Assembly (NCBI GenBank): GCA_964386805.1 | Contig: CAYLUJ010000001.1 | Location: 1 to 56,849 of the forward strand | DNA: 56,849 nucleotides | Origin: an uncultured Pelolinea sp. | GTDB taxonomy: Bacteria > Chloroflexota > Anaerolineae > Anaerolineales > Anaerolineaceae | Direction of reading: 5' to 3' | Shown: positions 1 through 56,849 of the stretch, piece after piece | Layout: every line of letters starts with the position of its first letter | How positions within the stretch are numbered: position 1 is the first letter of the stretch | Made by a program: the position numbers and the translations under genes | Notes under the pieces: generated by a model | Databases searched by the model: none | What the model was told of the DNA's origin: nothing | Seen by the model: the letters and a program-made list of their open reading frames with translations, nothing else

Positions 1-75
1 TATATCGCATTCAAATTTTTGTTCGCCGTTTTCTTCGAATTTTCTTACCACCTTGTAATTTTTAGACTAAACTGT

Positions 76-102
76 GGGGCTGCCGTGAAAACTGACAGCC
101 CC
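76..102 (-). terminator. Weak stem-loop downstream of the PTS EIIC stop; possible terminator
   Basis: 7-bp GC-rich inverted repeat GGGGCTG/CAGCCCC (76-82 / 96-102), about 40 nt past the minus-strand stop at 141. No clean U-tract. Confidence 0.3.
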
Positions 103-140
103 ATAGGTTGCACATACTTTTTTGCTATATTGAACTCTTC

Positions 141-1439
141 TTATTTAGCTTTTGCATCCACTAATTTAGCTTTTTCCTGTTTAAGAGCTTGCGCATCCAA
201 TATTTTTATGAATGGATAATAAACGAGGCAGCTCAAAGCTAATGCGGCTAGGACAAATATACCTAGACTAATTCCACCACCCAATAAAAAGCCTGCAATG
301 GGACCAGGCAAGACCATAATCGTCAAACCCACGCAAGGTATACCAATAATCCCTGCAGTTGCAAGGAAATAGTATGCAAGATATATGATGATAGGCAAGC
401 CTAGGAATGGAAGTAAAAGTATCGGGTTCATAACAATAGGTAATCCATAAACAGTCGGTTCAATAATATTGAACAGACCAGGCACGAGAGATAGCTTACT
501 CTGCGCTTTATACCGTTCACTTTTAGAGAATAGAGCCATATCTACATAAAGACCAAACAAACAACCGGGACCACCCATAAATTGCAGAATCAAGAAGAAA
601 CTGAGAAAGCTGAGAACCCACGGGATAGGTTGACCCATTGCCTTTGCTGTAATATTCTCTATCATTGGTGATTGCAATACAACCATATAGACACTAAGGA
701 CTACCAATGAACCATGAATACCCAACCACCACAGGAAGCAGGCAATTAACATTGCCAGAAGATGTGAAGGCAGGGAATTTCCAAGCCCAACAAGTGGAGC
801 CTGAACAATAGAATATATGAATTGGCTAAAAGAGCCAAAACTGGTGGCATTGAATAAACCACGTATTGCTATAAACGGGATAACTGTTAATAGTGCAGCG
901 GGAATACCTTCAAAGCTCTTAGCGACAAAATCAGGAACTGCTTCTGGTAATTTGATTACAATGTTTTTCTTGACACAAAAAGAATAGAGTGAAGCAGCCG
1001 TCAGTGCCACCACGATAGCGGTAAAAATTCCCTGCGCACTGAACCATGAGGTATTAATAAGAGTACTTCCAGCTTCATCAACCGTAAGTGGTGTAATGAT
1101 CAGAAAGCATAACAAAGCCGCAAAGCCACTTGTAACTCCATCAATCCCTTTCTTATTGCCAAGCACGCGCCCAATGCCAAAGACCATGAATAAGGCGACC
1201 ATGTTGCAGATGGTTACGACTGTACCCAAAAGACTATACAATCCGGTTTTCGTTAAAAAATTCGTCCATGCAGTAATAGGAAAACTATAAATTAACTGCA
1301 AAACGGCGCCTGCCATCAGCACAGGCATGGAATTCATCATACCTTCCATGATGGAACTTACGTAAGTATTGCTTTGAAATTTATTAACAGCAGGTAGGAT
1401 CTTGTTGATAAAACGATCCATTTTTGTTTCTTGCGTCAT
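141..1439 (-). CDS. PTS sugar transporter subunit EIIC, lactose/cellobiose (type 3) family
   Basis: 432-aa polytopic protein. N-terminus (MDRFINKILPAVNKF...YVSSIMEGMM) and overall pattern are typical of CelB/ChbC/LicC-type EIIC. SD AAAGGAGAG upstream of the ATG. Confidence 0.9.
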   Translation of the reverse strand: MTQETKMDRFINKILPAVNKFQSNTYVSSIMEGMMNSMPVLMAGAVLQLIYSFPITAWTNFLTKTGLYSLLGTVVTICNMVALFMVFGIGRVLGNKKGIDGVTSGFAALLCFLIITPLTVDEAGSTLINTSWFSAQGIFTAIVVALTAASLYSFCVKKNIVIKLPEAVPDFVAKSFEGIPAALLTVIPFIAIRGLFNATSFGSFSQFIYSIVQAPLVGLGNSLPSHLLAMLIACFLWWLGIHGSLVVLSVYMVVLQSPMIENITAKAMGQPIPWVLSFLSFFLILQFMGGPGCLFGLYVDMALFSKSERYKAQSKLSLVPGLFNIIEPTVYGLPIVMNPILLLPFLGLPIIIYLAYYFLATAGIIGIPCVGLTIMVLPGPIAGFLLGGGISLGIFVLAALALSCLVYYPFIKILDAQALKQEKAKLVDAKAK

Positions 1440-1854
1440 TATTTTCTCTCCTTTTTAATTTTGCTTATCTGCCATGTTATTAAGCCATACTGAGGAATAT
1501 TTTCTTCTATCATCGCACCGCAGCCTCATTATCTCTGTTCCCACAGCAAGAAAATCTCAACGCCTATTTCTAGGACTATCTTTTCTACAACTTATCAGCG
1601 GTCTCGACAACATTAAAGCATTTTATAAAGTACAAATAATTTTTCATGGCTTAATTAAAAATGGCACCATTGGAAGCTTATTGCTTACGTGTAAAAATAT
1701 TTTTCTATACTCCTCCTTTTATTCTCAATTTACAGATTTAATTTACCAATCCTCAGACACTCTATCTTTGTTGTAAATACAAGTTGCTGTCATAACGTAA
1801 TGAAATTCGCTTCATGCTTTTATTTCTATGCACATCCAACTTAATTTCTCAGAA

Positions 1855-2169
1855 TCACCTCTCTTTCTCTTTTAATAAATCGATCAGTTCTCTTATCAGA
1901 TCAAGTTCTGAAGTAGTTGTCATCATGGTATCCATGGCATGCGAGACTAATAACTGCTCATTGATGCTTTTAAATTGGCTGTCAATTCCCAACAATTTCA
2001 GATGAATTTGATGGCTGATTGTAATTTTTTCTTCAGCCATCTTCATAAACTTACTGGCATCTGCAAAATTCTTCTTTTTAGCAGCATGCAGAGCATTATA
2101 GCCATCTGCCTTGGCATCACCTGCATAGCTGATCATTTCCATGGCAATAGTTTCTAAAGAGTCACTCAT
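1855..2169 (-). CDS. PTS EIIA, lactose/cellobiose family
   Basis: 104-aa all-helical protein (ISYAGDAKADGYNAL...HAMDTMMTTTSE), typical of EIIA-Lac/Cel. Its ATG overlaps the upstream EIIB stop (TAATG). Confidence 0.85.
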   Translation of the reverse strand: MSDSLETIAMEMISYAGDAKADGYNALHAAKKKNFADASKFMKMAEEKITISHQIHLKLLGIDSQFKSINEQLLVSHAMDTMMTTTSELDLIRELIDLLKEKER

Positions 2170-2477
2170 TATTTCTCTTTATTTTTATATAGTTCAACTG
2201 CTTGAGCATAGATCTCTTCCACCATTGCTCTTCCATACTGAACCATGTCAATAATGCCATAAGGCACATTGGCTTTTTTTGCTTCTTTTTCTATCTCATC
2301 TTTTTTATAACGGAGCTGTGGTCCCACCAGAAGCACATCGTATCCTTCAAGTCCCGGAATAGTATTTCCACCCACACTGCAATCAATAACTGTTCCTTCG
2401 GGAGCTATTTTTTTCATTTTATTTACAATGAGGCTACTTGACATGCCAGCAGCACATACGATTAAAATTTTCAACAT
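2169..2477 (-). CDS. PTS EIIB, lactose/cellobiose family (track ORF trimmed to an internal ATG)
   Basis: MLKILIVCAAGMSSSLIVNKMKK has the EIIB-Cel phospho-cysteine motif (C-x-x-G-x-S-S). GGAGGA lies immediately upstream of the ATG at 2477. The 39-aa N-terminal extension in the track has no family resemblance. Confidence 0.85.
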   Translation of the reverse strand: MLKILIVCAAGMSSSLIVNKMKKIAPEGTVIDCSVGGNTIPGLEGYDVLLVGPQLRYKKDEIEKEAKKANVPYGIIDMVQYGRAMVEEIYAQAVELYKNKEK

Positions 2478-2539
2478 TCCTCCAAATATGTTAATAAATG
2501 TTATTCTTTGTAATTTATTGTGAATATAGCATATTTCTC

Positions 2540-2567
2540 TTGCAATGTCAACGTTTTTATGTATAAT
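2540..2567 (+). promoter_or_regulatory. Candidate sigma-70 promoter for the DeoR regulator gene
   Basis: TTGCAA (2540-2545), 16-nt spacer, TATAAT (2562-2567), about 28 nt before the ATG at 2595. Lies in the divergent region shared with the PTS operon. Confidence 0.4.
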
Positions 2568-2594
2568 AGTGTTAAAACATTCACAAGGTTGCAC

Positions 2595-3350
2595 ATGTTA
2601 CCTATTCAAAGACAGTTAAAAATCAAAGAATTTCTGGTCGAAAAAGGTTTTGCCAGTGTAGAAGAACTAAGCAAGCAATTCGAAGTATCTGAAATGACCA
2701 TTCGCCGAGATCTGGATGAACTTCACGCGCAAGGCATCATCCAGCGTATCTATGGCGGCGCAATGGATAACGACCAGGCGTTCTTTGAAATGTCCGTGGA
2801 TGCGAAAGCAGGAAAATTTACCTCTGAAAAGATAAAAATCGGACGTGCCGCAGCAGACCTAGTGCAAAATGGCGACACCGTCCTCATGGATTCAGGAACC
2901 ACTACTTTGGAGGTTGCGAAGAATCTGAAGGAGAAAAAGATAACCATCATCACAACAGCGCTCAATGTTGCTATTGAACTTTCTCTTTCCCCTGATATCG
3001 ATATTCTTGTGGCAGGTGGAATTCTCCGTAAAGGACCGCTCAATACCACCGGTCCCCAAACTGATGCTTTTATTCGAGAGCTGCATGTCGATAAAGCCTT
3101 CATTGGGGTTGAAGGCGTGGATGTTCAATCCGGCATCAGCGTTCCCGATCCAATCAATGCCCACAACAAACACACCATGATCGAGATCGCCCGTCAGGTG
3201 ATTGTTGTAGCAGATCATTCCAAGCTGGGTCGAACTACTACCAGCAATATTGCTCCACTCGATAAAGTGGACGTGGTGATCACCGATAACGGAGCTGATC
3301 CTGCAATCATTGAGGAACTGCGTCAAAAGACCCAGGTCATCCTGGTGTAG
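2595..3350 (+). CDS. DeoR/GlpR-family transcriptional regulator
   Basis: N-terminal HTH (FASVEELSKQFEVSEMTIRRDLDEL) plus a C-terminal DeoR sugar-phosphate-binding domain (MDSGTTT...ALN...VVADHSK). Start trimmed to the ATG at 2595. Confidence 0.9.
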   Translation: MLPIQRQLKIKEFLVEKGFASVEELSKQFEVSEMTIRRDLDELHAQGIIQRIYGGAMDNDQAFFEMSVDAKAGKFTSEKIKIGRAAADLVQNGDTVLMDSGTTTLEVAKNLKEKKITIITTALNVAIELSLSPDIDILVAGGILRKGPLNTTGPQTDAFIRELHVDKAFIGVEGVDVQSGISVPDPINAHNKHTMIEIARQVIVVADHSKLGRTTTSNIAPLDKVDVVITDNGADPAIIEELRQKTQVILV

Positions 3351-3423
3351 ATAATCTAGGATTGAAACTCCTAAATCAAGTGCAACAGAAAACTTCTAAA
3401 ATGATCAATATTTGGAGAGAGGA

Positions 3424-4092
3424 ATGAAGAAAAAAATCACACTCGGCGCCTCTTTGATGTGCGCCGATTATCTCAATCTGGAACGGGATATCCGGTTGCT
3501 GGAATTGAGCGGGATAGATTATCTCCATTTTGATGTCATGGACGGTCATTTTGTGCCTAATTTTGGTCTGAATCTCGATCTATTGAAAAAAGCTCGCGAA
3601 ATCACCAGTTTACCTATCAATGTCCATTTAATGATTGACAATGCGGCAGATTATATTGATGCATATATTGATGCCGGCTGTAATTCCCTTTCTTTCCATC
3701 AAGAACCAACCTATCATATTCAAGGGCTGCTTCAAAGAATAAAGGACCGCGGTGTAAAAGCAGGCATTGCCCTCAATCCAGCCACATCTCTCAACACATT
3801 GGAATACATCCTTTCCGATCTGGATTTTGTGCTCATCATGACAGTGAATCCTGGCTTTGCTGGTCAAGTTTTGGTTCCTGCCACTCTTGAGAAGATCTCA
3901 AAATTAAAAAAACTCCTTCTAGAAAGCAAACTTGACATTGATATTCAGGTTGACGGAAATGTCAGCTTTGAAAACATCCCCAAAATGATAGCTGCTGGTG
4001 CAACCATGCTGGTCGGGGGAACATCCTCTCTATTTGTGAAGGATATGGACATTGCCGAATCAGCGCAAAAAGTTTTCAGTTTATTGGCATAG
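3424..4092 (+). CDS. Ribulose-phosphate 3-epimerase family protein (Rpe/AlsE-like)
   Basis: MCADYLNLERDI...HFDVMDGHFVPN...HLM...MTVNPGFAGQ...VDGN matches the Rpe TIM-barrel signature. SD GGAGAGAGG precedes the ATG at 3424. Confidence 0.85.
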   Translation: MKKKITLGASLMCADYLNLERDIRLLELSGIDYLHFDVMDGHFVPNFGLNLDLLKKAREITSLPINVHLMIDNAADYIDAYIDAGCNSLSFHQEPTYHIQGLLQRIKDRGVKAGIALNPATSLNTLEYILSDLDFVLIMTVNPGFAGQVLVPATLEKISKLKKLLLESKLDIDIQVDGNVSFENIPKMIAAGATMLVGGTSSLFVKDMDIAESAQKVFSLLA

Positions 4093-4261
4093 AAAATTCT
4101 ATCGAAATCATTCATCTGTAATTCCATTTTTCTATTTTTCCATACTTTCCCGAAATCTAGCTCATAAATAATCTTATGAATGGTTTCATAAAAGATGATG
4201 ATAATATGATATTGAGCAAAGAAATAACATTCAGAAACGAGATTATTTTGAGGAATGGCTA

Positions 4262-5878
4262 ATGGAAAAAATCAAGCGGGAATACGCAAGTTTTATTCAA
4301 ATCAATCTGCCAAGAGTTCTTACCCAGATCGATCGCGATCTTGATTCTCCCACCTATGGCTGCTGTGATCGCAACTATTGGCACTATAAAATAAGAGATT
4401 TTTCCTCAGCCATTCTTCAGCAATCCGGATTGGTACTGGCAAAGTTATATCAAATAGATTTCCCCGGAAATTCTCTCTTCCAAAATCAGCATGCTTTTGA
4501 TATTGCTGTTGCCACTTTGGATTTTTGGAGAAAAATCCAATTAGCGGATGGTTCTTTTAATGAGTATTACCCGCATGAGCATGGCTTTCCACCTACTGCT
4601 TTTTCATTTTATTCAGCCTGTGAAATTTACCGGGGGTTAGGGCTGGAAAACCCGGTTTATCTAAAAGCATTTTCTAAAACCGCCAAATACTTATCCGATC
4701 ATATCGAATCTCAAGCCAGCAACCAGGAGATGGCTTCCATTACTGCGCTATATAGTTATTTCCTCATTGGCAAAAATCAAGAGATTGAAAAAGCGGTTAA
4801 AAGAAAACTTCAACGTTTTTTAGCTACCCAATCTACAGAAGGTTGGTTCCCGGAATATGATGGGGCAGATTTCGGTTATCAAAGTGTATGTCTGGATATG
4901 CTGGCTGAATACTTTCACCTCAGCCGCGATGAACGCGTGCTTGAACCAATGGAAAGAATTGCAGCGTTTCTAAAATGGTTTGTACAGCCTGACGCTACCA
5001 TTGGCGGAGAATATGGGGCACGCAACACCACTTATTTCTTACCCTTCGGTCTTGAACTGCTGGCTTCCAGAGGAAACGCAGATGCTATCGCCATGCGTTC
5101 TGTTATTTTTAAGAATTGCGACCAACCCGATTATTTTCAACATGCCATCGATGACCGCTATTTCACACATTATGTACTGCATTCATTTGTACGGGCGTTT
5201 GAAATTCCAATGGGGAAAGTGAAAACTGAAACCAGCCTGCCCTATCAAGAACCGGGGAATAGGTATTTTTCTGAAAGTGGTCTGCTCAGTAAGACGGAAA
5301 AAAAATATTTCGCCATTTATTCCCTAAAAAAGGGCTGCGTAAAGGTTTTTCGGGGAATGAATATGATATTTTCAGATTTTGGTTACCGCATCGACCTGGG
5401 CAAAAACACAATTGCAGCAACAAACTGGTTGGATAAAGAAAATCAGTATTCATTTGATGAAAATGAGAATTGCGCTATCACCAAAGGAAGATTTACCAAA
5501 GTTCGCGTACGAACATCATCCCCCATAAGCCATATCGGTTTGCGATTGGCATCATCTCTTTTAGGAAATCACTTAATCGGATTTTTAAAAAAGAAAATGA
5601 TTTTCATCGATAGCCATATTGAGGTATGGTTTGAACGAACCATCAGTTTCCAGGAAAATAGCATTGTAATAAAAGATAAGATCCATTCCCTTGAGAATGT
5701 AACTATTAAGAGCGCTCCCTCATTTTCTCTTCGCCATGTGGCTTCCAGTAAATTCTTTTCTGCAGGTGATTTAGCAGAAAGAAAACTTGTTCTTTTAGAG
5801 AACATCAAAAATGCTATGATTGAAATCAATTATGATATAGAAACTGGAAAAACTAGTATTTTCACAACAGGAGATTGA
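4262..5878 (+). CDS. Hypothetical protein (538 aa), family not recognised
   Basis: Long ORF with coding-like composition. Its stop overlaps the next gene's start (ATGA at 5875-5878). The Trp/Tyr-rich helical N-half could be an alpha/alpha toroid, but that is a guess. Confidence 0.6.
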   Translation: MEKIKREYASFIQINLPRVLTQIDRDLDSPTYGCCDRNYWHYKIRDFSSAILQQSGLVLAKLYQIDFPGNSLFQNQHAFDIAVATLDFWRKIQLADGSFNEYYPHEHGFPPTAFSFYSACEIYRGLGLENPVYLKAFSKTAKYLSDHIESQASNQEMASITALYSYFLIGKNQEIEKAVKRKLQRFLATQSTEGWFPEYDGADFGYQSVCLDMLAEYFHLSRDERVLEPMERIAAFLKWFVQPDATIGGEYGARNTTYFLPFGLELLASRGNADAIAMRSVIFKNCDQPDYFQHAIDDRYFTHYVLHSFVRAFEIPMGKVKTETSLPYQEPGNRYFSESGLLSKTEKKYFAIYSLKKGCVKVFRGMNMIFSDFGYRIDLGKNTIAATNWLDKENQYSFDENENCAITKGRFTKVRVRTSSPISHIGLRLASSLLGNHLIGFLKKKMIFIDSHIEVWFERTISFQENSIVIKDKIHSLENVTIKSAPSFSLRHVASSKFFSAGDLAERKLVLLENIKNAMIEINYDIETGKTSIFTTGD

Positions 5879-6525
5879 TGATGGATCTTGACCAGGCAAT
5901 CACGGGTCGACGCAGTATCCGAAAATATTCAGGGCAGATCGTGGACGAAGAAACGCTTGAACAGGTCATTCAAGCCGGTATGTGGGCACCCACGGCTTGT
6001 AATGATCAAGATTGCCGCTTCATTGTCATTAATGACAAAAATAAATTCGATGAGCTCCTTTCTTTTGGAGCTGCTTCTTTTCTAAAGGATGTCCAAACCG
6101 CAATCCTGGTTCTCTACAAAAATACCAGCACCAACCAGGAATATAGAGATTATTATCAAAGCGGTGCAGCCATCATTCAGAATATGCTGCTCAAAGCACA
6201 CTCTTTAGGTCTGGGGAGCTGTTGGGTCTGCAACTTACCCTCGCAGCGAAAAATGCGCCACATTTTTCACATTCCGGCAAACTATGCGGTCATTGCACTG
6301 GTCAGTATCGGGTATCCTGTATCAACTCCCAAACCCGTCAATCGAAAGAACAAGCCAGATAAAGTCATCTGTCTGAATTCATTTGGTTTCGATGAAAGAA
6401 TAGACTTTGCGATAGAAAGGCAAAAATCAATCAAGAGATTTCTTCGCAAAGTGTACTACCGGCTACCCAAAAGTTCATTCCTCAGGAATTTGGCAGAAAA
6501 ATTAGAAAAGAAATTCGTTAATTAA
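5875..6525 (+). CDS. Nitroreductase-family protein
   Basis: RRSIRKYSGQ...AGMWAPTACNDQ...CWVC pattern is typical of FMN nitroreductase-fold proteins. Confidence 0.85.
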   Translation: MMMDLDQAITGRRSIRKYSGQIVDEETLEQVIQAGMWAPTACNDQDCRFIVINDKNKFDELLSFGAASFLKDVQTAILVLYKNTSTNQEYRDYYQSGAAIIQNMLLKAHSLGLGSCWVCNLPSQRKMRHIFHIPANYAVIALVSIGYPVSTPKPVNRKNKPDKVICLNSFGFDERIDFAIERQKSIKRFLRKVYYRLPKSSFLRNLAEKLEKKFVN

Positions 6526-6623
6526 TATTCACTTCTCAATTCTATTTTCAATGAGTTGTATTTATTAATTTCGAGCATCGTGTTTTTCTGAAGATGTAGA
6601 AATAATGAATTTTGGATAGGAAG

Positions 6624-7181
6624 TTATTTCATTCGAAAGACTGCTAATTGATTTAGTCTCAACATAAAGTGGCTGTAGTGATTAAGTTCCATATCACATT
6701 CATCAGCTAACTTTGCCAGCGTTCCATAATTAAATAGCATTTTGTGTTCATGGTCTGCTTCGAGGCTAAATAACCCCAAATGAGCTCCAAGATAATGGAT
6801 CCAACTCGTGAAAGATGTGGGAGTAGTGAGAATAATGGATGATTTATTTGAAGGAACCAGATACGTATGCAGTAAAGTCATGGTAGCAGCGGGATCTACA
6901 AGATGTTCAATAACTGCTAAAAGTACGATCGAGTTAAATTTTTGTTTTGGATCAGGCAACGAAGTGCTGAATTGATATTGGGGGAATTTTCCTTTTGCGT
7001 GGGTAATCGATTGTTCATCAGGATCATAACCCCAATAGGCTTCAGGAGAAAAAAAAGGAGCCAACTCACCCGAACCACATCCGACGTCCAAAACTCGCCC
7101 CTTAATAAAGGGGAAAGCTTTCTGAATCCGAATTTTTCGCAAAGATGGTGAAAAGAGACCTTCACTAATCTGATCAGACAC
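6624..7181 (-). CDS. Class I SAM-dependent methyltransferase
   Basis: Motif I VLDVGCGSGELAPFF, followed by the acidic loop and LLAVIEHL. Confidence 0.8.
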   Translation of the reverse strand: MSDQISEGLFSPSLRKIRIQKAFPFIKGRVLDVGCGSGELAPFFSPEAYWGYDPDEQSITHAKGKFPQYQFSTSLPDPKQKFNSIVLLAVIEHLVDPAATMTLLHTYLVPSNKSSIILTTPTSFTSWIHYLGAHLGLFSLEADHEHKMLFNYGTLAKLADECDMELNHYSHFMLRLNQLAVFRMK

Positions 7182-7340
7182 TGATAATTCCTTTCAAGCT
7201 TATTCTATGTATAAATGATAATAAAATTTACTGATTATATTACCAAAAAACCTTACTCCGTTTTAAAGATGAAGGCATGCAAAGGAATTACCTGTCCATC
7301 AAAAATAATTTACTTCATTGTAAAATAGATCGATTTACTT

Positions 7341-7838
7341 TTATTCCAAGAACTTCTCGAGTGCACCCAGAGAAACGATCTCACTGATTTCCTCCACAAA
7401 GGCAATGTTTTTGGGAGTAAAACTTGCCAATCCGCCCTTCAGCAGGACGGGGAAAAGGTCTACATCTTTTGCGCCATGATAGGTAGAGAGCACACAAAAT
7501 TCTGCGCAAAACCCGCATAACACTACTGTATCCACATTCATCTTCTTTAATTCTGCCAGCAGAGCGGTCTTATTAAAAGCGTTGCCATAAGTTTTGTGAA
7601 TATGGATATCATCAGGAGTAATTTTTAAGTCATCCGGCAGATCAAAATCAGCTTTTCCAGGGATAAGACCATCATCTTTATTAATATGTTGAATGGAAAT
7701 CACTGGCAATTTTTTCACACGAAAAATTCTAATCGCTTCATTCGCATATTCCACGGCAAGCTTTAATGATTGGGTTGTTTCATCATCAATCGAATAGAAC
7801 TGCTTTTGAATATCGATCACCAATAAAGCTGGTTTCAT
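7341..7838 (-). CDS. Isochorismatase-family cysteine hydrolase
   Basis: KPALLVIDIQKQF...VVLCGFCAEFCVLSTYHGA carries the catalytic D/K/C pattern. SD AAGGAGGA precedes the ATG at 7838; the track ORF begins 8 codons earlier at a TTG. Confidence 0.85.
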   Translation of the reverse strand: MKPALLVIDIQKQFYSIDDETTQSLKLAVEYANEAIRIFRVKKLPVISIQHINKDDGLIPGKADFDLPDDLKITPDDIHIHKTYGNAFNKTALLAELKKMNVDTVVLCGFCAEFCVLSTYHGAKDVDLFPVLLKGGLASFTPKNIAFVEEISEIVSLGALEKFLE

Positions 7839-7965
7839 TGAATCCTCCTTTTCTCTAATCAAAGTATAGGGAGTGTTTTCTCAACACGCAATTGTTCTAT
7901 TGGATTAGTCTTTTATCCCCTCTTAAAAATAAAACCCTCTTCTTCAGAGGGTTCTTTAGGTTTTT

Positions 7966-8679
7966 TTACCATTCTTTCAACATGGCAGATTTCCGTAGAT
8001 CATCCGGCATTAATTCGATGGCATAGCGCAGGGCAGTACGCGGCATTTTTCTCTTATTTTTCATCACAAATTGAAATACCTCATTTTGATGGAGACGGCT
8101 GGATTCTTTCAGCATCCAACCATATCCCTTCTGGACCATATCATCCGCATCAGTTAACAAGATGCTTGCAATTTCAAATATATCCTGTAAATACATCCCT
8201 TTTCGGGCTGGCAGAATCAAGGTAACAGCAGCAGCACGTTTCAACCAGCGTTGATCCGTACGAGCCCAAACCTTCAATTCTTCAATGTTTTGTGGGTATT
8301 TCATGATGAGATCGCCAACAGTATGGTTGCAAAATCCATCACACTTCGCCCAATTATCAATATATTTTTCAATCCAATTCTTAAAAATATAAATATCGCT
8401 GGCTTGAAACTCATTACTTAAATTTGGAAGCCAGCCAGACACGATAAATGCATCTTCACAATAGCCAGTTGAAAGCAATTCCTCACAAAGAGCAAAAATT
8501 TTGTTTTTGCCGAGATGTGTTATTTGCTTCCAGTATTGATTACCGATCTTTCCAACCAACGCGGTATTCACGCCATAGATTTTCACTTCTTCTTTGAAAA
8601 ATCGGTGGGAATTCGTCCTGGTTTTCTCATCGATGTTGTTTTGCAACGTCTGGCGTATTTCTTCAACAATGGCTTCCAT
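7966..8679 (-). CDS. DNA alkylation repair protein (AlkD/AlkC-like HEAT-repeat family)
   Basis: 237 aa with RFFKEEVKIYGV...QRWLKRAAAVTL...MVQKGYGWMLKE, as in the 'DNA alkylation repair enzyme' family. Confidence 0.75.
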   Translation of the reverse strand: MEAIVEEIRQTLQNNIDEKTRTNSHRFFKEEVKIYGVNTALVGKIGNQYWKQITHLGKNKIFALCEELLSTGYCEDAFIVSGWLPNLSNEFQASDIYIFKNWIEKYIDNWAKCDGFCNHTVGDLIMKYPQNIEELKVWARTDQRWLKRAAAVTLILPARKGMYLQDIFEIASILLTDADDMVQKGYGWMLKESSRLHQNEVFQFVMKNKRKMPRTALRYAIELMPDDLRKSAMLKEW

Positions 8680-8694
8680 AATTTTCCTTTATTT

Positions 8695-9153
8695 TTATTT
8701 TAATGGAAAACGAATTTCCGTTTCTGGTTTTATGGAGGGGTCTTCACTTGGATCGTTAAGATAGTACTCATAAGCAACGCCGGTCGGTTCGAACCCCTTT
8801 TGTTTTACGAAATCCGTCAGCGCTTCATAAGCAGGGCCTACTGAATCATAACTGCCAATGTGCAAGGTAATGCCAAATTTCCCGGCAGCGATCTTGCCAG
8901 AACGTATCTTCTCTTTTTCCGGTAAAGTCCGGGCTACCGGAAAGCCGGCTTCCACATCCAGGGCTTTCATGTCCAAATTGTAATATGCCGCAAAAGGCAT
9001 CCCTACTGGCTGTTCACCCAGTTCTTCTAGATACCGCATAATACTTCCATAGGCTTCCCCAAAGAAAGCCGGCAGATTTTCAACCGGGGCAATTGTACGG
9101 ATCGTCAGTACTGGCTGCTCCCTCACTTCGATTATCCTGCAGTCATAACTCAT
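8695..9153 (-). CDS. GyrI-like small-molecule-binding domain protein
   Basis: 152 aa. EQPVLTIRT...FGEAYGSIMRYL...PFAAYYN...LDVEAGFPV is typical of AraC-effector-binding/GyrI-like domains. Confidence 0.75.
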   Translation of the reverse strand: MSYDCRIIEVREQPVLTIRTIAPVENLPAFFGEAYGSIMRYLEELGEQPVGMPFAAYYNLDMKALDVEAGFPVARTLPEKEKIRSGKIAAGKFGITLHIGSYDSVGPAYEALTDFVKQKGFEPTGVAYEYYLNDPSEDPSIKPETEIRFPLK

Positions 9154-9345
9154 TTTCTCCTCCTAAAATAGAACTTTTTTTCTATTTCATTTTATCCTAT
9201 CTTTTTCACACTGTCAATCATAGTTCTTTTTATCATCAAAACCCATTTCACATTGAAAATAAATCATCTGAAATCCTTATACCTCTTCAGAAATCATTTT
9301 CCTCATGTACAATAAATATGAGATTATTTCCTATTTTGGAGGGAA

Positions 9346-10335
9346 GTGATGGATACAATTTGGCCTATTGAAATTGGTATTACGCATTTTCTGCAAAGTG
9401 CAGGGGAATGGTTGTTAATTCCTTTGCGTCTGATCACCTTTTTAGGGAATGAACAATTTTATATGTTGATCATGCCCGCATTATATTGGTGCGTAGATTC
9501 AGTTCTGGGTTTGCGCATTGGAATCATGCTGCTCACCAGCGGAATTCTTAACGGAACTGCAAAATTGATCTTCAAAAGCCCGCGCCCGTATTGGTTCGAT
9601 GAAAAAGTAGCTGCGCACAGTTCTGAGAGTTCTTTTGGTATGCCCTCCGGCCATGCCATGAACTCCATGAGCGTTTGGGGGCTGTTAGCAACTTCCATCC
9701 GTAAAAAGAGCATTACGATCATCATCGCAATTGTAATTTTTCTAATTGGTTTATCACGTATTCTTCTAGGTGTGCATTTCACCTCGGATGTGCTGGTAGG
9801 TTGGATATTGGGGGCTATATTGCTGATTATCTTCCTGCGTCTTGAGAAACAGGTAGATGGCTGGGTGAAAAAACTATCCTTTGGGCGTTTTGTTCTAATC
9901 ATGTTTCTGATCTCTTTAGTTATAATTGCTATCAATGCCCTAATTATCCGCGCCAATGTGGATTGGCAAATCCCAGCCTCGTGGATCACAAATGCCACCG
10001 CTTCTGCCCCGGGGGGAGAGATCGATCCACTTTCTTTGGATGGCACCATTACCAACGCTGCAGTATTGTTCGGATTGGTGATTGGCGCAGTTTGGTTCAA
10101 TAGAGAGGGCGGTTTCGATGCAGGAGGGGTCTGGTGGCGCCGCCTGGTACGTTTTCTCATTGGGGTAACAGGGGTATTGATCCTTTGGGCTGGTTTAGGG
10201 AAGGTATTTCCAGATACAGCAAACCTGCTTGGGTTTACTCTGCGATATGTGCGCTATGCCCTAACCGGTGCATGGATTTCGGCCGGTGCACCATGGATAT
10301 TTATAAAACTTGGTTTAGCTGAGAAAAGAAGATAA
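9346..10335 (+). CDS. PAP2-superfamily membrane phosphatase
   Basis: Tripartite PAP2 motif: KSPRPY ... PSGH ... SRILLGVHFTSD. Multiple TM segments. Confidence 0.85.
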   Translation: MMDTIWPIEIGITHFLQSAGEWLLIPLRLITFLGNEQFYMLIMPALYWCVDSVLGLRIGIMLLTSGILNGTAKLIFKSPRPYWFDEKVAAHSSESSFGMPSGHAMNSMSVWGLLATSIRKKSITIIIAIVIFLIGLSRILLGVHFTSDVLVGWILGAILLIIFLRLEKQVDGWVKKLSFGRFVLIMFLISLVIIAINALIIRANVDWQIPASWITNATASAPGGEIDPLSLDGTITNAAVLFGLVIGAVWFNREGGFDAGGVWWRRLVRFLIGVTGVLILWAGLGKVFPDTANLLGFTLRYVRYALTGAWISAGAPWIFIKLGLAEKRR

Positions 10336-10366
10336 AAAAAGGAGGCGTTGAACGCCTCCTTTTTTT
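10334..10366. terminator. Bidirectional intrinsic terminator between convergent genes
   Basis: A7-GGAGGCG-ttgaa-CGCCTCC-T7 (stem 10341-10347 / 10353-10359). Confidence 0.75.
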
Positions 10367-10388
10367 ATCTTCTTTAAATCGCGATTTG

Positions 10389-10739
10389 TTAACCGTTTTT
10401 GAGTTCTTGAATTTTAGCTTTTTTGCCGTCGATTTGAGCCTTGACTCCTGCGATCTTTTTTGCCAATTCCTCAATAGCCGGATCCAGAGCAGCTCCTTTT
10501 GCCATTAGTTCAAGCGCTTTTTCACCAATTTCCACCTTTATTCCTTTGATCTCGGCTTCCAGTTTATCAATTTCTTGATTGATCTCAAAGGTTTTTACAG
10601 CATCACTGGCTTTTTCACTGACTTCTTTAATCCCTTTTTCCGCTTCATCTATTCCCTTTTTTAATCCTTTAGAAAGATCATCTAAAATGGGCACTTTATC
10701 CTCCAGAAATTTTGTTATTTTAAGAGAGTACAATGACAA
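10389..10739 (-). CDS. Hypothetical K/E-rich coiled-coil protein
   Basis: 116-aa ORF with heptad-like K/E/I pattern. TTG start and no evident SD, so gene status is uncertain. Confidence 0.45.
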   Translation of the reverse strand: MSLYSLKITKFLEDKVPILDDLSKGLKKGIDEAEKGIKEVSEKASDAVKTFEINQEIDKLEAEIKGIKVEIGEKALELMAKGAALDPAIEELAKKIAGVKAQIDGKKAKIQELKNG

Positions 10740-10921
10740 TCAGAAAAAGTCAAGAATAGGTTGTTAAAATTATTTTTTCTACTTGTACAATTCAACCAGA
10801 AATAATCAATATTAATTACAGATAATTTCGAACCAGGCGCTACAATGAAAATAATTGTCTTTTGCCGCATCGACATAGATCTCACCGCTATTGATGAGCA
10901 GCAGTAAATTGAAAATCTCAA

Positions 10922-11890
10922 TCATAAATAACTTCGGTTCTTAGTTGGCTGTGTTTTATCTCTCTTTCCATTTTTAGAAAGGCGCAACAGGAGAACCCCT
11001 CCTATGACCAAGAAGCCACCCACCAGTCCAACCATTCCTAAACGTTCCCCAAATATCAGAAATGCAAAGATGGATGTAAAGACCGGTTCTGAAGTGGCAA
11101 TTAAATTCGCCACACTGGCGGGGAGAGTCTGCATACTGATATTGTAAAGACCAAATCCCATCACCGTCGGTCCGGCCGCCAACAAAAACAAAAGCAGCCA
11201 TCCCTTCCAGTCACCTCCAAGCCAAAACAGGTCTATGGGGCGACTGGCTGCACCGGGTATCTTTAATCCCGGAATCAAATTAACGATCAGCAGGAACAGC
11301 CCGGCAAAGGCAAAAGTATACAAAATGGTGGTCCATGGATTCATGCCGCGTTGGTTGGCATTGCGTCCCATCAGACTGTACACAGCATAGCTCAAACCTG
11401 CCAGGATTCCACTTAATATTCCTGCGAGATTCGATTGCCAGGCAGCTTGTGTATAAGCTCCCGAAACCAACACGCAACCCGTTAAACTGCAAATGATCGC
11501 AACAATCTTGATCCATCCCAATTCTTCTTGTAATATCCAATATCCTAACAGTGCTGTAAAAGCAGCCGAGCAGTAGGATAAAACGGTTGCCACAGAGGCA
11601 CCATTCAACGAGACGGAAAGAGTCCAAAAAGAGTTGAACACAGCTAATACCAAGCCATAGATGATCAAATAAAAAAGCTGACCATTTTTTATCATTAGTA
11701 AATTGTGATGTTTGAAAAATAAAATTAGGAAAAGGGTAAAAACTACAAAAAAATCGCGCCAAAAAGCCAACACAAGAGCTGGAAGGCTGTAGTTTACAGT
11801 CAGGTAGCGGATAAAAATTGCAGTGGTTGATAAAAAGACAGCACTTGTCAGTGCAATGAAATAGGCTTTGTTTGCGGTTGGTTTATTCAT
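10922..11890 (-). CDS. EamA/DMT-superfamily transporter
   Basis: 322 aa with about 10 TM segments in two EamA-like halves. Confidence 0.85.
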   Translation of the reverse strand: MNKPTANKAYFIALTSAVFLSTTAIFIRYLTVNYSLPALVLAFWRDFFVVFTLFLILFFKHHNLLMIKNGQLFYLIIYGLVLAVFNSFWTLSVSLNGASVATVLSYCSAAFTALLGYWILQEELGWIKIVAIICSLTGCVLVSGAYTQAAWQSNLAGILSGILAGLSYAVYSLMGRNANQRGMNPWTTILYTFAFAGLFLLIVNLIPGLKIPGAASRPIDLFWLGGDWKGWLLLFLLAAGPTVMGFGLYNISMQTLPASVANLIATSEPVFTSIFAFLIFGERLGMVGLVGGFLVIGGVLLLRLSKNGKRDKTQPTKNRSYL

Positions 11891-12302
11891 TTAGCATCCA
11901 TGCGAGGTTTAGAGAATCAGCGTATGATTATATCCTTGATATGAATGTGAAAGACAAGTGTTTAAAGGATTTTCTACTTAGCAACAGCAAATTATCTCAA
12001 TAGCCAGTTTGTGAAAATTTACTCAAACTATGATAAGGGACACACTTTTGAATGAAAATTATGTGCAAGCAATCGGGGTAGATGGATATGCCCAAAACTT
12101 CTCTATCGTCGTGGAAAAAGCGAAAGAGCCAATAGAAATTTAGCAGTGTGTGGCAAAAAAACAGATTGCGAAAATAAAGTAATCCGTTTTTATTGCATTC
12201 AACATACCAAACGTGAATTGATCAGGAATGTTTGTAGATCCTGCAGATCAAGGAGCTGCATTTTATAACAATACTTCAATCTGTCTATCCGAATTTATTC
12301 AT

Positions 12303-12683
12303 TTACATGTTTTTTAATTGTTTTTGTCGGATAACAACAAAGTAGACAACTAATAAAAGGGCCACTAAATTTATGATCAAGTTAACCAGATCGTAGAAAC
12401 CGAACTCGTCTGTGAAGGTCAATACGATATTGATTACCAACCATACTAGGGTAAATGTGGCAAATCCCTTTTTCTCAAAACCCCAGGCACACACTCCAAA
12501 AATAGCAGCGTTCCCGAGCATTAGAACGGTCAAAATGAATATTAGACCACTGGTCATTTCTAATGAGGGGATTCTGTTCATCGTTGTCAGAATCGCGAAT
12601 GCAATCCATTCAAGCACAAATATACCAAGGAAAAATTTGATCAGAAGAATTAACCTTCTTCCTCTTTTTTCTTTCGCTTGCAT
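12303..12683 (-). CDS. Hypothetical 4-TM membrane protein
   Basis: 126-aa hydrophobic ORF. SD GGGAGG precedes the ATG. Confidence 0.55.
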   Translation of the reverse strand: MQAKEKRGRRLILLIKFFLGIFVLEWIAFAILTTMNRIPSLEMTSGLIFILTVLMLGNAAIFGVCAWGFEKKGFATFTLVWLVINIVLTFTDEFGFYDLVNLIINLVALLLVVYFVVIRQKQLKNM

Positions 12684-12928
12684 TCCAACCTCCCGGGTAC
12701 ACTAGATCTCTATCTTGAATTATATCGCTCCACGGCACAATGCATTTATTTTCAAAACCACCTTTTCTTCCACTACCTCTGTTCATGGTTTGTACATTTC
12801 TGGATCGGTTATCAATTTGGGATTCGTTTCCAAATATTCTTTGTTATATTCAAAGGTCTTGATTTTTATTCAAAAATGTTATATATTTATCACAAATAGA
12901 TATAAATATATAACAGTCAGGAGAAAAA

Positions 12929-13271
12929 ATGATGAAAAATAAGCTTGCGTACTTCGGATTAATCGGGTTTTTAGGCATCCTTGGAATTGTCACGGACAAT
13001 AAATACTTTCTTGCGTTCTTTGCGTACTTTGTTTTTTTTTCGTTATCTTACTGTCAAGCCTGATGAATTATTTAAACTGAATGTCCAAAGGGCTGCCACC
13101 CCTGCTTTTTTCGCTGGGGTTGCAGGGCAAGCTATAACTCTTGCTATTACGGCTTTTACAAGAAGCATTGTACAAATAATCACAGGGTTCTCACTTAGTT
13201 TTTCAGTTTCAGTTGTTATATTCATCATCATATTAACAACCTTTGAATATAAAGAGTCAAGGGGTATTTAA
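12929..13271 (+). pseudogene. DUF3796-like small membrane protein gene interrupted by a frameshift in a T9 run
   Basis: SD AGGAGA, then ATG at 12929 giving MMKNKLAYFGLIGFLGILGIV...FVFF, stopping at 13061-13063. The +1 frame continues RYLTVKPDELFKLNVQRAATPAFF... to 13271. Removing one T from T9 (13032-13040) fuses them into a ~113-aa protein of the type usually found just upstream of small XRE regulators. Confidence 0.6.
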
Positions 13272-13274
13272 ACC

Positions 13275-13478
13275 ATGCCTATCACAACAAGAATAAAGGA
13301 GTATAGAGCCAAGTTTGATTTAACTCAGGAAGAATTAGCTGATCTAGTGAACGTCAGACGTGAAACAATCGGTCATTTGGAAAATGGCAAATATAATCCT
13401 TCCTTAAAGTTAGCACTTGATATCGCTAATGTATTTCATACGACAGTTGAAGATGTATTCACAATTACAGAAGAATAA
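13275..13478 (+). CDS. XRE-family helix-turn-helix transcriptional regulator (67 aa)
   Basis: [38 protein letters not shown] is a canonical Cro/C1-type HTH. Confidence 0.9.
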
Positions 13479-13599
13479 GAATCGCGTGGAAGAATAACAA
13501 GAACCCGATTAAAAATAATGTTCCTATTCCGTTCAGGTTATTTTTATTAAAACCAATTTATATTTTTTCTAGAATCAAATTTAACACTCTATGGTTTAA

Positions 13600-13626
13600 A
13601 TAAAAAAGAGGCCCTTTAGGACCTCT
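13600..13626 (-). terminator. Intrinsic terminator after degV
   Basis: Minus strand: GAGGTCC-taaa-GGGCCTC followed by TTTTTTATTT, 14 nt after the stop at 13640. Confidence 0.65.
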
Positions 13627-13639
13627 TCCGGTATTTTCT

Positions 13640-14500
13640 CTAGAATCCTTCAAAAATCGCAGCCGGTGCGTAGCTGATCCCTACCAGGCTGGATCCGGTA
13701 TGCGCTCCAAGCACCAGAGAAAGCTGGCAGATGGGATACCAAATAGTTTTAAAAGCCGCATCCACTTGTGATTTCAAAGATTCAGCCCCTTCTAGATTGG
13801 CAGCATGAACAACCTGTGCAACCATCTCTTCTTCGGGTTTGATTGTTTTCCCGATAAGGTTTACCAATCCCTGCAGAGCAGATTTAAAGGATCGCGCCTG
13901 ACCCAATTGGGCATAATTGCCCTTTACATTATCCACGCCGATCAGAGGTTTAATGTTCAATATTGAAGCCAGCAGCCCTTTCATGTGGCTGATACGACCT
14001 CCATTGATTAGATATTTCAATTCTTGAAGGGTATAGATAGTACGAGTGGATTCTGATATTCTACGGAGAAGTGGAACAATTTGTTCCTTTGTCCAGCCTG
14101 CCGCAGCCGCTTTGGCTGCCGTCATAACCTGCCAACCGGCCCCGATCGAAAGCGTCTTCGTATCGAATACGGTCACATTTGCTTCAGGAACCATTTTTGC
14201 TGCTGCTTCAGCCGAATTTACTGTACCACTCAATCCGGATGAAATATGAATGGAAAGGATGTCCTTATCTTCTTTTGCCAATTTTCTATACAATTCTGCA
14301 AACTCACCGGCAGATGGTTGTGATGTTTTTGGTAGAATTTCACTGCTTTCCATCGTCGCATAGAAATTATTTAAATCAACACCCTGCCCATCAAGATAAG
14401 TTTTTTCGCCAATATTCACTTTTAGTGAAACTTCATAGATCTCAAATCCTTTTAAATTCATACAGCGTGTATCAGTACCAGAATCCGTTACTATTTTCAT
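13640..14500 (-). CDS. DegV-family fatty-acid-binding protein
   Basis: MKIVTDSGTD...TSQPS...ILSIHISSGLSGT... are DegV hallmarks. Start is taken at the second Met of the track ORF. Confidence 0.85.
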   Translation of the reverse strand: MKIVTDSGTDTRCMNLKGFEIYEVSLKVNIGEKTYLDGQGVDLNNFYATMESSEILPKTSQPSAGEFAELYRKLAKEDKDILSIHISSGLSGTVNSAEAAAKMVPEANVTVFDTKTLSIGAGWQVMTAAKAAAAGWTKEQIVPLLRRISESTRTIYTLQELKYLINGGRISHMKGLLASILNIKPLIGVDNVKGNYAQLGQARSFKSALQGLVNLIGKTIKPEEEMVAQVVHAANLEGAESLKSQVDAAFKTIWYPICQLSLVLGAHTGSSLVGISYAPAAIFEGF

Positions 14501-14774
14501 TTTTTTACCCAATCTGCCATTTGTTAATTTTTGTGACCGAACAATTCTACTTTGCTCCCTGAAAAAGATGGACTATATTGAATAATAATCTCGTATTCAC
14601 TTTTGTAACGAGAAACGATTACCATGGTCACCATCGAATTTCTTTCAGCAAATCACGGCGCTAAAACGATGTGTGTGAGTCAGATCGCCATATTAACGAT
14701 CCCTTAGAATAATCGGAGCATTTTTATCGCATTTTATTATTCTGTATAATTAAAATAAAGAAAGGAGATATTCT

Positions 14775-15560
14775 ATGCCTGCGAAAAATTTGCAAGACGA
14801 AAAGACCTACCAGGGTCTAAGACGGTTCAACCTTATCATGGGTTTCCTCCATCTCATTCAGGGAGTCTTCATGTGGGTGATCAGCAATGATACAACTTAT
14901 CCTATTTATACAAATTATTTGAAGTTCAACACTACCACACTCACTCTCACCCCTGATCCGAAACTGTTCTACGAACTTCCCTTCGGTCCGGCAGTAGCGG
15001 TGTTCCTGCTCATTTCAGCGGTGGCACATTTCTACCTGGCAACAGTTGGTTATCCGTCGTATGTAAAAAATCTAAAAAAGGGGATGAACCCAGTCAGATT
15101 CTACGAATATGCCCTCAGTTCTTCGCTGATGATCGTACTGATCGGCATGCTGGTAGGCATCTGGGATCTGGGAAGCATGATTCTGATGTTCGGATTGAAT
15201 GCCATGATGAACTTCTTTGGAATCATGATGGAGCGTCATAACCAAACAACTGAAAAAACGGATTGGCATTCATTTGTCTATGGAAGTATTGCAGGGATCA
15301 TTCCCTGGATCGTCATCATGATCTACTTCCTTAGCGCACTTTCATCCTCCGATGCCAAACCGCCAGCGTTCGTATACGCCATTATTCCAACCATTTTCGT
15401 GTTCTTTGACAGTTTTGCTGTCAATATGGTTTTGCAATATAAGAAGATTGGGCGCTGGAAGGATTATTTATATGGAGAAAGAGTTTATATCATCCTCAGC
15501 CTGGTCGCCAAGACCGCGCTAGCCTGGCAGATCTTCGCCGGAACACTGGCTCCTATTTAG
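14775..15560 (+). CDS. Heliorhodopsin (7-TM retinal protein, inverted topology family)
   Basis: 261 aa, 7 TM. C-terminal block YGERVYIILSLVAKTALAWQIFAGTL (candidate Schiff-base Lys246, codon 15510-15512) and TM3 block RFYEYALSSSLMIVL (Glu111, codon 15105-15107) closely match heliorhodopsin hallmark regions as I remember them. SD AAGGAGA is 7 nt before the ATG. Confidence 0.85.
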   Translation: MPAKNLQDEKTYQGLRRFNLIMGFLHLIQGVFMWVISNDTTYPIYTNYLKFNTTTLTLTPDPKLFYELPFGPAVAVFLLISAVAHFYLATVGYPSYVKNLKKGMNPVRFYEYALSSSLMIVLIGMLVGIWDLGSMILMFGLNAMMNFFGIMMERHNQTTEKTDWHSFVYGSIAGIIPWIVIMIYFLSALSSSDAKPPAFVYAIIPTIFVFFDSFAVNMVLQYKKIGRWKDYLYGERVYIILSLVAKTALAWQIFAGTLAPI

Positions 15561-15566
15561 ATCAAG

Positions 15567-15596
15567 AAAGAGCGGTGAAATTTTTCATCGCTCTTT
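15567..15596. terminator. Stem-loop between convergent heliorhodopsin and typA genes; probable bidirectional terminator
   Basis: AAAGAGCG-(14 nt)-CGCTCTTT, flanked by A/T-rich sequence. Confidence 0.55.
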
Positions 15597-15608
15597 CCAT
15601 TTATTCAA

Positions 15609-17468
15609 TTATTCTTCTTCAAGTGCTTTTCTGGCGTTTTTTTCCAGTTTTCCCCGTTCTTCACTATCTAGAATGCGTTTACGAATGCGATACGCCTGTG
15701 GCGTAACCTCAAGCAGCTCATCATCTGTCAAATATTCAATGGCTTCATCCAGGCTCATCTCCCTTGGAGTAGTAAGACGAATCTCAATATCTTTGTTGGA
15801 TGAACGCATATTGGTAAGATGTTTCTGTTTACATACATTAATGGTCAGGTCACCTGGGCGAGTATATTCCCCGATCACCATCCCTTCATAAACATCCACA
15901 CCTGCTCCATAAAAAAGCGTACCGCGTTCTTCAGCATTCTTTAACCCATAGGTGCTAGTAACACCTGTCTCCCATGCTACCAACGATCCAGTGTAGCGCG
16001 TTGCAAGTGCTCCAGAAGCTACATCATAACCATGAAAGAGAGTATTCATAACGCCCAAGCCACGGGTTGCTGTTAAGAACTGATATCTGAATCCCAGCAA
16101 TCCACGTGTTGGGACAATGTAAACGATACGTACACTACCATCTGTATTTTCCTGCATATCCTTCATGCTGCCGTGCCGTTTTCCAAGCATTTCGACCACA
16201 GCGCCAATCGTAACAGAGCTGGTTTCAATATACACTTCTTCATACGGTTCCAGGAGAGTGCCATCTTTGGTTTTATGATAGATCACCTCAGGTCGCGAAA
16301 CCTGAAATTCATAACCTTCGCGGCGCATGGTTTCGATAAGGATCGCTAGATGCAGTTCACCTCTCCCAGAAACCAGGAATGAATCAGTACTATCGGTTTC
16401 TTCCACACGTAGCGCCACATTGGTACGCAGTTCTGCAAACAGCCGTTCACGTATTTTACGAGAGGTGCCCCAACGTCCTTCTCTTCCCGAAAATGGAGAG
16501 GTGTTTACACCAAAGGTCATGCGTACCGTAGGTTCTTCCACACGAATCGGCGGTAAAGGATCAGGATGTTCGGGATCGGACAGAGTTTCACCAATAGCGA
16601 TGCCCTCCAACCCCGCCAGGGTGATGATCTCACCAGCTGCTGCTTCATCTACTTCAATACGTTCCAGACCTTTATGAATATAGAGATACTGGGCAGTTTC
16701 AGCGATCTGTTCTCCATCCAGGGTTATTCTTGTAAGAGTTTGCCCAACATGGATCCTCCCGGCATAAATGCGCCCCATAGCAGTCACCCCGCGGTAATCA
16801 TCATAACCAAGGTTGGTGACCAGCATGCGATAAGGTGCATCCATATCCACTTTCGGTGCAGGAATATAACGCAAAATTGTTGAAAACAATGGCTGTAGGT
16901 CTGGTCCTAATTCAGGGGTTAAGCCAGCCCGCGCAGAAGTTGCACTGGCAAAGATCACAGGGAAATCTGCTTGTTCGTTGGAAGCACCCAGATCAATAAA
17001 AAGGTCAAAGGTTTGGTTCAACGCTCTTTCTGGTTCAGCATCCTTGCGATCAACTTTATTAATGACAACAATCGCTTTATGTCCCATTTCAAGCGCTTTT
17101 TTCAGTACAAAACGGGTTTGCGGCATGGGGCCTTCCGCAGCATCTACTAGCAGTAGAACGCCATCCACCATGTTCATCACACGTTCTACCTCGCCGCCGA
17201 AATCGGCATGTCCGGGTGTATCGACAATATTGATCTTCACTTGCTGCTTGGTTGTGGGATCATATACAGAGATAGCAGTATTTTTCGCCAGAATGGTGAT
17301 TCCGCGTTCGCGTTCCAGATCATTTGAATCCATCACACGCTCAGCCACCTGCTGATTTTCACGGAAGGTATTCGCTTGTCGCAACAAGCCATCCACCAAG
17401 GTGGTTTTTCCATGATCTACATGAGCTATAATGGCAATATTTCGTATGTCAGTTCGTTCAATAAGCAT
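15609..17468 (-). CDS. typA: Translational GTPase TypA/BipA
   Basis: [19 protein letters not shown]...[14 protein letters not shown]...NKVDR, with full-length EF-G-like architecture (619 aa). Confidence 0.97.
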
Positions 17469-17486
17469 TCTAACCTTTTTTTCATT

Positions 17487-17520
17487 AAAAAACCCGGCTT
17501 CACTTTGCCGAGGTTTTTTA
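17487..17520. other. A6-hairpin-T6 element in the typA 5' leader
   Basis: AAAAAACCCGGC-ttcacttt-GCCGAGGTTTTTT lies 20-50 nt upstream of the typA start. It is terminator-like on either strand, with no convergent gene to terminate. Confidence 0.35.
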
Positions 17521-17772
17521 ATGAAGAGCGGGGCTTATCTTATCAGATTGCACAGGGTTTGAATAGGGGGTATTTCTGAGAAATTCTATCTATTAACCAT
17601 GATTAATACTTTGCTGCCATCGGAATGGAACGTATTTCTTTACAAGCAGTTTGAATATTTTTTGATTTCACCCAGGTTGGAAAAACATAAGAAAAAGTTT
17701 AGGGAAAATTAGCTCTGTAATCCGAGTTATTCTCAGTTACTGCCATTACAATAAAGCTTATAGGAGTACAGT

Positions 17773-18375
17773 ATGGCAGACCAATTCCCTTTTGATGAAG
17801 AATTTCATGAACTGAAAATAATTGGCAAGGATTTCAGCCATGCAACCATTGAAAGCAGAGATTTTGAAAGCTGTACTTTTACAAACTGCCAGATGGAAGA
17901 AACTGTCTTTCGTTACTGCCATTTCCGCGATTGCATCTTTGAACAAAGTGACTTGAACCTAGCGCAATTTGAGCACTGCCGTTTTCAAAATACGACCTTC
18001 CGCAAAACACGTCTGGTGGGGATAGACTGGACAAAACTGGAGTGGAGAAAGAATCAGCTTCAACCGATTTTCCATTTTTCTCAATGTAATCTTAGCTATA
18101 CTAATTTCTTTGAATGCCCATTAAAAGGGAGCACATTCTCTGATTGTCTTCTACAGGAAGCTGATTTCGCAGAAGCCGACTTGAGCACCTGCAATTTTCA
18201 GCGCGCTGATCTTGCCCGGGCGCGTTTTCTCCATACCAACTTGACCGACACTGATTTTACCAATGCACAGCAGTACGATATCAATGCATCAAATAACCTT
18301 CTAAAAAGGACAAAATTCAGCCTGCCTGAAGCCGTGGCATTACTGCACAGTTTGGATATCATTCTCGAAGAATAA
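17773..18375 (+). CDS. Pentapeptide-repeat protein
   Basis: Tandem A(D/N)LxX-type repeats throughout (ADLSTCNFQRADLARARFLHTNLTDTDF...). Confidence 0.85.
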   Translation: MADQFPFDEEFHELKIIGKDFSHATIESRDFESCTFTNCQMEETVFRYCHFRDCIFEQSDLNLAQFEHCRFQNTTFRKTRLVGIDWTKLEWRKNQLQPIFHFSQCNLSYTNFFECPLKGSTFSDCLLQEADFAEADLSTCNFQRADLARARFLHTNLTDTDFTNAQQYDINASNNLLKRTKFSLPEAVALLHSLDIILEE

Positions 18376-18389
18376 AAACTAATCCGTTA

Positions 18390-19703
18390 TTATATAGAAC
18401 CACATGCATTTTTGTATTGGATAAGCACCTGGTTAATGCTGGCAATAATGAGGTTAGAAGGATCGGCTTCAATATTATTGATACGAACGAATGGATATAA
18501 ATGTGGAAAATACTGGCTTATCAGCGAAAGTGGCAGTGGTTTCTTGCGTAGATTGGTCATTAATTTCTGATAGGCTGTTTGCACTGCCGGATATCCCCAA
18601 TAATACCGTACACGATCGCTAAAACTATATTTTAATTCAAAACGTATCTCTTCTTCTGAACCTGCATAATATTTTTCCCAATGAGAGGGCGCCATCTGCA
18701 TGGTATTCAGCAGTGTGTCGACAATTTGTGATCGGCTATCTATAGCTATAAAAGATAACTCTTTCTCAATCGCAGCCAAACTAAAAACAGCTTCCCGAAA
18801 GGCAAATGTTAATGCAGGGCCAACCTTCAAAATAGAAAAATGATCTTCCACCATTTGTTTTAACAATTGTGGGGTTTGATAATCGGTGGAATGAGCTTCA
18901 AACACCATTCCTGGAATTGTCTCGATAAATTTGCTGAGTGATTGCGTCTTTGAGCGATCATAAGAAAAGATCACTTTATCATCAAACTCTACCCCGGGAG
19001 AAATGACCAACGCGATAATACGCTGGAATGCTTCTTCAAGACCATACCGATGAAAGACCGTCTGATAGGTTTGCAGAGTCTGTTCTGCAAAATCGACCCT
19101 CGTTACAGGACAATTTTCACTTTGCCCGGCAGTCATACCACCGGGAGAAGGGACTTCTGTGCCGATCACATACACTGGAAATTGAGTGACCTGGTGTATA
19201 CGAGCGGCACTTTCAGCTCGTACACAGAGTTGAGCGGAACGCTCAGCAATCATTTCTGTTGATGGCGAATCCTCATTCCCACAAGGCATGGAAGTGTCAA
19301 GATGGATTTTGACATATCCGGCAGCAACATAATCCTGTACCAGTTTTTCCGCTTTTTCCATTGCCAACGATGTCTGTTCCTTCTTCCATGGATTGGGTCC
19401 CAGGTGATCGCCACCCAGAATGATGCGCTCGATTGGAAAATCCATTTCTCTGGCAATATCTTGAAGATAGATAGTGAATTGCATGGGGGTCATCCCGCTA
19501 TATCCCCCCTCTTGGTTCACCTGGTTGCAGGTGGATTCAATCAATAGAAAGTCCTCATCGGTTCTATGTGAATGCATTGCAGCTTTCAAAACTTCCCGAT
19601 TCGCCGAACAAATGGAATAGATCCCCACCGGCTCACCATTCTTATGTGCCCGGATAATTTCTTGAAGTGGATGACTGGTGGAAAACATACTCCTCTTGTT
19701 CAT
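18390..19703 (-). CDS. GatZ/KbaZ-family protein (class II tagatose-bisphosphate aldolase accessory subunit / tagatose-6-phosphate 4-epimerase-like)
   Basis: 437 aa. The N-terminus (HPLQEIIRAHKNGEPVGIYSICSAN) and length are typical of GatZ/KbaZ. No GatY/KbaY partner is in the window. Confidence 0.8.
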   Translation of the reverse strand: MNKRSMFSTSHPLQEIIRAHKNGEPVGIYSICSANREVLKAAMHSHRTDEDFLLIESTCNQVNQEGGYSGMTPMQFTIYLQDIAREMDFPIERIILGGDHLGPNPWKKEQTSLAMEKAEKLVQDYVAAGYVKIHLDTSMPCGNEDSPSTEMIAERSAQLCVRAESAARIHQVTQFPVYVIGTEVPSPGGMTAGQSENCPVTRVDFAEQTLQTYQTVFHRYGLEEAFQRIIALVISPGVEFDDKVIFSYDRSKTQSLSKFIETIPGMVFEAHSTDYQTPQLLKQMVEDHFSILKVGPALTFAFREAVFSLAAIEKELSFIAIDSRSQIVDTLLNTMQMAPSHWEKYYAGSEEEIRFELKYSFSDRVRYYWGYPAVQTAYQKLMTNLRKKPLPLSLISQYFPHLYPFVRINNIEADPSNLIIASINQVLIQYKNACGSI

Positions 19704-19716
19704 ACAGTAAAATTCT

Positions 19717-20694
19717 CTACCTCTCAGGATAGGTCTTGAACCATTCCTGGTCTATCTGGAATTGCTCCAACTCGTTAAACCATGGGGCAGCTAGAGCATC
19801 CACCAGTTCAGTGAGCCTATGCATTCGTTTATATGCAACATTTTGTAAAAAATGGATGCGATCGTGCCCGCTCAGGTCAGTGGCTTCTTTCCATACCGCC
19901 CGGCCTGCAGCAACACCCGCTGCGCCTGCCATACAAGCTGCTATCACCTGTTGCAAGAAAACATCAAAATCAACAGAAGCGGAAAGCAATATCCATGGGA
20001 TCGCGCTTTTTTGGGTCAATTCTTTGCACGCTGCTTTCCATCTGTCAAAACTTTTTTCGGTATGAATATCCAATGGAAATTCCGCTTTTAACACATCTGC
20101 TCCGAGAGGGGTAAGTTTTTCTGCAGATTTCAAAATCACATCCATCCGTTCAGTCCCTTCCAGCTTTTTTTGAACCGGATCAAGAGGATAAGAAAGGACC
20201 TCCAAAAAAAAGGGGGTGTCCGTTTTTTGACAATCATCCGCTACTTGGCTGACCAGGTCTTCAATGTGGGTATGCGTGGCAGAATCTGGATGATAGTAAA
20301 CCAGTAACTTCACCGCACTGCCACCCATTCGCTTAACCTTGGCAACACTCCAATCGGGCAATATTTGGCTTTCTCGAGCGGATGGATCGCCTGTATATCC
20401 GGTTTCTTCGAGCGCTACCAACAATCCACGATTACCAGGCAGTACCTGAGTAGCAACATTCTGTGCAGCTCCATAGAGGGGATCCAATAAAAATGCGCTG
20501 CAACTGTCGGCAAGGGTTTTCACCACATCTTGTTTGAAAGCGGTCATCATTTCATTCGCATTCGGATCTTGTTTCTGGATATGTAAAAGATTGCGCAAAT
20601 TATTTCGGTGATCCAGAGCCAGGATAGCAAACTTACCATTGGGAGTAGCACACTGCTGCAATCCTCGAATTTTTCCTATTGATCGTGTAAACAT
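19717..20694 (-). CDS. Class I tagatose-1,6-bisphosphate aldolase-like (LacD/DeoC-type TIM barrel)
   Basis: FAILALDHRNNL...VKLLVYYHPDS...GADVLKAEFP resembles LacD/YihT-type aldolases. Confidence 0.7.
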   Translation of the reverse strand: MFTRSIGKIRGLQQCATPNGKFAILALDHRNNLRNLLHIQKQDPNANEMMTAFKQDVVKTLADSCSAFLLDPLYGAAQNVATQVLPGNRGLLVALEETGYTGDPSARESQILPDWSVAKVKRMGGSAVKLLVYYHPDSATHTHIEDLVSQVADDCQKTDTPFFLEVLSYPLDPVQKKLEGTERMDVILKSAEKLTPLGADVLKAEFPLDIHTEKSFDRWKAACKELTQKSAIPWILLSASVDFDVFLQQVIAACMAGAAGVAAGRAVWKEATDLSGHDRIHFLQNVAYKRMHRLTELVDALAAPWFNELEQFQIDQEWFKTYPER

Positions 20695-20895
20695 CTTATT
20701 TCTTCCTATTCCTTCTCAACAAAATCATATCACGGAGAGAGAATAAATGGATGTTCGCTTTTGTTTGCTTGATATTTCAATCGGATTCTTACCTTGTTTT
20801 CCCCTTATATACTCATATTAGAACATTATTTATGTGCTTTATTGTGCTATTATTTGACTTAATAACACTAAGTAACATATGATGAAAGGAGAATT

Positions 20896-21663
20896 ATGTT
20901 AAAAGAAGAGCGACAACAAACGATCATTCGAGAGCTGGATAGAAACGGCAGCGTGGCAGTTAGCGAACTCGCTGAGCGTTTCAACGTATCGAGAATGACA
21001 ATTCGGAGAGATCTTTTTGAGATCGAGAGAAACAGCCAATTAAAAAGAACGCATGGTGGTGCAGTATTGCCATCCAAATCACCCAATTATAGTGAGCCTC
21101 CCACCATCAAGCGCATGGAACTTTTAAAAGAGGAAAAAATTCGCATTGCCAAGGCCGTTGCGGCATCGATTGGGGAAAAAGAGGTGATCTTTCTGGGTTC
21201 AGGCACTACCACATTATATGTGGCCAAAGAGCTTCATGAAAGGGACGATATTACGGTGTTGAGTAATGCAATCACCATCATTAACGAGCTAAGTACCAAT
21301 GGGAAAATGCCTATCATCGGTATTGGTGGTTTTCTGCGGCGCGAAGAGCAATCCATGATAGGTCATTTCGCCGAGAGGGTCATTGAAGATCTGCGGGTGG
21401 AGAAAGTGATCATGGGCATGCGCGGGGTTCACCCTCGCTTCGGGTTGACCAGCGAAGATCCGCAGGAGTTAATGACCGATCGGAAGATCCTTGGCATCAG
21501 CGACAACGTCATCATCGTTGCCGACCACACCAAGATCGGTTATGTATCCACCAGCCGAACAGCTCCCATCACGGCTGCCAAGACCATCATCACAACCACA
21601 GATGCACAGGACGATTTCGTTCGTGCGATCCGTGAACAAGGGGTAGAGGTAATACAAGTTTAA
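20896..21663 (+). CDS. DeoR-family transcriptional regulator (AgaR-like position)
   Basis: HTH (VAVSELAERFNVSRMTIRRDL) plus DeoR C-terminal domain (LGSGTTT...IVADHTK). SD AAAGGAGA. Confidence 0.9.
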   Translation: MLKEERQQTIIRELDRNGSVAVSELAERFNVSRMTIRRDLFEIERNSQLKRTHGGAVLPSKSPNYSEPPTIKRMELLKEEKIRIAKAVAASIGEKEVIFLGSGTTTLYVAKELHERDDITVLSNAITIINELSTNGKMPIIGIGGFLRREEQSMIGHFAERVIEDLRVEKVIMGMRGVHPRFGLTSEDPQELMTDRKILGISDNVIIVADHTKIGYVSTSRTAPITAAKTIITTTDAQDDFVRAIREQGVEVIQV

Positions 21664-21686
21664 AAATAAGGAGAAAAAGAACGTTC

Positions 21687-22724
21687 ATGCCAGATAATAG
21701 AGGTAAGTTTACACAGACAGAAATTCTCTCACAACCCGAGACCTGGAAGGAAACATTACAATATTTAAAATCCGATTGGGTTGGCAAATTGCCAAATCTG
21801 CAGGATTATGACCAAATTGTTATCACCGGCTGTGGATCGACATATTATTTTTCAATTTGGGCAGCCCGCCTTCTGCACTGTAGCACTGGAATTCCAGCCA
21901 TCGCTCTCCCCAGTTCAGAATTATGGTATTCCGGGGACCTGTGGTTAAAACCATTCAAGAAAATACTTTTCATCGTCATTTCTCGCTCGGGTCAGACAAC
22001 GGAAACACTTCAAGCATTGGATCTATTCCTACGATCGCAAAAAGGGGATGCCATTGCCGTAACCTGTTATAAAGATAGCCATTTAGCCAAAATGGCTCCT
22101 CTTTCAGTAACTACAACGGCTGGTATGGAGCAAAGTGTTGCACAGACCCGCTCTTTCAGCAACATGATGTGGCCTATTATCCTGTTGAGCGAAAAAACCA
22201 TCCAAGATGAGTTAATTACAACAGTTCATACTACCGCGCAAACCTTCCTATCGAATTATCAAGCCACTGCGCGTGAGATCGGGAATAATCTTGATATCGA
22301 ACGATTCTTTTTCCTCGGTAATGGGCCCCTCTTCGGTCTTTCTCAAGAAGTCATGCTGAAAATGAAGGAAATGTCATTGAGTTATTCAGAGGCTTTCCAT
22401 TTTCTTGAATTTCGACACGGACCAATGTCAATGGTAAACAACCGTTCTCTGATCGTGGGATTCACAAATCAAGCAACCCAGGAATTTGAACTTCCTGTCT
22501 TTCGTGACATGCAGAAGTTAGAAGGGTTGACGCTCGCCGTCGGAAGATTCGCGGAAAAACCACAAGGCATAGACTATCTCTTTAGCTTTGGTGAGTATAT
22601 CCCTTCTAGGTGGTCATATCCTTTATATTTGCCACTCATCCAATTGCTTGCATATGAGAGAAGTATTGCCAAAGGATTGAATCCGGATAAACCGGAAAAT
22701 CTCACTGCAGTTGTGAAACTGTAG
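21687..22724 (+). CDS. SIS-domain sugar-phosphate isomerase/deaminase (AgaS-like)
   Basis: Two SIS modules: ITGCGSTYYFS...ISRSGQTTETL, and a second half with FLGNGPLFG. Confidence 0.8.
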   Translation: MPDNRGKFTQTEILSQPETWKETLQYLKSDWVGKLPNLQDYDQIVITGCGSTYYFSIWAARLLHCSTGIPAIALPSSELWYSGDLWLKPFKKILFIVISRSGQTTETLQALDLFLRSQKGDAIAVTCYKDSHLAKMAPLSVTTTAGMEQSVAQTRSFSNMMWPIILLSEKTIQDELITTVHTTAQTFLSNYQATAREIGNNLDIERFFFLGNGPLFGLSQEVMLKMKEMSLSYSEAFHFLEFRHGPMSMVNNRSLIVGFTNQATQEFELPVFRDMQKLEGLTLAVGRFAEKPQGIDYLFSFGEYIPSRWSYPLYLPLIQLLAYERSIAKGLNPDKPENLTAVVKL

Positions 22725-22741
22725 TGTTTTTAAGGAAAAGA

Positions 22742-23203
22742 ATGCAATTAGAAGATTTGTTGATTCGAAATACCATCAGGGCGAAAGTACCACTTCAAAC
22801 CCGAGATGAGATTATCCAAAAAGCAGGTGAATTACTTGTGGAAGCGGATGCGATCGAACCACGCTACATCCATGCAATGAAAAGAGTGATGGATGAGCTA
22901 GGTCCATATTGTGTGATCGCACCCGGTATCGCGCTTTTGCACGCGCGCCCTGAAGATGGAGTAAAACGCGCCTGCCTTTCATTGCTTACATTAGAAAAAC
23001 CGGTGCACTTTGGTCATTCCACCAACGATCCGGTTGATCTCGTATTCACCTTGGGTGCCAGGGATAAACAAGGGCATATTGAAGCTCTAGCAGAACTGGC
23101 TGTTTTTTTATCGAAAGAAGAATTTCTTCAAATAGTACGAGGTTGTGAGAATTCACAATCCCTGCAAAATGAAATCTTTGAATATATCACAACGAGAAAG
23201 TAG
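22742..23203 (+). CDS. PTS EIIA, type 2 (fructose/mannitol/ascorbate family)
   Basis: PTS_EIIA_2 pattern with GIALLHARPEDGV (phospho-His). Start is taken at the ATG at 22742; the track starts at a GTG at 22724. Confidence 0.8.
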   Translation: MQLEDLLIRNTIRAKVPLQTRDEIIQKAGELLVEADAIEPRYIHAMKRVMDELGPYCVIAPGIALLHARPEDGVKRACLSLLTLEKPVHFGHSTNDPVDLVFTLGARDKQGHIEALAELAVFLSKEEFLQIVRGCENSQSLQNEIFEYITTRK

Positions 23204-23210
23204 AGAAAAA

Positions 23211-23486
23211 ATGGTCATTGCAACATTATGCGGAATGGGTTTTGGGACAAGTATGATGCTCAAGCTTTTCATTGACGATATTCTTAAGGCCGAAGGGATC
23301 AAAGCCGAGGTCAATCCATGGGATCTGGGGACTTTTAAAGGAAACAAAGCGGATATTGTTGTCGCTCCAGTAGATATGGAACCGCATCTACGCGATTATC
23401 CGTCCAAAATCGTTCTAATAAAGAATTTAGTAGATAAGGTAGAAATTAAGGAAAAAATACTCAAGGCAATTCGAGAGCTCTCATAA
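23211..23486 (+). CDS. PTS EIIB, ascorbate (SgaB/UlaB)-like
   Basis: MVIATLCGMGFGTSMMLK has the active-site Cys near the N-terminus. Start trimmed to the ATG at 23211, just after the EIIA stop at 23203. Confidence 0.75.
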   Translation: MVIATLCGMGFGTSMMLKLFIDDILKAEGIKAEVNPWDLGTFKGNKADIVVAPVDMEPHLRDYPSKIVLIKNLVDKVEIKEKILKAIRELS

Positions 23487-23562
23487 TTTTTGTATTTCAA
23501 GAAAGGAGGATTTGGGATTATCTATTGTTCGTTTCATTTTGAAAAAATTTTAGGAGGATACA

Positions 23563-24879
23563 ATGGCAGTATTTGATACATTACTTTCTTTGATCACGCT
23601 ACCCGCTATCGTTCTGGGGTTCATTGCATTGATCGGTCTTCTTCTCCAGAAAAAATCAGCAGGGGATGTGTTTAAAGGAACATTAAAAACAATTCTTGGA
23701 CAGTTGATCATCGGTGTTGGAACTAGCGCTTTGATCGCCGCTCTTTCACCAATCCAGGTCTTCTTCGAAAAAGGTATTCCGGCAAGTGGTTTTGAAACAT
23801 TTGTCACTTACGATGAAGCTGTGGTTGGAGCAGTACAAAGTGCGAACCTCGCAAATATTGGTGCTGAGATCGCATGGACAATGTTATTCGGATATGTAGT
23901 GCATATTCTGGTTTCCAAATTCTCAAAGCATCACTACATTTATCTCACCGGTCATATGATCTGGGTACACGCAGGTGCATTCGCGATTTTGTTCCACTCC
24001 TTTGGTCTGCCTACCTGGGCCGTCGTCACACTGGCTTCCATCGTCGATGGTTTCTATATGACCCTAATGCCTGCTTTAGCTCAACCCATTATGCGCAAAA
24101 TCACCGGCAGCGATGAGATCGCATTTGGCCATGGGCAAACATTGTTGAACATGCTCGGGGCATGGGCAGGTAAACTGGTGGGGAAACCGGAAGATTCCAC
24201 GGAGAACGTGAAGATCAAGGAGTCTTTCAATTTCCTGCGAGATATGTCGGTATCTATCTCGATCATCATGCTCCTGGTCGCTTTTATCGGCGCAGGTCTT
24301 GCCATTGGGCAGATCGGCATAGCCGGATTCGAAGAGCAGATCAGCAGTGGGCAAAATTGGATCGTGTACATTCTCTTGATTGCGCTTAATTTTACCGCTG
24401 GTGTTTTGGTCCTGCTACAAGGAGTTCGCATGTTGATTGCAGAGATCACACCTGCTTTCAAGGGTATCGCAGAAAAACTCATCCCTGGCGCAAAACCTGC
24501 TCTGGATTGCCCGGTAATTTACCCCTATGCTCCCAATGCTCTCATTTTTGGCTTGATCTCAGGTACTATCGGACAGGTGGTGGGCATGGTAGTATTGGCT
24601 TTGATCGGCTGGCCTGTGCCACTACCCAGCATGATTGCAGCTTTCTTCGCCAGCGGAGCCGGAGCCATCTTCGGAAATGCCACTGGCGGTCGCAAAGGCG
24701 CCTGGTTGGGTGGTTTCTTATGGGGCTTTGTGGGTTGGTTGTTGATCAGCTTTGCTTATAAATTCCAGGTATTTGGCGATCTATCTGGCATGGGTGCATT
24801 AAGTTTAGGATTCACAGTTCCAGACGCGATTGTTCCCGGTATTGTTATCTGGTGTATCGCCAAGTTATTCGGTATATAA
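23563..24879 (+). CDS. PTS EIIC, ascorbate (UlaA/SgaT) family
   Basis: 438-aa polytopic protein whose N-terminus and length are typical of UlaA/SgaT. SD AGGAGGA. Confidence 0.88.
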   Translation: MAVFDTLLSLITLPAIVLGFIALIGLLLQKKSAGDVFKGTLKTILGQLIIGVGTSALIAALSPIQVFFEKGIPASGFETFVTYDEAVVGAVQSANLANIGAEIAWTMLFGYVVHILVSKFSKHHYIYLTGHMIWVHAGAFAILFHSFGLPTWAVVTLASIVDGFYMTLMPALAQPIMRKITGSDEIAFGHGQTLLNMLGAWAGKLVGKPEDSTENVKIKESFNFLRDMSVSISIIMLLVAFIGAGLAIGQIGIAGFEEQISSGQNWIVYILLIALNFTAGVLVLLQGVRMLIAEITPAFKGIAEKLIPGAKPALDCPVIYPYAPNALIFGLISGTIGQVVGMVVLALIGWPVPLPSMIAAFFASGAGAIFGNATGGRKGAWLGGFLWGFVGWLLISFAYKFQVFGDLSGMGALSLGFTVPDAIVPGIVIWCIAKLFGI

Positions 24880-24893
24880 TACTGGTACAAGAA

Positions 24894-24928
24894 AGAGAGG
24901 AGAGAGGTATTCTCCTCTCTTTTCTTTT
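24894..24928 (+). terminator. Intrinsic terminator between PTS EIIC and nagA
   Basis: AGAGAGGAGA-(7 nt)-TCTCCTCTCT followed by TTTCTTTT. Confidence 0.7.
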
Positions 24929-24941
24929 ATATAATTCCATT

Positions 24942-26120
24942 ATGCTACAAAAAATTATCCATGCGAATCTCTATACACCGGATGAACTTCTAGCGGACCA
25001 CTCCATTGAAATTGAGAATGGAATCATCAAGGATATTTACCCGACACCGGAATTTGAGAAATCCCTTGATTCAATCATCAATGCAAATGGTTTTATCGTT
25101 ACCCCGGGACTGATCGATATTCATATTCATGGTTGTATGGGGGCTGACACCATGGATGCAACTTTTAATGCATTGAACACCATGAGTGCTTTTTTAGGAG
25201 CACATGGTGTGACCTCTTTTTTAGCTACAACCGTCACCAGCAGCCGGGAAAACATCATGGATGCCCTGACAAACATATCAAAATATCGTTTGGATCTGAC
25301 TGGTGCTAACTTATTGGGAGCACATATAGAAGGACCGTACATCAATATTGCTTTCAAGGGCGCTCAGAATCCTGATTACTTTCGCTCTCCCATCAAGAAA
25401 GAATATGAGATATGGTTTGAAAATGGAAACGTAGAATTAATCACCATAGCACCAGAGTTAAAGGGAATGGACGAATTCATTCATGCCTGTGCGGATCATA
25501 GTATCGAATTGGCAATCGGTCATAGCAATGCGTCGTATGAACAGGTCATCCATGCTGCGGATCTGGGAGTACATCAGGCAACTCATTTATTCAATGGTAT
25601 GCAGGGATTACACCATCGTGAACCGGGAACGGTAGGGGGTATCCTTGTTGATGATCGATTTCATGCTCAAATCATCACAGATGGAATCCATTTACATCCT
25701 GCGATCGTCAAGCTCATTCTCACTTGCAAAGGAATCGATCATACCATTTTGATCTCAGATGCCATTCGTGCCACGGGATTATCGGATGGAAAGTATGATC
25801 TGGGGGGCCAGGAAGTAACCGTAACAAATGGGGTCGCCAAAATCGCCAATGGCAGTCTGGCTGGTTCAACTCTCACCCTGGATTCTGCTTTATGCAACAC
25901 CATGAAATTCACTGGCCTGGATTTCAGGCATGTTTTACCCATGGCTACCAGAATTCCAGCAGAAGCAATGCATTTCTCCCAGAAAAAAGGGTACATTCGT
26001 GTTGGTTACGATGCTGATCTCACTCTCTTTAATTCTGATCTTCAGGTAGTTTCAACCATTGTCGGTGGTAATTTAATTTTTAATAAAGAAAAAAAATGGA
26101 GTAAAGAATGTCAAAATTAA
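24942..26120 (+). CDS. nagA: N-acetylglucosamine (or N-acetylgalactosamine)-6-phosphate deacetylase
   Basis: DIHIHGCMGADTMD...HIEGPYIN...GHSNASYEQ...THLFNGM...DGIH are NagA/AgaA amidohydrolase motifs. Start trimmed to the ATG at 24942, beyond the terminator. Confidence 0.88.
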   Translation: MLQKIIHANLYTPDELLADHSIEIENGIIKDIYPTPEFEKSLDSIINANGFIVTPGLIDIHIHGCMGADTMDATFNALNTMSAFLGAHGVTSFLATTVTSSRENIMDALTNISKYRLDLTGANLLGAHIEGPYINIAFKGAQNPDYFRSPIKKEYEIWFENGNVELITIAPELKGMDEFIHACADHSIELAIGHSNASYEQVIHAADLGVHQATHLFNGMQGLHHREPGTVGGILVDDRFHAQIITDGIHLHPAIVKLILTCKGIDHTILISDAIRATGLSDGKYDLGGQEVTVTNGVAKIANGSLAGSTLTLDSALCNTMKFTGLDFRHVLPMATRIPAEAMHFSQKKGYIRVGYDADLTLFNSDLQVVSTIVGGNLIFNKEKKWSKECQN

Positions 26121-26854
26121 CACATGAATACATTGAAGGTGTAATTTCCCTTCTAAAAAAAATAAATTCAGAGGAAGAAGCTGTTATTAATCAAGCAGCA
26201 AAGCTAATGGCAGATGCGGTTCAGAACGGCAAACGTATCTTTGGTTTTGGTTGTACTCATTCCTGTCTGCCTATTCAAGAGGTTGTATACCGCGCGGGTG
26301 GTCTCATGTTGATCAATCCCATCTATGCTCCCGGTATTGCTCATCTGGATGTTCACCCCACTACGATGACATCGGGAATTGAAAATCTCAACGGGTACGC
26401 AAAAGTTATTCTGGATAACCAGCCTATTCAAAAGGGAGATATTCTCATTATCATTTCAGTTTCAGGTCGCAATGCGGTGCCTATTGAAATGGCTAAGATA
26501 GCACAGGAACGGGGAATTATCGTCATCGGAATCACATCCCGGAAATATACGGAGGGTGTTGCCTCAAGGCATGCATCGGGCAAAAAAATGTACAACTTTG
26601 CAGATGTGGTGATTGATAATAAAGCTGAGAAAGGGGATGCGCTGCTTTCGGCTGATGGTCTCAATACAAAGTTCGCATCTGCTTCTGGGATCACCAGTAG
26701 CGCCATCATGCATTGCCTTTCAGCCGCCACCATTGAAGAACTGTTGGCAAGAGGAATCACGCCACCTGTTTTTGTAGCAGCGAATGTGGACGGTGGTTCT
26801 GAACATAATCTCAAACTCTTAAAGGAATATCATGACCGAATATTCTATGTATAG
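26108..26854 (+). CDS. SIS-domain protein (UPF0309-like sugar isomerase domain)
   Basis: GKRIFGFGCTHS...IIISVSGRNAVPIEMA pattern. Overlaps the nagA stop. Confidence 0.75.
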   Translation: MSKLTHEYIEGVISLLKKINSEEEAVINQAAKLMADAVQNGKRIFGFGCTHSCLPIQEVVYRAGGLMLINPIYAPGIAHLDVHPTTMTSGIENLNGYAKVILDNQPIQKGDILIIISVSGRNAVPIEMAKIAQERGIIVIGITSRKYTEGVASRHASGKKMYNFADVVIDNKAEKGDALLSADGLNTKFASASGITSSAIMHCLSAATIEELLARGITPPVFVAANVDGGSEHNLKLLKEYHDRIFYV

Positions 26855-26869
26855 CTTAAAATAAAAAAA

Positions 26870-26909
26870 GGCAGTGCACTACACTACATTGTGTGCACTG
26901 CCTTTTTTT
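26870..26909 (+). terminator. Intrinsic terminator ending the amino-sugar operon
   Basis: GGCAGTGCAC-(13 nt)-GTGCACTGCC followed by T7. Confidence 0.8.
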
Positions 26910-26953
26910 AATCTCCTTATAGTTCATGAAATATTTTCCGCTACAATATACCT

Positions 26954-27400
26954 ATGAACATAAAAACAGACACCCCTTTCATCGTTGGATTCTATGGTCA
27001 ATCCGGTATCGGAAAGACCTATCTGGTCAAGAAACTTGTTTCTAAATTAATAAGTGAAGGCTTCCGTACGACGGTTGTGAAGGTATCCGATAAAGCTATG
27101 AGTATTGATACAGAAGGGAAAGATACTTATCTCTATGGGCAAGCGGGAGCCGAAACAGTTGTTTTCTCTACCGCCAGTGAAACCACCTTCCTGGTAAAAA
27201 GACCATTACCCACCAGTGAGATCATACGGCTTCTCAATGAAAATGAAAGTTATGATTTTATTTTCATTGAAGGTGCTCTGGAAGAATGGATCCCCAAAAT
27301 TCGTCTGGGAGATATGCCATTGCGCGAGAACACCATACTTACCTACAATGGGGATTTTGATACTCTTATTATGCAAATTAGAAATCGAAATTTAAAGTAA
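26954..27400 (+). CDS. MobB-like P-loop protein (molybdopterin-guanine dinucleotide biosynthesis adapter family)
   Basis: VGFYGQSGIGKTYLVKKL...VKVS...DTEGKDTY... resembles MobB. No mobA or moa genes are nearby. Confidence 0.65.
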   Translation: MNIKTDTPFIVGFYGQSGIGKTYLVKKLVSKLISEGFRTTVVKVSDKAMSIDTEGKDTYLYGQAGAETVVFSTASETTFLVKRPLPTSEIIRLLNENESYDFIFIEGALEEWIPKIRLGDMPLRENTILTYNGDFDTLIMQIRNRNLK

Positions 27401-27413
27401 AAAGGAGGAAATT

Positions 27414-27563
27414 ATGCAAACCATAACCTTGAAAGTAAATGGAAAAGAAGTCCCTCTAACCCAATTTCCGGCAGAGATCATCACACAAACAATCTTAGGA
27501 ATGTTGAAAGCACTCAAGGGTGTTGAAGAGATCAAAGACGTTGAAATTTCAATAAAAAATTAG
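27414..27563 (+). CDS. Small hypothetical protein (49 aa), not in the ORF track
   Basis: Strong SD AAAGGAGGA 5 nt before the ATG at 27414, which is 14 nt after the mobB-like stop. Translation: MQTITLKVNGKEVPLTQFPAEIITQTILGMLKALKGVEEIKDVEISIKN. Confidence 0.45.
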   Translation: MQTITLKVNGKEVPLTQFPAEIITQTILGMLKALKGVEEIKDVEISIKN

Positions 27564-27683
27564 CTTTTTATGCTAATTTTGGAACAGAAGTCCTATTTTT
27601 TCCATAAATATCTCCTCTTTCGCAACCTTTTTTCATTATTTTCGTTATACTTAATGTAGGAAAACTAAAGAAAGGAGATTGAA

Positions 27684-27854
27684 ATGAAACTTACCCCTCC
27701 CACCAAATTAGTTTTTTGGCTCTCAACCGTTCTAGCTGTCTTGGGAATTCTTGGCAAATTTGTTGCCCTCCCATTAATTGGCGGCTATGAATTCTGGTTG
27801 GTAGCCGCAGGATTCGTCCTGCTGTGGCTTGGAAACGTAGTAAAAGGTTTCTAA
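27684..27854 (+). CDS. Small hypothetical 2-TM membrane protein (56 aa), not in the ORF track
   Basis: SD AAAGGAGA before the ATG at 27684. Translation: MKLTPPTKLVFWLSTVLAVLGILGKFVALPLIGGYEFWLVAAGFVLLWLGNVVKGF. Confidence 0.45.
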   Translation: MKLTPPTKLVFWLSTVLAVLGILGKFVALPLIGGYEFWLVAAGFVLLWLGNVVKGF

Positions 27855-27890
27855 GCACGTTCATTGAAGCACTTTTTATTATTATGCAGA

Positions 27891-27920
27891 AAAAGCCACC
27901 GCGATCGCGGTGGCTTTCTG
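27891..27920. terminator. Bidirectional intrinsic terminator (stronger for the minus-strand proBA transcript)
   Basis: Perfect palindrome GCCACCGCGATCGCGGTGGC (27895-27914), flanked by A4 and T3. The minus-strand reading ends in TTTTTC. Confidence 0.75.
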
Positions 27921-27974
27921 ATTTAATATCTATTTATTTAATGTCACATTTATTTGAGAAAATATTTACTCGTT

Positions 27975-29237
27975 TTATGCTCGAGTATGATAATTTCCCT
28001 GCACAATCCATTTATAGGTGGTTAATTCTTGTAATCCCATCGGTCCACGAGCATGCACCCGTTGGGTCGAGATGGCAACCTCAGCTCCTAATCCTAGTTC
28101 TGCTCCATCCGTAAAGCGGGTGCTGGCATTGACATATACAACTGCCGAATCCACCTCCCGCAAAAAACGACTTGCATGGTCTTCATTTTCTGTAAGAATC
28201 CCGTCTGAATGGGCAGTACTGTGCTGTTTAATAAAAGAAATTGCTGTTGAAAGATCGGGAACCGCACAAGCATTTAAATTCAAAGAAAGCCATTCACGAT
28301 CATAATCGCCTTCTTTCATCACTTTGAGCGTTTCACCGGAAGTCAGAGAACAGTTTTCTAATAATTCTGCGGGAAGATGCATGATCACTTTTTCTTGCTG
28401 CATTCTTTTTAATAATGCGGGTAAAAATGTAGAAATAATTTTTTCATGGATCAATACCGTATCGAGCGCATTGCACACAGTTGGACGTTGTACTTTCGCA
28501 TTGACAATCACTTCCAATGCTTTTTTCTGATCGGCAGATTCATCCACGAATAAATGGCATATCCCGATCCCACCGGTGATGACCGGAATGCGGCTGTTTT
28601 CACGGCAGTAGGTGTGCAGGGCTGCTCCTCCACGCGGAATGAGCATGTCTACATACGCATGCATAGTCATCAGTTCATCAACGAATCTGCGATCAGGATC
28701 ATCTAGAAATTGCACGGACTCCTTCGGAATACCCACACTCTGCAAAGCTGTATGGATACAGTCAACCAGAATTGCATTGGTTTGCAGAGTTTCTTTTCCT
28801 CCTCGTAGGATGACCGCATTCCCTGATTTAATTGCCAGGGCTGCTACATCAATGGTTACATTCGGGCGAGATTCATAGATTACCGCCAGTAACCCCAGAG
28901 GGACACGCTGCTTATGGACATGCAGCCCATTGGGTAATTCGTGTTCATCAAAGGTTTGATCGAGTGGATCCGGCAAACTGGCTACGGACCGCGCTCCTTC
29001 TGCTATGTTTTCAATTTGTTTGGAAGTTAATGTCAATCTCTCAAGTATGGCAACCGATAGACCCTGCAAAATTCCCTCCTGAACGTCAATTTGATTCTTG
29101 CGCAGAATTTCATTTTTTCGGTTATCTAATATTTCAGCCAACATCAGAAGCGCAGTTATCCTTTGCTGTGCAGTCATAAAAGGTAAATTTTGAGAAGCTT
29201 CCTTCGCCTGCTTACAAAGATCAAGTACCGTTTTCAT
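27975..29237 (-). CDS. proA: Gamma-glutamyl phosphate reductase
   Basis: 420-aa aldehyde-dehydrogenase-fold protein with a typical ProA sequence (VIYESRPNVT...ILRGGKE...VCNA). ATGA overlap with proB. Confidence 0.95.
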   Translation of the reverse strand: MKTVLDLCKQAKEASQNLPFMTAQQRITALLMLAEILDNRKNEILRKNQIDVQEGILQGLSVAILERLTLTSKQIENIAEGARSVASLPDPLDQTFDEHELPNGLHVHKQRVPLGLLAVIYESRPNVTIDVAALAIKSGNAVILRGGKETLQTNAILVDCIHTALQSVGIPKESVQFLDDPDRRFVDELMTMHAYVDMLIPRGGAALHTYCRENSRIPVITGGIGICHLFVDESADQKKALEVIVNAKVQRPTVCNALDTVLIHEKIISTFLPALLKRMQQEKVIMHLPAELLENCSLTSGETLKVMKEGDYDREWLSLNLNACAVPDLSTAISFIKQHSTAHSDGILTENEDHASRFLREVDSAVVYVNASTRFTDGAELGLGAEVAISTQRVHARGPMGLQELTTYKWIVQGNYHTRA

Positions 29238-30349
29238 GTTCCCCTGCCCTGCAATAGAACCAAGTCATCGTGATGGATCACCTCGTCCGCATAAACATAT
29301 CCCAGACGCTGTTCAATCTGATCGGTATGCAACCCTTTGATCTGATCAATTTCATTGGAGGCATATGCGCAACGTCCGAGCGCACACGGTTTCCCATCTA
29401 CACTAAAAACAAAGATGGCATCTCCGCGTTGAAATTCCCCGCGTACATCGGTTACTCCAACCGGCAGCAAACTGCCTCCTTTCAGTAACGCTTTCTGCGC
29501 TCCAATGTCGATCTCAATTCCGCACCCTTTCATAGCACTTGCCAGAAGAAAGCGTTTGCGACTCTCCAATGCATCGACTGATGGATAGATCCAGGTACCA
29601 GGTTTCTCTCCCTTCACTATCTGAAGTAATACATTTTCCCCACCCTTTGCAATGGCAACGGTGGTTCCACTATGGCGGGCAATTTCAGCCGCCTCAACTT
29701 TGGTAAGCATGCCGCCCGTGCCAAGCCCTGAGGTAGATCCACCGACTGCATCCCATACTGTTTGGGGAATTTCCATTGAATGAATTTCTCGGATAAGCTG
29801 CGCTTTTCCTCCAGTCGGATCTCCATCATAAATTCCATCAATGTCGGTAAGTAAAACCAATAAATCCGCTTCAAGCATGGTTGCCACCAAAGCGGAAAGA
29901 TTATCATTATCCCCAATGCCAATTTCATCAGTAGCCACTGTGTCGTTTTCATTAATAATGGGTAAAATCTGGTGTCCTAATAATGATTCCAGCGTTCCAC
30001 GTGCATTAATATAGCTTTTACGATTGGTAATATTCGTGCGGGTCAACAATATCTGCCCTACCCTGACCCCATACATGGAAAAGACCTGTTCATAGATCGC
30101 CATCAAGCGCGGCTGCCCAACCGCTGCGAGCATCTGCTTTGTCGGGATATGTTTCACCAGACTGGGATAAGCCAGTACTTCTTTCCCTGCAATAATTGCT
30201 CCCGATGAAACAAGAACAACCTGACATTTTTCATCCTGGATCGCACGGATCTGTCTGGCAATTTCCACAATACGTGGATATTGAATGGCGCGCGTACCTT
30301 GTGTAAGTGTGGATGTGCCAATTTTCACCACCATACGTCGATACTGCAT
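29234..30349 (-). CDS. proB: Glutamate 5-kinase with C-terminal PUA domain
   Basis: VVKIGTSTLT...VSSGA...NDTVA...GDNDNLSA...GTGGM, plus a PUA-like C-terminus. Confidence 0.95.
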   Translation of the reverse strand: MQYRRMVVKIGTSTLTQGTRAIQYPRIVEIARQIRAIQDEKCQVVLVSSGAIIAGKEVLAYPSLVKHIPTKQMLAAVGQPRLMAIYEQVFSMYGVRVGQILLTRTNITNRKSYINARGTLESLLGHQILPIINENDTVATDEIGIGDNDNLSALVATMLEADLLVLLTDIDGIYDGDPTGGKAQLIREIHSMEIPQTVWDAVGGSTSGLGTGGMLTKVEAAEIARHSGTTVAIAKGGENVLLQIVKGEKPGTWIYPSVDALESRKRFLLASAMKGCGIEIDIGAQKALLKGGSLLPVGVTDVRGEFQRGDAIFVFSVDGKPCALGRCAYASNEIDQIKGLHTDQIEQRLGYVYADEVIHHDDLVLLQGRGT

Positions 30350-30574
30350 ATCGTCCTCCCGATAATTCCCCCAAGTATATCAAATGCAGCCCCGATCTGG
30401 AATCATTGATCGCGAAACTATCTGTTTTCCTGTATACTTATTTCTTTGTTGTTCGGCAACAGAATGATCCTTTAAAATTATTTATTACGAAAGTAAAAAA
30501 GCCATCCAATTTTTTGGATGGCTTTTAAGGCGGCATTGGTCGAATTTTGTTTTATTTTAGGTTGCCTCTTTTAG

Positions 30575-30697
30575 TAAAAAGAAACCGGTTTTTTATGACC
30601 GGTTTCGCTATTCGCTCCCTGAGATTGTTGCAAAGGGATAAGTTACTACCCTCCCAAAGCGACCAAGTTCAAACCGCAGTTCAACGCTTCCAATACT
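30575..30697 (-). ncRNA. Unclassified structured-RNA candidate, copy 1 (paralog of 40137-40267), ending in an intrinsic terminator
   Basis: Minus strand: AGTATTGG...TTGGTCGCTTTGGGAGGGTA-loop-TATCCCTTTG...AGGGAGCGAATAGCGAAACCGGTCA, then terminator AAACCGGT-(8 nt)-ACCGGTTT + CTTTTT (30576-30605). Shares long identical blocks with copy 2. Confidence 0.5.
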
Positions 30698-30815
30698 CTT
30701 CTTTGACTTTAATAATCTTTTATCATTATTTTCAGAATTGGTTGTTTATCAAAAATAACAACAGGGATGGTATTTCTGCGTATCCCTGTTCGGTTCGTTA
30801 TTTCAAAAAAATTCT

Positions 30816-31691
30816 TTATTTTTTCTCTTCCCCCTTATCAGTATTCATTTGCGTGTAAGAGACCATTTCTTTTTCAGAGTTCACGGCAAATTCGAGGGCA
30901 GCTTGAGCGCGGGAAACGATCTTCTCAACCGATACTGCATCGATGGGGAAACTGGCTATACCTGCATATACCGAAGCATTTACTTGCTGAGCAGCGCCCT
31001 GGACAACCCGCCCTGCTGCAATCTTTGCTTCTTCATCGGATGTATCGGGCAATATCATACCTAAGGTTTCTTGATCAAAACGCGATACAACATCTAATGT
31101 TCGCAGAATTTTTTTACAAACCTTGGCAGTGGCTTCCATTAATTCTTCAGCACGTTCCGGATGACCCTCACTGACAAGGTTTTTATAGTTGAACACGCGC
31201 ATCATCATTACACTAACTGGCTTTTTTGTTCTTCTGCTGCGGATAAATTCTTCACCCAGTTTCTGCTGGAATAATTTCCATTTTAACAAACCATACGCGT
31301 CATGCAGGGTAAGTTCCTCAATGAGAACATTATTGGAGACATATTGATTAATAAAATGTGCGATTTGGGCATGCACACTTTTTGAAAGAATGGTGGAGAT
31401 TAGCAGAGCAGCAGCAAATACACCTATCCGGATCAATAACTGCATCATTTGTTCTTGAAAAGTATATTGGACGTATCCATACGCTAGAATGCTAACAACC
31501 AATGCAATCCAATCCATCCAACGATTGAACCTAAAGATTGTCAGAACAACGACAAAAGCCAGCAAGGAAAGACCCAGAAAAACAGTCGTTTCATCCACAA
31601 ACACGATCATTCCTGCGCTAATGATCAGCCCCACCGTTAATAGCACGACATACAGCAATAATCTGTTTTGAGAAATATTTTTATTAATCAT
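30816..31691 (-). CDS. PelD-like membrane protein: 4 TM segments plus a degenerate GGDEF domain retaining an RxxD I-site
   Basis: GGDEF-fold landmarks are present (DAYGLL..., ...SEGHPERAEE..., VYAGIASFP, ...RAQAALEFA). The active site reads DQETL (31062-31076) instead of GG[DE]EF, and the metal-binding Asp is lost (MMMRVF). RTLD (31092-31103) lies exactly 5 residues upstream, as in canonical I-sites. Confidence 0.7.
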   Translation of the reverse strand: MINKNISQNRLLLYVVLLTVGLIISAGMIVFVDETTVFLGLSLLAFVVVLTIFRFNRWMDWIALVVSILAYGYVQYTFQEQMMQLLIRIGVFAAALLISTILSKSVHAQIAHFINQYVSNNVLIEELTLHDAYGLLKWKLFQQKLGEEFIRSRRTKKPVSVMMMRVFNYKNLVSEGHPERAEELMEATAKVCKKILRTLDVVSRFDQETLGMILPDTSDEEAKIAAGRVVQGAAQQVNASVYAGIASFPIDAVSVEKIVSRAQAALEFAVNSEKEMVSYTQMNTDKGEEKK

Positions 31692-33870
31692 GCTTCCTCG
31701 CTTTCCGCTTTTTCACTATTTCGTCAATTACTTTTCCAACAATCACTCCAACTGTAACCACAGCAAAAACGATGCCAATCCATAGAGCAAGATTGTTTTC
31801 TTCTTTTTGAGGTTGCACCGGCAGTTCTTCTGCCGCAGGTACCAATTCTTCCATGTTTTGAATCAACGCAGATGAAATAGAGCCTTCTGCACGGGTAAGA
31901 GCAAGATCGCCATATAAGTTTTTAATATTAGTGGAATCCATTAATGCATCAATCGCCCACGCTATCCCTTTATCTGTAGTGCCAGTGGCAATCAATACAG
32001 GATATCCTTCATTGATCAATGCCTCTAGGTAACCAATATCTGCATTAATTGTATTTGTCTGAACAATATCAGTCTGGGTAACAGGATTATTGGTACCCTC
32101 TTCAAAAGGTTGCGGAAGATGGTCGTTCAGTTTAACAATCTCGCTGTTTTGCGTTGGTATTCCGATCAACATGAAATGGGTTGGTTTCTCAGAAAGCGCA
32201 GCCAATTCAGCGGGTGTATAAACCTGCAGGTCAATCCCATCGCTGTTGAGATAATGCCCTAGAAATTCACTGAGTTTGATCACTAATTCATTGACGGTCT
32301 GATTGGATTCATCGGGAAGAATCACACCGAAATCAGAGAGATCAGAACTACCAATGAATGCATACGGGAATTCGTTGATTGAGAGTACTTCAGTGGAAGG
32401 TCCTAAGGGCACCGTCAGTTCCGTATCCGCATAAACCACAATCCAGGCAGCCGTTGTATTGTCATCCAGACAGTCAAACCGATCATCCTGGTAAGCATCC
32501 GGCAGGTTGATGTTACTGACGACCGTAATCCTGTTATCTCCAAAATCAAATAGCCGTGCTGGGAGTACGAGGTCTGCCCAGGCATCATTGGCATTTTCGC
32601 TGGTCAAGGATACCGTTCCAGCAGGTGTACCATTTACTTGGATAGTCAGATAAGATTCTTCCAAATTTGCAAAATCTGTATGAGCAAAATGCAATCGCAT
32701 GGTCACATCACCGATGACTTTCCAAGAAGTTGCGAACGGCAAAGCATAGCTGATGGATTGTTCAGAGGTTCCCCAGGCGGTGACATCCTTATATTCATAC
32801 TTTTCAAGGGTAAAAGTGGAGGTGAATGTCTCCTGGGTTGAAACAGAGTCAGGCACCTGGTTTATCAACGCCAGGTTATCGGGGAGTTGCTCCAAGATGG
32901 AATCCCGGGTGAGTGCCCTGGCTGCTTCAACAATCGCCGAATCGGTATCCCCGGTCACAACCAGAATAGATTGTTTCGCATCTGCAAAGAATTGCCCACT
33001 CCATAGAATCCCTGTATTTCCGGGGTAAGCACTGCCATTCTTTTCCTTCAGCTTACCATTTTCCCAAACCCAGGGAGCTTGTAGGTCATTGAGAATTGCC
33101 AGTTGATCCGCACGCCCGACAAGAATGATGTTTCCTTCCAAACTGCCTGGATTCGCCATGGCATCTGTTTCAGTTGCGAAGTTAAGATTAACCGTCCGCC
33201 AGCTTGCAAATTGACCAAGTTTCGCACTAACCAGTGCAGCCGCATTGATTTCAGCAGACGTTGGAATATCCGGCAGAACAAAGGTTACCCTATTCTCTAG
33301 AATTCCGGAATTACTGACAAAGGGAAGGGGAAATTTATTAAGTACCGGGGCTGCATCCTTCATTCGATACTGAAATGTGAAATATGAACTGTCATGAACG
33401 GTAAACCACAATAAATCCTCATCCAAATTCAAGCAATCGAAGCCTTCATATCCCAGATATAAAACCAAGCGCACACGGTTATACCCCTCAACCCACAATT
33501 CGCTTGGAATTTCAACTTTCAATTCCCCAAGGTCGCTATTGGCACTGGTGAGCCCCGTGCTGGCAATTCGCGTTCCATTGACTTCAACAGCTATAGATGA
33601 TTTTTCGCTGAGAGCTTTAGCGTGGCTGAACACCAGTGTCAGAGTACTGCCGGTCTGTGGTTCCCAGGCAGAAGGCCACTGAAAACCATACTCTTTGATA
33701 GTATTGATCCCTTTAAAAGAATCATCACTGGATAGAATCCCCAGATCTTGAAACGTATAGGTATTGTCCTGGTCTTGAACAATTTCAGTGGGAGCAGCCG
33801 CAAAGCTGCATAAAAATGTCAAGAGGATCAAGACACTTTTTATGAACTTTCCATTCATTTTATTTTTCAT
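31684..33870 (-). CDS. BcsB-like periplasmic/extracytoplasmic synthase partner with signal peptide and C-terminal TM anchor
   Basis: 728 aa. N-terminal signal (KSVLILLTFLCSFAAAP). Duplicated module pattern (LTLVFSHAKALSEKSSIAVEVNGTRIAS / MRLHFAHTDFANLEESYLTIQVNGTPAGTV) as in cellulose synthase subunit B. C-terminal TM plus KKRKARK tail. Confidence 0.6.
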   Translation of the reverse strand: MKNKMNGKFIKSVLILLTFLCSFAAAPTEIVQDQDNTYTFQDLGILSSDDSFKGINTIKEYGFQWPSAWEPQTGSTLTLVFSHAKALSEKSSIAVEVNGTRIASTGLTSANSDLGELKVEIPSELWVEGYNRVRLVLYLGYEGFDCLNLDEDLLWFTVHDSSYFTFQYRMKDAAPVLNKFPLPFVSNSGILENRVTFVLPDIPTSAEINAAALVSAKLGQFASWRTVNLNFATETDAMANPGSLEGNIILVGRADQLAILNDLQAPWVWENGKLKEKNGSAYPGNTGILWSGQFFADAKQSILVVTGDTDSAIVEAARALTRDSILEQLPDNLALINQVPDSVSTQETFTSTFTLEKYEYKDVTAWGTSEQSISYALPFATSWKVIGDVTMRLHFAHTDFANLEESYLTIQVNGTPAGTVSLTSENANDAWADLVLPARLFDFGDNRITVVSNINLPDAYQDDRFDCLDDNTTAAWIVVYADTELTVPLGPSTEVLSINEFPYAFIGSSDLSDFGVILPDESNQTVNELVIKLSEFLGHYLNSDGIDLQVYTPAELAALSEKPTHFMLIGIPTQNSEIVKLNDHLPQPFEEGTNNPVTQTDIVQTNTINADIGYLEALINEGYPVLIATGTTDKGIAWAIDALMDSTNIKNLYGDLALTRAEGSISSALIQNMEELVPAAEELPVQPQKEENNLALWIGIVFAVVTVGVIVGKVIDEIVKKRKARKHD

Positions 33871-33880
33871 GCTTCACTCC

Positions 33881-35590
33881 TTAGTTCCCGGCTTTAGCAT
33901 TATCGTTAATTGTAAATAATCTCCATGGTAATGGAGAGGGAAACTCATATTTAAATGTTGTCCATGTTTCAAAACCTTCATAAATACCTGGGTAATATTT
34001 CAATACCTGTGATCTCCCGCGCGCATCAAATGAAGGATACGGAACCAAAATCTGATCAGCTTTTCCGATAGGGTTTCTCAAGATGTCAAAAAAGTCCATA
34101 TCGGTGGTCATTACGAGATTTTTGGGGTGGTCAACCATAAGTGCCAACGACATGGATATGGAATGATCAACGATTGTAATCGTATCATCCAGTTGTGCGT
34201 TGAGATAATCAGCAATCATCTGCATCTCCTCCAGTGAATCATTCTCATACGATACCGATTGTTGTTCACCGGCGATAATCCAGGCTAGCAGTATTTTTTG
34301 TGGCATGGGAGCTTCGATAAGATCCCACTTTTTACTTACCTGACTGACGATTGGGAATATCAATAACTCTACCAGTAATAAATTTACTACCAAACGGGCC
34401 CATTTCTTTTCCAATGAGGAATATACCGCTCCCATGACAATAATTCCTCCCGGGATCAGCCAAATAAAATAGCGGCTGAAAGCCGGCAGATAACCCCGAT
34501 AACCGATCAGGAAAGTGAATAAAATAATAGACCAACCCAGCATGACAAAATCGAAATCAATCCAGCGTTTTTTTATAAAAATTAGCAACAGTAAAACAAT
34601 GGTTGCAACAGCTAAAAGAGGTCCAACAAAAGTGATTTCTGAAAACAGCAGTCTAAAAGAACCACTGATGGAATTCATAGCATAGTACCAGAGATGATCA
34701 GGTCCAAAGGTTTGAGCAGTATCAGGGGTATTGGATGTCGCTCCGGGGCCGGTCAGAAAGTAAACAGGGTTGCCCATGATCGTCCAGTTGAGGAAAACCC
34801 AAAACAGGAAACCATAAGCTGGGGGCACAAGGTAAGATAAAAGATCAGCCTCCAATTTTTCCGGCGATGTTTTTCCTTTTCCGAAAAGCCAGCTCCAGCA
34901 AATACAGGCTGCCATGACCGCCGTCCAAGCAAGCGCTTCATAACGGCAGTATACTGCCAACCAGGCGCCGATGCCTGCCATCATGATTCCAGAATTTTTT
35001 CGCTCCTGATGCCAGGTTAGATACCCATTAAAAGAGAACAGTAGAAATCCGATGAAGGGAGTCTCCGACATGCCCAGAGCTGCATTATGCAGAATAAGTG
35101 GTTGCAGACCAAATAAAACCATCCAGACAATGCGCCATCCGCTTTCTACTTTAAAGCGTTTCAAAACATTGTTTAGCTGCACCATCGTGAACCCGGCATA
35201 GATAGCACTCATCAACGTGCCACTCAATATTTCCAAACGAAATGGCCGCAAGAGGATATTAAAAGGAATATCAGATACTGCTGGAAGCGGAGGCCAAATA
35301 AATCCGATCGCCGAAAGGTGTGGATCGCGTCCAAAGACAGCAGAAAAAGCTTGAGAAACCCGCGACAATCCTTCATAATCCGAGATATCGTAGATCAGAG
35401 TTCCATAAATCCCAATGATTGCGTAAAAAAAGAAAGCAATAAGAAAGATATGTGTTGAAGGATGCTTCATTAAATGAATAAAGCTTTCTCGAATATGCAG
35501 TTTCCTTTTCGTCTCAGGGGCATATTCGGGTGGTTTTGATGCAATGGACGGTGCAGGATTAACGCTATTGAACATGGCTGCCATCCACAT
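33881..35590 (-). CDS. Polytopic GT-C-fold-like (ArnT/PMT-like) membrane protein with C-terminal soluble domain
   Basis: About 12 TM segments, an acidic first loop (YDISDYEG) and a ~170-aa C-terminal non-membrane domain. The start is ambiguous (Met codons at 35590, 35584, 35575) and overlaps the synthase stop at 35565. Confidence 0.45.
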   Translation of the reverse strand: MWMAAMFNSVNPAPSIASKPPEYAPETKRKLHIRESFIHLMKHPSTHIFLIAFFFYAIIGIYGTLIYDISDYEGLSRVSQAFSAVFGRDPHLSAIGFIWPPLPAVSDIPFNILLRPFRLEILSGTLMSAIYAGFTMVQLNNVLKRFKVESGWRIVWMVLFGLQPLILHNAALGMSETPFIGFLLFSFNGYLTWHQERKNSGIMMAGIGAWLAVYCRYEALAWTAVMAACICWSWLFGKGKTSPEKLEADLLSYLVPPAYGFLFWVFLNWTIMGNPVYFLTGPGATSNTPDTAQTFGPDHLWYYAMNSISGSFRLLFSEITFVGPLLAVATIVLLLLIFIKKRWIDFDFVMLGWSIILFTFLIGYRGYLPAFSRYFIWLIPGGIIVMGAVYSSLEKKWARLVVNLLLVELLIFPIVSQVSKKWDLIEAPMPQKILLAWIIAGEQQSVSYENDSLEEMQMIADYLNAQLDDTITIVDHSISMSLALMVDHPKNLVMTTDMDFFDILRNPIGKADQILVPYPSFDARGRSQVLKYYPGIYEGFETWTTFKYEFPSPLPWRLFTINDNAKAGN

Positions 35591-38500
35591 GTGATTCTGA
35601 TTCCTTTTCAAGTTCCATACCAAAACCCTGGCTAAAACCATGAATGGTCTTTTCCCAATAATGTGGTTTTGTTATCAACTGTAAAAAACCTTTCCAGGCA
35701 CCAATACTCATTAAACCCCAATAAATTGGACTTAGCAGCGCAAAACGCACGTTATCGTAATGCCTGCGGCGCATGGCTCCGGCTATGTTCATATAAGTAA
35801 ACACAAAATTTCCAAGATAAAGGCTAAGCGAACTCAAATAAAAAATAAAACCGGGGAATGTCTCTTGTATAAATGCCCATTTCGTCAAATACCAAACCGT
35901 TGTAATCGTCCATAATATCGGATTGACCAAGGCAGCAAAGAATGTGCCACCTGTAACGAATTGAAAACTGATGAATCCCTTGAATCCCACTTCTTTCAGT
36001 AATTCCGCGGGGTTGCGCATGTGCACCAGCCAAGTTTGGATATATCCTTTTATCCAACGAGAACGCTGCCGCAACCAGTTATTGAGCCGGCTGTTGGCTT
36101 CTTCATACGTTGTCGAATCGATGGTGCGCGTATGGAAACCGCGTTTATAGAGTCGCATGCCCAGGTCAGCATCTTCGGTAACATTGTGAGGATCCCAGGC
36201 ACCCACCTCAACCAATGCGCGGCGTTTGAAATGATTGGAAGTACCACCCAGGGGAATGGGGGCATCAGAAGCATCCAACCCGGGCAGAAACAGGTCAAAC
36301 CACATCGAGTATTCTGAGGTAAACCATTGTGTTAGCAGGTTTTGGCGGCGGTTGTAATAGTTCAATTTTGCCTGGATGCATACCACATTAGGACTCGATT
36401 TCCGAAATGCAACAACTGCTTTTTTAAGCTGATCAGGGTCCGGGCGGTCTTCTGCATCGAAAATAACAACATACTCACCACGCGCGTGGATAAGACCATA
36501 GTTGCATGCCTTGGGTTTTGTTTTCGGTAATGAACCAGGCACAATTGTTGCGCGAAAATGAGGGGGAAGCTTTAAATCATAAAAACTCTGAATTGTTTCT
36601 TTATCTTCTGCTTCCAGTAAAATTTTTATATCTAATTTCGTACTCGGATAATCCAGGTGAGTCAATGACTTCATAAGTTCCGGTAGAACGCCTGCTTCGT
36701 TAAATACAGGAATTAACAGGGTGTATACAGGTAAATCTCTTGGATCAAGAGCATCCATTTCGGCTTGTGATACAGGGACTTCACAATCGTGGTTCATGGC
36801 ATTATAAACAAGATAGAATTTGTAAGCAGAAAAACCAATATAAAAAATCGTGATCAATTCATTGGCAATGATCGCAAAAGATGTAAAGTTCAAGACCATT
36901 AGTACTAAGGAAAGAACCAACAAAGCTGAGAAGAAAATGGTCTGCCCTGTACTCAACACATGGAACGCAGATTCTCTGGGGGAGCGAGTCAATAAATTGG
37001 ATGTGCTAATAGTGGTGTAATCACCATGATAAATTTGTTCCAAAGCTTTTTCAAGATTGGCTTCTGAAGTGACCACCGGGTGAATTTTTTTGCCGGTTAT
37101 TTCATGCGCTTTCTCAATGCCCTTTTCATCAAAGGGATCCACGATTGCCAACGTCAGATCAGTTTTCGTCACTTTAATGGGAAGAATTCCAAACTCGCGT
37201 TCTATTTCAGAATCGATTAACCGGGCAGTATCCTCCTGTATTGATGTCTTTTCCAGATCAATAAAACGTAATTTAGCCTGTTGGGCTAAAACTTCATACA
37301 TCTGATCTTCTTGAATATATTGTTTGATTAACAATGCCTGCCCCAGACGTACCCCTGTTTTCTTCGACAATTCCAATGCTTCATTTAACTGACGGCGTGT
37401 AATATAACTGTTTTCCAATAAATATGTACCAATGTTTTTCCGACCCAAAGTTCTCGCAATTGCATCTTCCAGGTCCGCTCGCATGACAAGCACTGGTTGA
37501 ATAGGAAGGGGAAAGTGTTCCTTTAAAAAATCAAGGTTTTGAGTATGTAATGGGTCAGCAAAGGCCATAATAATTTGTTGATTTTCTCTTCGAACAGGCA
37601 ACATACAATATCGATTGGCAGCCGCAAGATCGATCATCCCTGCCACGCCCAGATTCACCGGATCACGATAGATTGTCTTGGTAATCTTATTTCCAAGTCC
37701 ATCAAATTGCTCTGCCTGTTCTTCGATCAGGTTAATATTGTAAACAGGGACAGAAAAAACAGACGCCAGAATTTGATTTGCTTGACGTGCATCATAATAA
37801 CCCGCCTGGGTGAAAGCCCTATCAAAGGGAAGAGCGCCCGCATCCATCAGCTGGATCATCTGATAAGCTTGTGATTGGGTCAGATAATCAGAGTGAATTA
37901 ATTTTTGGATATATCCATGTGCTTCATCAGACACTTCATGACGTTCCGTTCCCCAACTTTGTTCAATAATCGCCCGGAGAACCTTTTTCGGAGTAATGAC
38001 CGGCACAACCTGCATCCTGAGCTTCTTCTTTAATTCATGGAATCCTTTTCCATTAAAGGGGTCAGAAGTAGCAATCCAGACATGATCATCTTTTAAGATT
38101 AATGGCAGTAGTTGATATTTTTCAGCCAGTTCTTTTGGAAATTCATTGAGAAGTTCTTGCTGAAGATTGGCATGTTCCAGGGAAACAAATGGAAGACTCG
38201 TTTGAATACTTCGAGAAATAGCCAAATCAATGTCGTCCAAATAACCCCGTTCTAGCAGTAATTCACTCAACCGCTGATCCTCAATGTCATCAGTACCTAC
38301 CACTTCTTGAAGCTGCTCAACAGAGATAAGGCCTAAGGTAAGCAGGGTTTCTTTCAAAGAAACGAACCGGGAGGCTGCTATTTTAGGATTCTCAAATGGA
38401 TAGAACATGTCCATCCAAATTTGCAGTTTCTGGCGGTCAATTAAATAAGGTTTTACTCTTTTATGAGTTAAAGCTTGAACCAATTTGACTTTTTCTTGTG

Positions 38501-39527
38501 AGATATCATTCCCCGCTAGCGAGATTGTGCTGTCAGTTCCATCGAATGCAATAATTTTTAACTGTCTGGCTATTCCTGATGGGATAGTTTCCACCCATTT
38601 TTCTTGGGGTTTTCGTTCAGCATCCAGGATTGGTATCTTGGTAAGCAGCGATTCAACCTCAAGTAACATTTCATGCGTGATGATTTTCAGATCCAAAAGT
38701 GCTGCGATAAGATCGGTGCGATATTGGCTACTGTAAATGTTTGCCCTCTGTAAATCAGACCTATCGAGTGAAAAACGCTCTTGAAAAATCGTAACCTTAT
38801 CTTCATTTGTGATTTGATGCGGTTTTTCACCCTCAAGGTAGATTGTGCGGAAAATCTTTCTCCATTGTTTTTCAGCGCACAACACTGGCTGTATATCAAA
38901 TGAAAAAAATGATTGAAGACTTGAAATATCATCGGGTAATGCGGAAGCGTTGCAACCCAGATATAGCCGATTTCCAATCCACCACAAGGGAATTACTTGA
39001 TGTCTTTCTGCTTCTTTTAATGGAATGAGCGTAGCCAGAACTTTTTCAATGACAACCATATTGAGATCAATATGGGGAATCTGATGTTGAACACCCAAGA
39101 TTTCAAGATGGATGTTCTCTTCTGAATTTAAATTCTGCAAACTTCGTTGCTCTTCTTCTGCAGACTGCTGCTCTCCACTCAACTCCGCTATTGCTTTTTC
39201 CCCGCTGTGTAATACATCTTGGATTGTTGATGCATTTACCTTCGGAAGGATGAATTTTTTACTTTCGTATAATTGGTTTTGGAAAGTTTGAATTTGCGCA
39301 TATGTTAATAAATATGGCAATACAGGTTTTTTAATGAATCTTTCGATTTCTTCTGTTTTGTCAAAGTTGATCTCCGCAGTGCCAATACAGTAATTATCAT
39401 TTTCCGTCCACAAAGGAACCACATCGAATTTTCTTGAAATATCCTCTGGAATTCCCGGATATGCATTCGTTGGTTTAAATTGTGTCGAAAGCTGTTGATA
39501 AAACCTGTTTTTAATACTCATCATCAA
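35565..39527 (-). CDS. Giant (1320-aa) processive family-2 glycosyltransferase with an N-terminal array of GspE-N/MshEN-type domains
   Basis: GT2 core is aa ~933-1165: LIPVFNE, DAED (1024-1027), TED (1117-1119), QRSRW (1154-1158), flanked by TM segments. Aa 1-850 carry about six repeats of the T2SS-E N-terminal pattern (hydrophobic-PL...hydrophobic stretch-DP...), two of which have full bipartite MshEN motifs. No ATPase Walker motifs. Confidence 0.85.
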   Translation of the reverse strand: MMMSIKNRFYQQLSTQFKPTNAYPGIPEDISRKFDVVPLWTENDNYCIGTAEINFDKTEEIERFIKKPVLPYLLTYAQIQTFQNQLYESKKFILPKVNASTIQDVLHSGEKAIAELSGEQQSAEEEQRSLQNLNSEENIHLEILGVQHQIPHIDLNMVVIEKVLATLIPLKEAERHQVIPLWWIGNRLYLGCNASALPDDISSLQSFFSFDIQPVLCAEKQWRKIFRTIYLEGEKPHQITNEDKVTIFQERFSLDRSDLQRANIYSSQYRTDLIAALLDLKIITHEMLLEVESLLTKIPILDAERKPQEKWVETIPSGIARQLKIIAFDGTDSTISLAGNDISQEKVKLVQALTHKRVKPYLIDRQKLQIWMDMFYPFENPKIAASRFVSLKETLLTLGLISVEQLQEVVGTDDIEDQRLSELLLERGYLDDIDLAISRSIQTSLPFVSLEHANLQQELLNEFPKELAEKYQLLPLILKDDHVWIATSDPFNGKGFHELKKKLRMQVVPVITPKKVLRAIIEQSWGTERHEVSDEAHGYIQKLIHSDYLTQSQAYQMIQLMDAGALPFDRAFTQAGYYDARQANQILASVFSVPVYNINLIEEQAEQFDGLGNKITKTIYRDPVNLGVAGMIDLAAANRYCMLPVRRENQQIIMAFADPLHTQNLDFLKEHFPLPIQPVLVMRADLEDAIARTLGRKNIGTYLLENSYITRRQLNEALELSKKTGVRLGQALLIKQYIQEDQMYEVLAQQAKLRFIDLEKTSIQEDTARLIDSEIEREFGILPIKVTKTDLTLAIVDPFDEKGIEKAHEITGKKIHPVVTSEANLEKALEQIYHGDYTTISTSNLLTRSPRESAFHVLSTGQTIFFSALLVLSLVLMVLNFTSFAIIANELITIFYIGFSAYKFYLVYNAMNHDCEVPVSQAEMDALDPRDLPVYTLLIPVFNEAGVLPELMKSLTHLDYPSTKLDIKILLEAEDKETIQSFYDLKLPPHFRATIVPGSLPKTKPKACNYGLIHARGEYVVIFDAEDRPDPDQLKKAVVAFRKSSPNVVCIQAKLNYYNRRQNLLTQWFTSEYSMWFDLFLPGLDASDAPIPLGGTSNHFKRRALVEVGAWDPHNVTEDADLGMRLYKRGFHTRTIDSTTYEEANSRLNNWLRQRSRWIKGYIQTWLVHMRNPAELLKEVGFKGFISFQFVTGGTFFAALVNPILWTITTVWYLTKWAFIQETFPGFIFYLSSLSLYLGNFVFTYMNIAGAMRRRHYDNVRFALLSPIYWGLMSIGAWKGFLQLITKPHYWEKTIHGFSQGFGMELEKESESHVDGSHVQ

Positions 39528-39792
39528 TATTATTAGTATCTTCGTTTTTTAAATCTTCCAAATTATTTCCAATTTCATTTTTGACAGGGAGCGTATTCTT
39601 ATTTTTGCGTAAGGAAAATAAAATACTAATATCTGAAATAGCTAAAATAATCGAAAAAACTCCGATTAGAATAATCGGAATGGTAAAATATCCTATCCAC
39701 ATGCCGAGAAATAATGTCATCATTATTCCCAGAGTAACAAGAACGCGGAATATAACTACAGTCATTAACCATGTGCGATTTTTCAGGTTCAT
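39511..39792 (-). CDS. Small 2-TM membrane protein with acidic tail; first gene of the EPS operon
   Basis: 93-aa ORF whose 3' end overlaps the synthase start by 17 nt. No clear SD. Confidence 0.5.
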   Translation of the reverse strand: MNLKNRTWLMTVVIFRVLVTLGIMMTLFLGMWIGYFTIPIILIGVFSIILAISDISILFSLRKNKNTLPVKNEIGNNLEDLKNEDTNNIDDEY

Positions 39793-40136
39793 TTTTTAAT
39801 CTCGAATTCAGCAATCTCTAGGGTTTCCTTTTTTATAAATACTATGCCAATGACTAATTATCAAAACAATACTTATAAAAAAAGATTGGAATTGTTTTCC
39901 TTACTCCTTCTCTATAATTTATATGAACGGAACGGATTATTTTTTTGTTTTCAGAAGGAAATCATTCCATTTATTCCTTCTAATTATACATTTTTAGAAT
40001 AAAAATTGTATTTTCAAGTGAGCGCAATCCTGCTTTCTTTCAAGAGACAGTCGTATTGAATTTTGTTCATTTCGTTATAAAATGGCATGAGATTGGTCCA
40101 AGTTATGATACAGTTCGCTTTTTTTCTCCTCTTAAC

Positions 40137-40267
40137 AGAAAAAACCGGCCATAGACTGACCGGTTTCGCTATTGGCTCCCTAAAATTCGTTGAGGTAATG
40201 TCCTATGAATATTACAATACCCTCAAAGCGACCAATTAAGAATTTCTAGTTCGCAGCCTTCAATACT
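40137..40267 (-). ncRNA. Unclassified structured-RNA candidate, copy 2 (paralog of 30575-30697), ending in an intrinsic terminator
   Basis: Minus strand: AGTATTGA...TTGGTCGCTTTGAGGGTATTGT-loop-ACATTACCTC...AGGGAGCCAATAGCGAAACCGGTCA, then terminator AACCGGTCA-(4 nt)-TGGCCGGTT + TTTTTC. It must have its own promoter because the upstream gene is on the other strand. Confidence 0.5.
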
Positions 40268-40372
40268 ATACATACAGTGGCATACTTAGTATACAGAATA
40301 AAATAAAAATTACAAGATTAGGAAATAAACCAAGAAAGGGTACAATTATGTTCACAAAAAGGAGGTTTTAGC

Positions 40373-41245
40373 ATGTCCCTCACCCCTGCACAGAGAGATC
40401 GTATTCTCATTTTACAAAAAGAAGAACTGAACGGACATTATACCTATTTGAAATTGGCTAACGCAATCAAAGATGAGCATAATGCTCAGATATTGAACCG
40501 TATTGCCCAGGAAGAACTAAAACATTATCAGATCTGGAAGCACTACACAGAAGCCGAAACGATCCCCAAGAAACTGCGCATCCGATTTTACTACTGGTTA
40601 TCGAAGCTATTGGGATTGACATTTGGAATCAAATTAATGGAACTAGGTGAGGAAAAAGCTCAGGAACAGTATGCCAAATTGATTGATCTCATCCCCGAAG
40701 CCAAGATGATTCTAGCAGAAGAAGAAAAACACGAAGACGAGCTTTTAGAAATGCTGGATGAAGAAAGTCTGAAATATGCCGGTTCGGTTGTACTTGGCTT
40801 GAATGATGCTCTGGTTGAATTAACCGGTGCGCTAGCGGGATTAACCTTTGCTTTTCAAAATACCCAAGTGATTGCGCTTGCAGGTTTAATAACCGGCATT
40901 TCCGCTGCTTTTTCGATGGCTGCCTCCGAATATCTCTCTTCGAAATCAGAAGAGGGTGAAAAATCACCATTAAAATCAGCTATTTACACTGGTATTGCAT
41001 ATATCATCACTGTCACCATTCTTATTTTGCCCTACTTGATCGCAAAGAACTATTTGGTTAGTTTGGGATGGACGATCGCCAATGCAATTCTGGTAATCGC
41101 TATTTTTAATTTTTATATCTCTGTGGCAAAAGGCTTCAACTTTAAGAAACGCTTTTTTGAAATGTCGCTGATCAGTTTGGGAGTAGCCCTCTTTTCATTT
41201 GTGGTTGGCAATATTATTCGTAAAGTTTTCGGAATTAATGTCTAA
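40373..41245 (+). CDS. VIT1/CCC1-family Fe/Mn transporter with N-terminal ferritin-like domain
   Basis: N-terminal diiron-like EELKH / EEEKHEDEL helices, then a VIT core (GLNDALVELTGALAG...AASEYLS...) with 5 TM. SD AAAGGAGG. Confidence 0.85.
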   Translation: MSLTPAQRDRILILQKEELNGHYTYLKLANAIKDEHNAQILNRIAQEELKHYQIWKHYTEAETIPKKLRIRFYYWLSKLLGLTFGIKLMELGEEKAQEQYAKLIDLIPEAKMILAEEEKHEDELLEMLDEESLKYAGSVVLGLNDALVELTGALAGLTFAFQNTQVIALAGLITGISAAFSMAASEYLSSKSEEGEKSPLKSAIYTGIAYIITVTILILPYLIAKNYLVSLGWTIANAILVIAIFNFYISVAKGFNFKKRFFEMSLISLGVALFSFVVGNIIRKVFGINV

Positions 41246-41275
41246 TAAAATCATTAAGTAGAGAAAGGAATTTCA

Positions 41276-42208
41276 ATGGATCCCATTAATAAAAAACGAA
41301 TCATTATTTTTTTAGTCTGTGCTTTTTGCATTTCTTGGATTGCCGCTCTGGTGATCTACCTGACCGGTGGTTTAACCGACAGCCCTGTTGTTATTGAAAG
41401 CAGCGGAATTACATTAGCCTATATTCTGCTGGCAAGTGCTTATATGTGGGGGCCAGCCATCGCGAATATTCTAACGCGCGCTATCACCAAAGAAGGGAAC
41501 AATAACCTGCTACTGAAATTGGATTTTCGCGCTCATTGGCGCTATGTACTGGCAGCCTGGGTGGGAACACCTATTCTGGTACTGCTCGGTACCGGACTAT
41601 TTTTTGTGCTGTTTCCGAGTTACTTCGATACCGGTTTATCCTTCCTTTCCTCACAACTGGCAGCGGCTGGAGGTAATTCAAGCACCTCCTTTGTGTACCA
41701 ATTCCTTATTATGCAAATTGGATATGCCATTCTCGTCTCTCCCATCCTTAATATGATCAGCACTTTTGGGGAAGAATTTGGCTGGCGAGGATATCTGCTG
41801 CCCAAACTTCTACCGCTTGGAAAAAGACAAGCCATTCTTCTAACAGGGATAATTTGGGGTGTCTGGCACTGGCCAGTCATTGTTATGGGCTACAACTACG
41901 GTTTTGATTACCCTGGCTATCCATGGTTAGGACCACTTGCAATGGTCTGGTTTACCGTGCTTGTTGGAATTTTCATTGCATGGGTTTCAATGAAATCGGA
42001 AAGTGTTTGGCCGGCTGTTATCACGCATGGAGCGTTGAATGGTATCGCATCCATTGGAGTCTTATTCCTCGTAAAAAATCCACCAGCTTTATTAGGACCA
42101 TATCCTACTGGTGTAATTGGAGTTTTTCCTTTTTTAATTGTAGGAATCTTGATATTAATGCTTGCTTTTTCTAAAGAAAAACCGGAAACGGTTATTACTG
42201 CAAAATAA
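41276..42208 (+). CDS. CPBP-family intramembrane glutamic endopeptidase (CAAX protease/Abi family)
   Basis: Motifs GEEFGWRGYL, WGVWH and THGALNG in a polytopic protein. Confidence 0.85.
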   Translation: MDPINKKRIIIFLVCAFCISWIAALVIYLTGGLTDSPVVIESSGITLAYILLASAYMWGPAIANILTRAITKEGNNNLLLKLDFRAHWRYVLAAWVGTPILVLLGTGLFFVLFPSYFDTGLSFLSSQLAAAGGNSSTSFVYQFLIMQIGYAILVSPILNMISTFGEEFGWRGYLLPKLLPLGKRQAILLTGIIWGVWHWPVIVMGYNYGFDYPGYPWLGPLAMVWFTVLVGIFIAWVSMKSESVWPAVITHGALNGIASIGVLFLVKNPPALLGPYPTGVIGVFPFLIVGILILMLAFSKEKPETVITAK

Positions 42209-43031
42209 AAATATCTCTTAAAAATTGTGCTGGACCTTCTTCATTGTTTGAAGCTACCACGTAATTCGCAACTTTTTTCAATTCGGGAGTGGCATTCTCC
42301 AATGCCACTCCAATACCAGCAAATTGAATCATTTCAATATCGTTATTGCCGTCCCCAAATGCGATCAACGCTTCACGCGGTAATTTCAGGAAGTGAGTAA
42401 CTTCTTCCAGAGCCGATCCTTTACTAACTCCTTCTGGCTGCACTTCCAACAAGATCGGCAGTGAAAAGCAGGTTTCAATCCCATCGGGGATATTCGCTTC
42501 CAATATCCGACTCATTTCTACCAATTTATTGTATTCTTCATCGATGAAGACAATTTTAAGAATATGATCCAGGTTGGTTCCAATATCCTGCCATTGTGCT
42601 ACTTCCTTCGATTTAGGACCGCCATATCTATCCAAAGCATGCAAGAATTTTCCACCCTCTTTAACAATGGTATCGTTGGTCACATAAAGCATCATATCCA
42701 ACCCCTTAGCATCACCCAATTGAAGGATTTGCCGGGTGCGCTCCGGTTTTAGGTCTTTCTGAGATAATATTTCTCCATTTCGATACTGAATGAGACTGCC
42801 ATTAGCAAAGATGAGGGGATCGTCTAATTTCAGGCGATCAACAATATCACGAGTGGCAGCCAAGTTTTTACCAGTTGCTAAAATAATCTTGATGCCCCGT
42901 GCTTGCAACTTTCGCAGAGTATCTTCCGTCAGTGGAAGAAGCTGTTGTTCATCAGATAACAACGTGTGATCTACGTCAAAACAGACAAGCCGAATTTGAT
43001 CGATGGAATGGATCGTCAATTTTTTCCTCAC
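42195..43031 (-). CDS. Cof-type HAD-IIB phosphatase
   Basis: FDVDHTLL ... TGKN ... FGDGNNDIEM. Confidence 0.88.
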   Translation of the reverse strand: MRKKLTIHSIDQIRLVCFDVDHTLLSDEQQLLPLTEDTLRKLQARGIKIILATGKNLAATRDIVDRLKLDDPLIFANGSLIQYRNGEILSQKDLKPERTRQILQLGDAKGLDMMLYVTNDTIVKEGGKFLHALDRYGGPKSKEVAQWQDIGTNLDHILKIVFIDEEYNKLVEMSRILEANIPDGIETCFSLPILLEVQPEGVSKGSALEEVTHFLKLPREALIAFGDGNNDIEMIQFAGIGVALENATPELKKVANYVVASNNEEGPAQFLRDIFILQ

Positions 43032-43040
43032 AAACTAGAT

Positions 43041-44153
43041 TTATTGGGCGGTTGTCTCTGCCAGCATTATGGTAACGGTCATCACTTGGCTGCCGCGGTA
43101 GAATTCCACTTCAATTTCTTCTCCGGGTTGGCACATGAACAGTGCGTTAAGATAAGTAGTATCTTCGGTGACGCTGATATTGCCAAGGCGGGTAATAATA
43201 TCATTGATTCGCAAACCAGCTTCAGCCGCCGGGCTACCGGAAATCACTTCCGTAATATACCCGCCCCATTCAACCGGTAAATTATACCTCTTTGCAATGC
43301 TCGGATCGATATTCTGCACTCCCACCCCCAGGTAAGGACGGGCAAAATAGCCTTTCTCAATGATTTGATTACTAATAAGGGTAACCGTATCTGAAGGTAT
43401 CGCGAATCCCAATCCTTCAGCAGAAGTACTGGAGAGAGAACTGCCACGTACTACCACTGCATTTACACCAATCACCTCACCTGCAAGATTCACCAGTGGG
43501 CCACCCGAATTGCCGCTGTTGATTGCAGCATCAGTCTGGATCAGGTTTTCCATGTTGTATCCTTCACCCGTATCGAGAGTGCGTCCTGTAGCACTGACCA
43601 CTCCAACGGTAACGCTATTACGGAACGTGCCGAGTGGAGAACCAATGGCAATAACAGTCTCTCCCGGTTTTAAATCTTCCGAACTCCCCAAGGGAGCAAC
43701 TGCCGGCATGGTTCCCTCCACTTTCAATACAGCCAGGTCAGCATAGATATCGCGGCTCACTATCTCTGCTTCCAGTTCCGTTCCATCGCTTAAAATAACA
43801 TATAGATCACTGGTATCTTCTACAACATGATTGTTGGTAACAATATACCCGTCTGCTGAAATAATGAACCCACTTCCACTGACTTGTGAATCTGCAGTTC
43901 GACCAAAAAAAGTTTGTGTTCCAGGAACCGTACCTACTACTGTCACAACAGCAGGTTCAATCTCCTCAACAACTCTGGTAATAACCGTATCGATCTCAGA
44001 ACTGTTGATACTGATGGTTGTATTTACGATCGGAACCTCACTGGTGGCTATGGTAGGAGCGAGATTTATTTGCTCAGTTGCTTGAGCGTTTTGCCGTGAC
44101 CATACTCCCGCCGACATATGCCCCCAACAAGCCGCATGCAGCAGCCACGACAA
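43041..44153 (-). CDS. HtrA/DegP-family trypsin-like serine protease with PDZ domain (N-terminal anchor appears frameshifted)
   Basis: GSGFIISADGYIVTNNHVV ... DLAVLK ... GNSGGPLVN triad regions plus a C-terminal PDZ. The hydrophobic anchor ORF (44074-44193) lies in another frame. Confidence 0.85.
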   Translation of the reverse strand: MSWLLHAACWGHMSAGVWSRQNAQATEQINLAPTIATSEVPIVNTTISINSSEIDTVITRVVEEIEPAVVTVVGTVPGTQTFFGRTADSQVSGSGFIISADGYIVTNNHVVEDTSDLYVILSDGTELEAEIVSRDIYADLAVLKVEGTMPAVAPLGSSEDLKPGETVIAIGSPLGTFRNSVTVGVVSATGRTLDTGEGYNMENLIQTDAAINSGNSGGPLVNLAGEVIGVNAVVVRGSSLSSTSAEGLGFAIPSDTVTLISNQIIEKGYFARPYLGVGVQNIDPSIAKRYNLPVEWGGYITEVISGSPAAEAGLRINDIITRLGNISVTEDTTYLNALFMCQPGEEIEVEFYRGSQVMTVTIMLAETTAQ

Positions 44154-44330
44154 TGATTAAAAATATAATTCCTACACGGCTTGATGCATTCATTACGGGA
44201 CAGACCTTTCAAATCTAGGCTTTTCTTTTACAAAAAATATAAGTATCTTTCTTTACAGAAATCTATCATATCGTACTCTATTTAATTTTCTATAAGACTT
44301 TAGTATGATTTTCTTTATGAAATATATTAA

Positions 44331-44367
44331 CCCAATATCCCCTTGCAGAGAACAAGGGGATATTGGG
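44331..44367 (-). terminator. Strong stem-loop after the ATPase-trkA-trkA operon
   Basis: 15-bp perfect stem CCCAATATCCCCTTG-(7 nt)-CAAGGGGATATTGGG, 34 nt after the stop at 44401. The trailing sequence is A/T-rich but not a clean U-tract. Confidence 0.55.
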
Positions 44368-44400
44368 TCTACCCATCTGATTTATCTAGTGTCTCCATAA

Positions 44401-45063
44401 CTAGGAATTTAATATTTTCTCTAATTGATCTAATTGAGCTCCATGTACCAATACAATGAGTTCATCACCCGCTTTTAATTCCAAACTGCCATGAGGAATT
44501 AAAATATCATCTTTCCTCATTACAGCGAGGATGACGCTATCCCTCGGTAATTTTGCCTGTTCCAGAAGCACTCCAACCAAACTTGATTGAGGAGCTAATT
44601 TTTCTTCAATAATTGAGAACTTACCACGTCGAAGTTTTAACAAAGTCATCATATCGCCCATGGACATTTCTTCCAGTATAAGATGCACCATCAGATCCGC
44701 CTGGTTCAGAGCAACATCCACGCCCATATCTGTCGTAAACATCCAATCATTTTTAGGATTGTTAATTCGTGCGATCGTGCGAGGAACATTAAATTCAAAA
44801 CGAGAAAGGTTTGTCACCACCAGATTGGTCTCATCACTACCCGTTACCGCTGCGATAACCTGCATGGTGCGGATGCCAGCTGATTCGAGCACAACTGGAT
44901 CGGTACCATTACCCAGCACCACATGATCTGCACCCAATTCGCGTTGCAGTCTTTCAAGTTCTTCACGACGTTGCTCAATAACAGTGACCTCGTGGTTTCC
45001 ATCCAGAAGATGAGAAGCAAGATAGGTTCCTACTTTTCCACCACCAATGATCAATACTTTCAT
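44401..45063 (-). CDS. TrkA/KtrA-type RCK protein (TrkA-N plus TrkA-C)
   Basis: MKVLIIGGGKVGTYLA Rossmann GxGxxG plus a C-terminal TrkA-C domain. SD GGAGGA. Confidence 0.85.
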   Translation of the reverse strand: MKVLIIGGGKVGTYLASHLLDGNHEVTVIEQRREELERLQRELGADHVVLGNGTDPVVLESAGIRTMQVIAAVTGSDETNLVVTNLSRFEFNVPRTIARINNPKNDWMFTTDMGVDVALNQADLMVHLILEEMSMGDMMTLLKLRRGKFSIIEEKLAPQSSLVGVLLEQAKLPRDSVILAVMRKDDILIPHGSLELKAGDELIVLVHGAQLDQLEKILNS

Positions 45064-45078
45064 GGTTATTCCTCCAGC

Positions 45079-45723
45079 TTATTTCAACATTTCTTTGACG
45101 CGATCGGTCATGCTTGCCACTACAGCCAGATGAACCACATCGCCCATTTCAAGTTGTTGGTTCGGTGTAGCTATCATAGTTTTTCCATTTCTCGTCAAAG
45201 AGATCGGATGCGCAACATTCTGGATTTCAAGCTGCGCGATTTTCTTACCTTCAAATGAAGCAGTCATTTCTACTTCAGTAATGAGTACCTCTCCTGAGCC
45301 AATTGTCATTACTGTTTTTAGATGGGAAAAAGAAAGCATTTCAGAAATTCTCTCTCCTGCCATTGCGACCGGGGATATTGTGGGAATCCCCAACCGGCGA
45401 TAAATTTCCGCTTTGCGAGGATCATACACGCGCGCCACAACTTTCGGAACACGAAATACGAATTTCGCAATTCTGGCGGCTACCACATTGGCTTCATCAC
45501 TGGAGGTGACTGCGACCAATGCATCAGTCATATCGATGCCCGCCTGTGTGAGAATATCACGATCAAAACCAATTCCAACAATCTTGCTCCCATGGAAGGA
45601 TTTCCCCAGATGCTCAAAGGTCAATGCGTCTTTATCGATCACGATCACTTCATTGCCGCGCTGATCCATTTCTCGAGCAATATTGGAACCCAGCCTGCCA
45701 CAACCAATGATGATTACTTTCAC
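45079..45723 (-). CDS. TrkA/KtrA-type RCK protein (second copy)
   Basis: MKVIIIGCGRLGSNIA plus TrkA-C. GTG start overlaps the ATPase stop (GTGA), and SD AAGGAGGTG lies inside the ATPase 3' end. Confidence 0.85.
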   Translation of the reverse strand: MKVIIIGCGRLGSNIAREMDQRGNEVIVIDKDALTFEHLGKSFHGSKIVGIGFDRDILTQAGIDMTDALVAVTSSDEANVVAARIAKFVFRVPKVVARVYDPRKAEIYRRLGIPTISPVAMAGERISEMLSFSHLKTVMTIGSGEVLITEVEMTASFEGKKIAQLEIQNVAHPISLTRNGKTMIATPNQQLEMGDVVHLAVVASMTDRVKEMLK

Positions 45724-48596
45724 CGTACACCTCCTTTATATGCTCCCTTTGGAGATTTTTTTCTCTCAATCCATTTCCGAATTTCATCCGCAATTATTAA
45801 TAACGGTGTCCAGGCAAACAAGAACAGCCAATACTTTAATGGAAAACTGTATGTTCCGATAAACTGATGGAAGAACGGAACATAAACAATTGCGAATATT
45901 ACTACCAGTTCCGTGAGAACACCTATCCAGATCATTTTATTATTGAATAGCTTTATTTTGAAAATGGATGTTCTCTCAGTACGCTGTGTAAAAAGGTTTC
46001 CAACTTGTGTAATTACCACCCCCGCTAATGCCATGGCGGTTGCAGAATGGTAGAGATTACCGAATCCGGGAAGATCGATCCACTGACCGGCAAAACCATT
46101 CGCCCAATAATAATAGTAAAAGGCAGCCATAGAGGCGACTCCTTCCAGAGGTCCCAGTATCAAATATGCGCGAGCAAGAAGTTGGGGAGTGACCACATGT
46201 TCCTTCAAATCACGAGGGGGTTGCTGCATAATACCCGGTTCGGGTGGCTCAGCACCCAGAGCCAGAGCGGGAACCAAATCTGTCCCCAAATCCACTGCCA
46301 AAACATGCATCACATTCAATGCCAATGGAATACGTGCAGCAGAAAATGCATACAAAATAAAGGGAACAGCTTCCGGTGCATTACTGGTGAAGATATACGT
46401 GGAGAATTTTTTAATGTTGGCATACACTGCGCGACCCTCTTCAACAGCATTGACAATGGAAGCAAAATTGTCGTCCAGTAAGATCATGGCGGCCGCTTCT
46501 TTTGCGACATCACTACCAGTGAGGCCCATGGCCACCCCAATATTAGCCCGTTTCAAAGCCGGAGCATCATTCACCCCATCCCCAGTCACTGCCACAACGT
46601 GCCCCAGATCTTGCAGAGCCATCACCACTCGCAACTTATGTTCAGGAGCAACTCTGGCAAATATCACCTCATTGTTAAAGGCATCTTTTAACTCATCATC
46701 CCCAAGTTTATCCAGTTCAAAACCGGTGATGATTCTAGGATTGGGTGAATTCACAATACCCACTCGGCGGGCAATGCTTTCAGCTGTCAATCCATAATCA
46801 CCTGTAATCATGATAACACGTATGCCGGCTTGATTACATTTTTGCACTGCAGTACTGATCTCTGCGCGGGGTGGATCCATCATAGCAACCAATCCCAGGA
46901 GGGTTAGGTTGTGTTCCACATCTTCAGCAGATTGTGAGGTCAGGTCTTTCGGTAATCTGCGGAACGCCACAGCCAGAACGCGCAAGCCATCTCTTGCCAT
47001 AGCGTCATTTTCTTCAACAGCAGCATTTTTCAATTCTTCAGATAATGGAAAAACTTCTCCAGAGATGGATATGTGTGTACAAAGTTCCAGCAGTTCTTTC
47101 GGAGCTCCCTTCACATACGCGATACGCGGCGTTTGTGCAAAAGATGAGCCACGCATTCCTTGCGATTGTTCCAGATGAATGGTGGACATGCGTTTGCGCC
47201 TTGAATCAAAGGGAATTTCCATAATACGAGGATAGGTACGCAGTTCTTCCTCTTCATCCAACTGACCTTTTTGTGCTGCAACCTTTAATGCAGCTTCTGT
47301 CGGATCACCCAGAATTCGCCATGCGGTTTCTTCTCCCTGAGGTGCAATTAAGCGCGAGTTATTGCATAAAAGAATTGCTCGCAGGATCTCCTGCAAATCA
47401 GTATTCCGTACTATTAAATCAGCCCTATTTTTCCATTGAAAATTGCCTGTTGGGTTGTAGCCAATGCCATTGACCTCGATCGTACCACCTGTGTAAAGCG
47501 TCTCGTTATTTGCAGATTGAGGGATCCAGAGCCGGCGCACCGTCATCTCATTTTGAGTCAGAGTACCGGTTTTATCGGTACAGATAACCGTGGTGCAGCC
47601 GAGTGTTTCCACGGCTGATAATTTTTTGACCAAAGCTTGGCGTTTTGCCATGCGTTGCGTACCCATAGCCAAAGCCAGAGTTACTGTTGGAGCCAGTCCT
47701 TCAGGAACAAAAGCAACGACCATACCAATCCCAAAAATGAAACTTTCCAGAGGTGTAATATTCGTCAATAATAAAGCCAGAACAAAGAACGCAGCTCCAA
47801 CCAAAACTGCTATCAAAGTTACTATCTTTGTAATGGACTTCATTTCAACCTGCAGCGGGCTTAATTCTTCTTTCATGGTTTGGGTAAGGTGTGCAATTTT
47901 CCCGAATTCGGTCTGCATGGCAGTGGCATACACGATCCCTTTGGCTGTACCGGCGGCAACACTGGTACCTGCAAATACCAGGTTGGGTTGCTCAGTTAAG
48001 GAAATATCGTTCATCGTAGAAGGATCGGCGCTCTTGCCAACTGGTCGTGATTCCCCCGTCAGCGTTGATTGATCAACACGGAAAGCCGCCTGTTCTACCA
48101 AGCGGCAATCGGCTGAAATCTTTTCACCTTCAGCAAACAATACTACATCACCCGGTATCAGTTCTTCAGCCAGGATTCTTTCTTCCTGCCCTTCCCGTAG
48201 AACCCGCGTATATGTCGGTAGCAGTTTGCGTAGTTCTTCAGAGGCTTTTTCAGCGCGAAACTCCTGCCAAAAACTAAAAGCACCGTTAATGACATTGACC
48301 ATCCATACTGCAATTGCCAGTTGCGGCATTTTTGCAACAATTGCAGCGATGCCACTTACCCAAAGCAGAATTGCCATCATATGGGTAAAATTGGCTAGAA
48401 ATTTGATAAAGAGTGGTGTTTTCTTCTCACTTTGCAGAAGATTGGGTCCATATTTCTTCTGGCGAGAAACCACTTCTTGTTTCGCCAATCCAGCGGGAGA
48501 TGACTCCAAAAGAGCATAAGCATTTTCTGCTTGAGTAGTTACAAGTTTAGTTCGATCAATATTTAAAGCGTTCACATCTTCCTTAAAGTAATACAT
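45720..48596 (-). CDS. P2-type cation-transporting P-type ATPase
   Basis: 958 aa. TGES, PEGL, DKTGTLT, TGDGVNDAPALK, 10-TM layout and an N-terminal cation-ATPase-N region. Confidence 0.93.
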   Translation of the reverse strand: MYYFKEDVNALNIDRTKLVTTQAENAYALLESSPAGLAKQEVVSRQKKYGPNLLQSEKKTPLFIKFLANFTHMMAILLWVSGIAAIVAKMPQLAIAVWMVNVINGAFSFWQEFRAEKASEELRKLLPTYTRVLREGQEERILAEELIPGDVVLFAEGEKISADCRLVEQAAFRVDQSTLTGESRPVGKSADPSTMNDISLTEQPNLVFAGTSVAAGTAKGIVYATAMQTEFGKIAHLTQTMKEELSPLQVEMKSITKIVTLIAVLVGAAFFVLALLLTNITPLESFIFGIGMVVAFVPEGLAPTVTLALAMGTQRMAKRQALVKKLSAVETLGCTTVICTDKTGTLTQNEMTVRRLWIPQSANNETLYTGGTIEVNGIGYNPTGNFQWKNRADLIVRNTDLQEILRAILLCNNSRLIAPQGEETAWRILGDPTEAALKVAAQKGQLDEEEELRTYPRIMEIPFDSRRKRMSTIHLEQSQGMRGSSFAQTPRIAYVKGAPKELLELCTHISISGEVFPLSEELKNAAVEENDAMARDGLRVLAVAFRRLPKDLTSQSAEDVEHNLTLLGLVAMMDPPRAEISTAVQKCNQAGIRVIMITGDYGLTAESIARRVGIVNSPNPRIITGFELDKLGDDELKDAFNNEVIFARVAPEHKLRVVMALQDLGHVVAVTGDGVNDAPALKRANIGVAMGLTGSDVAKEAAAMILLDDNFASIVNAVEEGRAVYANIKKFSTYIFTSNAPEAVPFILYAFSAARIPLALNVMHVLAVDLGTDLVPALALGAEPPEPGIMQQPPRDLKEHVVTPQLLARAYLILGPLEGVASMAAFYYYYWANGFAGQWIDLPGFGNLYHSATAMALAGVVITQVGNLFTQRTERTSIFKIKLFNNKMIWIGVLTELVVIFAIVYVPFFHQFIGTYSFPLKYWLFLFAWTPLLIIADEIRKWIERKKSPKGAYKGGVR

Positions 48597-48790
48597 TCTT
48601 TATGATAATTGGATATTTGTTATTACAGAAGGGTGAAATAATACTACGGATTGTAAAATTAGCAAGATGAACTGACCTGTCGACACGCACATACCCTCTT
48701 GCCATGCATTCATTAGGTATTGATGACACATATTTATATTTTCGTGGACAGGCTTTCAATTGTATAAAATACAGTCTCCTTTGATCGTTC

Positions 48791-49561
48791 CTACTTATGG
48801 AAACTTTCATGATTTTGGCTTATTTCACCCATCACGAAATCAACAATCTTTTGCAGGCGTTTGTAGTATGCTCCTCTCCAATATATTTGTCCACAATCTG
48901 CACAGAGGGAAAATTCTTGAAAGTGCTCACGGGTTCCAGGCAGCAACTGCTCGGAAACAACATCTTTTTCAACAGGTTGGAGAAAACCATTACAGCGGGT
49001 ACAGCGTGTGAAAGGGCTTATTTGAGTTGCAAGTTGAAATCTTCTCATGACTTCAACGATCTGTTCTCGTGAATCAAGCGTTCTTACCAAATATCCGTGT
49101 TCAATTTGATTTCGTTTTAGCAGACCACGATCTCTTGTCAGGCAGATCCTTTTCTCTTTTTCTGAAATTTCTGCCAGTTCTTCATCAGAAAAATCATTAC
49201 GGTAACACACGTCAAAACCAAGCAAGCGTAGATAAACTGCCAATCTACCCAAATGGCAATCCAACACGAACTTTGTCTCACGTAGCGGACTTGGACGCAG
49301 GATGGTCACCCCTGAGATATCAATTGTTTCAAAGATCGGATAAACGCTGACCCGGTCGTCATCCTGTACTTGATAGGAAAAATTCACCGAAACTCCGTTC
49401 ACAAGGATAAGATCTACCTCAGTATGTGGTACTCCGCAGGACTCGATGAGATGTTTGACAGTCTGACCGGCAGGAAAGGAGATCACAAAACTTATATATT
49501 TCCAATTGGGCTGTAAAAAATCATTCAATTCCGCATAAAAACGAAATGTGGCTGAATTCAT
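48791..49561 (-). CDS. Mut7-C (DUF82, PIN-like) RNase-domain protein with N-terminal ubiquitin-like domain and C-terminal zinc ribbon
   Basis: The N-terminal beta-grasp-like segment ends ...DDDRVSVYP. PIN-like core FVLDCHLGRLAVYLRLLGFD. CTRCNG...CADCGQIYW zinc ribbon. Confidence 0.75.
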   Translation of the reverse strand: MNSATFRFYAELNDFLQPNWKYISFVISFPAGQTVKHLIESCGVPHTEVDLILVNGVSVNFSYQVQDDDRVSVYPIFETIDISGVTILRPSPLRETKFVLDCHLGRLAVYLRLLGFDVCYRNDFSDEELAEISEKEKRICLTRDRGLLKRNQIEHGYLVRTLDSREQIVEVMRRFQLATQISPFTRCTRCNGFLQPVEKDVVSEQLLPGTREHFQEFSLCADCGQIYWRGAYYKRLQKIVDFVMGEISQNHESFHK

Positions 49562-49738
49562 TGATTTCTATTTCCTTCAATGAAATGAGTATACGGTAAA
49601 TAACACAAGCCAAATGCAAGAATTATCAAAAATTAGAAGGTGATATTTGAATTTCGATGAAGAGAACTGATAAATAAATTCAGCCCATAATTATTCACGA
49701 TCAGGTTTATGTACATTATTTTAAAAATTTGTGGAAGG

Positions 49739-51499
49739 TTATGATCTGTTACGGATCAAATCAAGCAGTGCCAATGCTGCGTTTTCTGGGCCCTTTTGTT
49801 CTTGCCCCGGGATGCCCAACATGGTACGAAGTTGACCGACATAAAGACCCTTTTCAAAAAAAGCGCTGAAATATCTCTCGGCAATTTCGTCATGCAAGGC
49901 TTGATATTGAACCGGTCCAAAAATATTAGCAAAATAATTTTCAACGATCCCGGTGGAAGTGGTCGTGCCTTTACTCATCACCGCCCCTCGCCGAAAAACC
50001 TTCAGGGCATCGGTGGGAGTAGTGAATTGTTCTATGGAAAGATGGTCAAAATCAACCACTTCATAATTGTTCGCATATAAAACTGCATCTACGGGAATAC
50101 CTTCGATCAGATATTCATAGCGAGTAACTGGCAAAACCACCCGTGCATTTATCTGATCTGGATTCATGATGATGGTACGGTCCATTTGACCAAATGCATA
50201 CCCGGCTTGCAGATCATCCAGGCGCACAAAGGCACCCATTTCCGTCCCATATCCCGCAATTTTGCTATCTGGTTGGAGAGAAAATGAACCCATATCATCG
50301 GCTACAATCAGTATTTCTTGAATATCGGCAGATTGAATGCGGCGTAACGCTTCGATCGTTTCCGATTTCCCTGCTCCAGAATCGCCCATAATAACCAGGG
50401 TAAAAGGATCGCCATTTTTCAAGGTTATGCGAATCATGGCACCATGGAACGGCAGCAGCCCGGTACGCATGCGTTTGATATTGTGCAGGGTCAGAATCAT
50501 CTTCTTTAAATATCCAAAGTACTCGAATTCATCCTTATTTGGAATCGAACCAATCAGACAATCATTTTCTACATCTTCATAGAAAATGGTTTCATTCCCA
50601 TTCACCTGCAGGGCAGACTCCGGTGGTACTCCATAGATGAAGATGGCATCCGGTTTGCGTTTTAGATCTTCCTCTTCCGCTAGTTCAAAAAGATTGCAGA
50701 GCGAAAAGCCCAACTCAAACAAATCAAGCGAAAAATACACCATCACCAACAGTTCACCAACTTTCGCTGGATAACAAAGCCACTCATTGGGTTGCAGGTT
50801 CAAATTCGTAAGTGGATTCTTATCCACCCTCTCAAATTGCCCAGTTCTTTTATTCATGGGTGTTTTAAAAATCATAGGGGGGTATATCAACGCTTGTCGA
50901 ATAACAAATACATCCTGCAGCACATCATAAACACCAGCAGGATAATTAATATGGTAAGGCAGTGTAATTGCTCCGACCTCTGCTCCAGCGCTCACCTGGC
51001 GGTAAATCTTGGGATGATTGCCGGTGATATTTTCCTGGATGGTACGATAAGTTGAACGGACAATATGCATGAGGCTTTCAACCAGATCATTGAAGGTTCG
51101 ATATGGCTTTTGATCAAACCGGTCAAAGACAGAATCACAAATGATGAGTCGGTGAAGAGAGCGCCAATAATTGTATAACTGCTCCACAAACTCATTGAGT
51201 AAAAAAGGATTCTTGAGAAAAGAGGTGGAACCCTCGACGATTTTTTCAACTTTTTCGGCAGGCAGACGTGAGAGATAGAATAAAACATCAATCAACGTTT
51301 CCATTGAATGACGGTCAATCTTTGAATCGGGAAAAACTTCTAATAAAGTCGATTGATGTTGTTCCAGGTTTTCCAGAAAGCGCCAGAGCACCTTTGCGAA
51401 CAATTCACTTTTTATTAATTCTTCTGAATTATTGCAAACGCGGTTCCGTACTCGTAGAACAATTTTCTCGTCGTAAAAGTGAAATGATCCGTTCTGCAT
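49739..51499 (-). CDS. Uncharacterised 586-aa protein with a C-terminal HprK/PEPCK-like P-loop kinase module
   Basis: LVIMGDSGAGKSETIEALRR...ILIVADDMGSF...GTEMGAFVRLDDL resembles the HPr kinase / PEP carboxykinase nucleotide-binding core. I do not recognise the ~330-aa N-terminal region. Confidence 0.5.
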   Translation of the reverse strand: MQNGSFHFYDEKIVLRVRNRVCNNSEELIKSELFAKVLWRFLENLEQHQSTLLEVFPDSKIDRHSMETLIDVLFYLSRLPAEKVEKIVEGSTSFLKNPFLLNEFVEQLYNYWRSLHRLIICDSVFDRFDQKPYRTFNDLVESLMHIVRSTYRTIQENITGNHPKIYRQVSAGAEVGAITLPYHINYPAGVYDVLQDVFVIRQALIYPPMIFKTPMNKRTGQFERVDKNPLTNLNLQPNEWLCYPAKVGELLVMVYFSLDLFELGFSLCNLFELAEEEDLKRKPDAIFIYGVPPESALQVNGNETIFYEDVENDCLIGSIPNKDEFEYFGYLKKMILTLHNIKRMRTGLLPFHGAMIRITLKNGDPFTLVIMGDSGAGKSETIEALRRIQSADIQEILIVADDMGSFSLQPDSKIAGYGTEMGAFVRLDDLQAGYAFGQMDRTIIMNPDQINARVVLPVTRYEYLIEGIPVDAVLYANNYEVVDFDHLSIEQFTTPTDALKVFRRGAVMSKGTTTSTGIVENYFANIFGPVQYQALHDEIAERYFSAFFEKGLYVGQLRTMLGIPGQEQKGPENAALALLDLIRNRS

Positions 51500-51511
51500 T
51501 CTATTCTCGGT

Positions 51512-51538
51512 TGTCCTAATATTTAGGACATTGTCCTA
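51512..51538. promoter_or_regulatory. Overlapping palindromes (three TGTCCTA/TAGGACA half-sites) immediately upstream of the 586-aa gene; candidate operator
   Basis: TGTCCTA (51512-18), TAGGACA (51524-30), TGTCCTA (51532-38), located 13-40 nt from the start codon at 51499. Confidence 0.4.
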
Positions 51539-51598
51539 TTATTGAATGGCATATTATAGTAAATTAATCATCATCAGTCAATGACCCAATCGTACTCT

Positions 51599-52348
51599 CT
51601 AATGAGACAAAATTTGTGAGAGGAACTGCCTTGTCCGATCACAGGCAGGATGTTCGAAAAACTCTTCTGGAGCAGCCTGTTCGACGATCTTACCCATATC
51701 CATAAAGATGACCTCATCAGCCGCCGCTTTGGCAAATCCCATTTCGTGTGTGACGATCACCATGGTCATGCCTTCTTTTACAAGCAACTGCATGACATCC
51801 AGTACTTCTTTGATCATTTCAGGATCCAGAGCACTGGTTGGTTCATCAAAGAGCATCACCTTCGGTTCCATTGCCAAAGCCCGTGCAATCGCAACGCGCT
51901 GCTGCTGCCCGCCTGACAATTCGGATGGATAATAATCAGCCTTATCAGCAATACCCACTTTCATAAGCTGCTGCATGGCAATCTTCTTGGCTTCTTCTTT
52001 CTTTATCTTTTTAACAATGCGCAAAGCTAGCGTGATATTCTCGGTGACCGTCAGGTGCCCATAGAGATTGAAGTTTTGAAAGACCATTCCGATATTGGAG
52101 CGGATTGCATTGATGCGGTATTGGTTCTCAGACAAAGATACTCCATCCACAAAAACCTCTCCCTCTGTGGGTCGTTCAAGCCAGTTCATTGTTCGTAGTA
52201 GAGTTGACTTTCCCGAACCGCTGGGACCAATGATCACCAAGACTTGTTTGGAAAATACTTTAAGGCTAACCCCATTGACTGCTTCCACCACACCAAAACT
52301 CTTGGAAAGGTTCTTTACTTCGATCATGGGAAGGTTATTTTCGTTCAT
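51599..52348 (-). CDS. Polar amino acid ABC transporter ATP-binding protein (GlnQ/ArtP-like)
   Basis: Walker [10 protein letters not shown], signature [15 protein letters not shown], Walker [12 protein letters not shown]. Confidence 0.95.
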
Positions 52349-53213
52349 TTCTTAATTTCCTTTCGATCACTTTCATGCATAATGAAAGAACGAGGGTGAG
52401 AGTCAAATACAAGACACATAAAATTGAATAAGCTTGTGCAAATTTAAAAGAATGACCTGCATATAACCGTGCGATCTGCGTGATATCACGTACTGCCAAA
52501 ATGGAAACAAGCGAGGTATCTTTCAGCATTGAAATGAGATCATTGCCAAGTGCCGGAAGAACATTGCGGATCGCCTGCGGCAGAATGACACAGCGCATGG
52601 CTTGCCAATGGTTCATTCCCTGTGAGCGAGCAGCTTCCATTTGACCTTTATTGATGGATTGGATCCCCGCTCGAAATATCTCTGCCGAGAAAGCCCCATA
52701 CGTGATCGCCAACGAAATGATCGCTCGAACATTATTGGGAACCGAACGGATCTCAATAGCGACCAGTTTTTCTCCGATCCCTAAAAGACCCACATCAATG
52801 AATACAGTACCAAGCGCATTGAGCAGTGTGATAAAACCAGGGATCAATACCAATGCAATAAAAAAAATGAGTACCAGGAGTGGAACACCTCGAATGATTT
52901 CCACATAAATGGTTGAGATATTTCTCCAGACAACACTTTCCGAGACCCGTCCCAATCCCGCCAATAAACCAATCAGCATCGCAATGCTGTATGCAATGAG
53001 CGTGGTTGTAATGGTGACGCCCATCCCGGCGCGAATGATAGTGAATGCATCTTTAAAATCAGGATTGATCTGGATCATCAAAAATGTAGTCAGGATCACC
53101 AGACCTATCGCAACCATCCACCATGGAAAATCTTTTTTCGTCAACTGCATATCATCAACAGGTTGCAGACCATTTTTATTTTTTTGTGTTACCAATCGGT
53201 CATTCACAGCCAT
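52335..53213 (-). CDS. Amino acid ABC transporter permease (HisM/GlnP family)
   Basis: EAA-type loop ([22 protein letters not shown]) and 5-6 TM segments. Overlaps the ATPase gene. Confidence 0.9.
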
Positions 53214-53291
53214 CAGCCGCTCCCATCTAGTTTTTCCGTCAGATCAGCTTTGATGAACTGACCTGACGGATTCCTCTTTTTATTTCAATTC

Positions 53292-54173
53292 CTATTGAAT
53301 ATCGTCGTACGTGATCGTGAAATCGGGACCGAAGTATTTCAGGTTGATCTCATCCAGGCGACCACTATCCTTGAGGGCTTGAATTGCCAGATTTACTGGT
53401 TCAATCAGATCGCTACCTTTTTGGAAGGGAAATGCCAGTTGATCGCTTGAAATAGATGGACCAATTAACTCCAAGCTTTCGGCATTGGTGCCCATATAAC
53501 CCAAACCGGCTACCTCATCAATGAGAACCGCATCAATGTCTCCTGCGATCAAAGCTTGAACAGCGAATGGAAATTGTTCAAAAGCTTGAATACGATCCTC
53601 GGACAGGTAATTTTTAGCTGTTTCATAATTGGATGTTTGAGCCTGTGTACCAAGGATTAGATCCGTGTTCGTCACGATATCTTCGATGCTGGCAAAACGA
53701 TCTTCACCCTTGCGAACGAGCAAACGCTGTTCTACATTGACATACCCATCAGAAAAATCGACCTGCTCAAGACGTTCGGGGAGGATGGTAATACCATCGC
53801 CTGCCGTATCAACCAAGCCATCCTGCACAGATTGAACCATGACCTCCCAAGCCGATTCTTCAAAGACTGGTTTGCAGTGCAGTAGTTCACAAATGGCAGG
53901 CCAGACCTCATAATCCCAGCCACCGGCTTCGCCAGTTTCAGATGAGATATAGTTGAAGGGTAAATAAGCATTTTCAACCGCAATGGTGATTTCTCGACAA
54001 TCCAAATCAACCAATGCATCTTCAGCAGTGCCCAGGCATTCGTAAACCTGGTTTTCCATGCCAGTTTTTACTTCTTCACCGGAACCTTCTTCCGTTTCTC
54101 CTGATGAACAAGAAACCAGCATTAATGCAGTAATGATCGCAATAATCATTACAAGATTCATTTTTTTCTTCAT
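53292..54173 (-). CDS. Amino acid ABC transporter substrate-binding lipoprotein (SBP family 3)
   Basis: Start trimmed to the ATG at 54173 (SD AAAGGAGAAAG). Signal plus lipobox MKKKMNLVMIIAIITALMLVSC. Family-3 SBP pattern (YLPFNY...DGITI...R). Confidence 0.85.
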   Translation of the reverse strand: MKKKMNLVMIIAIITALMLVSCSSGETEEGSGEEVKTGMENQVYECLGTAEDALVDLDCREITIAVENAYLPFNYISSETGEAGGWDYEVWPAICELLHCKPVFEESAWEVMVQSVQDGLVDTAGDGITILPERLEQVDFSDGYVNVEQRLLVRKGEDRFASIEDIVTNTDLILGTQAQTSNYETAKNYLSEDRIQAFEQFPFAVQALIAGDIDAVLIDEVAGLGYMGTNAESLELIGPSISSDQLAFPFQKGSDLIEPVNLAIQALKDSGRLDEINLKYFGPDFTITYDDIQ

Positions 54174-54254
54174 TTCTTTCTCCTTTGGCATTTTCATAAA
54201 AAATCTCTTTGACAAACTGTTCCTCTCTCCGGGACACCTCCTGTGCGCTGATAA

Positions 54255-54283
54255 CAAAAAAGGCTTTCCTTCTTGGAAAGCCT
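54255..54283 (-). terminator. Intrinsic-terminator-like hairpin inside the ABC operon 5' leader (candidate attenuator)
   Basis: Minus strand: AGGCTTTCC-aagaa-GGAAAGCCT followed by TTTTTTG, about 80 nt upstream of the SBP start and about 115 nt downstream of the predicted promoter. Confidence 0.5.
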
Positions 54284-54399
54284 CTCCTCTTCAGCACTTG
54301 TATTAACACCTAACCATAACGAGAACAGCTCCTCCAATCAGGGAGTCATAAAAAGTATTCGGTCGGATCTCATGGTTTCGGTGTTGCATATTGCGCGCA

Positions 54400-54428
54400 A
54401 ATATACTAAAAAAAAAAGAATTTGTCAA
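54400..54428 (-). promoter_or_regulatory. Near-consensus sigma-70 promoter for the amino-acid ABC operon
   Basis: Minus strand: TTGACA (54423-54428), 17-nt spacer containing T10, TATATT (54400-54405). Confidence 0.6.
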
Positions 54429-54492
54429 GGTTCATTATGAATGTCACCCAATAGATATGACATTCGTTATTGTGATAATTTAATCACTTGTT

Positions 54493-54696
54493 CTATAAAA
54501 TGATCGACAAAATCCTGTGCGCGTACCTTAAAAGCAGCATACCTACTGGCAGGTTTGTGATCGCGATAATAGAAATCGTAAAAGTTTTTTCCAAGTGCAT
54601 TCCGTAATTCGTGTCTACGTCAATTACCAAATGAGAGAGTTTTTTAAAAAAATCCGCCAATACTAGAGAATCGTTCAATGCACATCCCATCACCAT
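54493..54696 (-). CDS. Small hypothetical protein (67 aa)
   Basis: AGGAGGA lies 5 nt upstream of the ATG at 54696. No family recognised. Confidence 0.35.
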   Translation of the reverse strand: MVMGCALNDSLVLADFFKKLSHLVIDVDTNYGMHLEKTFTISIIAITNLPVGMLLLRYAHRILSIIL

Positions 54697-54955
54697 CAAT
54701 TCCTCCTGACATAATGTAACGTATTAATCGCGAAATCACTAAAACAGAGACTCTAAACTTCTTACAGTAGTTTAACCATCAGAATCGGTTAACATTGTCA
54801 TTATAAAAGTTGAAGAGTTTTCTTCCGTAAGTACTTCTGCGGGTGTAATTTATTTTTAATGCACATGCAAATAATGTTTAAAAAAAATACCAGATACAAC
54901 TTCTATTCAGCATTCTCTGCCTAATTTTTATCTTTGATTACAGAAACTACTCCGT

Positions 54956-56272
54956 TCATAAATGATCCGTTCTTCGCATGAGCGCTAAAACGTCAGCAAC
55001 GATCTTGTCTTCATCCAAATGGAGAAGTTCACGCTGCCACATGAGTGGTTTTCCATCCACAAAGACGGAAAGAACATCTGTCCCGGTGGCTGAGTAAATC
55101 AGATTTGACATTAAACGACGTTCATCAATCAAGTGCGGCACCGGGTATTGGATCACTATAAGGTCAGCTTTAAAACCGGGTTTTATTTCACCAACTTTTG
55201 TGCTAAAACCGATAGATTTTCGACCATTAACTGTCATCATTTCATACACTTTTTCAGCAGGAAACATATCAGCTTCCATGATACTTACCTTTCCAAGTAA
55301 TGAAACCAAGCGTGCTTCTTGCAGCATATCATAGGTTCCGCTGCTGGCTTCTCCGTCGCACCCAATAGCAATATTCACACCCAGTTTATACAGGTCAGGC
55401 ATGGGGGGCATGCCATCAATGATTTTGGTATTCGTAGAGGGACAGGTAACAACGCTGCAATCATAGTCAGCAATTAACTGTTTATCATGCTCTGTCAGCC
55501 AAATATCATGCACAAGTTGGCAGTCAGGGCCAAGCACGCCAAACCGCTCCAATGCTTCCACTTCACTGCAGTTGAAGCGCTCATACGCATTTTGGGTTTC
55601 CATTTTTCCTTCACAACAGTGAGTATGAATACCCACACCCAGTTCATTCGCCAGATCACGAGATCCACGCATTAATTCCTCAGTACAAGCAGGCAGTCCA
55701 ACCGGGCTAACACGGACTGTAATACGCCCGCCAGAGGAGCCATGCCATTTCTCATACATGTTGCGCATCAGGTCCAGGATTTGATCCGTTGTCATATCAG
55801 GGGAAGGATTTTCACCTTCTTGAAAATCTCCAATTGCTGCACAAACATCCGCTCTCAGCCCGCTATCAGCAATCGCTTGAATACATGCATCCAAATGAGG
55901 TTTAGCAGTTACCATTTCAGCCACAGTTGTTGTACCCGATTTTAATGCTTCAATGCATCCAAGGAGGGTAGCTTTATATGTTTCTTCTTCGGTGAGGTTA
56001 AATTTAGTATTCATTGTGACCAACCACTGGGTCAGGGATAAATTATCGTATATTCCTCGCCCAAAAGACTGAGCCAGATGGGTATGGCAATCGAGGAAAC
56101 CGGGAACGACCAGATTCCCCTTAAGGTCATAGACAATTACATCGGGGAGCAATTCTTCCACCTGATTTTCACTGACATTGATGATCTCATCATCTTCTAT
56201 CAGAATATTAGTCGGTCTAACTTCATACATGGGGGAACAAAAACTGATACCGTTTTCCAATAATGTTTTCAT
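54956..56272 (-). CDS. Amidohydrolase-superfamily deaminase-like enzyme (MTA/SAH- or guanine/cytosine-deaminase-like)
   Basis: PGFLDCHTHLAQ ... HTHCCE ... metal-ligand His/Asp pattern typical of the ATZ/TRZ-SsnA-like subgroup. 438 aa. Confidence 0.8.
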   Translation of the reverse strand: MKTLLENGISFCSPMYEVRPTNILIEDDEIINVSENQVEELLPDVIVYDLKGNLVVPGFLDCHTHLAQSFGRGIYDNLSLTQWLVTMNTKFNLTEEETYKATLLGCIEALKSGTTTVAEMVTAKPHLDACIQAIADSGLRADVCAAIGDFQEGENPSPDMTTDQILDLMRNMYEKWHGSSGGRITVRVSPVGLPACTEELMRGSRDLANELGVGIHTHCCEGKMETQNAYERFNCSEVEALERFGVLGPDCQLVHDIWLTEHDKQLIADYDCSVVTCPSTNTKIIDGMPPMPDLYKLGVNIAIGCDGEASSGTYDMLQEARLVSLLGKVSIMEADMFPAEKVYEMMTVNGRKSIGFSTKVGEIKPGFKADLIVIQYPVPHLIDERRLMSNLIYSATGTDVLSVFVDGKPLMWQRELLHLDEDKIVADVLALMRRTDHL

Positions 56273-56588
56273 AGCGATCTTATCCTATTTTTAAAATACT
56301 TTTAATGAGTTATGGAAACGCATTTCAACCAAAGGGGGCTGAAAAAATTATCTCCAGACAGCGTGCCAGCGATAGATTGCATGGGGGAGTTCTACAAAAC
56401 TAAAAAAGTGTGATGGACAAAAATCTCTAGCGGCTATTGCAAAACAGGTAGCCATTGCAATAAAACCATTCCTCTCTCAATAATTTTGAGGTGCTCTTAT
56501 TATCGTTGATTCAAGACGGCACCTGACGAAAATATGGCCTATCCCGCTCATCAACGTTTACTATGATAATATGAAACAAACTTCATAT

Positions 56589-56608
56589 CAAGTGGTCTTA
56601 ACCACTTG
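56589..56608. promoter_or_regulatory. Perfect 20-bp palindrome resembling a HutC/NagR-type GntR operator
   Basis: CAAGTGGTcttaACCACTTG. The core AGTGGTCT..ACCACT is close to the dre/NagR-type TGGTCTAGACCA consensus. It lies 89 nt upstream of the sigma-factor ATG. Confidence 0.4.
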
Positions 56609-56696
56609 TGCATGTAGAACGATGAAAATTCAGTTTTGTGTCCCTTTTTTTCTGTTTTTCCGATTATAGATTAACAAACAATAGAAAAGGAGGACC

Positions 56697-56849
56697 ATGG
56701 CAAAATCTCAGATTTTTTCATTGGTGTCCAATGAACAATGTATGGCTGATGACCACGATCTGACCAAAAAGGCAAAACAGGATCCGCATGCTTTTGAAGA
56801 GCTGTACCGCCGGCATGTTCAATCAATCTATAAATATTTCTACAACCGT
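56697..56849 (+). CDS. ECF-type sigma-70 family RNA polymerase sigma factor (5' partial, runs off the window)
   Basis: SD AAAGGAGGA, then ATG. ...DPHAFEELYRRHVQSIYKYFYNR is the typical region-2 opening of ECF sigma factors. Confidence 0.8.
   Translation, partial: MAKSQIFSLVSNEQCMADDHDLTKKAKQDPHAFEELYRRHVQSIYKYFYNR

Follow-up and report, generated by a model that had tools for sequence, protein, structure and literature searches.

A predicted group B heliorhodopsin gene lying between degV and typA in a clade of Anaerolineaceae

According to our analysis, positions 14775 to 15560 (+ strand) of the window, by which we mean the whole stretch of 56,849 nucleotides analyzed here, carry a gene whose predicted product is clearly a genuine and intact heliorhodopsin (HeR), an inverted retinal membrane protein that senses light. 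The open reading frame starts with ATG and encodes 261 amino acids, and it very probably specifies a canonical, functional HeR of group B, similar to BcHeR and TaHeR, in an Anaerolineaceae bacterium (Chloroflexota, monoderm). Two curated profiles match it over their full length: the Pfam Heliorhodopsin profile PF18761 with 342.1 bits against a cutoff of 26.7 (profile positions 1 to 242 of 242), where the E value of 2e-102 excludes a chance match, and the NCBIfam equivalog NF038020, "heliorhodopsin HeR," with 378.8 bits against a cutoff of 100 (positions 1 to 244 of 244). Heliorhodopsin was the sole Pfam match of the open reading frame, and no bacteriorhodopsin-like profile was found in it. When the protein was searched against the sequences of solved structures in the PDB, it matched HeR chains only, essentially end to end, with E values from 2.5e-78 to 2.2e-44; among them are TaHeR (6is6/7u55, 2.5e-78) and 48C12 (6su3, 6e-60), as well as 6uh3, 9ljj, and 9vfc. 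The protein falls with group B, as do BcHeR and TaHeR, while 48C12 is a group A member.

The residues on which retinal binding depends in this family are all in place. The block RFYEYALSSSLMIVL corresponds to residues 108 to 122 of the HeR translation and has its glutamate at position 111, within RFYEYALSSS; it lies opposite E107 of 48C12 and E108 of TaHeR and is the single TM3 glutamate counterion. The block YGERVYIILSLVAKTALAWQIFAGTL corresponds to residues 233 to 258 and contains K246, the TM7 Schiff-base lysine, within LSLVAK(S/T)ALAWQ and opposite K241 of 48C12 and K238 of TaHeR. Counted along the printed alignment, and with the residues verified, H26, S81, H85, E111, S242, and K246 stand opposite H23, S76, H80, E107, S237, and K241 of 48C12, and all six, including the H26/H85 pair, were invariant in an alignment of about 15 HeR sequences comprising 14 relatives. 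Full-length alignments with TaHeR (Thermoplasmatales archaeon SG8-52-1; PDB 6is6/7u55) and HeR-48C12 (PDB 6su3/6su4/6uh3) gave the same key residues, although the host phyla differ, TaHeR coming from an archaeon and 48C12 from Actinobacteria. The initial annotation had described a heliorhodopsin of 261 residues and seven transmembrane segments, with Glu111 as the TM3 counterion and Lys246 as the TM7 Schiff-base lysine, and had proposed a profile search and alignment to 48C12 and TaHeR as checks. The full-length Pfam match of 342 bits and the NF038020 match bear out the description, both sequence blocks that it quoted occur in the translation, and the two residues align with E107 and K241 of 48C12.

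Seven hydrophobic segments were found in the protein. Its loops carry 14 Lys and Arg residues on the side of the N terminus and 3 on the opposite side, from which, by the positive-inside rule, a cytoplasmic N terminus is predicted, i.e., the inverted, N-in arrangement by which HeRs are defined. The loop between TM1 and TM2 comprises 36 residues and aligns with that of TaHeR; an AlphaFold2 model, for which the input was the 15-sequence alignment, consists of seven helices and has four strands at residues 41 to 69, in this A-B loop, but its mean pLDDT is only 51.6 and its pTM 0.36, and this low-confidence model was left out of fold searching. The long structured A-B loop of HeRs, which forms a beta-sheet, serves dimerization. 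As far as can be read from the sequence, every testable feature that defines the HeR family appears to be present in the protein, and the locus does not appear to be a type 1 pump operon, with its blh/crt genes.

HeRs of this kind are abundant in the host lineage. Among 5.8 billion proteins searched, 7919 matched below 1e-20; the best of these are 77 to 96% identical to the window HeR and, where named, are assigned to Anaerolineaceae, Anaerolineae, or Anaerolineales. NCBI already lists an identical HeR protein, and its 90% cluster has members annotated as "MAG: heliorhodopsin HeR [Anaerolineaceae bacterium]." When one genome was scanned for each GTDB species, at least 523 species genomes proved to have relatives; the best 80 of these are Anaerolineae almost throughout, with Anaerolineaceae/Pelolinea MAGs at the top. 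The same best 80 include a Pelolinea sp. (HeR 90% and TypA 96% identical), Anaerolineaceae UBA4781 (HeR 94%), Bellilinea caldifistulae GOMI-1 (78%), and Anaerolinea thermophila (76%). HeRs have been reported to be confined to monoderms, and the nearest relatives, all from Anaerolineae/Chloroflexota, are consistent with a monoderm host. BcHeR, the HeR of B. caldifistulae GOMI-1 (Anaerolineae), aligns with the window HeR without gaps over 254 amino acids at 78% identity, and the two have in common the class of bacteria, the length, the set of Lys, Glu, His, and Ser residues, and a host that is a nonphototrophic anaerobe of low-light habitats. They differ in context, since no DegV or TypA gene lies within 6 kb at the Bellilinea locus (L033), and BcHeR is the one of the two that has been photochemically characterized. 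PMC9385722 describes BcHeR, after Shibukawa et al. 2019, as having a slow photocycle, without ion transport and without an observed M intermediate, and gives low-irradiance digester sludge as its source. The window HeR is an orthologue of a characterized protein, and genes of this type, the nearest relatives of this one, and the location next to DegV had all been described before. The initial annotation, which took each new genomic context of a HeR to be informative, overstated the novelty, since Anaerolineae HeRs are abundant and both the adjacency of HeRs to DegV and the rarity of blh near them have been published; HeRs being common in Anaerolineae and named automatically by the NCBI pipeline, the gene carries little weight as a discovery. 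The habitats of related organisms are anaerobic and poorly lit, and the benefit of a light sensor there is not evident.

Chromophore binding, photochemistry, and regulatory mode of the window HeR are drawn here by homology with its characterized relatives. All-trans retinal would be bound at K246, with E111 as the counterion, and would probably be scavenged from outside through the lateral fenestration of the protein, as has been proposed for TaHeR, whose host is also without a retinal pathway (PMC9385722). Absorption of green light would lead to isomerization and to a long-lived signaling state, the photocycle being slow (>1 s) and its O state long-lived. As in BcHeR, TaHeR, and 48C12, no ion would be transported; instead, a partner would be regulated in a light-dependent manner via direct protein contact on the cytoplasmic face. 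Some viral HeRs do transport protons, and a light-driven or light-gated ion transporter resembling the viral V2HeR3 could be envisaged on that ground, but the tested bacterial and archaeal HeRs, BcHeR (78% identical), TaHeR, and 48C12 among them, show no transport, and the canonical sensor-type residues are kept in the window HeR; we deem such an activity extremely improbable.

A role without light or retinal, for instance, the binding of membrane lipid or another hydrophobic ligand, or the persistence of the gene as a relic, would fit several observations: retinal pathway genes were not found in the window, the relatives are digester and sediment MAGs, the source of BcHeR was of low irradiance, and HeR crystal structures hold a fatty acid or an alkane at the fenestration (Chazan et al., 10.1101/2021.02.16.431466). 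Such a role is nevertheless very unlikely, given that no sequence in the alignment departs from the Schiff-base lysine, the counterion, or the His pair and that retinal can be scavenged externally (PMC9385722). The relic is ruled out by the dN/dS of about 0.03 to 0.04 (0.028 to 0.044 against four orthologues), which places the gene under strong purifying selection.

The HeR gene is flanked on both sides by genes on the opposite strand. Upstream and divergent lies degV (13640 to 14512, - strand; Pfam DegV, 260.3 bits), which encodes a FakB-like fatty-acid-binding protein; its translation probably begins at the ATG at 14500, for a product of 286 amino acids as in homologues. The start codons of degV and HeR are 262 nucleotides apart. 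Downstream and convergent lies typA/bipA (15609 to 17468, - strand), encoding a translational GTPase with the Pfam domains GTP_EFTU, EFG_C, and BipA_C. Because the upstream gene is divergent and the downstream gene convergent, we infer that HeR is monocistronic. A TATAAT hexamer at 14745 to 14750 (+ strand), about 24 nucleotides upstream of the ATG, is the probable -10 element of a promoter belonging to HeR itself, and a TATAAT-like hexamer is conserved in position across 9 aligned clade loci. A scan with the sigma-70 consensus under a four-of-six rule reported no HeR promoter; it missed this hexamer because there is no -35 element with four of six matches. An extended -10 reading was dropped, as the TG directly abuts the hexamer. 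The Shine-Dalgarno sequence AAAGGAG at 14761 to 14767 (+ strand) has its GGAG at 14764 to 14767, 7 nucleotides before the ATG, and a block resembling GAAAGGAG is kept there in the clade alignment. In the 48-nucleotide gap between the convergent stops of HeR and typA, a hairpin with a 14-bp stem at 15566 to 15597 is a probable bidirectional terminator (dG of -21.4 kcal/mol and z of -6.6 against shuffled controls on the + strand; -17.8 kcal/mol and -5.2 on the - strand), with imperfect U-tracts on either strand. An Rfam scan of the entire window gave nothing at gathering thresholds, so that no riboswitch or leader RNA is recognized upstream of HeR.

Pfam scans covered about 52 open reading frames of the window, which include genes for a PTS and sugar catabolism, DeoR regulators, proA/proB, a GGDEF-BcsB-glycosyltransferase cluster, TrkA genes, a P-type ATPase, and an amino-acid ABC importer. 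Among these open reading frames, we found no phytoene synthase or desaturase, lycopene cyclase, or blh; no histidine kinase, MCP, or response regulator; and no photolyase, glutamine synthetase, or ABC exporter. FakA, DUF2177, and DUF1295 were likewise not found in the window by Pfam scans. The initial annotation had placed a monocistronic HeR, with its own Shine-Dalgarno sequence and a terminator shared with typA, between degV and typA in a window devoid of crtE/B/I/Y, blh, and transducer genes. Its account of the locus agrees with ours: Pfam confirmed both flanks, the GGAG, the promoter-like TATAAT, and the shared hairpin were all located, and the absence of those genes holds for the scanned open reading frames. 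A small membrane protein gene at 12303 to 12683, considered as a DUF2177 candidate, gave no significant match. It recurs beyond degV within the clade.

Neighborhood comparison across HeR-bearing relatives, which had also been proposed at the outset, showed how restricted this arrangement is. All loci with a HeR of 84% identity or more (L001 to L012) have the degV/HeR/typA sandwich in unchanged orientations, and so does L086 (HeR 81%), in which an additional META-domain gene separates degV from HeR; the other Anaerolineae loci, with HeRs of 82% identity or less, have neither a degV nor a typA orthologue nearby. The sandwich is confined to this one clade, with HeRs of 81% identity or more. The identity of DegV orthologues falls abruptly from 74% or more to 62% or less, and three outgroup genomes (L087 to L089, DegV 57 to 59%) carry degV and then typA on the same strand about 120 bp apart, with no HeR there and with genes for a tRNA and for DUF1295 upstream. 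Since these outgroups pair degV and typA without HeR, the linkage of the two genes is older than the presence of HeR at this site. Along the coding strand the order is typA then degV inside the clade versus degV then typA outside, and HeR arrived in the ancestor of the clade along with a local rearrangement. TypA was considered as a functional partner of HeR and rejected, since its gene is convergent with HeR and adjoins degV in the HeR-less outgroups; typA is probably a syntenic bystander.

Direct-binding partners of HeRs have been shown by experiment to be a glutamine synthetase (AbHeR), a photolyase (TfHeR), and the OmrDE ABC exporter (OcHeR). The protein family is the one discussed here, and light-dependent regulation by direct binding is presumed in each case, but in contrast to those operons, none of these partner genes adjoins the window HeR, which is predicted to be monocistronic. 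No codirectional partner in a HeR operon was detected, and the ten listed partner families (groups of Kim et al. 2024), among them MerR and DUF2177 besides the three validated types, were not found within 10 kb. Close relatives have an ABC-exporter pair, absent from the window, 4 kb away. We see about an even chance that HeR is a stand-alone sensor whose partner is encoded elsewhere, e.g., an ABC exporter, a MerR/B12 regulator, or DNA-repair enzymes, as in related loci, and that its degV and typA flanks are synteny inherited from a single insertion. The restriction of the sandwich to a single clade, the wide variation of HeR neighbors at 82% identity or less, the outgroups with degV followed by typA and no HeR, and the exporter pair of the close relatives, an exporter being a validated type of HeR partner, all favor this reading; what it leaves unexplained is the repeated, independent occurrence of DegV and lipid genes near HeRs in Anaerolineae and across phyla.

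DegV is the best local candidate for a partner, and the initial annotation, which treated degV as an uninformative flank, passed over the fact that DegV is already published as the top HeR-specific neighbor family. In thousands of neighborhoods, no families were more HeR-specific than DegV and DUF2177, with Firmicutes and Chloroflexi contributing most to the signal and DUF1295 as a frequent third member, and light-dependent lipid remodeling was proposed for the HeR-DegV association; blh was rare near HeRs and in HeR-only genomes (Chazan et al., 10.1101/2021.02.16.431466; Environ Microbiol 2022). According to later work, the association is not universal. The window resembles the published HeR-DegV-DUF2177-DUF1295 arrangement in having a DegV gene directly beside HeR in a Chloroflexi genome, but its degV is divergent rather than codirectional, and DUF2177 and DUF1295 are absent. 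Among the approximately 70 nonclade Anaerolineae loci, only 4 have DegV within 6 kb of HeR, and the DegV paralogues at these four loci are remote (27 to 34% identical to the window DegV). Same-strand arrays run HeR, Staygreen, DegV in L035 and DegV, HeR in L042, while in L021 and L022 DegV is followed by DUF1295 3 kb upstream of HeR. In line with the published association, DegV has been recruited independently to same-strand HeR arrays in other Anaerolineae. In L044, HeR is followed by Staygreen and PlsY, and PlsY uses the acyl-phosphate made by the Fak system.

Within the spacer between the divergent degV and HeR genes, the best-conserved block of the intergenic alignment is a 35-nucleotide stretch, TCACTTTTGTAACGAGAAACGATTACCATGGTCAC, at 14597 to 14631. 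Every clade locus has it, L086 among them, at a distance of 85 to 98 nucleotides from the degV start, whereas the outgroups L087 to L089, which have no HeR at this site, do not. The block is unique in the window, with 0 copies expected, and copies of its core, GGTAAY-N8-RTTACC, are no commoner in the window than by chance, so that no regulon can be defined from it. Read on the degV strand, the block has a -35-like GTTACA, then 16 nucleotides, and then TATTAT, giving a promoter-like match on the - strand from 14609 to 14582. It is probably the degV promoter, perhaps with an operator. The block in itself gives no evidence of coregulation with HeR, the degV promoter being the simplest reading.

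A functional module of HeR and DegV would have the light-activated HeR bind or modulate the FakB-like DegV, or hand over lipid to it via the fenestration, and so tune fatty-acid phosphorylation and phospholipid remodeling under light or oxidative stress, with both genes coregulated from the divergent promoter region that holds the 35-nucleotide block. It would draw on DegV being the strongest published HeR-specific neighbor family, on the divergent pair and block kept in all clade members despite the META insertion in L086, on the block being missing where HeR is missing, and on the independent arrays in L035 and L042, the PlsY gene downstream in L044, and the DUF1295 gene accompanying DegV in L021 and L022. 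Weighing against it, the degV-typA adjacency predates HeR, so that the adjacency of HeR to degV may be an accident of insertion; degV is divergent from HeR and not cotranscribed with it; most Anaerolineae HeR loci are without DegV; the window scans turned up neither FakA nor DUF2177 nor DUF1295; and, on the degV strand, the block has the layout of an ordinary -35/-10 promoter. We regard such a module as unlikely, and a specific pairing of HeR with DegV as doubtful to a similar degree, and we consider a partner encoded elsewhere more likely than DegV. If DegV were the partner, light would be linked to acyl-phosphate and phospholipid metabolism, as in the published lipid-remodeling hypothesis. 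Less likely still is the fuller scenario in which HeR, inserted into the ancestral degV-typA pair, gained the clade-specific block together with degV as a coregulated HeR/FakB module, where a light-sensing or retinal/lipid-sensing HeR would control the incorporation of exogenous fatty acids into membrane phospholipid in a strict anaerobe unable to make retinal.

The window HeR adds one more putative retinal photoreceptor that strong selection maintains in a lineage of anaerobic, low-light habitats. The compact divergent degV-HeR pair, with its control region of 262 bp and the 35-nucleotide block, offers a usable test case for the hypothesis that links HeRs to DegV and lipids, and if the HeR/FakB module proved true, it would be the first concrete, testable case of HeR-dependent lipid remodeling.

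Three outgroup Anaerolineaceae loci (L087, L088 and L089, ~4700-7850) lack heliorhodopsin (HeR); in them, typA comes immediately after degV in the same orientation. A tRNA gene closely precedes degV, and a gene for a DUF1295 protein is located 2 to 3 kb upstream of degV. The degV-typA pair therefore pre-existed, and the HeR gene entered it together with a swap of the gene order. In the databases, the NCBI name for the 90% cluster of the window HeR is heliorhodopsin HeR, while some of its JGI/IMG records carry the erroneous annotation "succinate dehydrogenase hydrophobic anchor subunit."

The divergent degV-HeR spacer contains a conserved 35-nt block (window 14597-14631), which is also found in the clade loci sharing the degV/HeR/typA arrangement (L001 to L012 and L086, in the latter at 4869-4903), with the consensus TCACTTTNGTAAY-N8-RTKACC-N3-GTCAY and an inverted repeat GGTAAT/ATTACC inside it. 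The block is clade-specific, was not found in the HeR-less outgroups, and lies at a fixed distance of 85 to 98 nt from degV across the clade loci; it is probably the degV promoter/operator. The mechanical degV open reading frame (ORF; 13640-14512) starts with TTG at 14512 and encodes 290 aa. However, the ATG at 14500 is the likelier start, since homologues are 286 aa long and begin with MKIVTDS.

Beyond typA, the relatives L001 to L005 and L086 carry msrB and msrA between typA and a pentapeptide-repeat gene, whereas in the comparison with window 17773-27400 both were absent from the window. Present instead, between the pentapeptide gene and mobB, is an island of ~8.5 kb (18390-26854) encoding GatZ, a LacD aldolase, DeoR, SIS, a galactitol-type PTS, and NagA. 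Farther along, a minus-strand cluster (30816-39527) encodes a GGDEF protein, a BcsB-like protein, a 586-aa protein (33881-35641, -), and a 1,320-aa protein in which five MshEN (c-di-GMP-binding) domains are fused to a family-2 glycosyltransferase; it resembles an unusual polysaccharide synthase under c-di-GMP control. No significant Pfam match was found for this 586-aa protein or for two large ORFs, 4262-5878 (+; 538 aa) and 49739-51499 (-; 586 aa).

In 10 or more Anaerolineae loci, fused ABC exporters (ABC_membrane plus ABC_tran, ~600 aa each) occur as a recurrent pair near HeR, at a distance of 4 kb in L002 and L005 and within ~1.3 kb or adjacent in L013, L014, L015, L020, L026, L027, L046, and L058; such a pair is absent from the window. 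An ABC exporter is the validated partner type of the actinobacterial OcHeR. In several Anaerolineae, the gene that directly follows HeR, in the same orientation, encodes a Staygreen-family protein (PF12638, 178 bits; L035:6832-7296, L044:6805-7272, L046:5529-6014, L052:6973-7293, L048, and L042:3866-4330), with a Rieske/VanA_C oxygenase on the upstream side in L044. Plant Staygreen members are Mg-dechelatases of chlorophyll breakdown. Our literature search found no paper mentioning heliorhodopsin and Staygreen jointly.

Other Anaerolineae HeR loci (L035:8991-10295, L042:2075-3382, L042:4527-5510, and L021/L022) include genes for a MerR plus B12-binding regulator (CarH/LitR-like), a pyrimidine-dimer DNA glycosylase (Pyr_excise; in L021/L022 its gene immediately precedes HeR), a DUF1722/2-thiouracil-desulfurase protein, and a 402-aa DegV adjoining DUF1295; these loci look like light-response islands.

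Follow-up and report, generated by a model that had tools for sequence, protein, structure and literature searches.

What does the five-gene operon on the minus strand of this contig from an uncultured Pelolinea sp. make, and how might c-di-GMP control it? The window (the whole stretch of 56,849 nt that was analysed) contains five minus-strand open reading frames spanning 30816-39792, here g1 to g5 in the order of transcription (Table 1). The gene set and its junctions are as the original prediction had described: g1 and g2 overlap by 11-17 nt, g3 and g4 are 10 nt apart, and g4 and g5 overlap by 8 nt. The ATG start of g2 is probably at 39521-39524, and because g3 orthologues have 564 aa, rather than the 586 aa of the frame as called (33881-35641), the true g3 start is probably at 35575-35590, with a g2/g3 overlap of 11-26 nt. 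The gene order is identical in seven orthologous loci (L001-L003 and L085-L088, with L087 ending inside g4; synthase identity 61-85%), so the arrangement is not a product of chance; at ~40% identity the set is retained but the order differs. Gene set, coupling, and domain calls together support a co-oriented, coupled EPS-synthase operon, and the locus is probably a synthase-dependent, c-di-GMP-ON, decorated exopolysaccharide machine of a single-membrane Anaerolineaceae bacterium. It is an uncharacterised variant of the c-di-GMP-controlled synthase-dependent EPS systems, in which the types of part are known and the combination is new; a literature search found no paper describing the g1-g5 gene set, consistent with the expectation that the whole combination matches no described system. 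Control by c-di-GMP is predicted at up to three levels: transcription, enzyme, and complex.

Table 1. Features of the operon and its flanks, in the order of transcription
Feature	Position	Strand	Description	Basis
Candidate promoter	40288..40315	-	sigma-70-like, TTGTAA-16-TATACT; just 5' of aptamer	consensus scan
Leader aptamer	40150..40270	-	c-di-GMP-II riboswitch-like, 38-nt inserted hairpin; operon leader	RF01786
Terminator/expression platform	40141..40167	-	intrinsic; 5' arm GAAACCGGTCA common to aptamer 3' end	11-bp stem + T-run
g1	39511..39792	-	93 aa, two TM helices; overlaps synthase start	
g2	35565..39527	-	1320-aa synthase: 6 MshEN-type repeats, 2 TM, processive GT2, inferred C-terminal TM bundle	
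g2 repeats 1-5	37452..39527	-	residues 1-692, degenerate/truncated MshEN; R1 ~10-94, R2 128-236, R3 242-384, R4 390-533, R5 539-692	repeat-6 self-HMM vs g2
g2 repeat 6	37278..37436	-	residues 698-750; MshEN tandem 24+5+24-residue c-di-GMP-binding motif	NF053729
g2 GT2 catalytic domain	36003..36755	-	residues ~925-1175; DAED, TED, QRSRW	Pfam + orthologue alignment
g3	33881..35590	-	~564-569-aa GT-C-fold membrane glycosyltransferase; small C-terminal extracytoplasmic domain	
g4	31684..33870	-	728-aa BcsB-family protein; N-terminal signal or anchor, C-terminal TM helix	
g5	30816..31691	-	291 aa, ~4 TM, degenerate GGDEF domain; predicted c-di-GMP I-site receptor	
g5 I-site	31062..31103	-	residues 197-210; RTLD (RxxD), DQETL five residues on in place of GG(D/E)EF	
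Second aptamer and terminator	30581..30700	-	c-di-GMP-II-like aptamer (30588-30700), overlapping terminator (30606->30581)	RF01786

At the transcriptional level, the original prediction had overlooked the riboswitch-like leader, which matches the full RF01786 model (1-84) with 43 bits (E=5.5e-8), against a gathering score of 53.5. The aptamer recurs at the corresponding position in six orthologous loci, one copy exceeding the gathering score (syntenic matches: L087, 54.5 bits; L086, 53.4; L088, 52.8; L001, 51.3; L085, 31.8), and compensatory pairs are present in the alignment. Leader nucleotide identity is 75-81% in L002, L085, and L087, and the terminator is kept in all eight aligned copies. 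We read the alignment as indicating that aptamer and terminator would be mutually exclusive; because the 3' strand of the aptamer is common to the terminator, ligand binding would favour read-through, and the leader would act as a c-di-GMP ON switch. The candidate promoter is weak, since such sites are as frequent in the region as expected from shuffling. In four relatives (L001, L086, L087, and L088) the aptamer lies directly 5' not of g1 but of a gene for a 666-795-aa TSP_3/DUF4215 secreted protein, and may therefore primarily control that gene. The window copy could thus be a relic of a lost TSP_3/DUF4215 gene, with the element downstream of g5 being proBA's or a mere terminator, and neither regulating EPS; the window and L085 copies are the lowest scoring, and ~350 nt of unconserved spacer separate the window aptamer from g1. 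Nonetheless, the window copy retains an intact aptamer core, pseudoknot partners, and terminator, L087 has no further terminator-like site between aptamer and g1, and the leader is kept in three genomes lacking the extra gene; we regard the relic reading as somewhat unlikely. The second aptamer, which has a poor P1 (38.7 bits, E=8.7e-7), lies between g5 and proB, ahead of proBA. Its syntenic counterpart in L086 reaches 48.5 bits, and the 20-nt aptamer core motif has exactly two occurrences in the window, where zero are expected. The element may terminate the EPS transcript, control proBA, or do both.

The synthase g2 was predicted to combine MshEN-type domains with a processive GT2, and this is confirmed by Pfam matches to MshEN in six stretches (E=1.8e-68), to Glyco_trans_2_3 (E=5.2e-27), and to Glyco_tranf_2_3, as well as by the motifs DAED (1024-1027), TED (1117-1119), and QRSRW (1154-1158), which are invariant in 11 orthologues. 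The predicted array comprises six repeats, but only the membrane-proximal sixth has a near-canonical 53-residue c-di-GMP motif; R4 retains an RLS...Q half-motif, and R1-R3 and R5 are without the 24-residue motifs. Repeat 6 scores 56.6 bits against NF053729 (cut-off 38), and its motif aligns gap-free with those of Vibrio cholerae MshE (5HTL) and PilF and is nearly invariant in the 11 orthologues, the family consensus being two copies of the canonical RLG..G..Q. Four key residues depart from the canonical form within the g2 clade, three of them in motif 1 (R9->N, G->S, and Q32->S) and one in motif 2 (G->Q), so binding of c-di-GMP by repeat 6 is not certain. The motif's conservation suggests that the sixth domain would bind c-di-GMP and free the GT2 domain, in parallel with MshEN in NfrB and PilZ in BcsA, and the five extra degenerate repeats may be accessory, serving as a scaffold or as a platform for docking. 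In the PDB, the g2 N-terminal region is best matched by Thermus thermophilus PilF (three matched stretches), whose tandem triplicated GSPII/MshEN domains resemble the g2 array, although PilF is an ATPase of type IV pili and has three repeats, and g2 has six (five degenerate) before a glycosyltransferase. Escherichia coli NfrB-NfrA-YbcH likewise has a c-di-GMP-activated MshEN glycosyltransferase and EPS output (PMC8669469), but NfrB carries a single, C-terminal MshEN, the reverse of the order in g2, acts with the outer-membrane porin NfrA, and has none of the BcsB, GT-C, and GGDEF-receptor partners of the operon; on the NfrB equivalog model g2 reaches 118 bits where the cut-off is 1170, with the best stretch in the MshEN part only.

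A hydropathy scan places two TM segments of g2 around 860-908. The C-terminal TM bundle does not reach the cut-off of that scan and is deduced from the BcsA/HAS alignment and from helices visible in a low-confidence AF2 model of the synthase core (pLDDT 49), so the channel architecture is based on sequence alignment alone: the g2 family profile matches BcsA, its closest solved GT2 relative, over the GT2 and the following helices (E=1.8e-16) and aligns with the TM region of HAS1. The GT2, with its DxD, TED, QxxRW, and flanking TM helices, would polymerise a nucleotide-sugar and pass the chain through a channel formed by its own TM helices, and the C-terminally anchored g4 would guide it at the outer face. 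That g4 is a BcsB-like, secreted, C-terminally anchored protein is upheld by its match to BcsB PF03170 (E=3e-51, residues 35-595), by matches to solved BcsB chains (E ~3e-7), and by a TM helix at 694-712 and an N-terminal signal or anchor in the hydropathy scan.

The operon thus resembles BcsA-BcsB in having a TM-channel GT2 synthase and a BcsB subunit that is anchored by a C-terminal TM helix; BcsA-BcsB is gated by c-di-GMP, as is predicted here. A divergent cellulose synthase, with g2 as a BcsA equivalent carrying MshEN for PilZ, g4 as BcsB, and beta-1,4-glucan as the product, would account for the BcsB and BcsA matches and for CelA TIGR03030 being the top-scoring NCBIfam synthase model (69.5 bits). 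This score compares with a CelA cut-off of 699, however, g2 is also far below the cut-offs of the PgaC and BcsA models, and all BcsB equivalogs are >9-fold under theirs. None of the five proteins matches PilZ at E<=1, in line with the original prediction; the operon has no BcsC, neither a GH8 BcsZ nor any further Bcs accessory gene lies nearby, and the GT-C partner, universal in this family, has no Bcs counterpart. Relatives favour mannose: a ManC-like gene (GMP_PMI best match) is present in 11 loci, mostly Bacillota, directly upstream of the synthase in 7 of them, and also within a Geobacillus plasmid cassette; one MshEN-GT2 is fused to PGM/PMM; and a gene of GH113, a beta-mannanase family, lies 4 kb from a 41%-identity homologue. 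The Listeria BcsB-family protein PssD reportedly pairs with a ManNAc-polymer synthase (Koseoglu et al. 2015). BcsB could accommodate other polymers (PMC4125290), and we consider a cellulose product improbable.

The polytopic g3, predicted to be GT-C-like, can be called GT-C by fold: its AF2 model (pLDDT 86, pTM 0.86) has GT-C enzymes as all of its top 26 Foldseek hits in the PDB (E<0.01; probability 1.0, TM ~0.5), with matches to STT3, DPY19, ALG12, Pmt4, PglB, and ArnT. Sequence matches are weaker, with a weak NCBIfam hit to LA_3751/3752, a GT39 annotation of the Geobacillus orthologue, and 24.4 bits against PMT_2 (cut-off 26.1) for the C. drakei orthologue. A collection with one genome per species yielded >594 loci. 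Synthase and GT-C are together in 80 of 82 related loci from Chloroflexota, Actinomycetota, and Bacillota, the GT-C gene mostly directly 3' of the synthase gene, and BcsB and GGDEF-like genes are in ~20 loci of Chloroflexota and some Paenibacillaceae. The five genes together do not form the evolutionary unit; the conserved core is the pair of MshEN-GT2 and GT-C, to which the BcsB and GGDEF-like proteins are accessory. The suggested fit to a single-membrane envelope agrees with the Anaerolineaceae host, and, as proposed, there is no outer-membrane porin, Wzx/Wzy, or ABC exporter among neighbour genes with orthologue Pfam calls, but the family extends somewhat beyond single-membrane organisms, the core pair being present on an alphaproteobacterial replicon and in a Thermocrinis MAG. 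We note that GT-C is the sole universal partner of the g2 synthase family.

The invariant adjacency of GT2 and GT-C would also suit a c-di-GMP-controlled glycosylation relay, with precedents in Ppm1/Pmt and CsbB/YfhO, in which the GT2 makes a polyprenyl-phosphate sugar and the GT-C passes it to proteins or wall polymers; the GT39 annotation and the protein mannosyltransferases Pmt4 and DPY19 among the top fold matches point the same way. However, g2 has QxxRW, PF13632, and post-catalytic TM helices that align with the BcsA and HAS channel regions, and polyprenyl-phosphate GT2s (GtrB/DPMS/ArnC type) are not known to have these features. Moreover, the Bacillota loci have a separate PgfS/ArnC-like or DPMS-GtrA-type GT2 gene adjoining the GT-C gene for the lipid-sugar step, and the window operon includes a BcsB-family polymer-guiding subunit, all of which makes a relay quite improbable. 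In the decorated exopolysaccharide machine that we favour, g3 would most likely add a polyprenyl-phosphate-borne sugar to the polymer as it emerges at the outer side of the membrane, modelled on the GtrB/GtrC, CsbB/YfhO, or GacI/GacL types; the proposed role is that of moving such a sugar to an outer-face polymer, as in GtrA/B/C, CsbB-YfhO, GacI/J/K/L, and PgfS-PgfM. Three-component glycosylation has a lipid-carrier GT2 and flippase, neither of which is encoded in the window operon, and a synthase-made EPS is not known as its acceptor. The Bacillota pairs beside ManC-like and Und-P-sugar-synthase genes suggest a mannose-containing or outside-decorated polymer, although the window has neither a ManC gene nor an Und-P-sugar synthase gene. 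The leading candidate for the polymer is a mannose-containing glycan. This lead is drawn from other phyla, and does not separate backbone from decoration.

The degenerate GGDEF domain predicted for g5 is recovered by Pfam (PF00990, E=3.3e-14) in a protein with three or four TM segments in the hydropathy scan, with DQETL occupying the GGEEF position of solved DGCs and an intact RxxD I-site. RxxD is retained in 15 of 15 aligned Chloroflexota-type orthologues and GG(D/E)EF in none of them; four Paenibacillaceae orthologues have lost RxxD. At the level of the complex, homology suggests that g5 would bind c-di-GMP at RxxD and activate or assemble the synthase with the BcsB-like subunit, in parallel with PssE and YdaK. 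That g5 is instead an active or residual diguanylate cyclase feeding MshEN locally, as DgcJ does for NfrB, would agree with its GGDEF match, with known local DGC-effector pairs (PMC8669469), and with the NCBI label 'diguanylate cyclase' for PssE-like proteins, but is very improbable given that both glycines and the whole motif are replaced, that no operon-context orthologue has GG(D/E)EF, that the I-site is conserved instead, and that PssE and YdaK, to which g5 is homologous, have been proven to be receptors (PMC4125290, PMC5422440).

A PilZ-less GT2 with BcsB and a degenerate-GGDEF receptor is not new, being the architecture of Listeria PssCDE and Bacillus YdaKMN. Listeria PssC/PssD/PssE and Bacillus subtilis YdaK/M/N provide a PilZ-less GT2, a BcsB orthologue, and a 4-TM degenerate-GGDEF I-site receptor needed for EPS synthesis, which contradicts the earlier views that BcsB is limited to PilZ-bearing BcsA and degenerate-GGDEF receptors to PelD (PMC4125290, PMC5422440). 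PssD aligns with g4 over 666 columns (21% identity, E=3e-24; 264 bits on the g4 family HMM), PssE with g5 across the I-site (24% identity, E=5e-6; 66.5 bits on the g5 family HMM), and PssC with the g2 GT2 profile (probability 99.6%). Both systems share with the operon a single-membrane host and the gene order GT2, BcsB-family, GGDEF protein, with the latter two genes coming last, and their receptors resemble g5 in length (~285 aa), ~4 TM (shown for YdaK), and an RxxD five residues before the degenerate motif. Unlike PssC, g2 is of another GT2 subfamily (28% identity, in the catalytic domain only) and has six N-terminal MshEN; PssA is unrelated to g3 (probability 0.8%), the DUF2334 protein (PssB/YdaL) is absent from the operon and no glycosidase (PssZ/YdaJ) was seen at it, and the operon adds the GT-C enzyme, the 93-aa peptide, and the riboswitch-like leader.

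The 41%-identity homologue is named 'glycosyltransferase XagB' by JGI, a likeness to Xanthomonas xagABCD by annotation name only; Xag hosts are two-membraned, and an MshEN domain or GGDEF receptor is not reported there. The xag genes are responsible for a biofilm EPS, itself uncharacterised, in an organism whose biofilm dispersal is ascribed to a beta-1,4-mannanase (PMC3528676), and in the 'bcsB-xagBCD' clusters of iron-oxidising bacteria a BcsB gene adjoins xagB-like genes (PMC4643136). Finally, g1 matches no family in Pfam or NCBIfam and has TM segments at 12-30 and 40-58 (hydropathy scan). Its orthologues lie directly 5' of the synthase in seven or eight Chloroflexota loci (phmmer, depending on cut-off) and reach 45 loci after HMM iteration, with low confidence for such a TM peptide; g1 may be accessory and serve the synthase as a small subunit, like IcaD or PgaD.

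The five minus-strand ORFs that the original prediction had placed in this operon were all found (see the table), and their tight coupling was borne out, the junctions being overlaps of 8 to 26 nt or a 10-nt gap. Profile searches with Pfam and NCBIfam recovered every domain foretold, including BcsB in g4 (PF03170, E=3e-51), GGDEF in g5 (PF00990, E=3.3e-14), and, in g2, a GT2 of the Glyco_trans_2_3/Glyco_tranf_2_3 type together with six MshEN stretches (E=1.8e-68). The mechanically called g3 ORF is probably 17 to 22 codons too long at its 5' end, because its orthologues are 564 aa; the true start would lie at 35575-35590, and ATG codons are present at 35590 and 35575. Housekeeping genes flank the operon, with proBA downstream and genes for VIT1, an Rce1-like protease, a HAD hydrolase, and HtrA upstream, and the closest named relative is from an Anaerolineaceae MAG. 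Drawing on domain content, the predicted GT-C fold of g3, homology to PssD and PssE, and conservation patterns, all of them taken directly from the tools, we consider it rather probable that the locus encodes a c-di-GMP-controlled, synthase-dependent EPS machine.

Coordinates of the operon genes and of the riboswitch-like elements
Feature	Position	Strand	Description
g1	39511-39792	minus	ORF, 93 aa; 2-TM peptide
g2	35565-39527	minus	ORF, 1320 aa; MshEN-GT2 synthase
g3	33881-35641	minus	ORF, 586 aa as mechanically called; polytopic, predicted GT-C fold
g4	31684-33870	minus	ORF, 728 aa; BcsB family
g5	30816-31691	minus	ORF, 291 aa; degenerate GGDEF
upstream aptamer	40150-40270	minus	RF01786 (c-di-GMP-II), matched end to end
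second aptamer	30588-30700	minus	RF01786, 38.7 bits, under the gathering score of 53.5; own terminator, between g5 and proB

Expression of the operon may itself respond to c-di-GMP. The Rfam match to the riboswitch family RF01786, 350 nt upstream of g1, scores 43 bits (E=5.5e-8), under the gathering score of 53.5, and the aptamer has a 38-nt inserted hairpin; a whole-window scan at the gathering threshold gives no matches, and the riboswitch appears only with an E-value threshold. Syntenic aptamers are present in related loci of other genomes (L087, 54.5 bits and over the gathering score; L086, 53.4; L088, 52.8; L001, 51.3; L085, 31.8), and the leader of L002 is 75% identical in nucleotides to that of the window. 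Across eight aligned aptamer copies, four pairs have compensatory double changes and the terminator is invariant, and by our reading the pseudoknot GGUCGC/GCGA..CC is compensated relative to the Rfam consensus GGGCAC/GUGC..CC. The terminator (40167 to 40141) consists of an 11-bp stem and a T-run, and GAAACCGGTCA is common to it and the aptamer 3' end; the two structures compete for this strand, so that binding of the ligand should result in read-through, as in an ON switch. Rfam gave no riboswitch in L003, L006, and L008, which are more distantly related, and a 20-nt core motif, which occurs exactly twice in the window (none expected), is absent from the other 83 loci, so the RNA element is restricted to the close clade. 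Sites resembling promoters and terminators occur in the operon as often as expected from shuffling, and such sites were kept only if conserved. In L001 (7038-9425), L086 (3168-5510), L087 (3479-5479), and L088 (3269-5422), a gene for a secreted protein of 666 to 795 aa lies between aptamer and g1, with TSP_3/DUF4215 matches in L001 and L088; L087 has no further terminator-like site between aptamer and g1. The window, L085, and L002 are without this inserted gene and keep the riboswitch leader, the window having a 350-nt unconserved spacer instead.

Downstream of g5, the minus strand at 30497-30700 has two strong terminator hairpins and the second aptamer ahead of proB-proA, and L086 shares the second-aptamer arrangement (48.5 bits). 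This element may place proline biosynthesis genes under a c-di-GMP riboswitch or may act as a gate on EPS read-through. We regard it as possible, if rather doubtful, that the riboswitches do not serve the EPS genes, a reading that would be compatible with the EPS machine proposed for the proteins. If the upstream riboswitch does belong to that machine, it would switch the operon ON.

The synthase g2 has six MshEN-type units, delimited with an HMM of the last repeat (residues ~10-94, 128-236, 242-384, 390-533, 539-692, and 693-842), of which repeat 6 alone adjoins the two TM helices preceding GT2. Only repeat 6 has the 24+5+24-residue arrangement that binds c-di-GMP in Vibrio cholerae MshE; the NCBIfam domain NF053729 ('c-di-GMP_motif') matches residues 699-750 with 56.6 bits (cut-off, 38), and the motif aligns gap-free to 5HTL (V. 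cholerae MshE) and to PilF. The motif segment is nearly invariant among orthologues. Motif 1 falls within the relaxed published pattern and motif 2 is off at one position; the window clade has four key departures (R9 to N, G to S, and Q32 to S in motif 1; G to Q in motif 2), and the wider-family consensus is the canonical RLG..G..Q, twice. Repeat 4 retains a half-motif, and the other repeats are degenerate or are without the helical subdomain. From these sequence features we infer that repeat 6 binds c-di-GMP. The five degenerate repeats might form a scaffold or docking platform, and g1 might be a small synthase subunit, although both are guesses.

The predicted DAED, TED, and QRSRW motifs of the GT2 domain are present and invariant in 11 orthologues. 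Among solved structures, BcsA gives the best GT2 alignment (family profile E=1.8e-16 over the catalytic domain and the following helices), and g4, like the Bcs subunit, is of the BcsB family with a C-terminal anchor (TM helix at 694-712), features that would also suit a plain cellulose synthase. We think this unlikely: the CelA/BcsA equivalog models TIGR03030 and NF008558 give 69.5 bits (cut-off, 699) and 47 bits (cut-off, 992), the GT2 falls far short of the cut-offs of all NCBIfam equivalogs for CelA, PgaC, and NfrB, and g4 is far under those of all BcsB equivalogs. The C-terminal PilZ domain of BcsA is missing here, as had been predicted (no match in the five operon proteins at E<=1), and the g2 family profile extends to the TM region of hyaluronan synthase. 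For the synthase core (MshEN6, GT2, and TM), AF2 with an 11-sequence alignment gave a poor model (pLDDT 49), which was left out of the fold search. Like NfrB, g2 has an MshEN domain with tandem 24-residue c-di-GMP motifs, but NfrB has an N-terminal GT2 and a single C-terminal MshEN, whereas here six MshEN units are followed by TM helices and GT2; with the NfrB equivalog NF008411, g2 reaches 118 of the 1170 bits required, with the best stretch in the MshEN part only, and the outer-membrane partner of Nfr is lacking.

The window g3 has no Pfam match. Its AF2 model (27-sequence alignment) is good, with pLDDT 86 and pTM 0.86, and the 26 best PDB matches in Foldseek (E<0.01) are GT-C glycosyltransferases without exception (probability 1.0, TM 0.31-0.54), including STT3/OST, DPY19, ALG12, Pmt4, PglB, and ArnT. 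Family annotations point the same way: the Clostridium drakei orthologue reaches 24.4 bits with PMT_2 (cut-off, 26.1), the Geobacillus orthologue is annotated GT39 by PGAP, and among distant relatives the protein P0045 has PF13231 and P0040 is named 'ArnT family'. This sequence-family support is weaker than that of the fold, yet consistent with it. We therefore assign to g3, on the strength of its model and these annotations, the GT-C fold of outer-face enzymes that use lipid-phosphate-linked sugars. A conserved D/E precedes an xLSR motif in the g3-family sequences inspected, and it may correspond to the acidic residue expected in the first outer loop of enzymes that use polyprenyl-phosphate sugar donors. 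Fold matches such as Pmt4 could also be accommodated by a glycosylation relay of the Ppm1/Pmt kind, with no polymer synthase in it, which seems improbable to us beside the alignment of g2 with BcsA and hyaluronan synthase. In the EPS machine that we favor, g3 would work outside the membrane, taking a sugar from polyprenyl phosphate and adding it to the growing chain. Two or three tandem GT-C paralogues stand beside the synthase in L008 (13892-17950), L010 (12310-15500), L058 (13418-16800), and L063 (5966-9660), which hints at several decoration or acceptor specificities. A C-terminal extension in the fused protein P0088 was tried as a further GT-C and was not borne out (probability 1%).

PelD, a degenerate-GGDEF protein with TM and GAF domains, works with PelF (a GT4), PelG, and PelA-C; GAF, GT4, and Pel families gave no matches in the five operon proteins (Pfam, NCBIfam). 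The closer parallels are the Listeria Pss and Bacillus subtilis Yda systems; in each, the operon likewise has genes for a GT2 that lacks PilZ (PssC/YdaM) and for an orthologue of BcsB (PssD/YdaN) (PMC4125290, PMC5422440). Listeria PssE is an I-site receptor with a Kd of 0.79 uM that is essential for EPS synthesis (PMC4125290), and B. subtilis YdaK has four TM helices and an SDERI motif, and its function requires RxxD (PMC5422440). The g4 protein is 21% identical to PssD over 666 aligned columns (BLASTP, E=3e-24), and the g4 family HMM gives 264 bits with PssD. In g5, DQETL replaces the GGDEF motif and RTLD (RxxD) lies five residues upstream; this RTLD aligns with the RTSD of PssE (E=5e-6 across the I-site), and PssE scores 66.5 bits on the g5 family HMM. 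RxxD is kept in all 15 of the Chloroflexota-type g5 orthologues aligned and GG(D/E)EF in none, so the I-site is predicted to bind c-di-GMP, and it is very improbable that g5 is an active cyclase, despite its clear match to the GGDEF family. The catalytic domains of the g2-family GT2 and PssC match with a profile probability of 99.6% at 28% identity (hhalign), but the g2 catalytic domain sits in a separate, large GT2 subfamily, and g2 has 1320 aa with an MshEN array where PssC and YdaM have ~416 aa and no regulatory domain. A PssA counterpart in g3 was ruled out (profile probability 0.8%), and DUF2334 (PssB/YdaL) has no match in the operon proteins.

By homology, then, three of the five operon parts form a Pss/Yda-like module, with a PssD/YdaN-homologous BcsB and a membrane-anchored degenerate-GGDEF protein but no PssA or PssB. 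The premise that BcsB pairs only with PilZ-bearing BcsA, and that degenerate-GGDEF receptors are known only from PelD, fails since Pss and Yda have homologues of a PilZ-less GT2, BcsB, and an I-site receptor. The claim of an unprecedented combination does not extend to this module. Of MshEN-GT2 with GT-C, our literature search (including BcsB, tandem arrays, and Gram-positives) found no published description. MshEN-glycosyltransferase architectures are merely listed by Wang et al. (2016). In its mode of working the locus resembles Pss/Yda, Nfr, and Bcs, yet it falls outside all three. We propose that c-di-GMP bound at repeat 6 and at the g5 I-site would activate GT2, that the synthase itself would translocate the polymer, and that the BcsB-like subunit would guide the chain. 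The g5 homologues beside BcsB in L056, L059, L066, and L078 (Cohnella and Paenibacillus) have lost both the RxxD I-site and the GGDEF motif; if they are still regulators, they would act without I-site binding.

More than 594 loci encode relatives (scan with one genome per species), and we found no dedicated study of this family. The best 80 of these loci are from Chloroflexota, Actinomycetota (Nocardioides, Solirubrobacterales, and Gaiellales), and Bacillota (Paenibacillus, Cohnella, Sporolactobacillus, Clostridium, Desulforamulus, and Sulfobacillus), with a few from other groups (Thermocrinis and Ca. Zipacnadia). The synthase core is matched by 2,592 clusters at E<=1e-30, and repeat 6, TM, and GT2 are kept as one unit in nearly all relatives; the sixfold array is restricted to Anaerolineae-type sequences (~25 of the top 150 50%-identity clusters). 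When HMMs from the window proteins were run on 82 loci, g3 homologues were found in 80, usually directly downstream of the synthase, whereas g4 was found in 20 and g5-like genes in ~20 (Chloroflexota, Cohnella, and some Paenibacillus). We conclude from this gene content that MshEN-GT2 plus GT-C is the evolutionary core and the Pss-like BcsB/receptor pair an add-on. BcsB occurs without a g5-like partner in Clostridium and Desulforamulus, and g1 is clear in Chloroflexota only. In the high-GC Actinomycetota loci, many clusters that had looked like conserved neighbours proved to be antisense shadow ORFs and were left out. The core pair is also carried by an 800-kb alphaproteobacterial replicon, and a four-gene cassette (ManC-like, BcsB, MshEN-GT2, and GT39) is present on the conjugative Geobacillus stearothermophilus plasmid pEF60063-1 (L083, 5102-11839), a context that suggests horizontal spread of the system. 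Transposase and integrase genes border this cassette on both sides.

Hints as to the sugar come from relatives. A nucleotidyltransferase, whose best NCBIfam match is mannose-1-phosphate guanylyltransferase (under cut-off), is near the synthase in 11 mostly Bacillota loci and directly upstream in seven. In Bacillota relatives, a PgfS/ArnC-like GT2 or a DPMS-GtrA fusion, enzymes for polyprenyl-phosphate sugars, adjoins the GT-C gene. In the related protein P0164, MshEN-GT2 is fused to phosphoglucomutase/phosphomannomutase. A GH113 gene is 4 kb from P0010, a 41%-identity homologue named XagB by JGI, and it is this name that suggests a possible homology of g2 to XagB. The xag cluster of Xanthomonas is responsible for an uncharacterised EPS, and dispersal of biofilms in that organism has been attributed to a beta-1,4-mannanase (PMC3528676); BcsB-xagBCD clusters are reported in iron oxidisers (PMC4643136). 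The whole window has no ManC-like, PgfS/ArnC-like or other small GT2, DPMS-GtrA, PGM/PMM, or GH113 gene. Because the ManC-like, lipid-sugar GT2, PMM-fusion, GH113, and xag hints combine, a mannose-containing polymer is the best lead, with backbone and side chain inseparable on sequence grounds.

Synthase-dependent EPS (cellulose, PNAG, alginate, Pel, Pss, and Nfr) are main outputs of c-di-GMP signalling, and such systems are, to our knowledge, little known outside Proteobacteria and Bacillota. Anaerolineae are abundant, filament- and granule-forming bacteria of anaerobic digesters and sediments, and we know of essentially nothing on their matrix polymers. The parts and the principle of the locus are familiar; what stands out is a GT-C enzyme as constant partner, an MshEN array of six units, c-di-GMP control that may have three tiers, and the wide spread of a family that spans Chloroflexota, Actinomycetota, and Bacillota and includes a conjugative plasmid. 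As a tentative joint reading, MshEN-GT2 plus GT-C might constitute a distinct, widespread class of EPS machine, mainly in single-membrane phyla, in which a synthase that forms a channel would have an extracytoplasmic GT with a lipid donor as its obligate partner; the Anaerolineae form would stack three c-di-GMP sensors (riboswitch, MshEN, and GGDEF I-site), its five degenerate repeats would have a new function, such as scaffolding or docking, and the matrix polymer made would be mannose-based or mannosylated. If so, one second messenger would control a single pathway at the levels of RNA, enzyme, and complex, which is testable, and g3 would be the first GT-C enzyme known as the constant partner of a processive GT2 synthase.

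Several relatives have other architectures. In P0109, P0113, P0136, P0155, and P0172 (1300 to 1600 aa), a GT2 core at 42-49% identity occurs without MshEN and as GT4 fusions, and P0113 and P0136 have a second GT2 besides. On a B. thuringiensis plasmid (L089, 6048-8101), a gene for a 251-aa GGDEF protein and the start of a gene for a 433-aa GT2 overlap; the two match the g5 and g2 family HMMs weakly and form a receptor-synthase pair without BcsB. On the Leptolinea sp. HRD-7 plasmid AP024711 (L091, 7540-13295), a g5-like GGDEF gene and two tandem BcsB-family genes have WbaP, GT1/GT4, and Wzx-like genes as neighbours, with no GT2 synthase in view; from this gene context, BcsB-like proteins may also serve Wzx/Wzy-type pathways in Anaerolineae.

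Follow-up and report, generated by a model that had tools for sequence, protein, structure and literature searches.

The E. coli protein NfrB is a c-di-GMP-activated poly-ManNAc synthase with the domain order GT2-MshEN (PMC8669469, PMC8669472); it binds c-di-GMP, its MshEN domain activates exopolysaccharide (EPS) synthesis, and the MshEN glycine is critical (PMC8669469). Fusions of the opposite order, with a single N-terminal MshEN ahead of Glyco_trans_2_3, were tabulated in 2016 together with (MshEN)2-4-T2SSE arrays (PMC5013675 Suppl. Table 4), by Wang et al., and the MshEN - Glyco_trans_2_3 class is not known to have been characterised by experiment. The only MshEN array that has been studied is that of Thermus PilF, whose sites bind independently and without cooperativity (PMC11731258). 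MshEN domains that do not bind the ligand can act as docking or functional units, as in PilF GSPII-A and in X. citri PilB-N with PilZ (7lkm), and GspE-N1 bound to GspL (2bh1, 4pht) is a further precedent for docking by MshEN.

Here we analysed a 56,849-nucleotide stretch of DNA from an uncultured Pelolinea sp. (the window), the minus strand of which carries a long synthase ORF with the following layout:

35565..39527, minus strand: whole (MshEN)6-TM-GT2-TM synthase ORF, 1320 aa (ORF list and translation)
36807..36950, minus strand: two N-proximal TM helices, aa ~860-907, between the MshEN array and the GT2 (hydropathy)
35868..36725, minus strand: GT2 catalytic domain, aa 935-1220 (PF13632 5.2e-27, PF13641 2e-19, motifs)
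35658..35987, minus strand: C-terminal membrane segment, aa ~1181-1290, with ~3 hydrophobic helices (hydropathy, invariant residues)

The ORF has TTG as its start codon, followed by ATG as both the second and the third codon, and its 1320-aa length, the peptide strings quoted from it in the original prediction and the nucleotide ranges given there for two of its modules (38202-38360 and 37278-37436) all agree with the translation. The GT2 families PF13632, PF13641 and PF00535 span approximately aa 935-1220, the hydropathy peak (2.52) lies at aa 869-887, and the catalytic motifs (D1024-A-E-D1027, T1117-E-D1119 and Q1154-R-S-R-W1158) are invariant in 11 aligned sequences. DxD, TED and QxxRW together with flanking TM helices characterise processive membrane GT2 enzymes of the BcsA/PgaC/NfrB type, and we predict that the protein is a processive family-2 glycosyltransferase, which would serve an Anaerolineae-type Chloroflexota bacterium as the catalytic subunit of synthase-dependent exopolysaccharide production. 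The Pfam MshEN profile PF05157 matched the synthase in 6 stretches (E = 1.8e-68), all N-terminal to the GT2, and a profile search of the whole 1320-aa protein found no T2SSE ATPase domain, which bears out the claim of about six GspE-N/MshEN-type domains lacking an ATPase. PilZ had no match in the profile search of the synthase. In BcsA it is through PilZ that c-di-GMP drives activation of the GT2 and, to our knowledge, the phylum Chloroflexota has been reported to lack this domain.

The cytoplasmic N-terminus of the synthase (~855 residues) consists of an ancient array of six MshEN modules, which were scored one by one in fragment scans against PF05157 (gathering score = 23.1 bits):

39258..39491, minus strand: module 1, aa ~13-90, MshEN C-subdomain only, without the helical N-subdomain (PF05157, HMM and alignment; PF05157 29.7 bits at aa 22-90, model positions 17-87; custom HMM 74 bits)
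38832..39251, minus strand: module 2, aa 93-232, short acidic N-segment plus MshEN C-subdomain (PF05157 39.2 bits at aa 148-232)
38394..38801, minus strand: module 3, aa 243-378, degenerate helical N-subdomain plus MshEN C-subdomain (PF05157, family HMM)
37941..38366, minus strand: module 4, aa 388-529, holding module A of the original prediction (PF05157 62.2 bits at aa 444-529)
37440..37922, minus strand: module 5, aa 536-696, degenerate N-subdomain, 21-residue insertion and MshEN C-subdomain (PF05157 39.2 bits at aa 631-694; alignment)
37023..37439, minus strand: module 6, aa 697-835, holding module B of the original prediction (PF05157 61.7 bits at aa 753-835; NF053729)

Counting with PF05157, as had been proposed, gave six domains, of which module 3 fell just below the gathering score when scanned alone (21.6 bits at aa 300-378) and reached 82 bits with a family-specific HMM. 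Both MshEN subdomains could be aligned in modules 3-5 and in part in module 2, with the C-subdomain alone alignable in module 1; the alignment to PilB (TIGR02538) covers the N-part of module 3 and begins in module 5 at model position 3. The N-segment of module 2 is poorly conserved (identity 0.39 to homologues), and pairwise identity between modules inside the synthase is 16-33%. Module by module, orthology closely follows position (73-166 of about 180 comparisons on the diagonal), which marks the array as ancient and maintained. The number of MshEN copies is one in Bacillota, mostly two in Actinomycetota and 4-6 in full-length Anaerolineae-type homologues, and for the single-MshEN relatives (Bacillota, Actinomycetota) the alignment covers only module 6 plus the GT2 (query residues ~696-1300).

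The c-di-GMP motif of MshEN is bipartite, consisting of two 24-residue motifs with a 5-residue spacer, Gly at position 3 of each and hydrophobic triads, and it is represented in NCBIfam by the curated 53-position model NF053729 (cutoff 38 bits). Two complete bipartite motifs had been predicted in the synthase, which goes too far. That of module B (aa 698-750, nt 37278-37436) passed the curated model, scoring 56.1 bits over aa 699-750, whereas that of module A (aa 390-442, nt 38202-38360) scored 22.5 bits over aa 393-435, below the cutoff, and has lost both position-3 glycines (K392 and S421). The site of module 6 (N698-I-G700 ... S721 / R727-L-G729 ... Q750) has a relaxed bipartite score of 21/22 and keeps the equivalents of MshE G11, L29, R38, G40, L58 and Q61. 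The supposed fit of both modules to the strict published 24-residue motif failed, as the motif scan found no match to it anywhere in the synthase, module 6 included, and the published relaxed motif was matched across the whole synthase solely by the first half of module B. Module 6 departs from the strict consensus at three positions of motif I (1, 10 and 24) and two of motif II (10 and 17), having N instead of Arg at position 1 and S instead of Gln at position 24 (motif I), and S or Q instead of Gly at position 10 of the two halves. The AF2 model of module 6 (pLDDT 86) has four helices followed by an alpha/beta unit, corresponding to the two-subdomain MshEN fold (four-helix bundle plus alpha/beta T2SSE_N1) in the modelled structure; the top Foldseek matches were 9gl5, 8pdk and 5htl (E about 1e-10, TM 0.67-0.77), the best folds being those of c-di-GMP-bound PilF GSPII-B and MshE. 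In relatives with at least 4 modules both glycines of the proximal site are present in 31/32 and the terminal Gln in 32/32, and N-subdomain identity to homologues is 0.85 in module 6 vs 0.86 in the GT2, with 0.39-0.66 in the other modules (in the 41%-identical P0010, 0.53 in module 6 vs 0.64 in the GT2). Unless a ligand is bound, it is difficult to account for a motif that is near-invariant and conserved to the same degree as the catalytic core and, judging from sequence and model, module 6 is probably the one conserved, functional c-di-GMP site of the synthase.

In module 4 a bipartite pattern is still recognisable, the spacer being exactly 5 residues long, and the relaxed score of this module, 17/22, equals the maximum of 500 shuffles, reached by 3 of them. 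Given this score and the 22.5 bits in NF053729 module 4 may still bind weakly, and because three relatives (P0009, P0012 and P0029) keep both module-4 glycines the ancestral protein may have sensed with two sites. The same observations favour the original proposal of multivalent or cooperative second-messenger sensing, taken here to mean that c-di-GMP is bound by both module 4 and module 6, perhaps also by others, at differing affinities, so as to produce a graded or cooperative response. We consider this unlikely. K392, D413, S421 and R439 stand at the equivalents of MshE G11, Q32, G40 and L58; binding is abolished by G11L and G40I in MshE, in NfrB the strongest effect comes from mutating the equivalent G491 (PMC8669469), and at the Gln position corresponding to D413 PilF Q190E loses affinity ~80-fold. 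Erosion of the module-4 site is seen in 18/21 of the relatives that have at least 4 modules, only the three named above having both glycines (3/21). In PilF, GSPII-A combines a good half-motif with a degenerate one and fails to bind, and cooperativity is lacking in the protein as a whole. Alignment to MshE and NfrB, another proposed check, speaks for module 6, which keeps the key residues, and not for module 4, which loses both glycines. The profile scan gave no NF053729 matches in modules 1, 2, 3 and 5, among which the best bipartite score (15/22, module 5) is inside the chance range. The c-di-GMP site would have been lost in modules 1-5, with a recognisable remnant in module 4. A single credible site of six points to an expanded, uncharacterised form of an already known regulatory fusion and not to a multivalent sensor, and scaffolding, which had been offered as the alternative, fits better with five modules that are degenerate and positionally conserved.

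The synthase is accompanied by the following genes:

39511..39792, minus strand: small membrane ORF of 93 aa, sharing 17 nt with the start of the synthase (ORF list)
33881..35641, minus strand: multi-TM partner of 586 aa, a divergent glycosyltransferase of the GT-C type, PMT_2/ArnT-like (profiles, loci comparison)
31684..33870, minus strand: BcsB-like subunit of 728 aa, with a signal/TM segment at the N-terminus and a TM anchor at the C-terminus (PF03170 E=3e-51)
30816..31691, minus strand: 291-aa TM-anchored degenerate GGDEF protein, overlapping the BcsB-like gene by 8 nt (PF00990 3.3e-14)

In some Chloroflexota loci (L001, L002, L003, L006) the 93-aa membrane ORF is conserved ahead of the synthase, and the GT-C partner adjoins or neighbours the synthase in almost all of 80 related loci, 8/17 of its orthologues matching PF13231 (best E 5.2e-8). 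The 291-aa protein has no GG[DE]EF motif, its A-site reading DQETL, and carries R197-T-L-D200 (RxxD) five residues upstream of the A-site as well as 3-4 TM helices; GGDEF is likewise absent from its nine Chloroflexota orthologues, with the Arg and Asp kept in 9/9. The combination of a GGDEF fold, a dead A-site, RxxD and an N-terminal membrane anchor is that of the YdaK/PssE/PelD type, and by these sequence features the protein is a putative YdaK/PssE-type c-di-GMP receptor.

The presence of such a receptor in the operon, conserved in nine Chloroflexota loci, would be in keeping with a system in which the degenerate GGDEF protein is the sole entry point for c-di-GMP and activates the synthase, while the MshEN array is purely a structural or interaction platform. 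The architecture of YdaK (B. subtilis) and PssE (Listeria, Kd 0.79 uM) suffices for EPS control by c-di-GMP, and neither half-motif of module 6 matches the strict consensus. Such an arrangement is nevertheless improbable, as module 6 passes the curated model and its site is conserved to the level of the catalytic core, and no degenerate GGDEF gene was detected near MshEN-GT2 in most related loci (Actinomycetota, many Bacillota). It is more improbable still that one or more degenerate modules bind another ligand (cGAMP, c-di-AMP or another nucleotide), the array integrating several signals: according to PMC5013675 MshEN is able to bind cGAMP too, and the distal modules have been kept by selection, but the distal N-subdomains lack the conserved hydrophobic triads and glycines, the N-subdomain is missing altogether from module 1, the distal modules showed no other conserved motif and N-subdomain identity among homologues is low (0.39-0.65).

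Taking the domains, motifs, conservation and operon content together, we infer ligand binding, activation and docking in the synthase, and we regard as likely the joint reading that module 6 gates the GT2 via c-di-GMP and that modules 1-5 serve for docking or as a scaffold. According to this joint reading, c-di-GMP would bind module 6, the one immediately preceding the first TM helix, in a four-helix site that resembles the sites of MshE (V. cholerae) and NfrB (E. coli), and would switch on the adjacent GT2 allosterically, as the MshEN of NfrB does. The polymer would be handled by the BcsB-like subunit of the operon, and the GT-C partner would probably modify it extracellularly. Modules 1-5, in which the site is lost and the position nonetheless fixed, would most likely be protein-docking or scaffold modules, a role that we assign purely by inference, with the YdaK-like degenerate-GGDEF receptor, diguanylate cyclases and other synthase copies as candidate targets. 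A possible, albeit doubtful, extension is that the five degenerate modules form a docking rail, a local c-di-GMP signalling hub on the synthase that would recruit the YdaK-like receptor and/or specific diguanylate cyclases, by analogy with the non-binding PilB MshEN of X. citri, which recruits PilZ-FimX. Were this the case, the synthase would integrate two receptor inputs, one direct (module 6) and one indirect (docked partners), and the 1 -> 2 -> 6 module expansion would track hub complexity in PilZ-less filamentous Chloroflexota.

The novelty claimed for this architecture holds in part, since MshEN-GT2 fusions (MshEN-Glyco_trans_2_3) and MshEN arrays on ATPases ((MshEN)2-4-T2SSE) were already tabulated in 2016, the new element being the six-copy N-terminal array on a GT2. 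With NfrB the synthase shares a Glyco_trans_2_3-type membrane GT2 (DxD...D-x35-QxxRW) and a fused MshEN, and module 6 also shares a bipartite site that is off consensus, with a non-Arg position 1 and Q at position 10; the residues of NfrB at positions 1, 10 and 24 are P, Q and R, the same kind of deviation as in module 6. The arrangement differs, as had been stated, with six N-terminal MshEN domains here against one C-terminal to the GT2 in NfrB, and so do the partners, which are NfrA/YbcH and a separate DgcJ for NfrB and the GT-C, BcsB-like and degenerate GGDEF proteins here. We rejected the synthase as an NfrB equivalog (NF008411, 118.4 bits vs a cutoff of 1170, mostly from the MshEN part, with the domain order reversed). 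The MshEN - Glyco_trans_2_3 class (for example, Rhodobacter sphaeroides Rsph17029_0522) has the same order of N-terminal MshEN and GT2, but is listed with one MshEN and only in Actinobacteria, Firmicutes and Proteobacteria, in contrast to the six copies in Chloroflexota.

Thermus thermophilus PilF, of the (MshEN)2-4-T2SSE type and the best PDB sequence match to the synthase (6f8l), also has tandem MshEN/GSPII domains of which some bind and others are degenerate but functional. Two of its three copies bind c-di-GMP, whereas in the synthase probably one of six would do so, and the ATPases of this type have a secretion ATPase as output instead of a glycosyltransferase and a reported maximum of 4 copies. 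Cellulose synthase BcsA, the best GT2 match in PDB (4hg6, E=1.2e-10), was discarded as an identity for the ORF (CelA TIGR03030, 76.3 bits vs 699; NF008558, 50.4 vs 992); BcsA-BcsB shares with our system the processive GT2, TED, QxxRW, control by c-di-GMP and a BcsB partner anchored through a C-terminal TM segment, and differs in its PilZ and in having more TM helices. The operon logic of B. subtilis YdaK-YdaLMN and Listeria PssA-E is likewise shared, with a GT2, a BcsB-like protein and a TM-anchored degenerate GGDEF protein in which RxxD lies five residues before the dead A-site (SDERI and R202-D205 in YdaK, DQETL and R197-D200 here). Those operons are without the GT-C partner and their synthases are without MshEN, the degenerate GGDEF being therefore the only receptor there, whereas the Pelolinea synthase would bring its own MshEN sensor together with five extra modules.

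The peptides quoted in the original prediction, together with both of its nucleotide ranges, all agree with the translation of the synthase ORF. The proposed arrangement of an MshEN array ahead of a GT2 domain and without an ATPase was also borne out by the Pfam scan, in which PF05157 (MshEN) matched the synthase over six stretches (E = 1.8e-68), the GT2 families PF13632, PF13641 and PF00535 matched at about aa 935-1220, and no T2SSE ATPase domain was found in the protein. Scanning the six fragments one by one against the PF05157 gathering score (23.1 bits) gave the following matches, numbered from the N- to the C-terminus as modules 1 to 6, the last of which adjoins the first transmembrane (TM) helix:

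35565..39527, minus strand: synthase ORF, 1320 aa (ORF listing)
aa 22-90: MshEN match 1, 29.7 bits
aa 148-232: MshEN match 2, 39.2 bits
aa 300-378: MshEN match 3, 21.6 bits, marginal alone against 23.1
aa 444-529: MshEN match 4, 62.2 bits
aa 631-694: MshEN match 5, 39.2 bits
aa 753-835: MshEN match 6, 61.7 bits

When an HMM specific to the family was trained on the homologues, all six modules scored 66-99 bits. The GT2 domain has hydrophobic helices on its flanks and carries the catalytic signatures D1024-A-E-D1027, T1117-E-D1119 and Q1154-R-S-R-W1158, which are invariant across 11 homologues. Its scores against three further profiles were all far under the cutoffs (CelA 76 bits, XrtG-associated glycosyltransferases 64, PgaC 63), and because the domain is roughly equidistant from these three the polymer is not predictable, a caveat that the Listeria authors also placed on predicting a polymer from their GT2 (PMC4125290). 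The synthase failed the tests of both the NfrB and the BcsA equivalog models.

MshEN is a widespread, high-affinity receptor of c-di-GMP. PF05157 spans essentially its alpha/beta C-subdomain, and the ligand site is the 53-residue four-helix N-subdomain that precedes it (PMC5013675). The synthase had been predicted to hold two complete bipartite motifs, module A (aa 390-442, in module 4) and module B (aa 698-750, in module 6). The strict published motif matched nowhere in the synthase, and the sole match of the relaxed motif of the MshEN authors was the first half of module B. Examination with NF053729, a curated NCBIfam entry that models these 53 residues (cutoff 38 bits), upheld one credible site in module B (aa 699-750; 56.1 bits), whereas module A proved eroded (aa 393-435; only 22.5 bits). 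In an alignment with Vibrio cholerae MshE (5HTL), module B has preserved counterparts of G11 (G700), L29, R38, G40 (G729), L58 and Q61, and differs in having N for R9, S for G18, S for Q32 and Q for G47. In module A both glycine positions are replaced, by K392 and S421, D413 stands at the Gln position and R439 at that of L58. Of these positions, the two glycines and the Gln are of known consequence: G11L and G40I each abolish c-di-GMP binding by MshE, mutation of G491 had the most profound effect in NfrB (PMC8669469), and Q190E, at the Gln position, lowers the affinity of PilF about 80-fold (PMC11731258, PMC12002112). The bipartite relaxed score was 21/22 for module B and 17/22 for module A, 17 also being the maximum among 500 shuffles, attained by 3 of them. 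The helical segments of modules 2, 3 and 5 are degenerate and module 1 has none. As judged from its residues, the synthase would thus possess one credible c-di-GMP site, in module 6, and one eroded site, in module 4.

A structural model of module 6, computed with the six modules of the protein itself as the alignment, presented four helices and then an alpha/beta unit (pLDDT 86, pTM 0.74). Its top PDB matches were the c-di-GMP-bound PilF GSPII-B (9gl5, 8pdk) and the MshE-c-di-GMP complex (5htl), with E values of about 1e-10 and TM scores of 0.67-0.77. The model also matched the Xanthomonas citri PilB-N-PilZ complex (7lkm) and, through its C-subdomain, the GspE-N1-GspL complexes (2bh1, 4pht); the MshEN fold is therefore also a protein-docking module in cases where it binds no nucleotide. 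A single-sequence model of aa 690-1320 (pLDDT 38.5) was discarded as unusable.

Ten full-length homologues with 97-41% identity were retrieved from Anaerolineaceae and Chloroflexota. Identity to these was 0.85 for the N-subdomain of module 6 (0.53 in the most distant homologue), 0.86 for the TM and GT2 region (0.64) and 0.39-0.66 for the remaining MshEN segments (0.13-0.35). An exhaustive search of aa 690-1320 against 1.84 billion representatives yielded 2592 matches at E<1e-30; the best 150 of these, the ten homologues and the window protein made up a set of 161 sequences, in which 20 proteins had six MshEN C-subdomains, 5 had five and 9 had four. Three relatives, P0009, P0012 and P0029, still have the two critical glycines at both their proximal and their module-4-type sites. 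When proteins with four or more modules were compared, the site proximal to GT2 had its two glycines in 31/32 and its terminal Gln in 32/32, and the module-4-type site had both glycines in only 3/21. In a best-hit matrix between proteins, matches fell at the same position for module 6 in 166/182 cases, for module 5 in 157/181 and for module 4 in 109/181, and inter-module identity inside one protein was just 16-33%. Because each module matches its counterpart elsewhere while resembling its neighbours so little, the array is ancient and every position individually maintained; the same positional orthology and low identity rule out recent tandem duplication as its origin.

In a scan of species-representative genomes, GT2 relatives numbered more than 594. 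Among the loci kept, copy number formed a gradient from phylum to phylum: one MshEN C-subdomain was present in 20/22 from Bacillota, two in 30/45 from Actinomycetota (three in Gaiellales), and four to six in the full-length homologues, which make up 9/14 Chloroflexota loci, the other five having one or two. The alignments of the forms with one copy cover module 6 and GT2 (query residues ~696-1300), which marks out module 6 as the ancestral, putative sensor. In many two-copy forms from Nocardioides the bipartite motif of the proximal module is not clearly intact. Five Bacillota loci from Paenibacillaceae, Clostridium and relatives (L054, L056, L061, L073 and L080) present two to three consecutive MshEN_N four-helix units before a single C-subdomain, with near-perfect RLG...Q motifs (for example RLGDILLDLKYVTAEQLLPYISNQ-PQKG-RLGDMLLQLGYLTKEQLEKALAFQ in L054), and these lineages may genuinely sense at several sites.

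The synthase gene is the second in a tightly packed minus-strand cluster, whose other members are:

39511..39792, minus strand: 93-aa membrane ORF, overlapping the synthase start by 17 nt
33881..35641, minus strand: 586-aa multi-TM protein, itself without Pfam match
31684..33870, minus strand: 728-aa BcsB-like protein (PF03170, 3e-51)
30816..31691, minus strand: 291-aa TM-anchored GGDEF-domain protein, its gene sharing 8 nt with the BcsB-like gene

Weak homologues of the 93-aa ORF occupy the same position in four related loci (L001, L002, L003 and L006). The profile of the 586-aa partner found nothing among PDB sequences even at E<=10; PMT_2 matches in 8/17 of its orthologues (best E 5.2e-8) identify it as a predicted divergent GT-C glycosyltransferase. 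In nearly all 80 loci from Chloroflexota, Actinomycetota and Bacillota its gene is next to that of the synthase or close by, and the pairing of GT2 with GT-C seems to be a conserved and as yet uncharacterised one. A second 586-aa ORF (49739..51499, minus strand), also without Pfam match, was rejected as a paralogue of the GT-C partner (BLASTP E=3.5), the equal length being a coincidence.

The 291-aa protein, which is co-transcribed with the synthase, has no GG[DE]EF motif, its A-site being DQETL, with an RxxD (R197-D200) five residues upstream and three to four N-terminal TM helices. The nine Chloroflexota orthologues are degenerate as well, and in all of them the Arg and Asp persist. A first reading of the gene as a dedicated diguanylate cyclase was ruled out by the DQETL A-site and the absence of GGDEF from all orthologues, and the protein is predicted not to be a cyclase. 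Its architecture is that of the YdaK/PssE/PelD receptors: Bacillus subtilis YdaK has four TM helices, an SDERI A-site and an RxxD (R202-D205) needed for EPS production (PMC5422440), and Listeria PssE, of the same architecture, has a Kd of 0.79 uM and is encoded alongside PssC, a GT2, and PssD, a BcsB orthologue (PMC4125290). Because of this architecture the operon would be a Yda/Pss-like synthase-dependent EPS system, whose synthase additionally has a predicted MshEN sensor of its own, and would hold in the 291-aa protein a second putative c-di-GMP receptor. No c-di-GMP riboswitch or other Rfam family was found in the window at gathering thresholds. Two terminator-like hairpins (30497..30606, minus strand), with stems of 9 and 13 bp and T-runs behind them, are found immediately 3' of the degenerate-GGDEF gene and are consistent with the operon end, the promoter and terminator scan giving an overall count at chance level.

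The best-supported reading is that c-di-GMP would bind module 6 and thereby allosterically activate the adjacent GT2, by analogy with NfrB, where activation of a GT2 through c-di-GMP and MshEN was demonstrated genetically (PMC8669469), modules 1-5 then serving as ligand-dead docking or scaffold units. Thermus PilF is a precedent for live and dead MshEN copies in one array: of its three GSPII/MshEN domains B and C bind, each on its own and with no cooperativity, and domain A, with one good and one degenerate half-motif, does not (PMC11731258, PMC12002112). The multivalent cooperative sensing originally suggested is unsupported, there being one credible site in six modules and module-4-type glycines in 3/21 proteins. 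Sensing by modules 4 and 6 together remains a rival; to judge from the three relatives with glycines at both sites, the ancestor may have been such a two-site sensor and most lineages, that of the window among them, would then have lost the second site; module 4 is now eroded at both glycines. A further rival is that the array senses nothing and all c-di-GMP input passes through the YdaK-like protein, which keeps its RxxD; module 6 for its part scores well over the NF053729 cutoff. That the degenerate modules bind alternative ligands also remains a rival explanation, their positions being maintained.

To our knowledge, no MshEN-regulated glycosyltransferase other than Escherichia coli NfrB has been characterised. 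Anaerolinea thermophila has no known protein receptor of c-di-GMP besides MshEN, and PilZ is absent from it (PMC5013675 Suppl. Table 5), so that the MshEN-GT2 family is probably a route coupling c-di-GMP to exopolysaccharide production in such organisms, which bears on how Anaerolineae form granules and biofilms in anaerobic digesters. The array would offer a natural series (1, 2, 3 and 4-6 copies; one live site and five decayed yet maintained) on the loss of ligand binding and the gain of other roles, and the pairing, in one operon, of a synthase-borne MshEN sensor with a YdaK-like receptor poses the directly testable question of dual c-di-GMP control of one machine.

Wang et al. 2016 (PMC5013675 Suppl. 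Table 4) listed Glyco_trans_2_3-MshEN (NfrB), MshEN-Glyco_trans_2_3 (Rhodobacter; Actinobacteria, Firmicutes, Proteobacteria) and (MshEN)2, (MshEN)3 and (MshEN)4 on T2SSE, and a multi-copy array on a glycosyltransferase is missing from that table. Our full-text literature search returned no description or characterisation of a multi-copy MshEN-glycosyltransferase or of any N-terminal MshEN-GT2, and the Leptospira c-di-GMP census (PMC12943098) has nothing about MshEN-GT2 or the LA_3751 family. Fusions of MshEN with GT2 are a type already known, as is the notion of an MshEN array in which some copies are degenerate, and for specialists the six-MshEN synthase is a neat and readily testable extension, not a surprise. 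What is new is the presence of six MshEN copies on an EPS synthase, a single predicted live site among five maintained and seemingly dead ones, and the co-occurrence of an MshEN synthase with a second, putative YdaK-type receptor.

Follow-up and report, generated by a model that had tools for sequence, protein, structure and literature searches.

Two RNA elements at an EPS operon of an uncultured Pelolinea species as probable divergent members of the c-di-GMP-II riboswitch clan

Do the two related elements that lie before and after an EPS operon in an uncultured Pelolinea species represent a new class of structured RNA, or a known class in divergent form? The stretch of DNA analysed here, called the window throughout, is 56,849 nucleotides long, and its minus strand holds the elements at 40273-40135 (copy 2) and 30704-30573 (copy 1), with a mean column identity of 78% between them over ~155 nt. 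The blocks AGTATTG, TTGGTCGCTTTG, AGGGAGC and AATAGCGAAACCGGTCA are identical in both copies on that strand, and between conserved blocks stands a variable hairpin, GAGGGTA...TACCTC in copy 2 and shorter in copy 1. A preliminary description of this DNA had reported these shared blocks, the minus-strand reading and the hairpin of differing length, all of which hold as written, as does the 345-nt distance from copy 2 to the operon (first downstream ORF start at 39792, against 40137). It had also proposed a structured cis-regulatory RNA with a variable-length stem, a proposal that the fold and its covariation in relatives support.

Paralogous elements and their family

To locate the element in the window, we used R1, a covariance model based on eight orthologues and paralogues. 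Exactly two window sites are found, copy 2 at 124.7 bits and copy 1 at 101.6 bits (E-values of about 1e-31 and about 1e-24, respectively), and the next-best match, with filters off over window positions 29000-41500, reaches 11.9 bits. These scores rule out chance similarity between the copies. Two similar copies within 10 kb might still be a dispersed repeat or MITE, which the preliminary description had named as grounds for refutation. However, only two copies are present in 56.8 kb, each at an orthologous position across genomes with 66-85% protein identity; their base pairs covary, and the conserved unit lacks terminal repeats. Structural covariation and positional orthology thus refute a MITE or dispersed repeat, and we put the probability of any such origin, chance similarity included, close to nil.

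At gathering thresholds, a search of the whole window against Rfam returns no match, as both copies fall under the cut-offs of RF01786 (c-di-GMP-II, 53.5 bits) and RF03169 (c-di-GMP-II-GAG, 40 bits). In local searches, both align to the full RF01786 model, positions 1-84, copy 2 (40270-40150) at 43.0 bits (E = 4.3e-8) and copy 1 (30700-30588) at 38.7 bits (E = 7.3e-7), values that become about 1e-5 to 1e-4 when rescaled from 551 nt to the whole window; one lower-scoring match of the same clan was suppressed in these searches. The 1320-aa protein encoded downstream has its closest homologues in Anaerolineaceae MAGs (66-97% identity), and syntenic Anaerolineaceae loci, found via protein and not via the motif, carry the element at the same two positions. 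These homologues and loci rule against a Firmicute as host. Among these loci, here given L numbers, the upstream copy of L131 matches RF01786 at 54.5 bits, while the upstream and downstream copies of L128 and the elements of L130 and L133 match RF03169 at 41-44 bits, all above gathering. Judged by alignment and synteny, the window copies have orthologues that are annotated as members of clan CL00127, and themselves miss both thresholds by a small margin. The family extends further, as a pattern with the two pseudoknot blocks finds at least 120 stretches in genome contigs, nearly all from Anaerolineae/Chloroflexota. When 15 pattern-matched loci were searched against Rfam, RF03169 was returned 12 times (40-52 bits) and RF01786 once (54.2 bits).

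The statement in the preliminary description that the element matches no known riboswitch or sRNA class therefore has to be given up: both copies align end to end with RF01786 and their orthologues pass RF01786 or RF03169. A match to a known Rfam family had itself been named there as grounds for refutation, and with such a match found, the novelty claim fails. By homology and fold we consider it highly likely that the element is a divergent member of the c-di-GMP-II clan and not a new class, its novelty being limited to sub-threshold divergence, an intermediate binding-site state and genomic rearrangement. A full-text literature search found no paper naming both c-di-GMP-II and Chloroflexi, and a full-text search for c-di-GMP-II-GAG and -GCG gave only listings. 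The features of the locus are collected in Table 1.

Table 1. Positions of the features of both elements and of the neighbouring operon in the window
Feature	Position	Strand	Basis
Promoter-like site, copy 2 (-35 TTGTAA 40315-40310, 16-nt spacer, -10 TATACT 40293-40288)	40288..40315	minus	Consensus scan
Aptamer, copy 2	40150..40270	minus	RF01786 43.0 bits; R1 124.7 bits; pair counts
P1, copy 2	40264-40260 with 40159-40155	minus	Aptamer fold
Kink-turn C-stem, copy 2	40258-40256 with 40176-40174	minus	Aptamer fold
Kink-turn GA, copy 2	40252-40251	minus	Aptamer fold
P2, copy 2	40249-40240 with 40188-40180	minus	Aptamer fold
Pseudoknot 5' strand GGUCGC, in P2 loop	40228..40233	minus	Pairs with 40169-40166 and 40163-40162
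Variable hairpin P3, GAGGGUA...UACCUC, 3' of pseudoknot strand	40192..40224	minus	In MFE fold
Pseudoknot 3' strand GCGA-AA-CC	40162..40169	minus	RF01786 alignment
Intrinsic terminator, copy 2 (11-bp stem, 5-nt loop, U-tract)	40135..40167	minus	Scan; MFE and centroid folds
TGTATAAT box, second promoter-like site, between riboswitch and first operon gene	39983..39990	minus	Alignment of 7 loci
EPS operon, five genes	30816..39792	minus	Domain search; synteny conserved in loci L127-L133
Operon gene: 93-aa membrane protein, first ORF	start 39792	minus	
Operon gene: 1320-aa protein, 5xMshEN fused to GT2 glycosyltransferase		minus	
Operon gene: 586-aa protein, no Pfam match		minus	
Operon gene: 728-aa BcsB-like protein		minus	
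Operon gene: 291-aa degenerate GGDEF protein, signature RFDQET		minus	
Promoter-like site, copy 1 (TTGATA-16-AATAAT)	30725..30752	minus	Consensus scan
Aptamer, copy 1	30588..30700	minus	RF01786 38.7 bits; R1 101.6 bits
Pseudoknot strands, copy 1	30664-30659 and 30608-30601	minus	Aptamer fold
Terminator, copy 1 (GAAACCGGT...ACCGGTTTC then TTTTT)	30581..30606	minus	Scan, folds
Second conserved terminator hairpin, ~55 nt after copy 1 terminator, before proBA	30497..30526	minus	12 pairs, one compensatory
TGATATACT box, conserved, just before proB	30382-30374	minus	Alignment with orthologous loci

Aptamer fold and ligand-binding site

The window copies resemble the c-di-GMP-II riboswitch (RF01786; structure 3Q3Z, Clostridium acetobutylicum) in full architecture, with P1, a kink-turn, P2, a pseudoknot and two bulged adenines. 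In the RF01786 alignment, the kink-turn reads GAAGGC...GA with GGGAGCC (C-stem GGC/GCC), P2 is formed by CUAGAAAUUC with GAAUUUUAG, and the loop-strand and 3'-strand blocks of the pseudoknot are UUGGUCGC and AGCGAAACCGG. The inner end of P1 is UUGA with UCA(G), and this helix has 5 bp in copy 2 and 3 bp in copy 1. A kink-turn is present in 3Q3Z (PMC4316175). That of c-di-GMP-II is likewise built as GGC, a 3-nt bulge and GA with GGAGCC. The window copies differ from this parent in their pseudoknot (GGUCGC/GCGA versus GGGCAC/GUGC), in their short P1, in their host, which belongs to the Anaerolineae and not the Clostridia, and in a 30-38-nt hairpin inserted after the pseudoknot strand. This P3 region forms a 38-nt insertion in the Rfam alignment of copy 2 and one of 30 nt in copy 1; among relatives, its length and sequence vary, occupying insert columns of the alignment. 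Neither leader stands out by its MFE z-score (-1.3 and -1.2), as expected for a pseudoknotted aptamer, and these values were not used as evidence.

Conservation and covariation, which the preliminary description had wanted to see in relatives, were examined in 116 Anaerolineae matches, where P1, the C-stem and P2 covary strongly. The named structure has 92.5% of cells paired, compared with 73.4% in shuffled controls and no more than 45% in controls with slid partners. Changes on both sides occur in 16 of the 17 pairs outside the pseudoknot, namely all 9 of P2, all 5 of P1 and two of the three in the C-stem; the alignment was fitted to the model, and the search pattern fixed the pseudoknot letters, so that these figures do not judge the pseudoknot. 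Two features left free by the pattern are nearly invariant, namely the kink-turn GA (conserved in 114 and 116 of the 116 sequences) and the equivalent of A61 in 3Q3Z (114 of 116). For the pseudoknot, and for the GAA:GAG ratio, for which the fixed-pattern sample is likewise unfit, we turned to 13 orthologues and paralogues picked by protein synteny and not by motif. In this set, pairing reaches 93.3% of cells overall and 100% in the pseudoknot, two pairs of which are kept as G-U in L129. Compared with the parent consensus GGGCAC/GUGC-AA-CC, the pseudoknot carries two compensated swaps, G-C to U-A and A-U to G-C.

The nucleotides that contact c-di-GMP in 3Q3Z are A13, A14, U37, G39, U60, A61, C68, A69, A70, C71, C72, G73 and A74 (PMC7288161). 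Mapped onto the window copies through the Rfam alignment, the presumed equivalents are kept at 9 of 10 mapped positions (A13, U37, G39, A61, A69, A70, C71, C72 and G73), and the bulged AA at 40165-40164 would correspond to A69/A70. The C68 equivalent is A in the window copies; a change from G to U in its pairing partner compensates for this and preserves the helix. The A14-U60 pair is variable in the family.

The closest named relative by pseudoknot is an orphan variant within this clan, c-di-GMP-II-GAG (RF03169), with the identical pseudoknot type (GGUCGC with GCGA) and a hairpin insertion at the same place. Its threshold is passed by Anaerolineae relatives and by the direct orthologues in L128, L130 and L133, but not by the window copies. 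The RF03169 consensus, GCGAGACC, carries G where the parent has A69. In the window copies, and in every orthologue in which the motif is preserved, the sequence is GCGAAACC, with A at that position, so that the RF03169 variant nucleotides are lacking. The name "GAG" appears to denote positions 67-69, which would be GCA in the parent, GAG and GCG in the named variants and GAA in this lineage; for the GCG variant, we take G at the A69 position from the family name. If the naming is read in this way, the apparent name-giving nucleotide is in the parent state, and the window copies combine the pseudoknot of the GAG variant with the adenines of the parent, a mixed state that would explain why orthologues flip between RF01786 and RF03169.

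Gene context and ligand

The operon that follows copy 2 encodes three proteins that point to c-di-GMP: one in which MshEN domains, known to bind c-di-GMP, are fused to GT2, one that resembles BcsB and one with a degenerate GGDEF domain. A motif search of the window ORFs found no active GGDEF, EAL or PilZ proteins, a result that is uninformative. A comparable arrangement is known from the Bacillus subtilis ydaJKLMN operon, an EPS glycosyltransferase operon with a degenerate-GGDEF receptor, YdaK, that is activated by c-di-GMP; there, no riboswitch is involved and control is exerted through protein alone. The two systems share an EPS operon and a degenerate GGDEF protein, while the window adds an RNA sensor and MshEN domains on the synthase.

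Across the family, 84 of the 103 elements listed have an ORF of 150 aa or more on their own strand that starts within 300 nt (median distance 82 nt), as against 38 of 99 in the control orientation. The downstream genes encode OmpR-type response regulators and surface proteins with beta-helix, cadherin, Ig and PKD domains, as well as proteases, a sugar transferase, GGDEF, TadE and adhesin-type proteins. This regulon resembles known c-di-GMP-II regulons, with the same link to surface, EPS and adhesion genes.

Family match and gene context thus point to c-di-GMP, which was among the candidate ligands of the preliminary description, and we think it quite probable that the window elements sense this molecule. 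No ligand is known to have been established for c-di-GMP-II-GAG, and its ligand has been suggested to differ from c-di-GMP; ligands other than c-di-GMP have been hypothesised for the orphan c-di-GMP-II-GAG and -GCG variants. The same fold and switch logic might accordingly serve another cyclic dinucleotide or a related guanine nucleotide, given that the GGUCGC/GCGA pseudoknot is of the GAG type, that several orthologues score best against RF03169 and that the contact equivalent to C68 departs from the parent in the way seen in the GAG variant. We regard this as unlikely, since the A69 equivalent is still A, in contrast to the G of the GAG consensus, and the C68 change is offset by its pairing partner, leaving the helix intact. 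The gene context, moreover, is specific to c-di-GMP (MshEN, degenerate GGDEF, BcsB-like), and the regulon likeness argues in the same direction.

Switch mechanism, a lost gene and the second copy

Promoter-like sites lie 20-25 nt upstream of each copy. For copy 2, the preliminary description had proposed a separate promoter, TTGTAA-16-TATACT, and the scan recovers this site, both hexamers of which are conserved in 8 orthologous loci; transcription may start from it. On its higher-coordinate side, copy 2 is flanked by a plus-strand gene of the VIT1 family (40373-41245). The intrinsic terminators that had been noted at both copies are likewise found by scan. In copy 2, the terminator consists of GAAACCGGTCA-GTCTA-TGGCCGGTTTT followed by TTCTG (40167-40141, 11 pairs) and is conserved in orthologues. 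Its 5' arm, 40167-40157, overlaps both the pseudoknot 3' strand (40169-40162) and the P1 3' strand (40159-40155). When folded without ligand, both copies show the terminator in the MFE structure and in the centroid. The preliminary description had seen GGTCGC pairing with AGCG-AA-ACC as an antiterminator exclusive with this stem. The exclusivity stands, but what was taken for a separate antiterminator is the aptamer's own ligand-binding pseudoknot.

Because the terminator 5' arm shares nucleotides with the pseudoknot and P1, an ON switch is implied. An ON direction has been reported for c-di-GMP-II riboswitches (PMC7583470), and the predicted switch would follow the same logic, in which the aptamer 3' end is shared with the expression platform. 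In the mechanism that we propose, transcription would begin at the element's own promoter, 40315-40288, and the RNA would fold into P1, the kink-turn, P2 and the variable hairpin. On binding of the ligand, most likely c-di-GMP, GGUCGC (40233-40228) would pair with GCGA..CC (40169-40162) around the two bulged adenines and P1 would close, occupying the terminator 5' arm at 40167-40157, so that the terminator would be blocked and polymerase would read on. Without ligand, the terminator would form and a transcript of ~145 nt would be released. The scan found no terminator between 40135 and 39793, and since none intervenes before 39792, read-through should reach the EPS operon, where it would supplement transcripts begun at the putative TGTATAAT promoter of the operon itself. 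We lean toward this complete mechanism, a transcriptional ON riboswitch of the c-di-GMP-II family.

In L128, L130, L131, L132 and L133, an RBS lies within ~30 nt downstream of the upstream riboswitch and leads into a gene for a 660-795-aa DUF4215/TSP_3 secreted protein, after which comes the 93-aa gene; the extra gene has its own terminator hairpin in four of these five loci, namely those aligned. It is absent from the window and its sister strains, L121-125, L127 and L129 included. As the nearest outgroups carry it, it has been lost more than once. The TGTATAAT box between copy 2 and the operon has a GTATAAT core that is invariant in 7 of 7 aligned loci (the preceding T in 6 of 7), lies ~200 nt before the 93-aa gene in all 7 and is also kept in loci where the extra gene and its terminator stand in front of it. 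The EPS operon thus very probably has its own promoter, and with this conserved box the riboswitch may contribute little to operon expression. The placement of the element upstream of the EPS operon in the preliminary description is therefore right in coordinates only: the TGTATAAT box intervenes, and in most relatives the element precedes the DUF4215/TSP_3 gene.

These findings raise the possibility that copy 2 is a vestige whose cognate DUF4215/TSP_3 gene was deleted, yielding only a short terminated transcript while the TGTATAAT promoter drives the operon. The placement of that gene directly after the riboswitch where it is present, its absence from the window and the loci named above, and the conserved internal box fit this reading, as do possible signs of decay. 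In sister strains with 97% protein identity, an A-to-C change, giving GCGAACCC, affects one of the two bulged adenines, and the L129 orthologue has a damaged C-stem. The GCGAACCC allele and the C-stem damage suggest relaxed constraint where the gene was lost. The window copy, however, is intact in its conserved nucleotides, both kink-turn helices, pseudoknot, promoter hexamers and terminator; the riboswitch has been retained after independent gene losses in at least three lineages, and no terminator separates it from the operon. A vestige is therefore improbable in our judgement, and a working riboswitch remains the preferred reading of copy 2. The EPS leaders of L127 and L129 also hold a relic second riboswitch, no counterpart of which was found by R1 in the window EPS leader (filters off, window 29000-41500).

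Copy 1 follows the EPS operon's own terminator, and its orthologues occupy the same position in L128, L131 and L132, which have TGATACAAT in the region matching the copy 1 promoter-like site. Its terminator is followed by a conserved, apparently single-stranded spacer. Copy 1 may control whether transcription continues toward proBA; alternatively, it may be a small RNA in its own right, gated by a ligand. Two other explanations of copy 1 as a proBA leader were rejected: a T-box, for which Rfam gave only terminator-level noise, and a proline leader-peptide attenuator, as there is no proline-rich small ORF.

That the elements are stand-alone small RNAs or c-di-GMP sponges acting in trans, and not leaders, would fit a promoter and strong terminator of their own and, at copy 1, the conserved single-stranded spacer, the second terminator and a separate promoter-like box for proBA. 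Family elements nevertheless lie close upstream of same-strand ORFs (84 of the 103 listed, median 82 nt), and in most orthologous loci an RBS and a gene directly follow copy 2, making this reading very improbable. A more specific proposal, which is unlikely as a whole, joins two ideas. The GAA state GCGAAACC would be an evolutionary intermediate between c-di-GMP-II and its GAG variant, and would either show that the orphans still sense c-di-GMP or itself have a shifted specificity; in addition, copy 1 may be a ligand-gated small RNA and not a leader, with read-through of its first terminator exposing the conserved single-stranded CUUCGACnAnnGCCGCC up to the second terminator before proBA.

Several implications follow. 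In this AT-rich Anaerolineae lineage, both copies escape the curated thresholds of Rfam although their orthologues pass, and homology combined with synteny rescues them. An intermediate binding-site state in a clear c-di-GMP gene context offers a cheap clue to what the orphan variants sense. The locus would place an RNA sensor of c-di-GMP before an EPS synthase with five MshEN domains of its own and a degenerate GGDEF partner. If true, matrix production in a poorly studied phylum would be under layered control, by RNA as well as by protein.

Natural variants of the upstream riboswitch

Some orthologues of copy 2, the c-di-GMP-II-type riboswitch candidate preceding the EPS operon, carry altered sequences. 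In all five sister strains (L121-L125; 97% protein identity), GCGAACCC replaces GCGAAACC at the equivalent of window position 40164, an A-to-C change at one of two bulged adenines in the predicted ligand pocket. Because a bulged adenine has become C, these strains are natural mutants of the predicted binding site. Another altered orthologue, from the syntenic Anaerolineaceae locus L129 (positions 9294-9422), scores 74 bits, versus >100 for other upstream copies. Its kink-turn and C-stem are altered on the 3' side (AGAGAACC). The model alignment keeps the pseudoknot, with two pairs as G-U (GGUUGU); alternatively, with 2 nt inserted in the 3' strand, pairing with ACGA-AA-CC would be possible as well.

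The EPS leader and operon

The GTATAAT core of the TGTATAAT box is invariant in the alignment of all seven orthologous loci, and this box, which lies downstream of the riboswitch, probably serves the EPS operon as a promoter of its own. Directly after it in the EPS leader, L127 has a second element that resembles the riboswitch but is degenerate (UUGGUCGU ... AAUAGCGAAAGCG; 25.5 bits), as does the equivalent region of L129; the window has no counterpart to this element. In most relatives, a gene for a DUF4215/TSP_3 secreted protein of 660-795 aa directly follows the riboswitch. It is absent from the window and the sister strains, as well as from L127 and L129, apparently through independent losses.

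Two operon products have c-di-GMP-related domains. Judged by its signature, the GGDEF-domain protein is less likely to be a cyclase than to be inactive or to act as a c-di-GMP receptor. The five MshEN domains of the glycosyltransferase are an unusually high count of putative c-di-GMP-binding modules for one synthase.

Features of the window and related loci
Feature	Location	Strand	Remarks
Unpaired spacer (CUUCGACnAnnGCCGCC), then second terminator hairpin	window 30497-30580	-	After copy 1 terminator; both conserved
TGATATACT box	window 30374-30382	-	Extended -10 type; conserved; immediately upstream of proB
GGDEF-domain protein	window 30816-31691	-	Operon end; RFDQET instead of GGDEF signature
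Glycosyltransferase, 1320 aa	window 35565-39527	-	Five tandem MshEN domains N-terminal to GT2 domain
TGTATAAT box	window 39983-39990	-	~200 nt upstream of 93-aa gene, downstream of riboswitch
DUF4215/TSP_3 region	L128:7168-9510, L130:7038-9425, L131:356-2356, L132:75-2063, L133:7269-9422		Compared with window 39793-40135
Second riboswitch-like element	L127:9491-9616		Degenerate
Multi-aptamer loci	L017, L022, L027, L031, L037, L041, L054, L066, L072, L100		Anaerolineae

Copy 1, proBA, and clustered aptamers

Beyond the terminator of copy 1, the paralogous aptamer between the EPS operon and proBA, the spacer and second terminator hairpin, the latter with one compensatory pair, form an arrangement that resembles a riboswitch-gated small RNA. 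The conservation of the TGATATACT box, together with that of the adjacent short leader, which is high, suggests that proBA is transcribed from a promoter of its own and does not depend on copy 1 for it.

Many Anaerolineae loci hold two or three aptamers of the copy 1/copy 2 kind within a few kilobases, some only ~100 nt apart, and these clusters may represent tandem arrangements.
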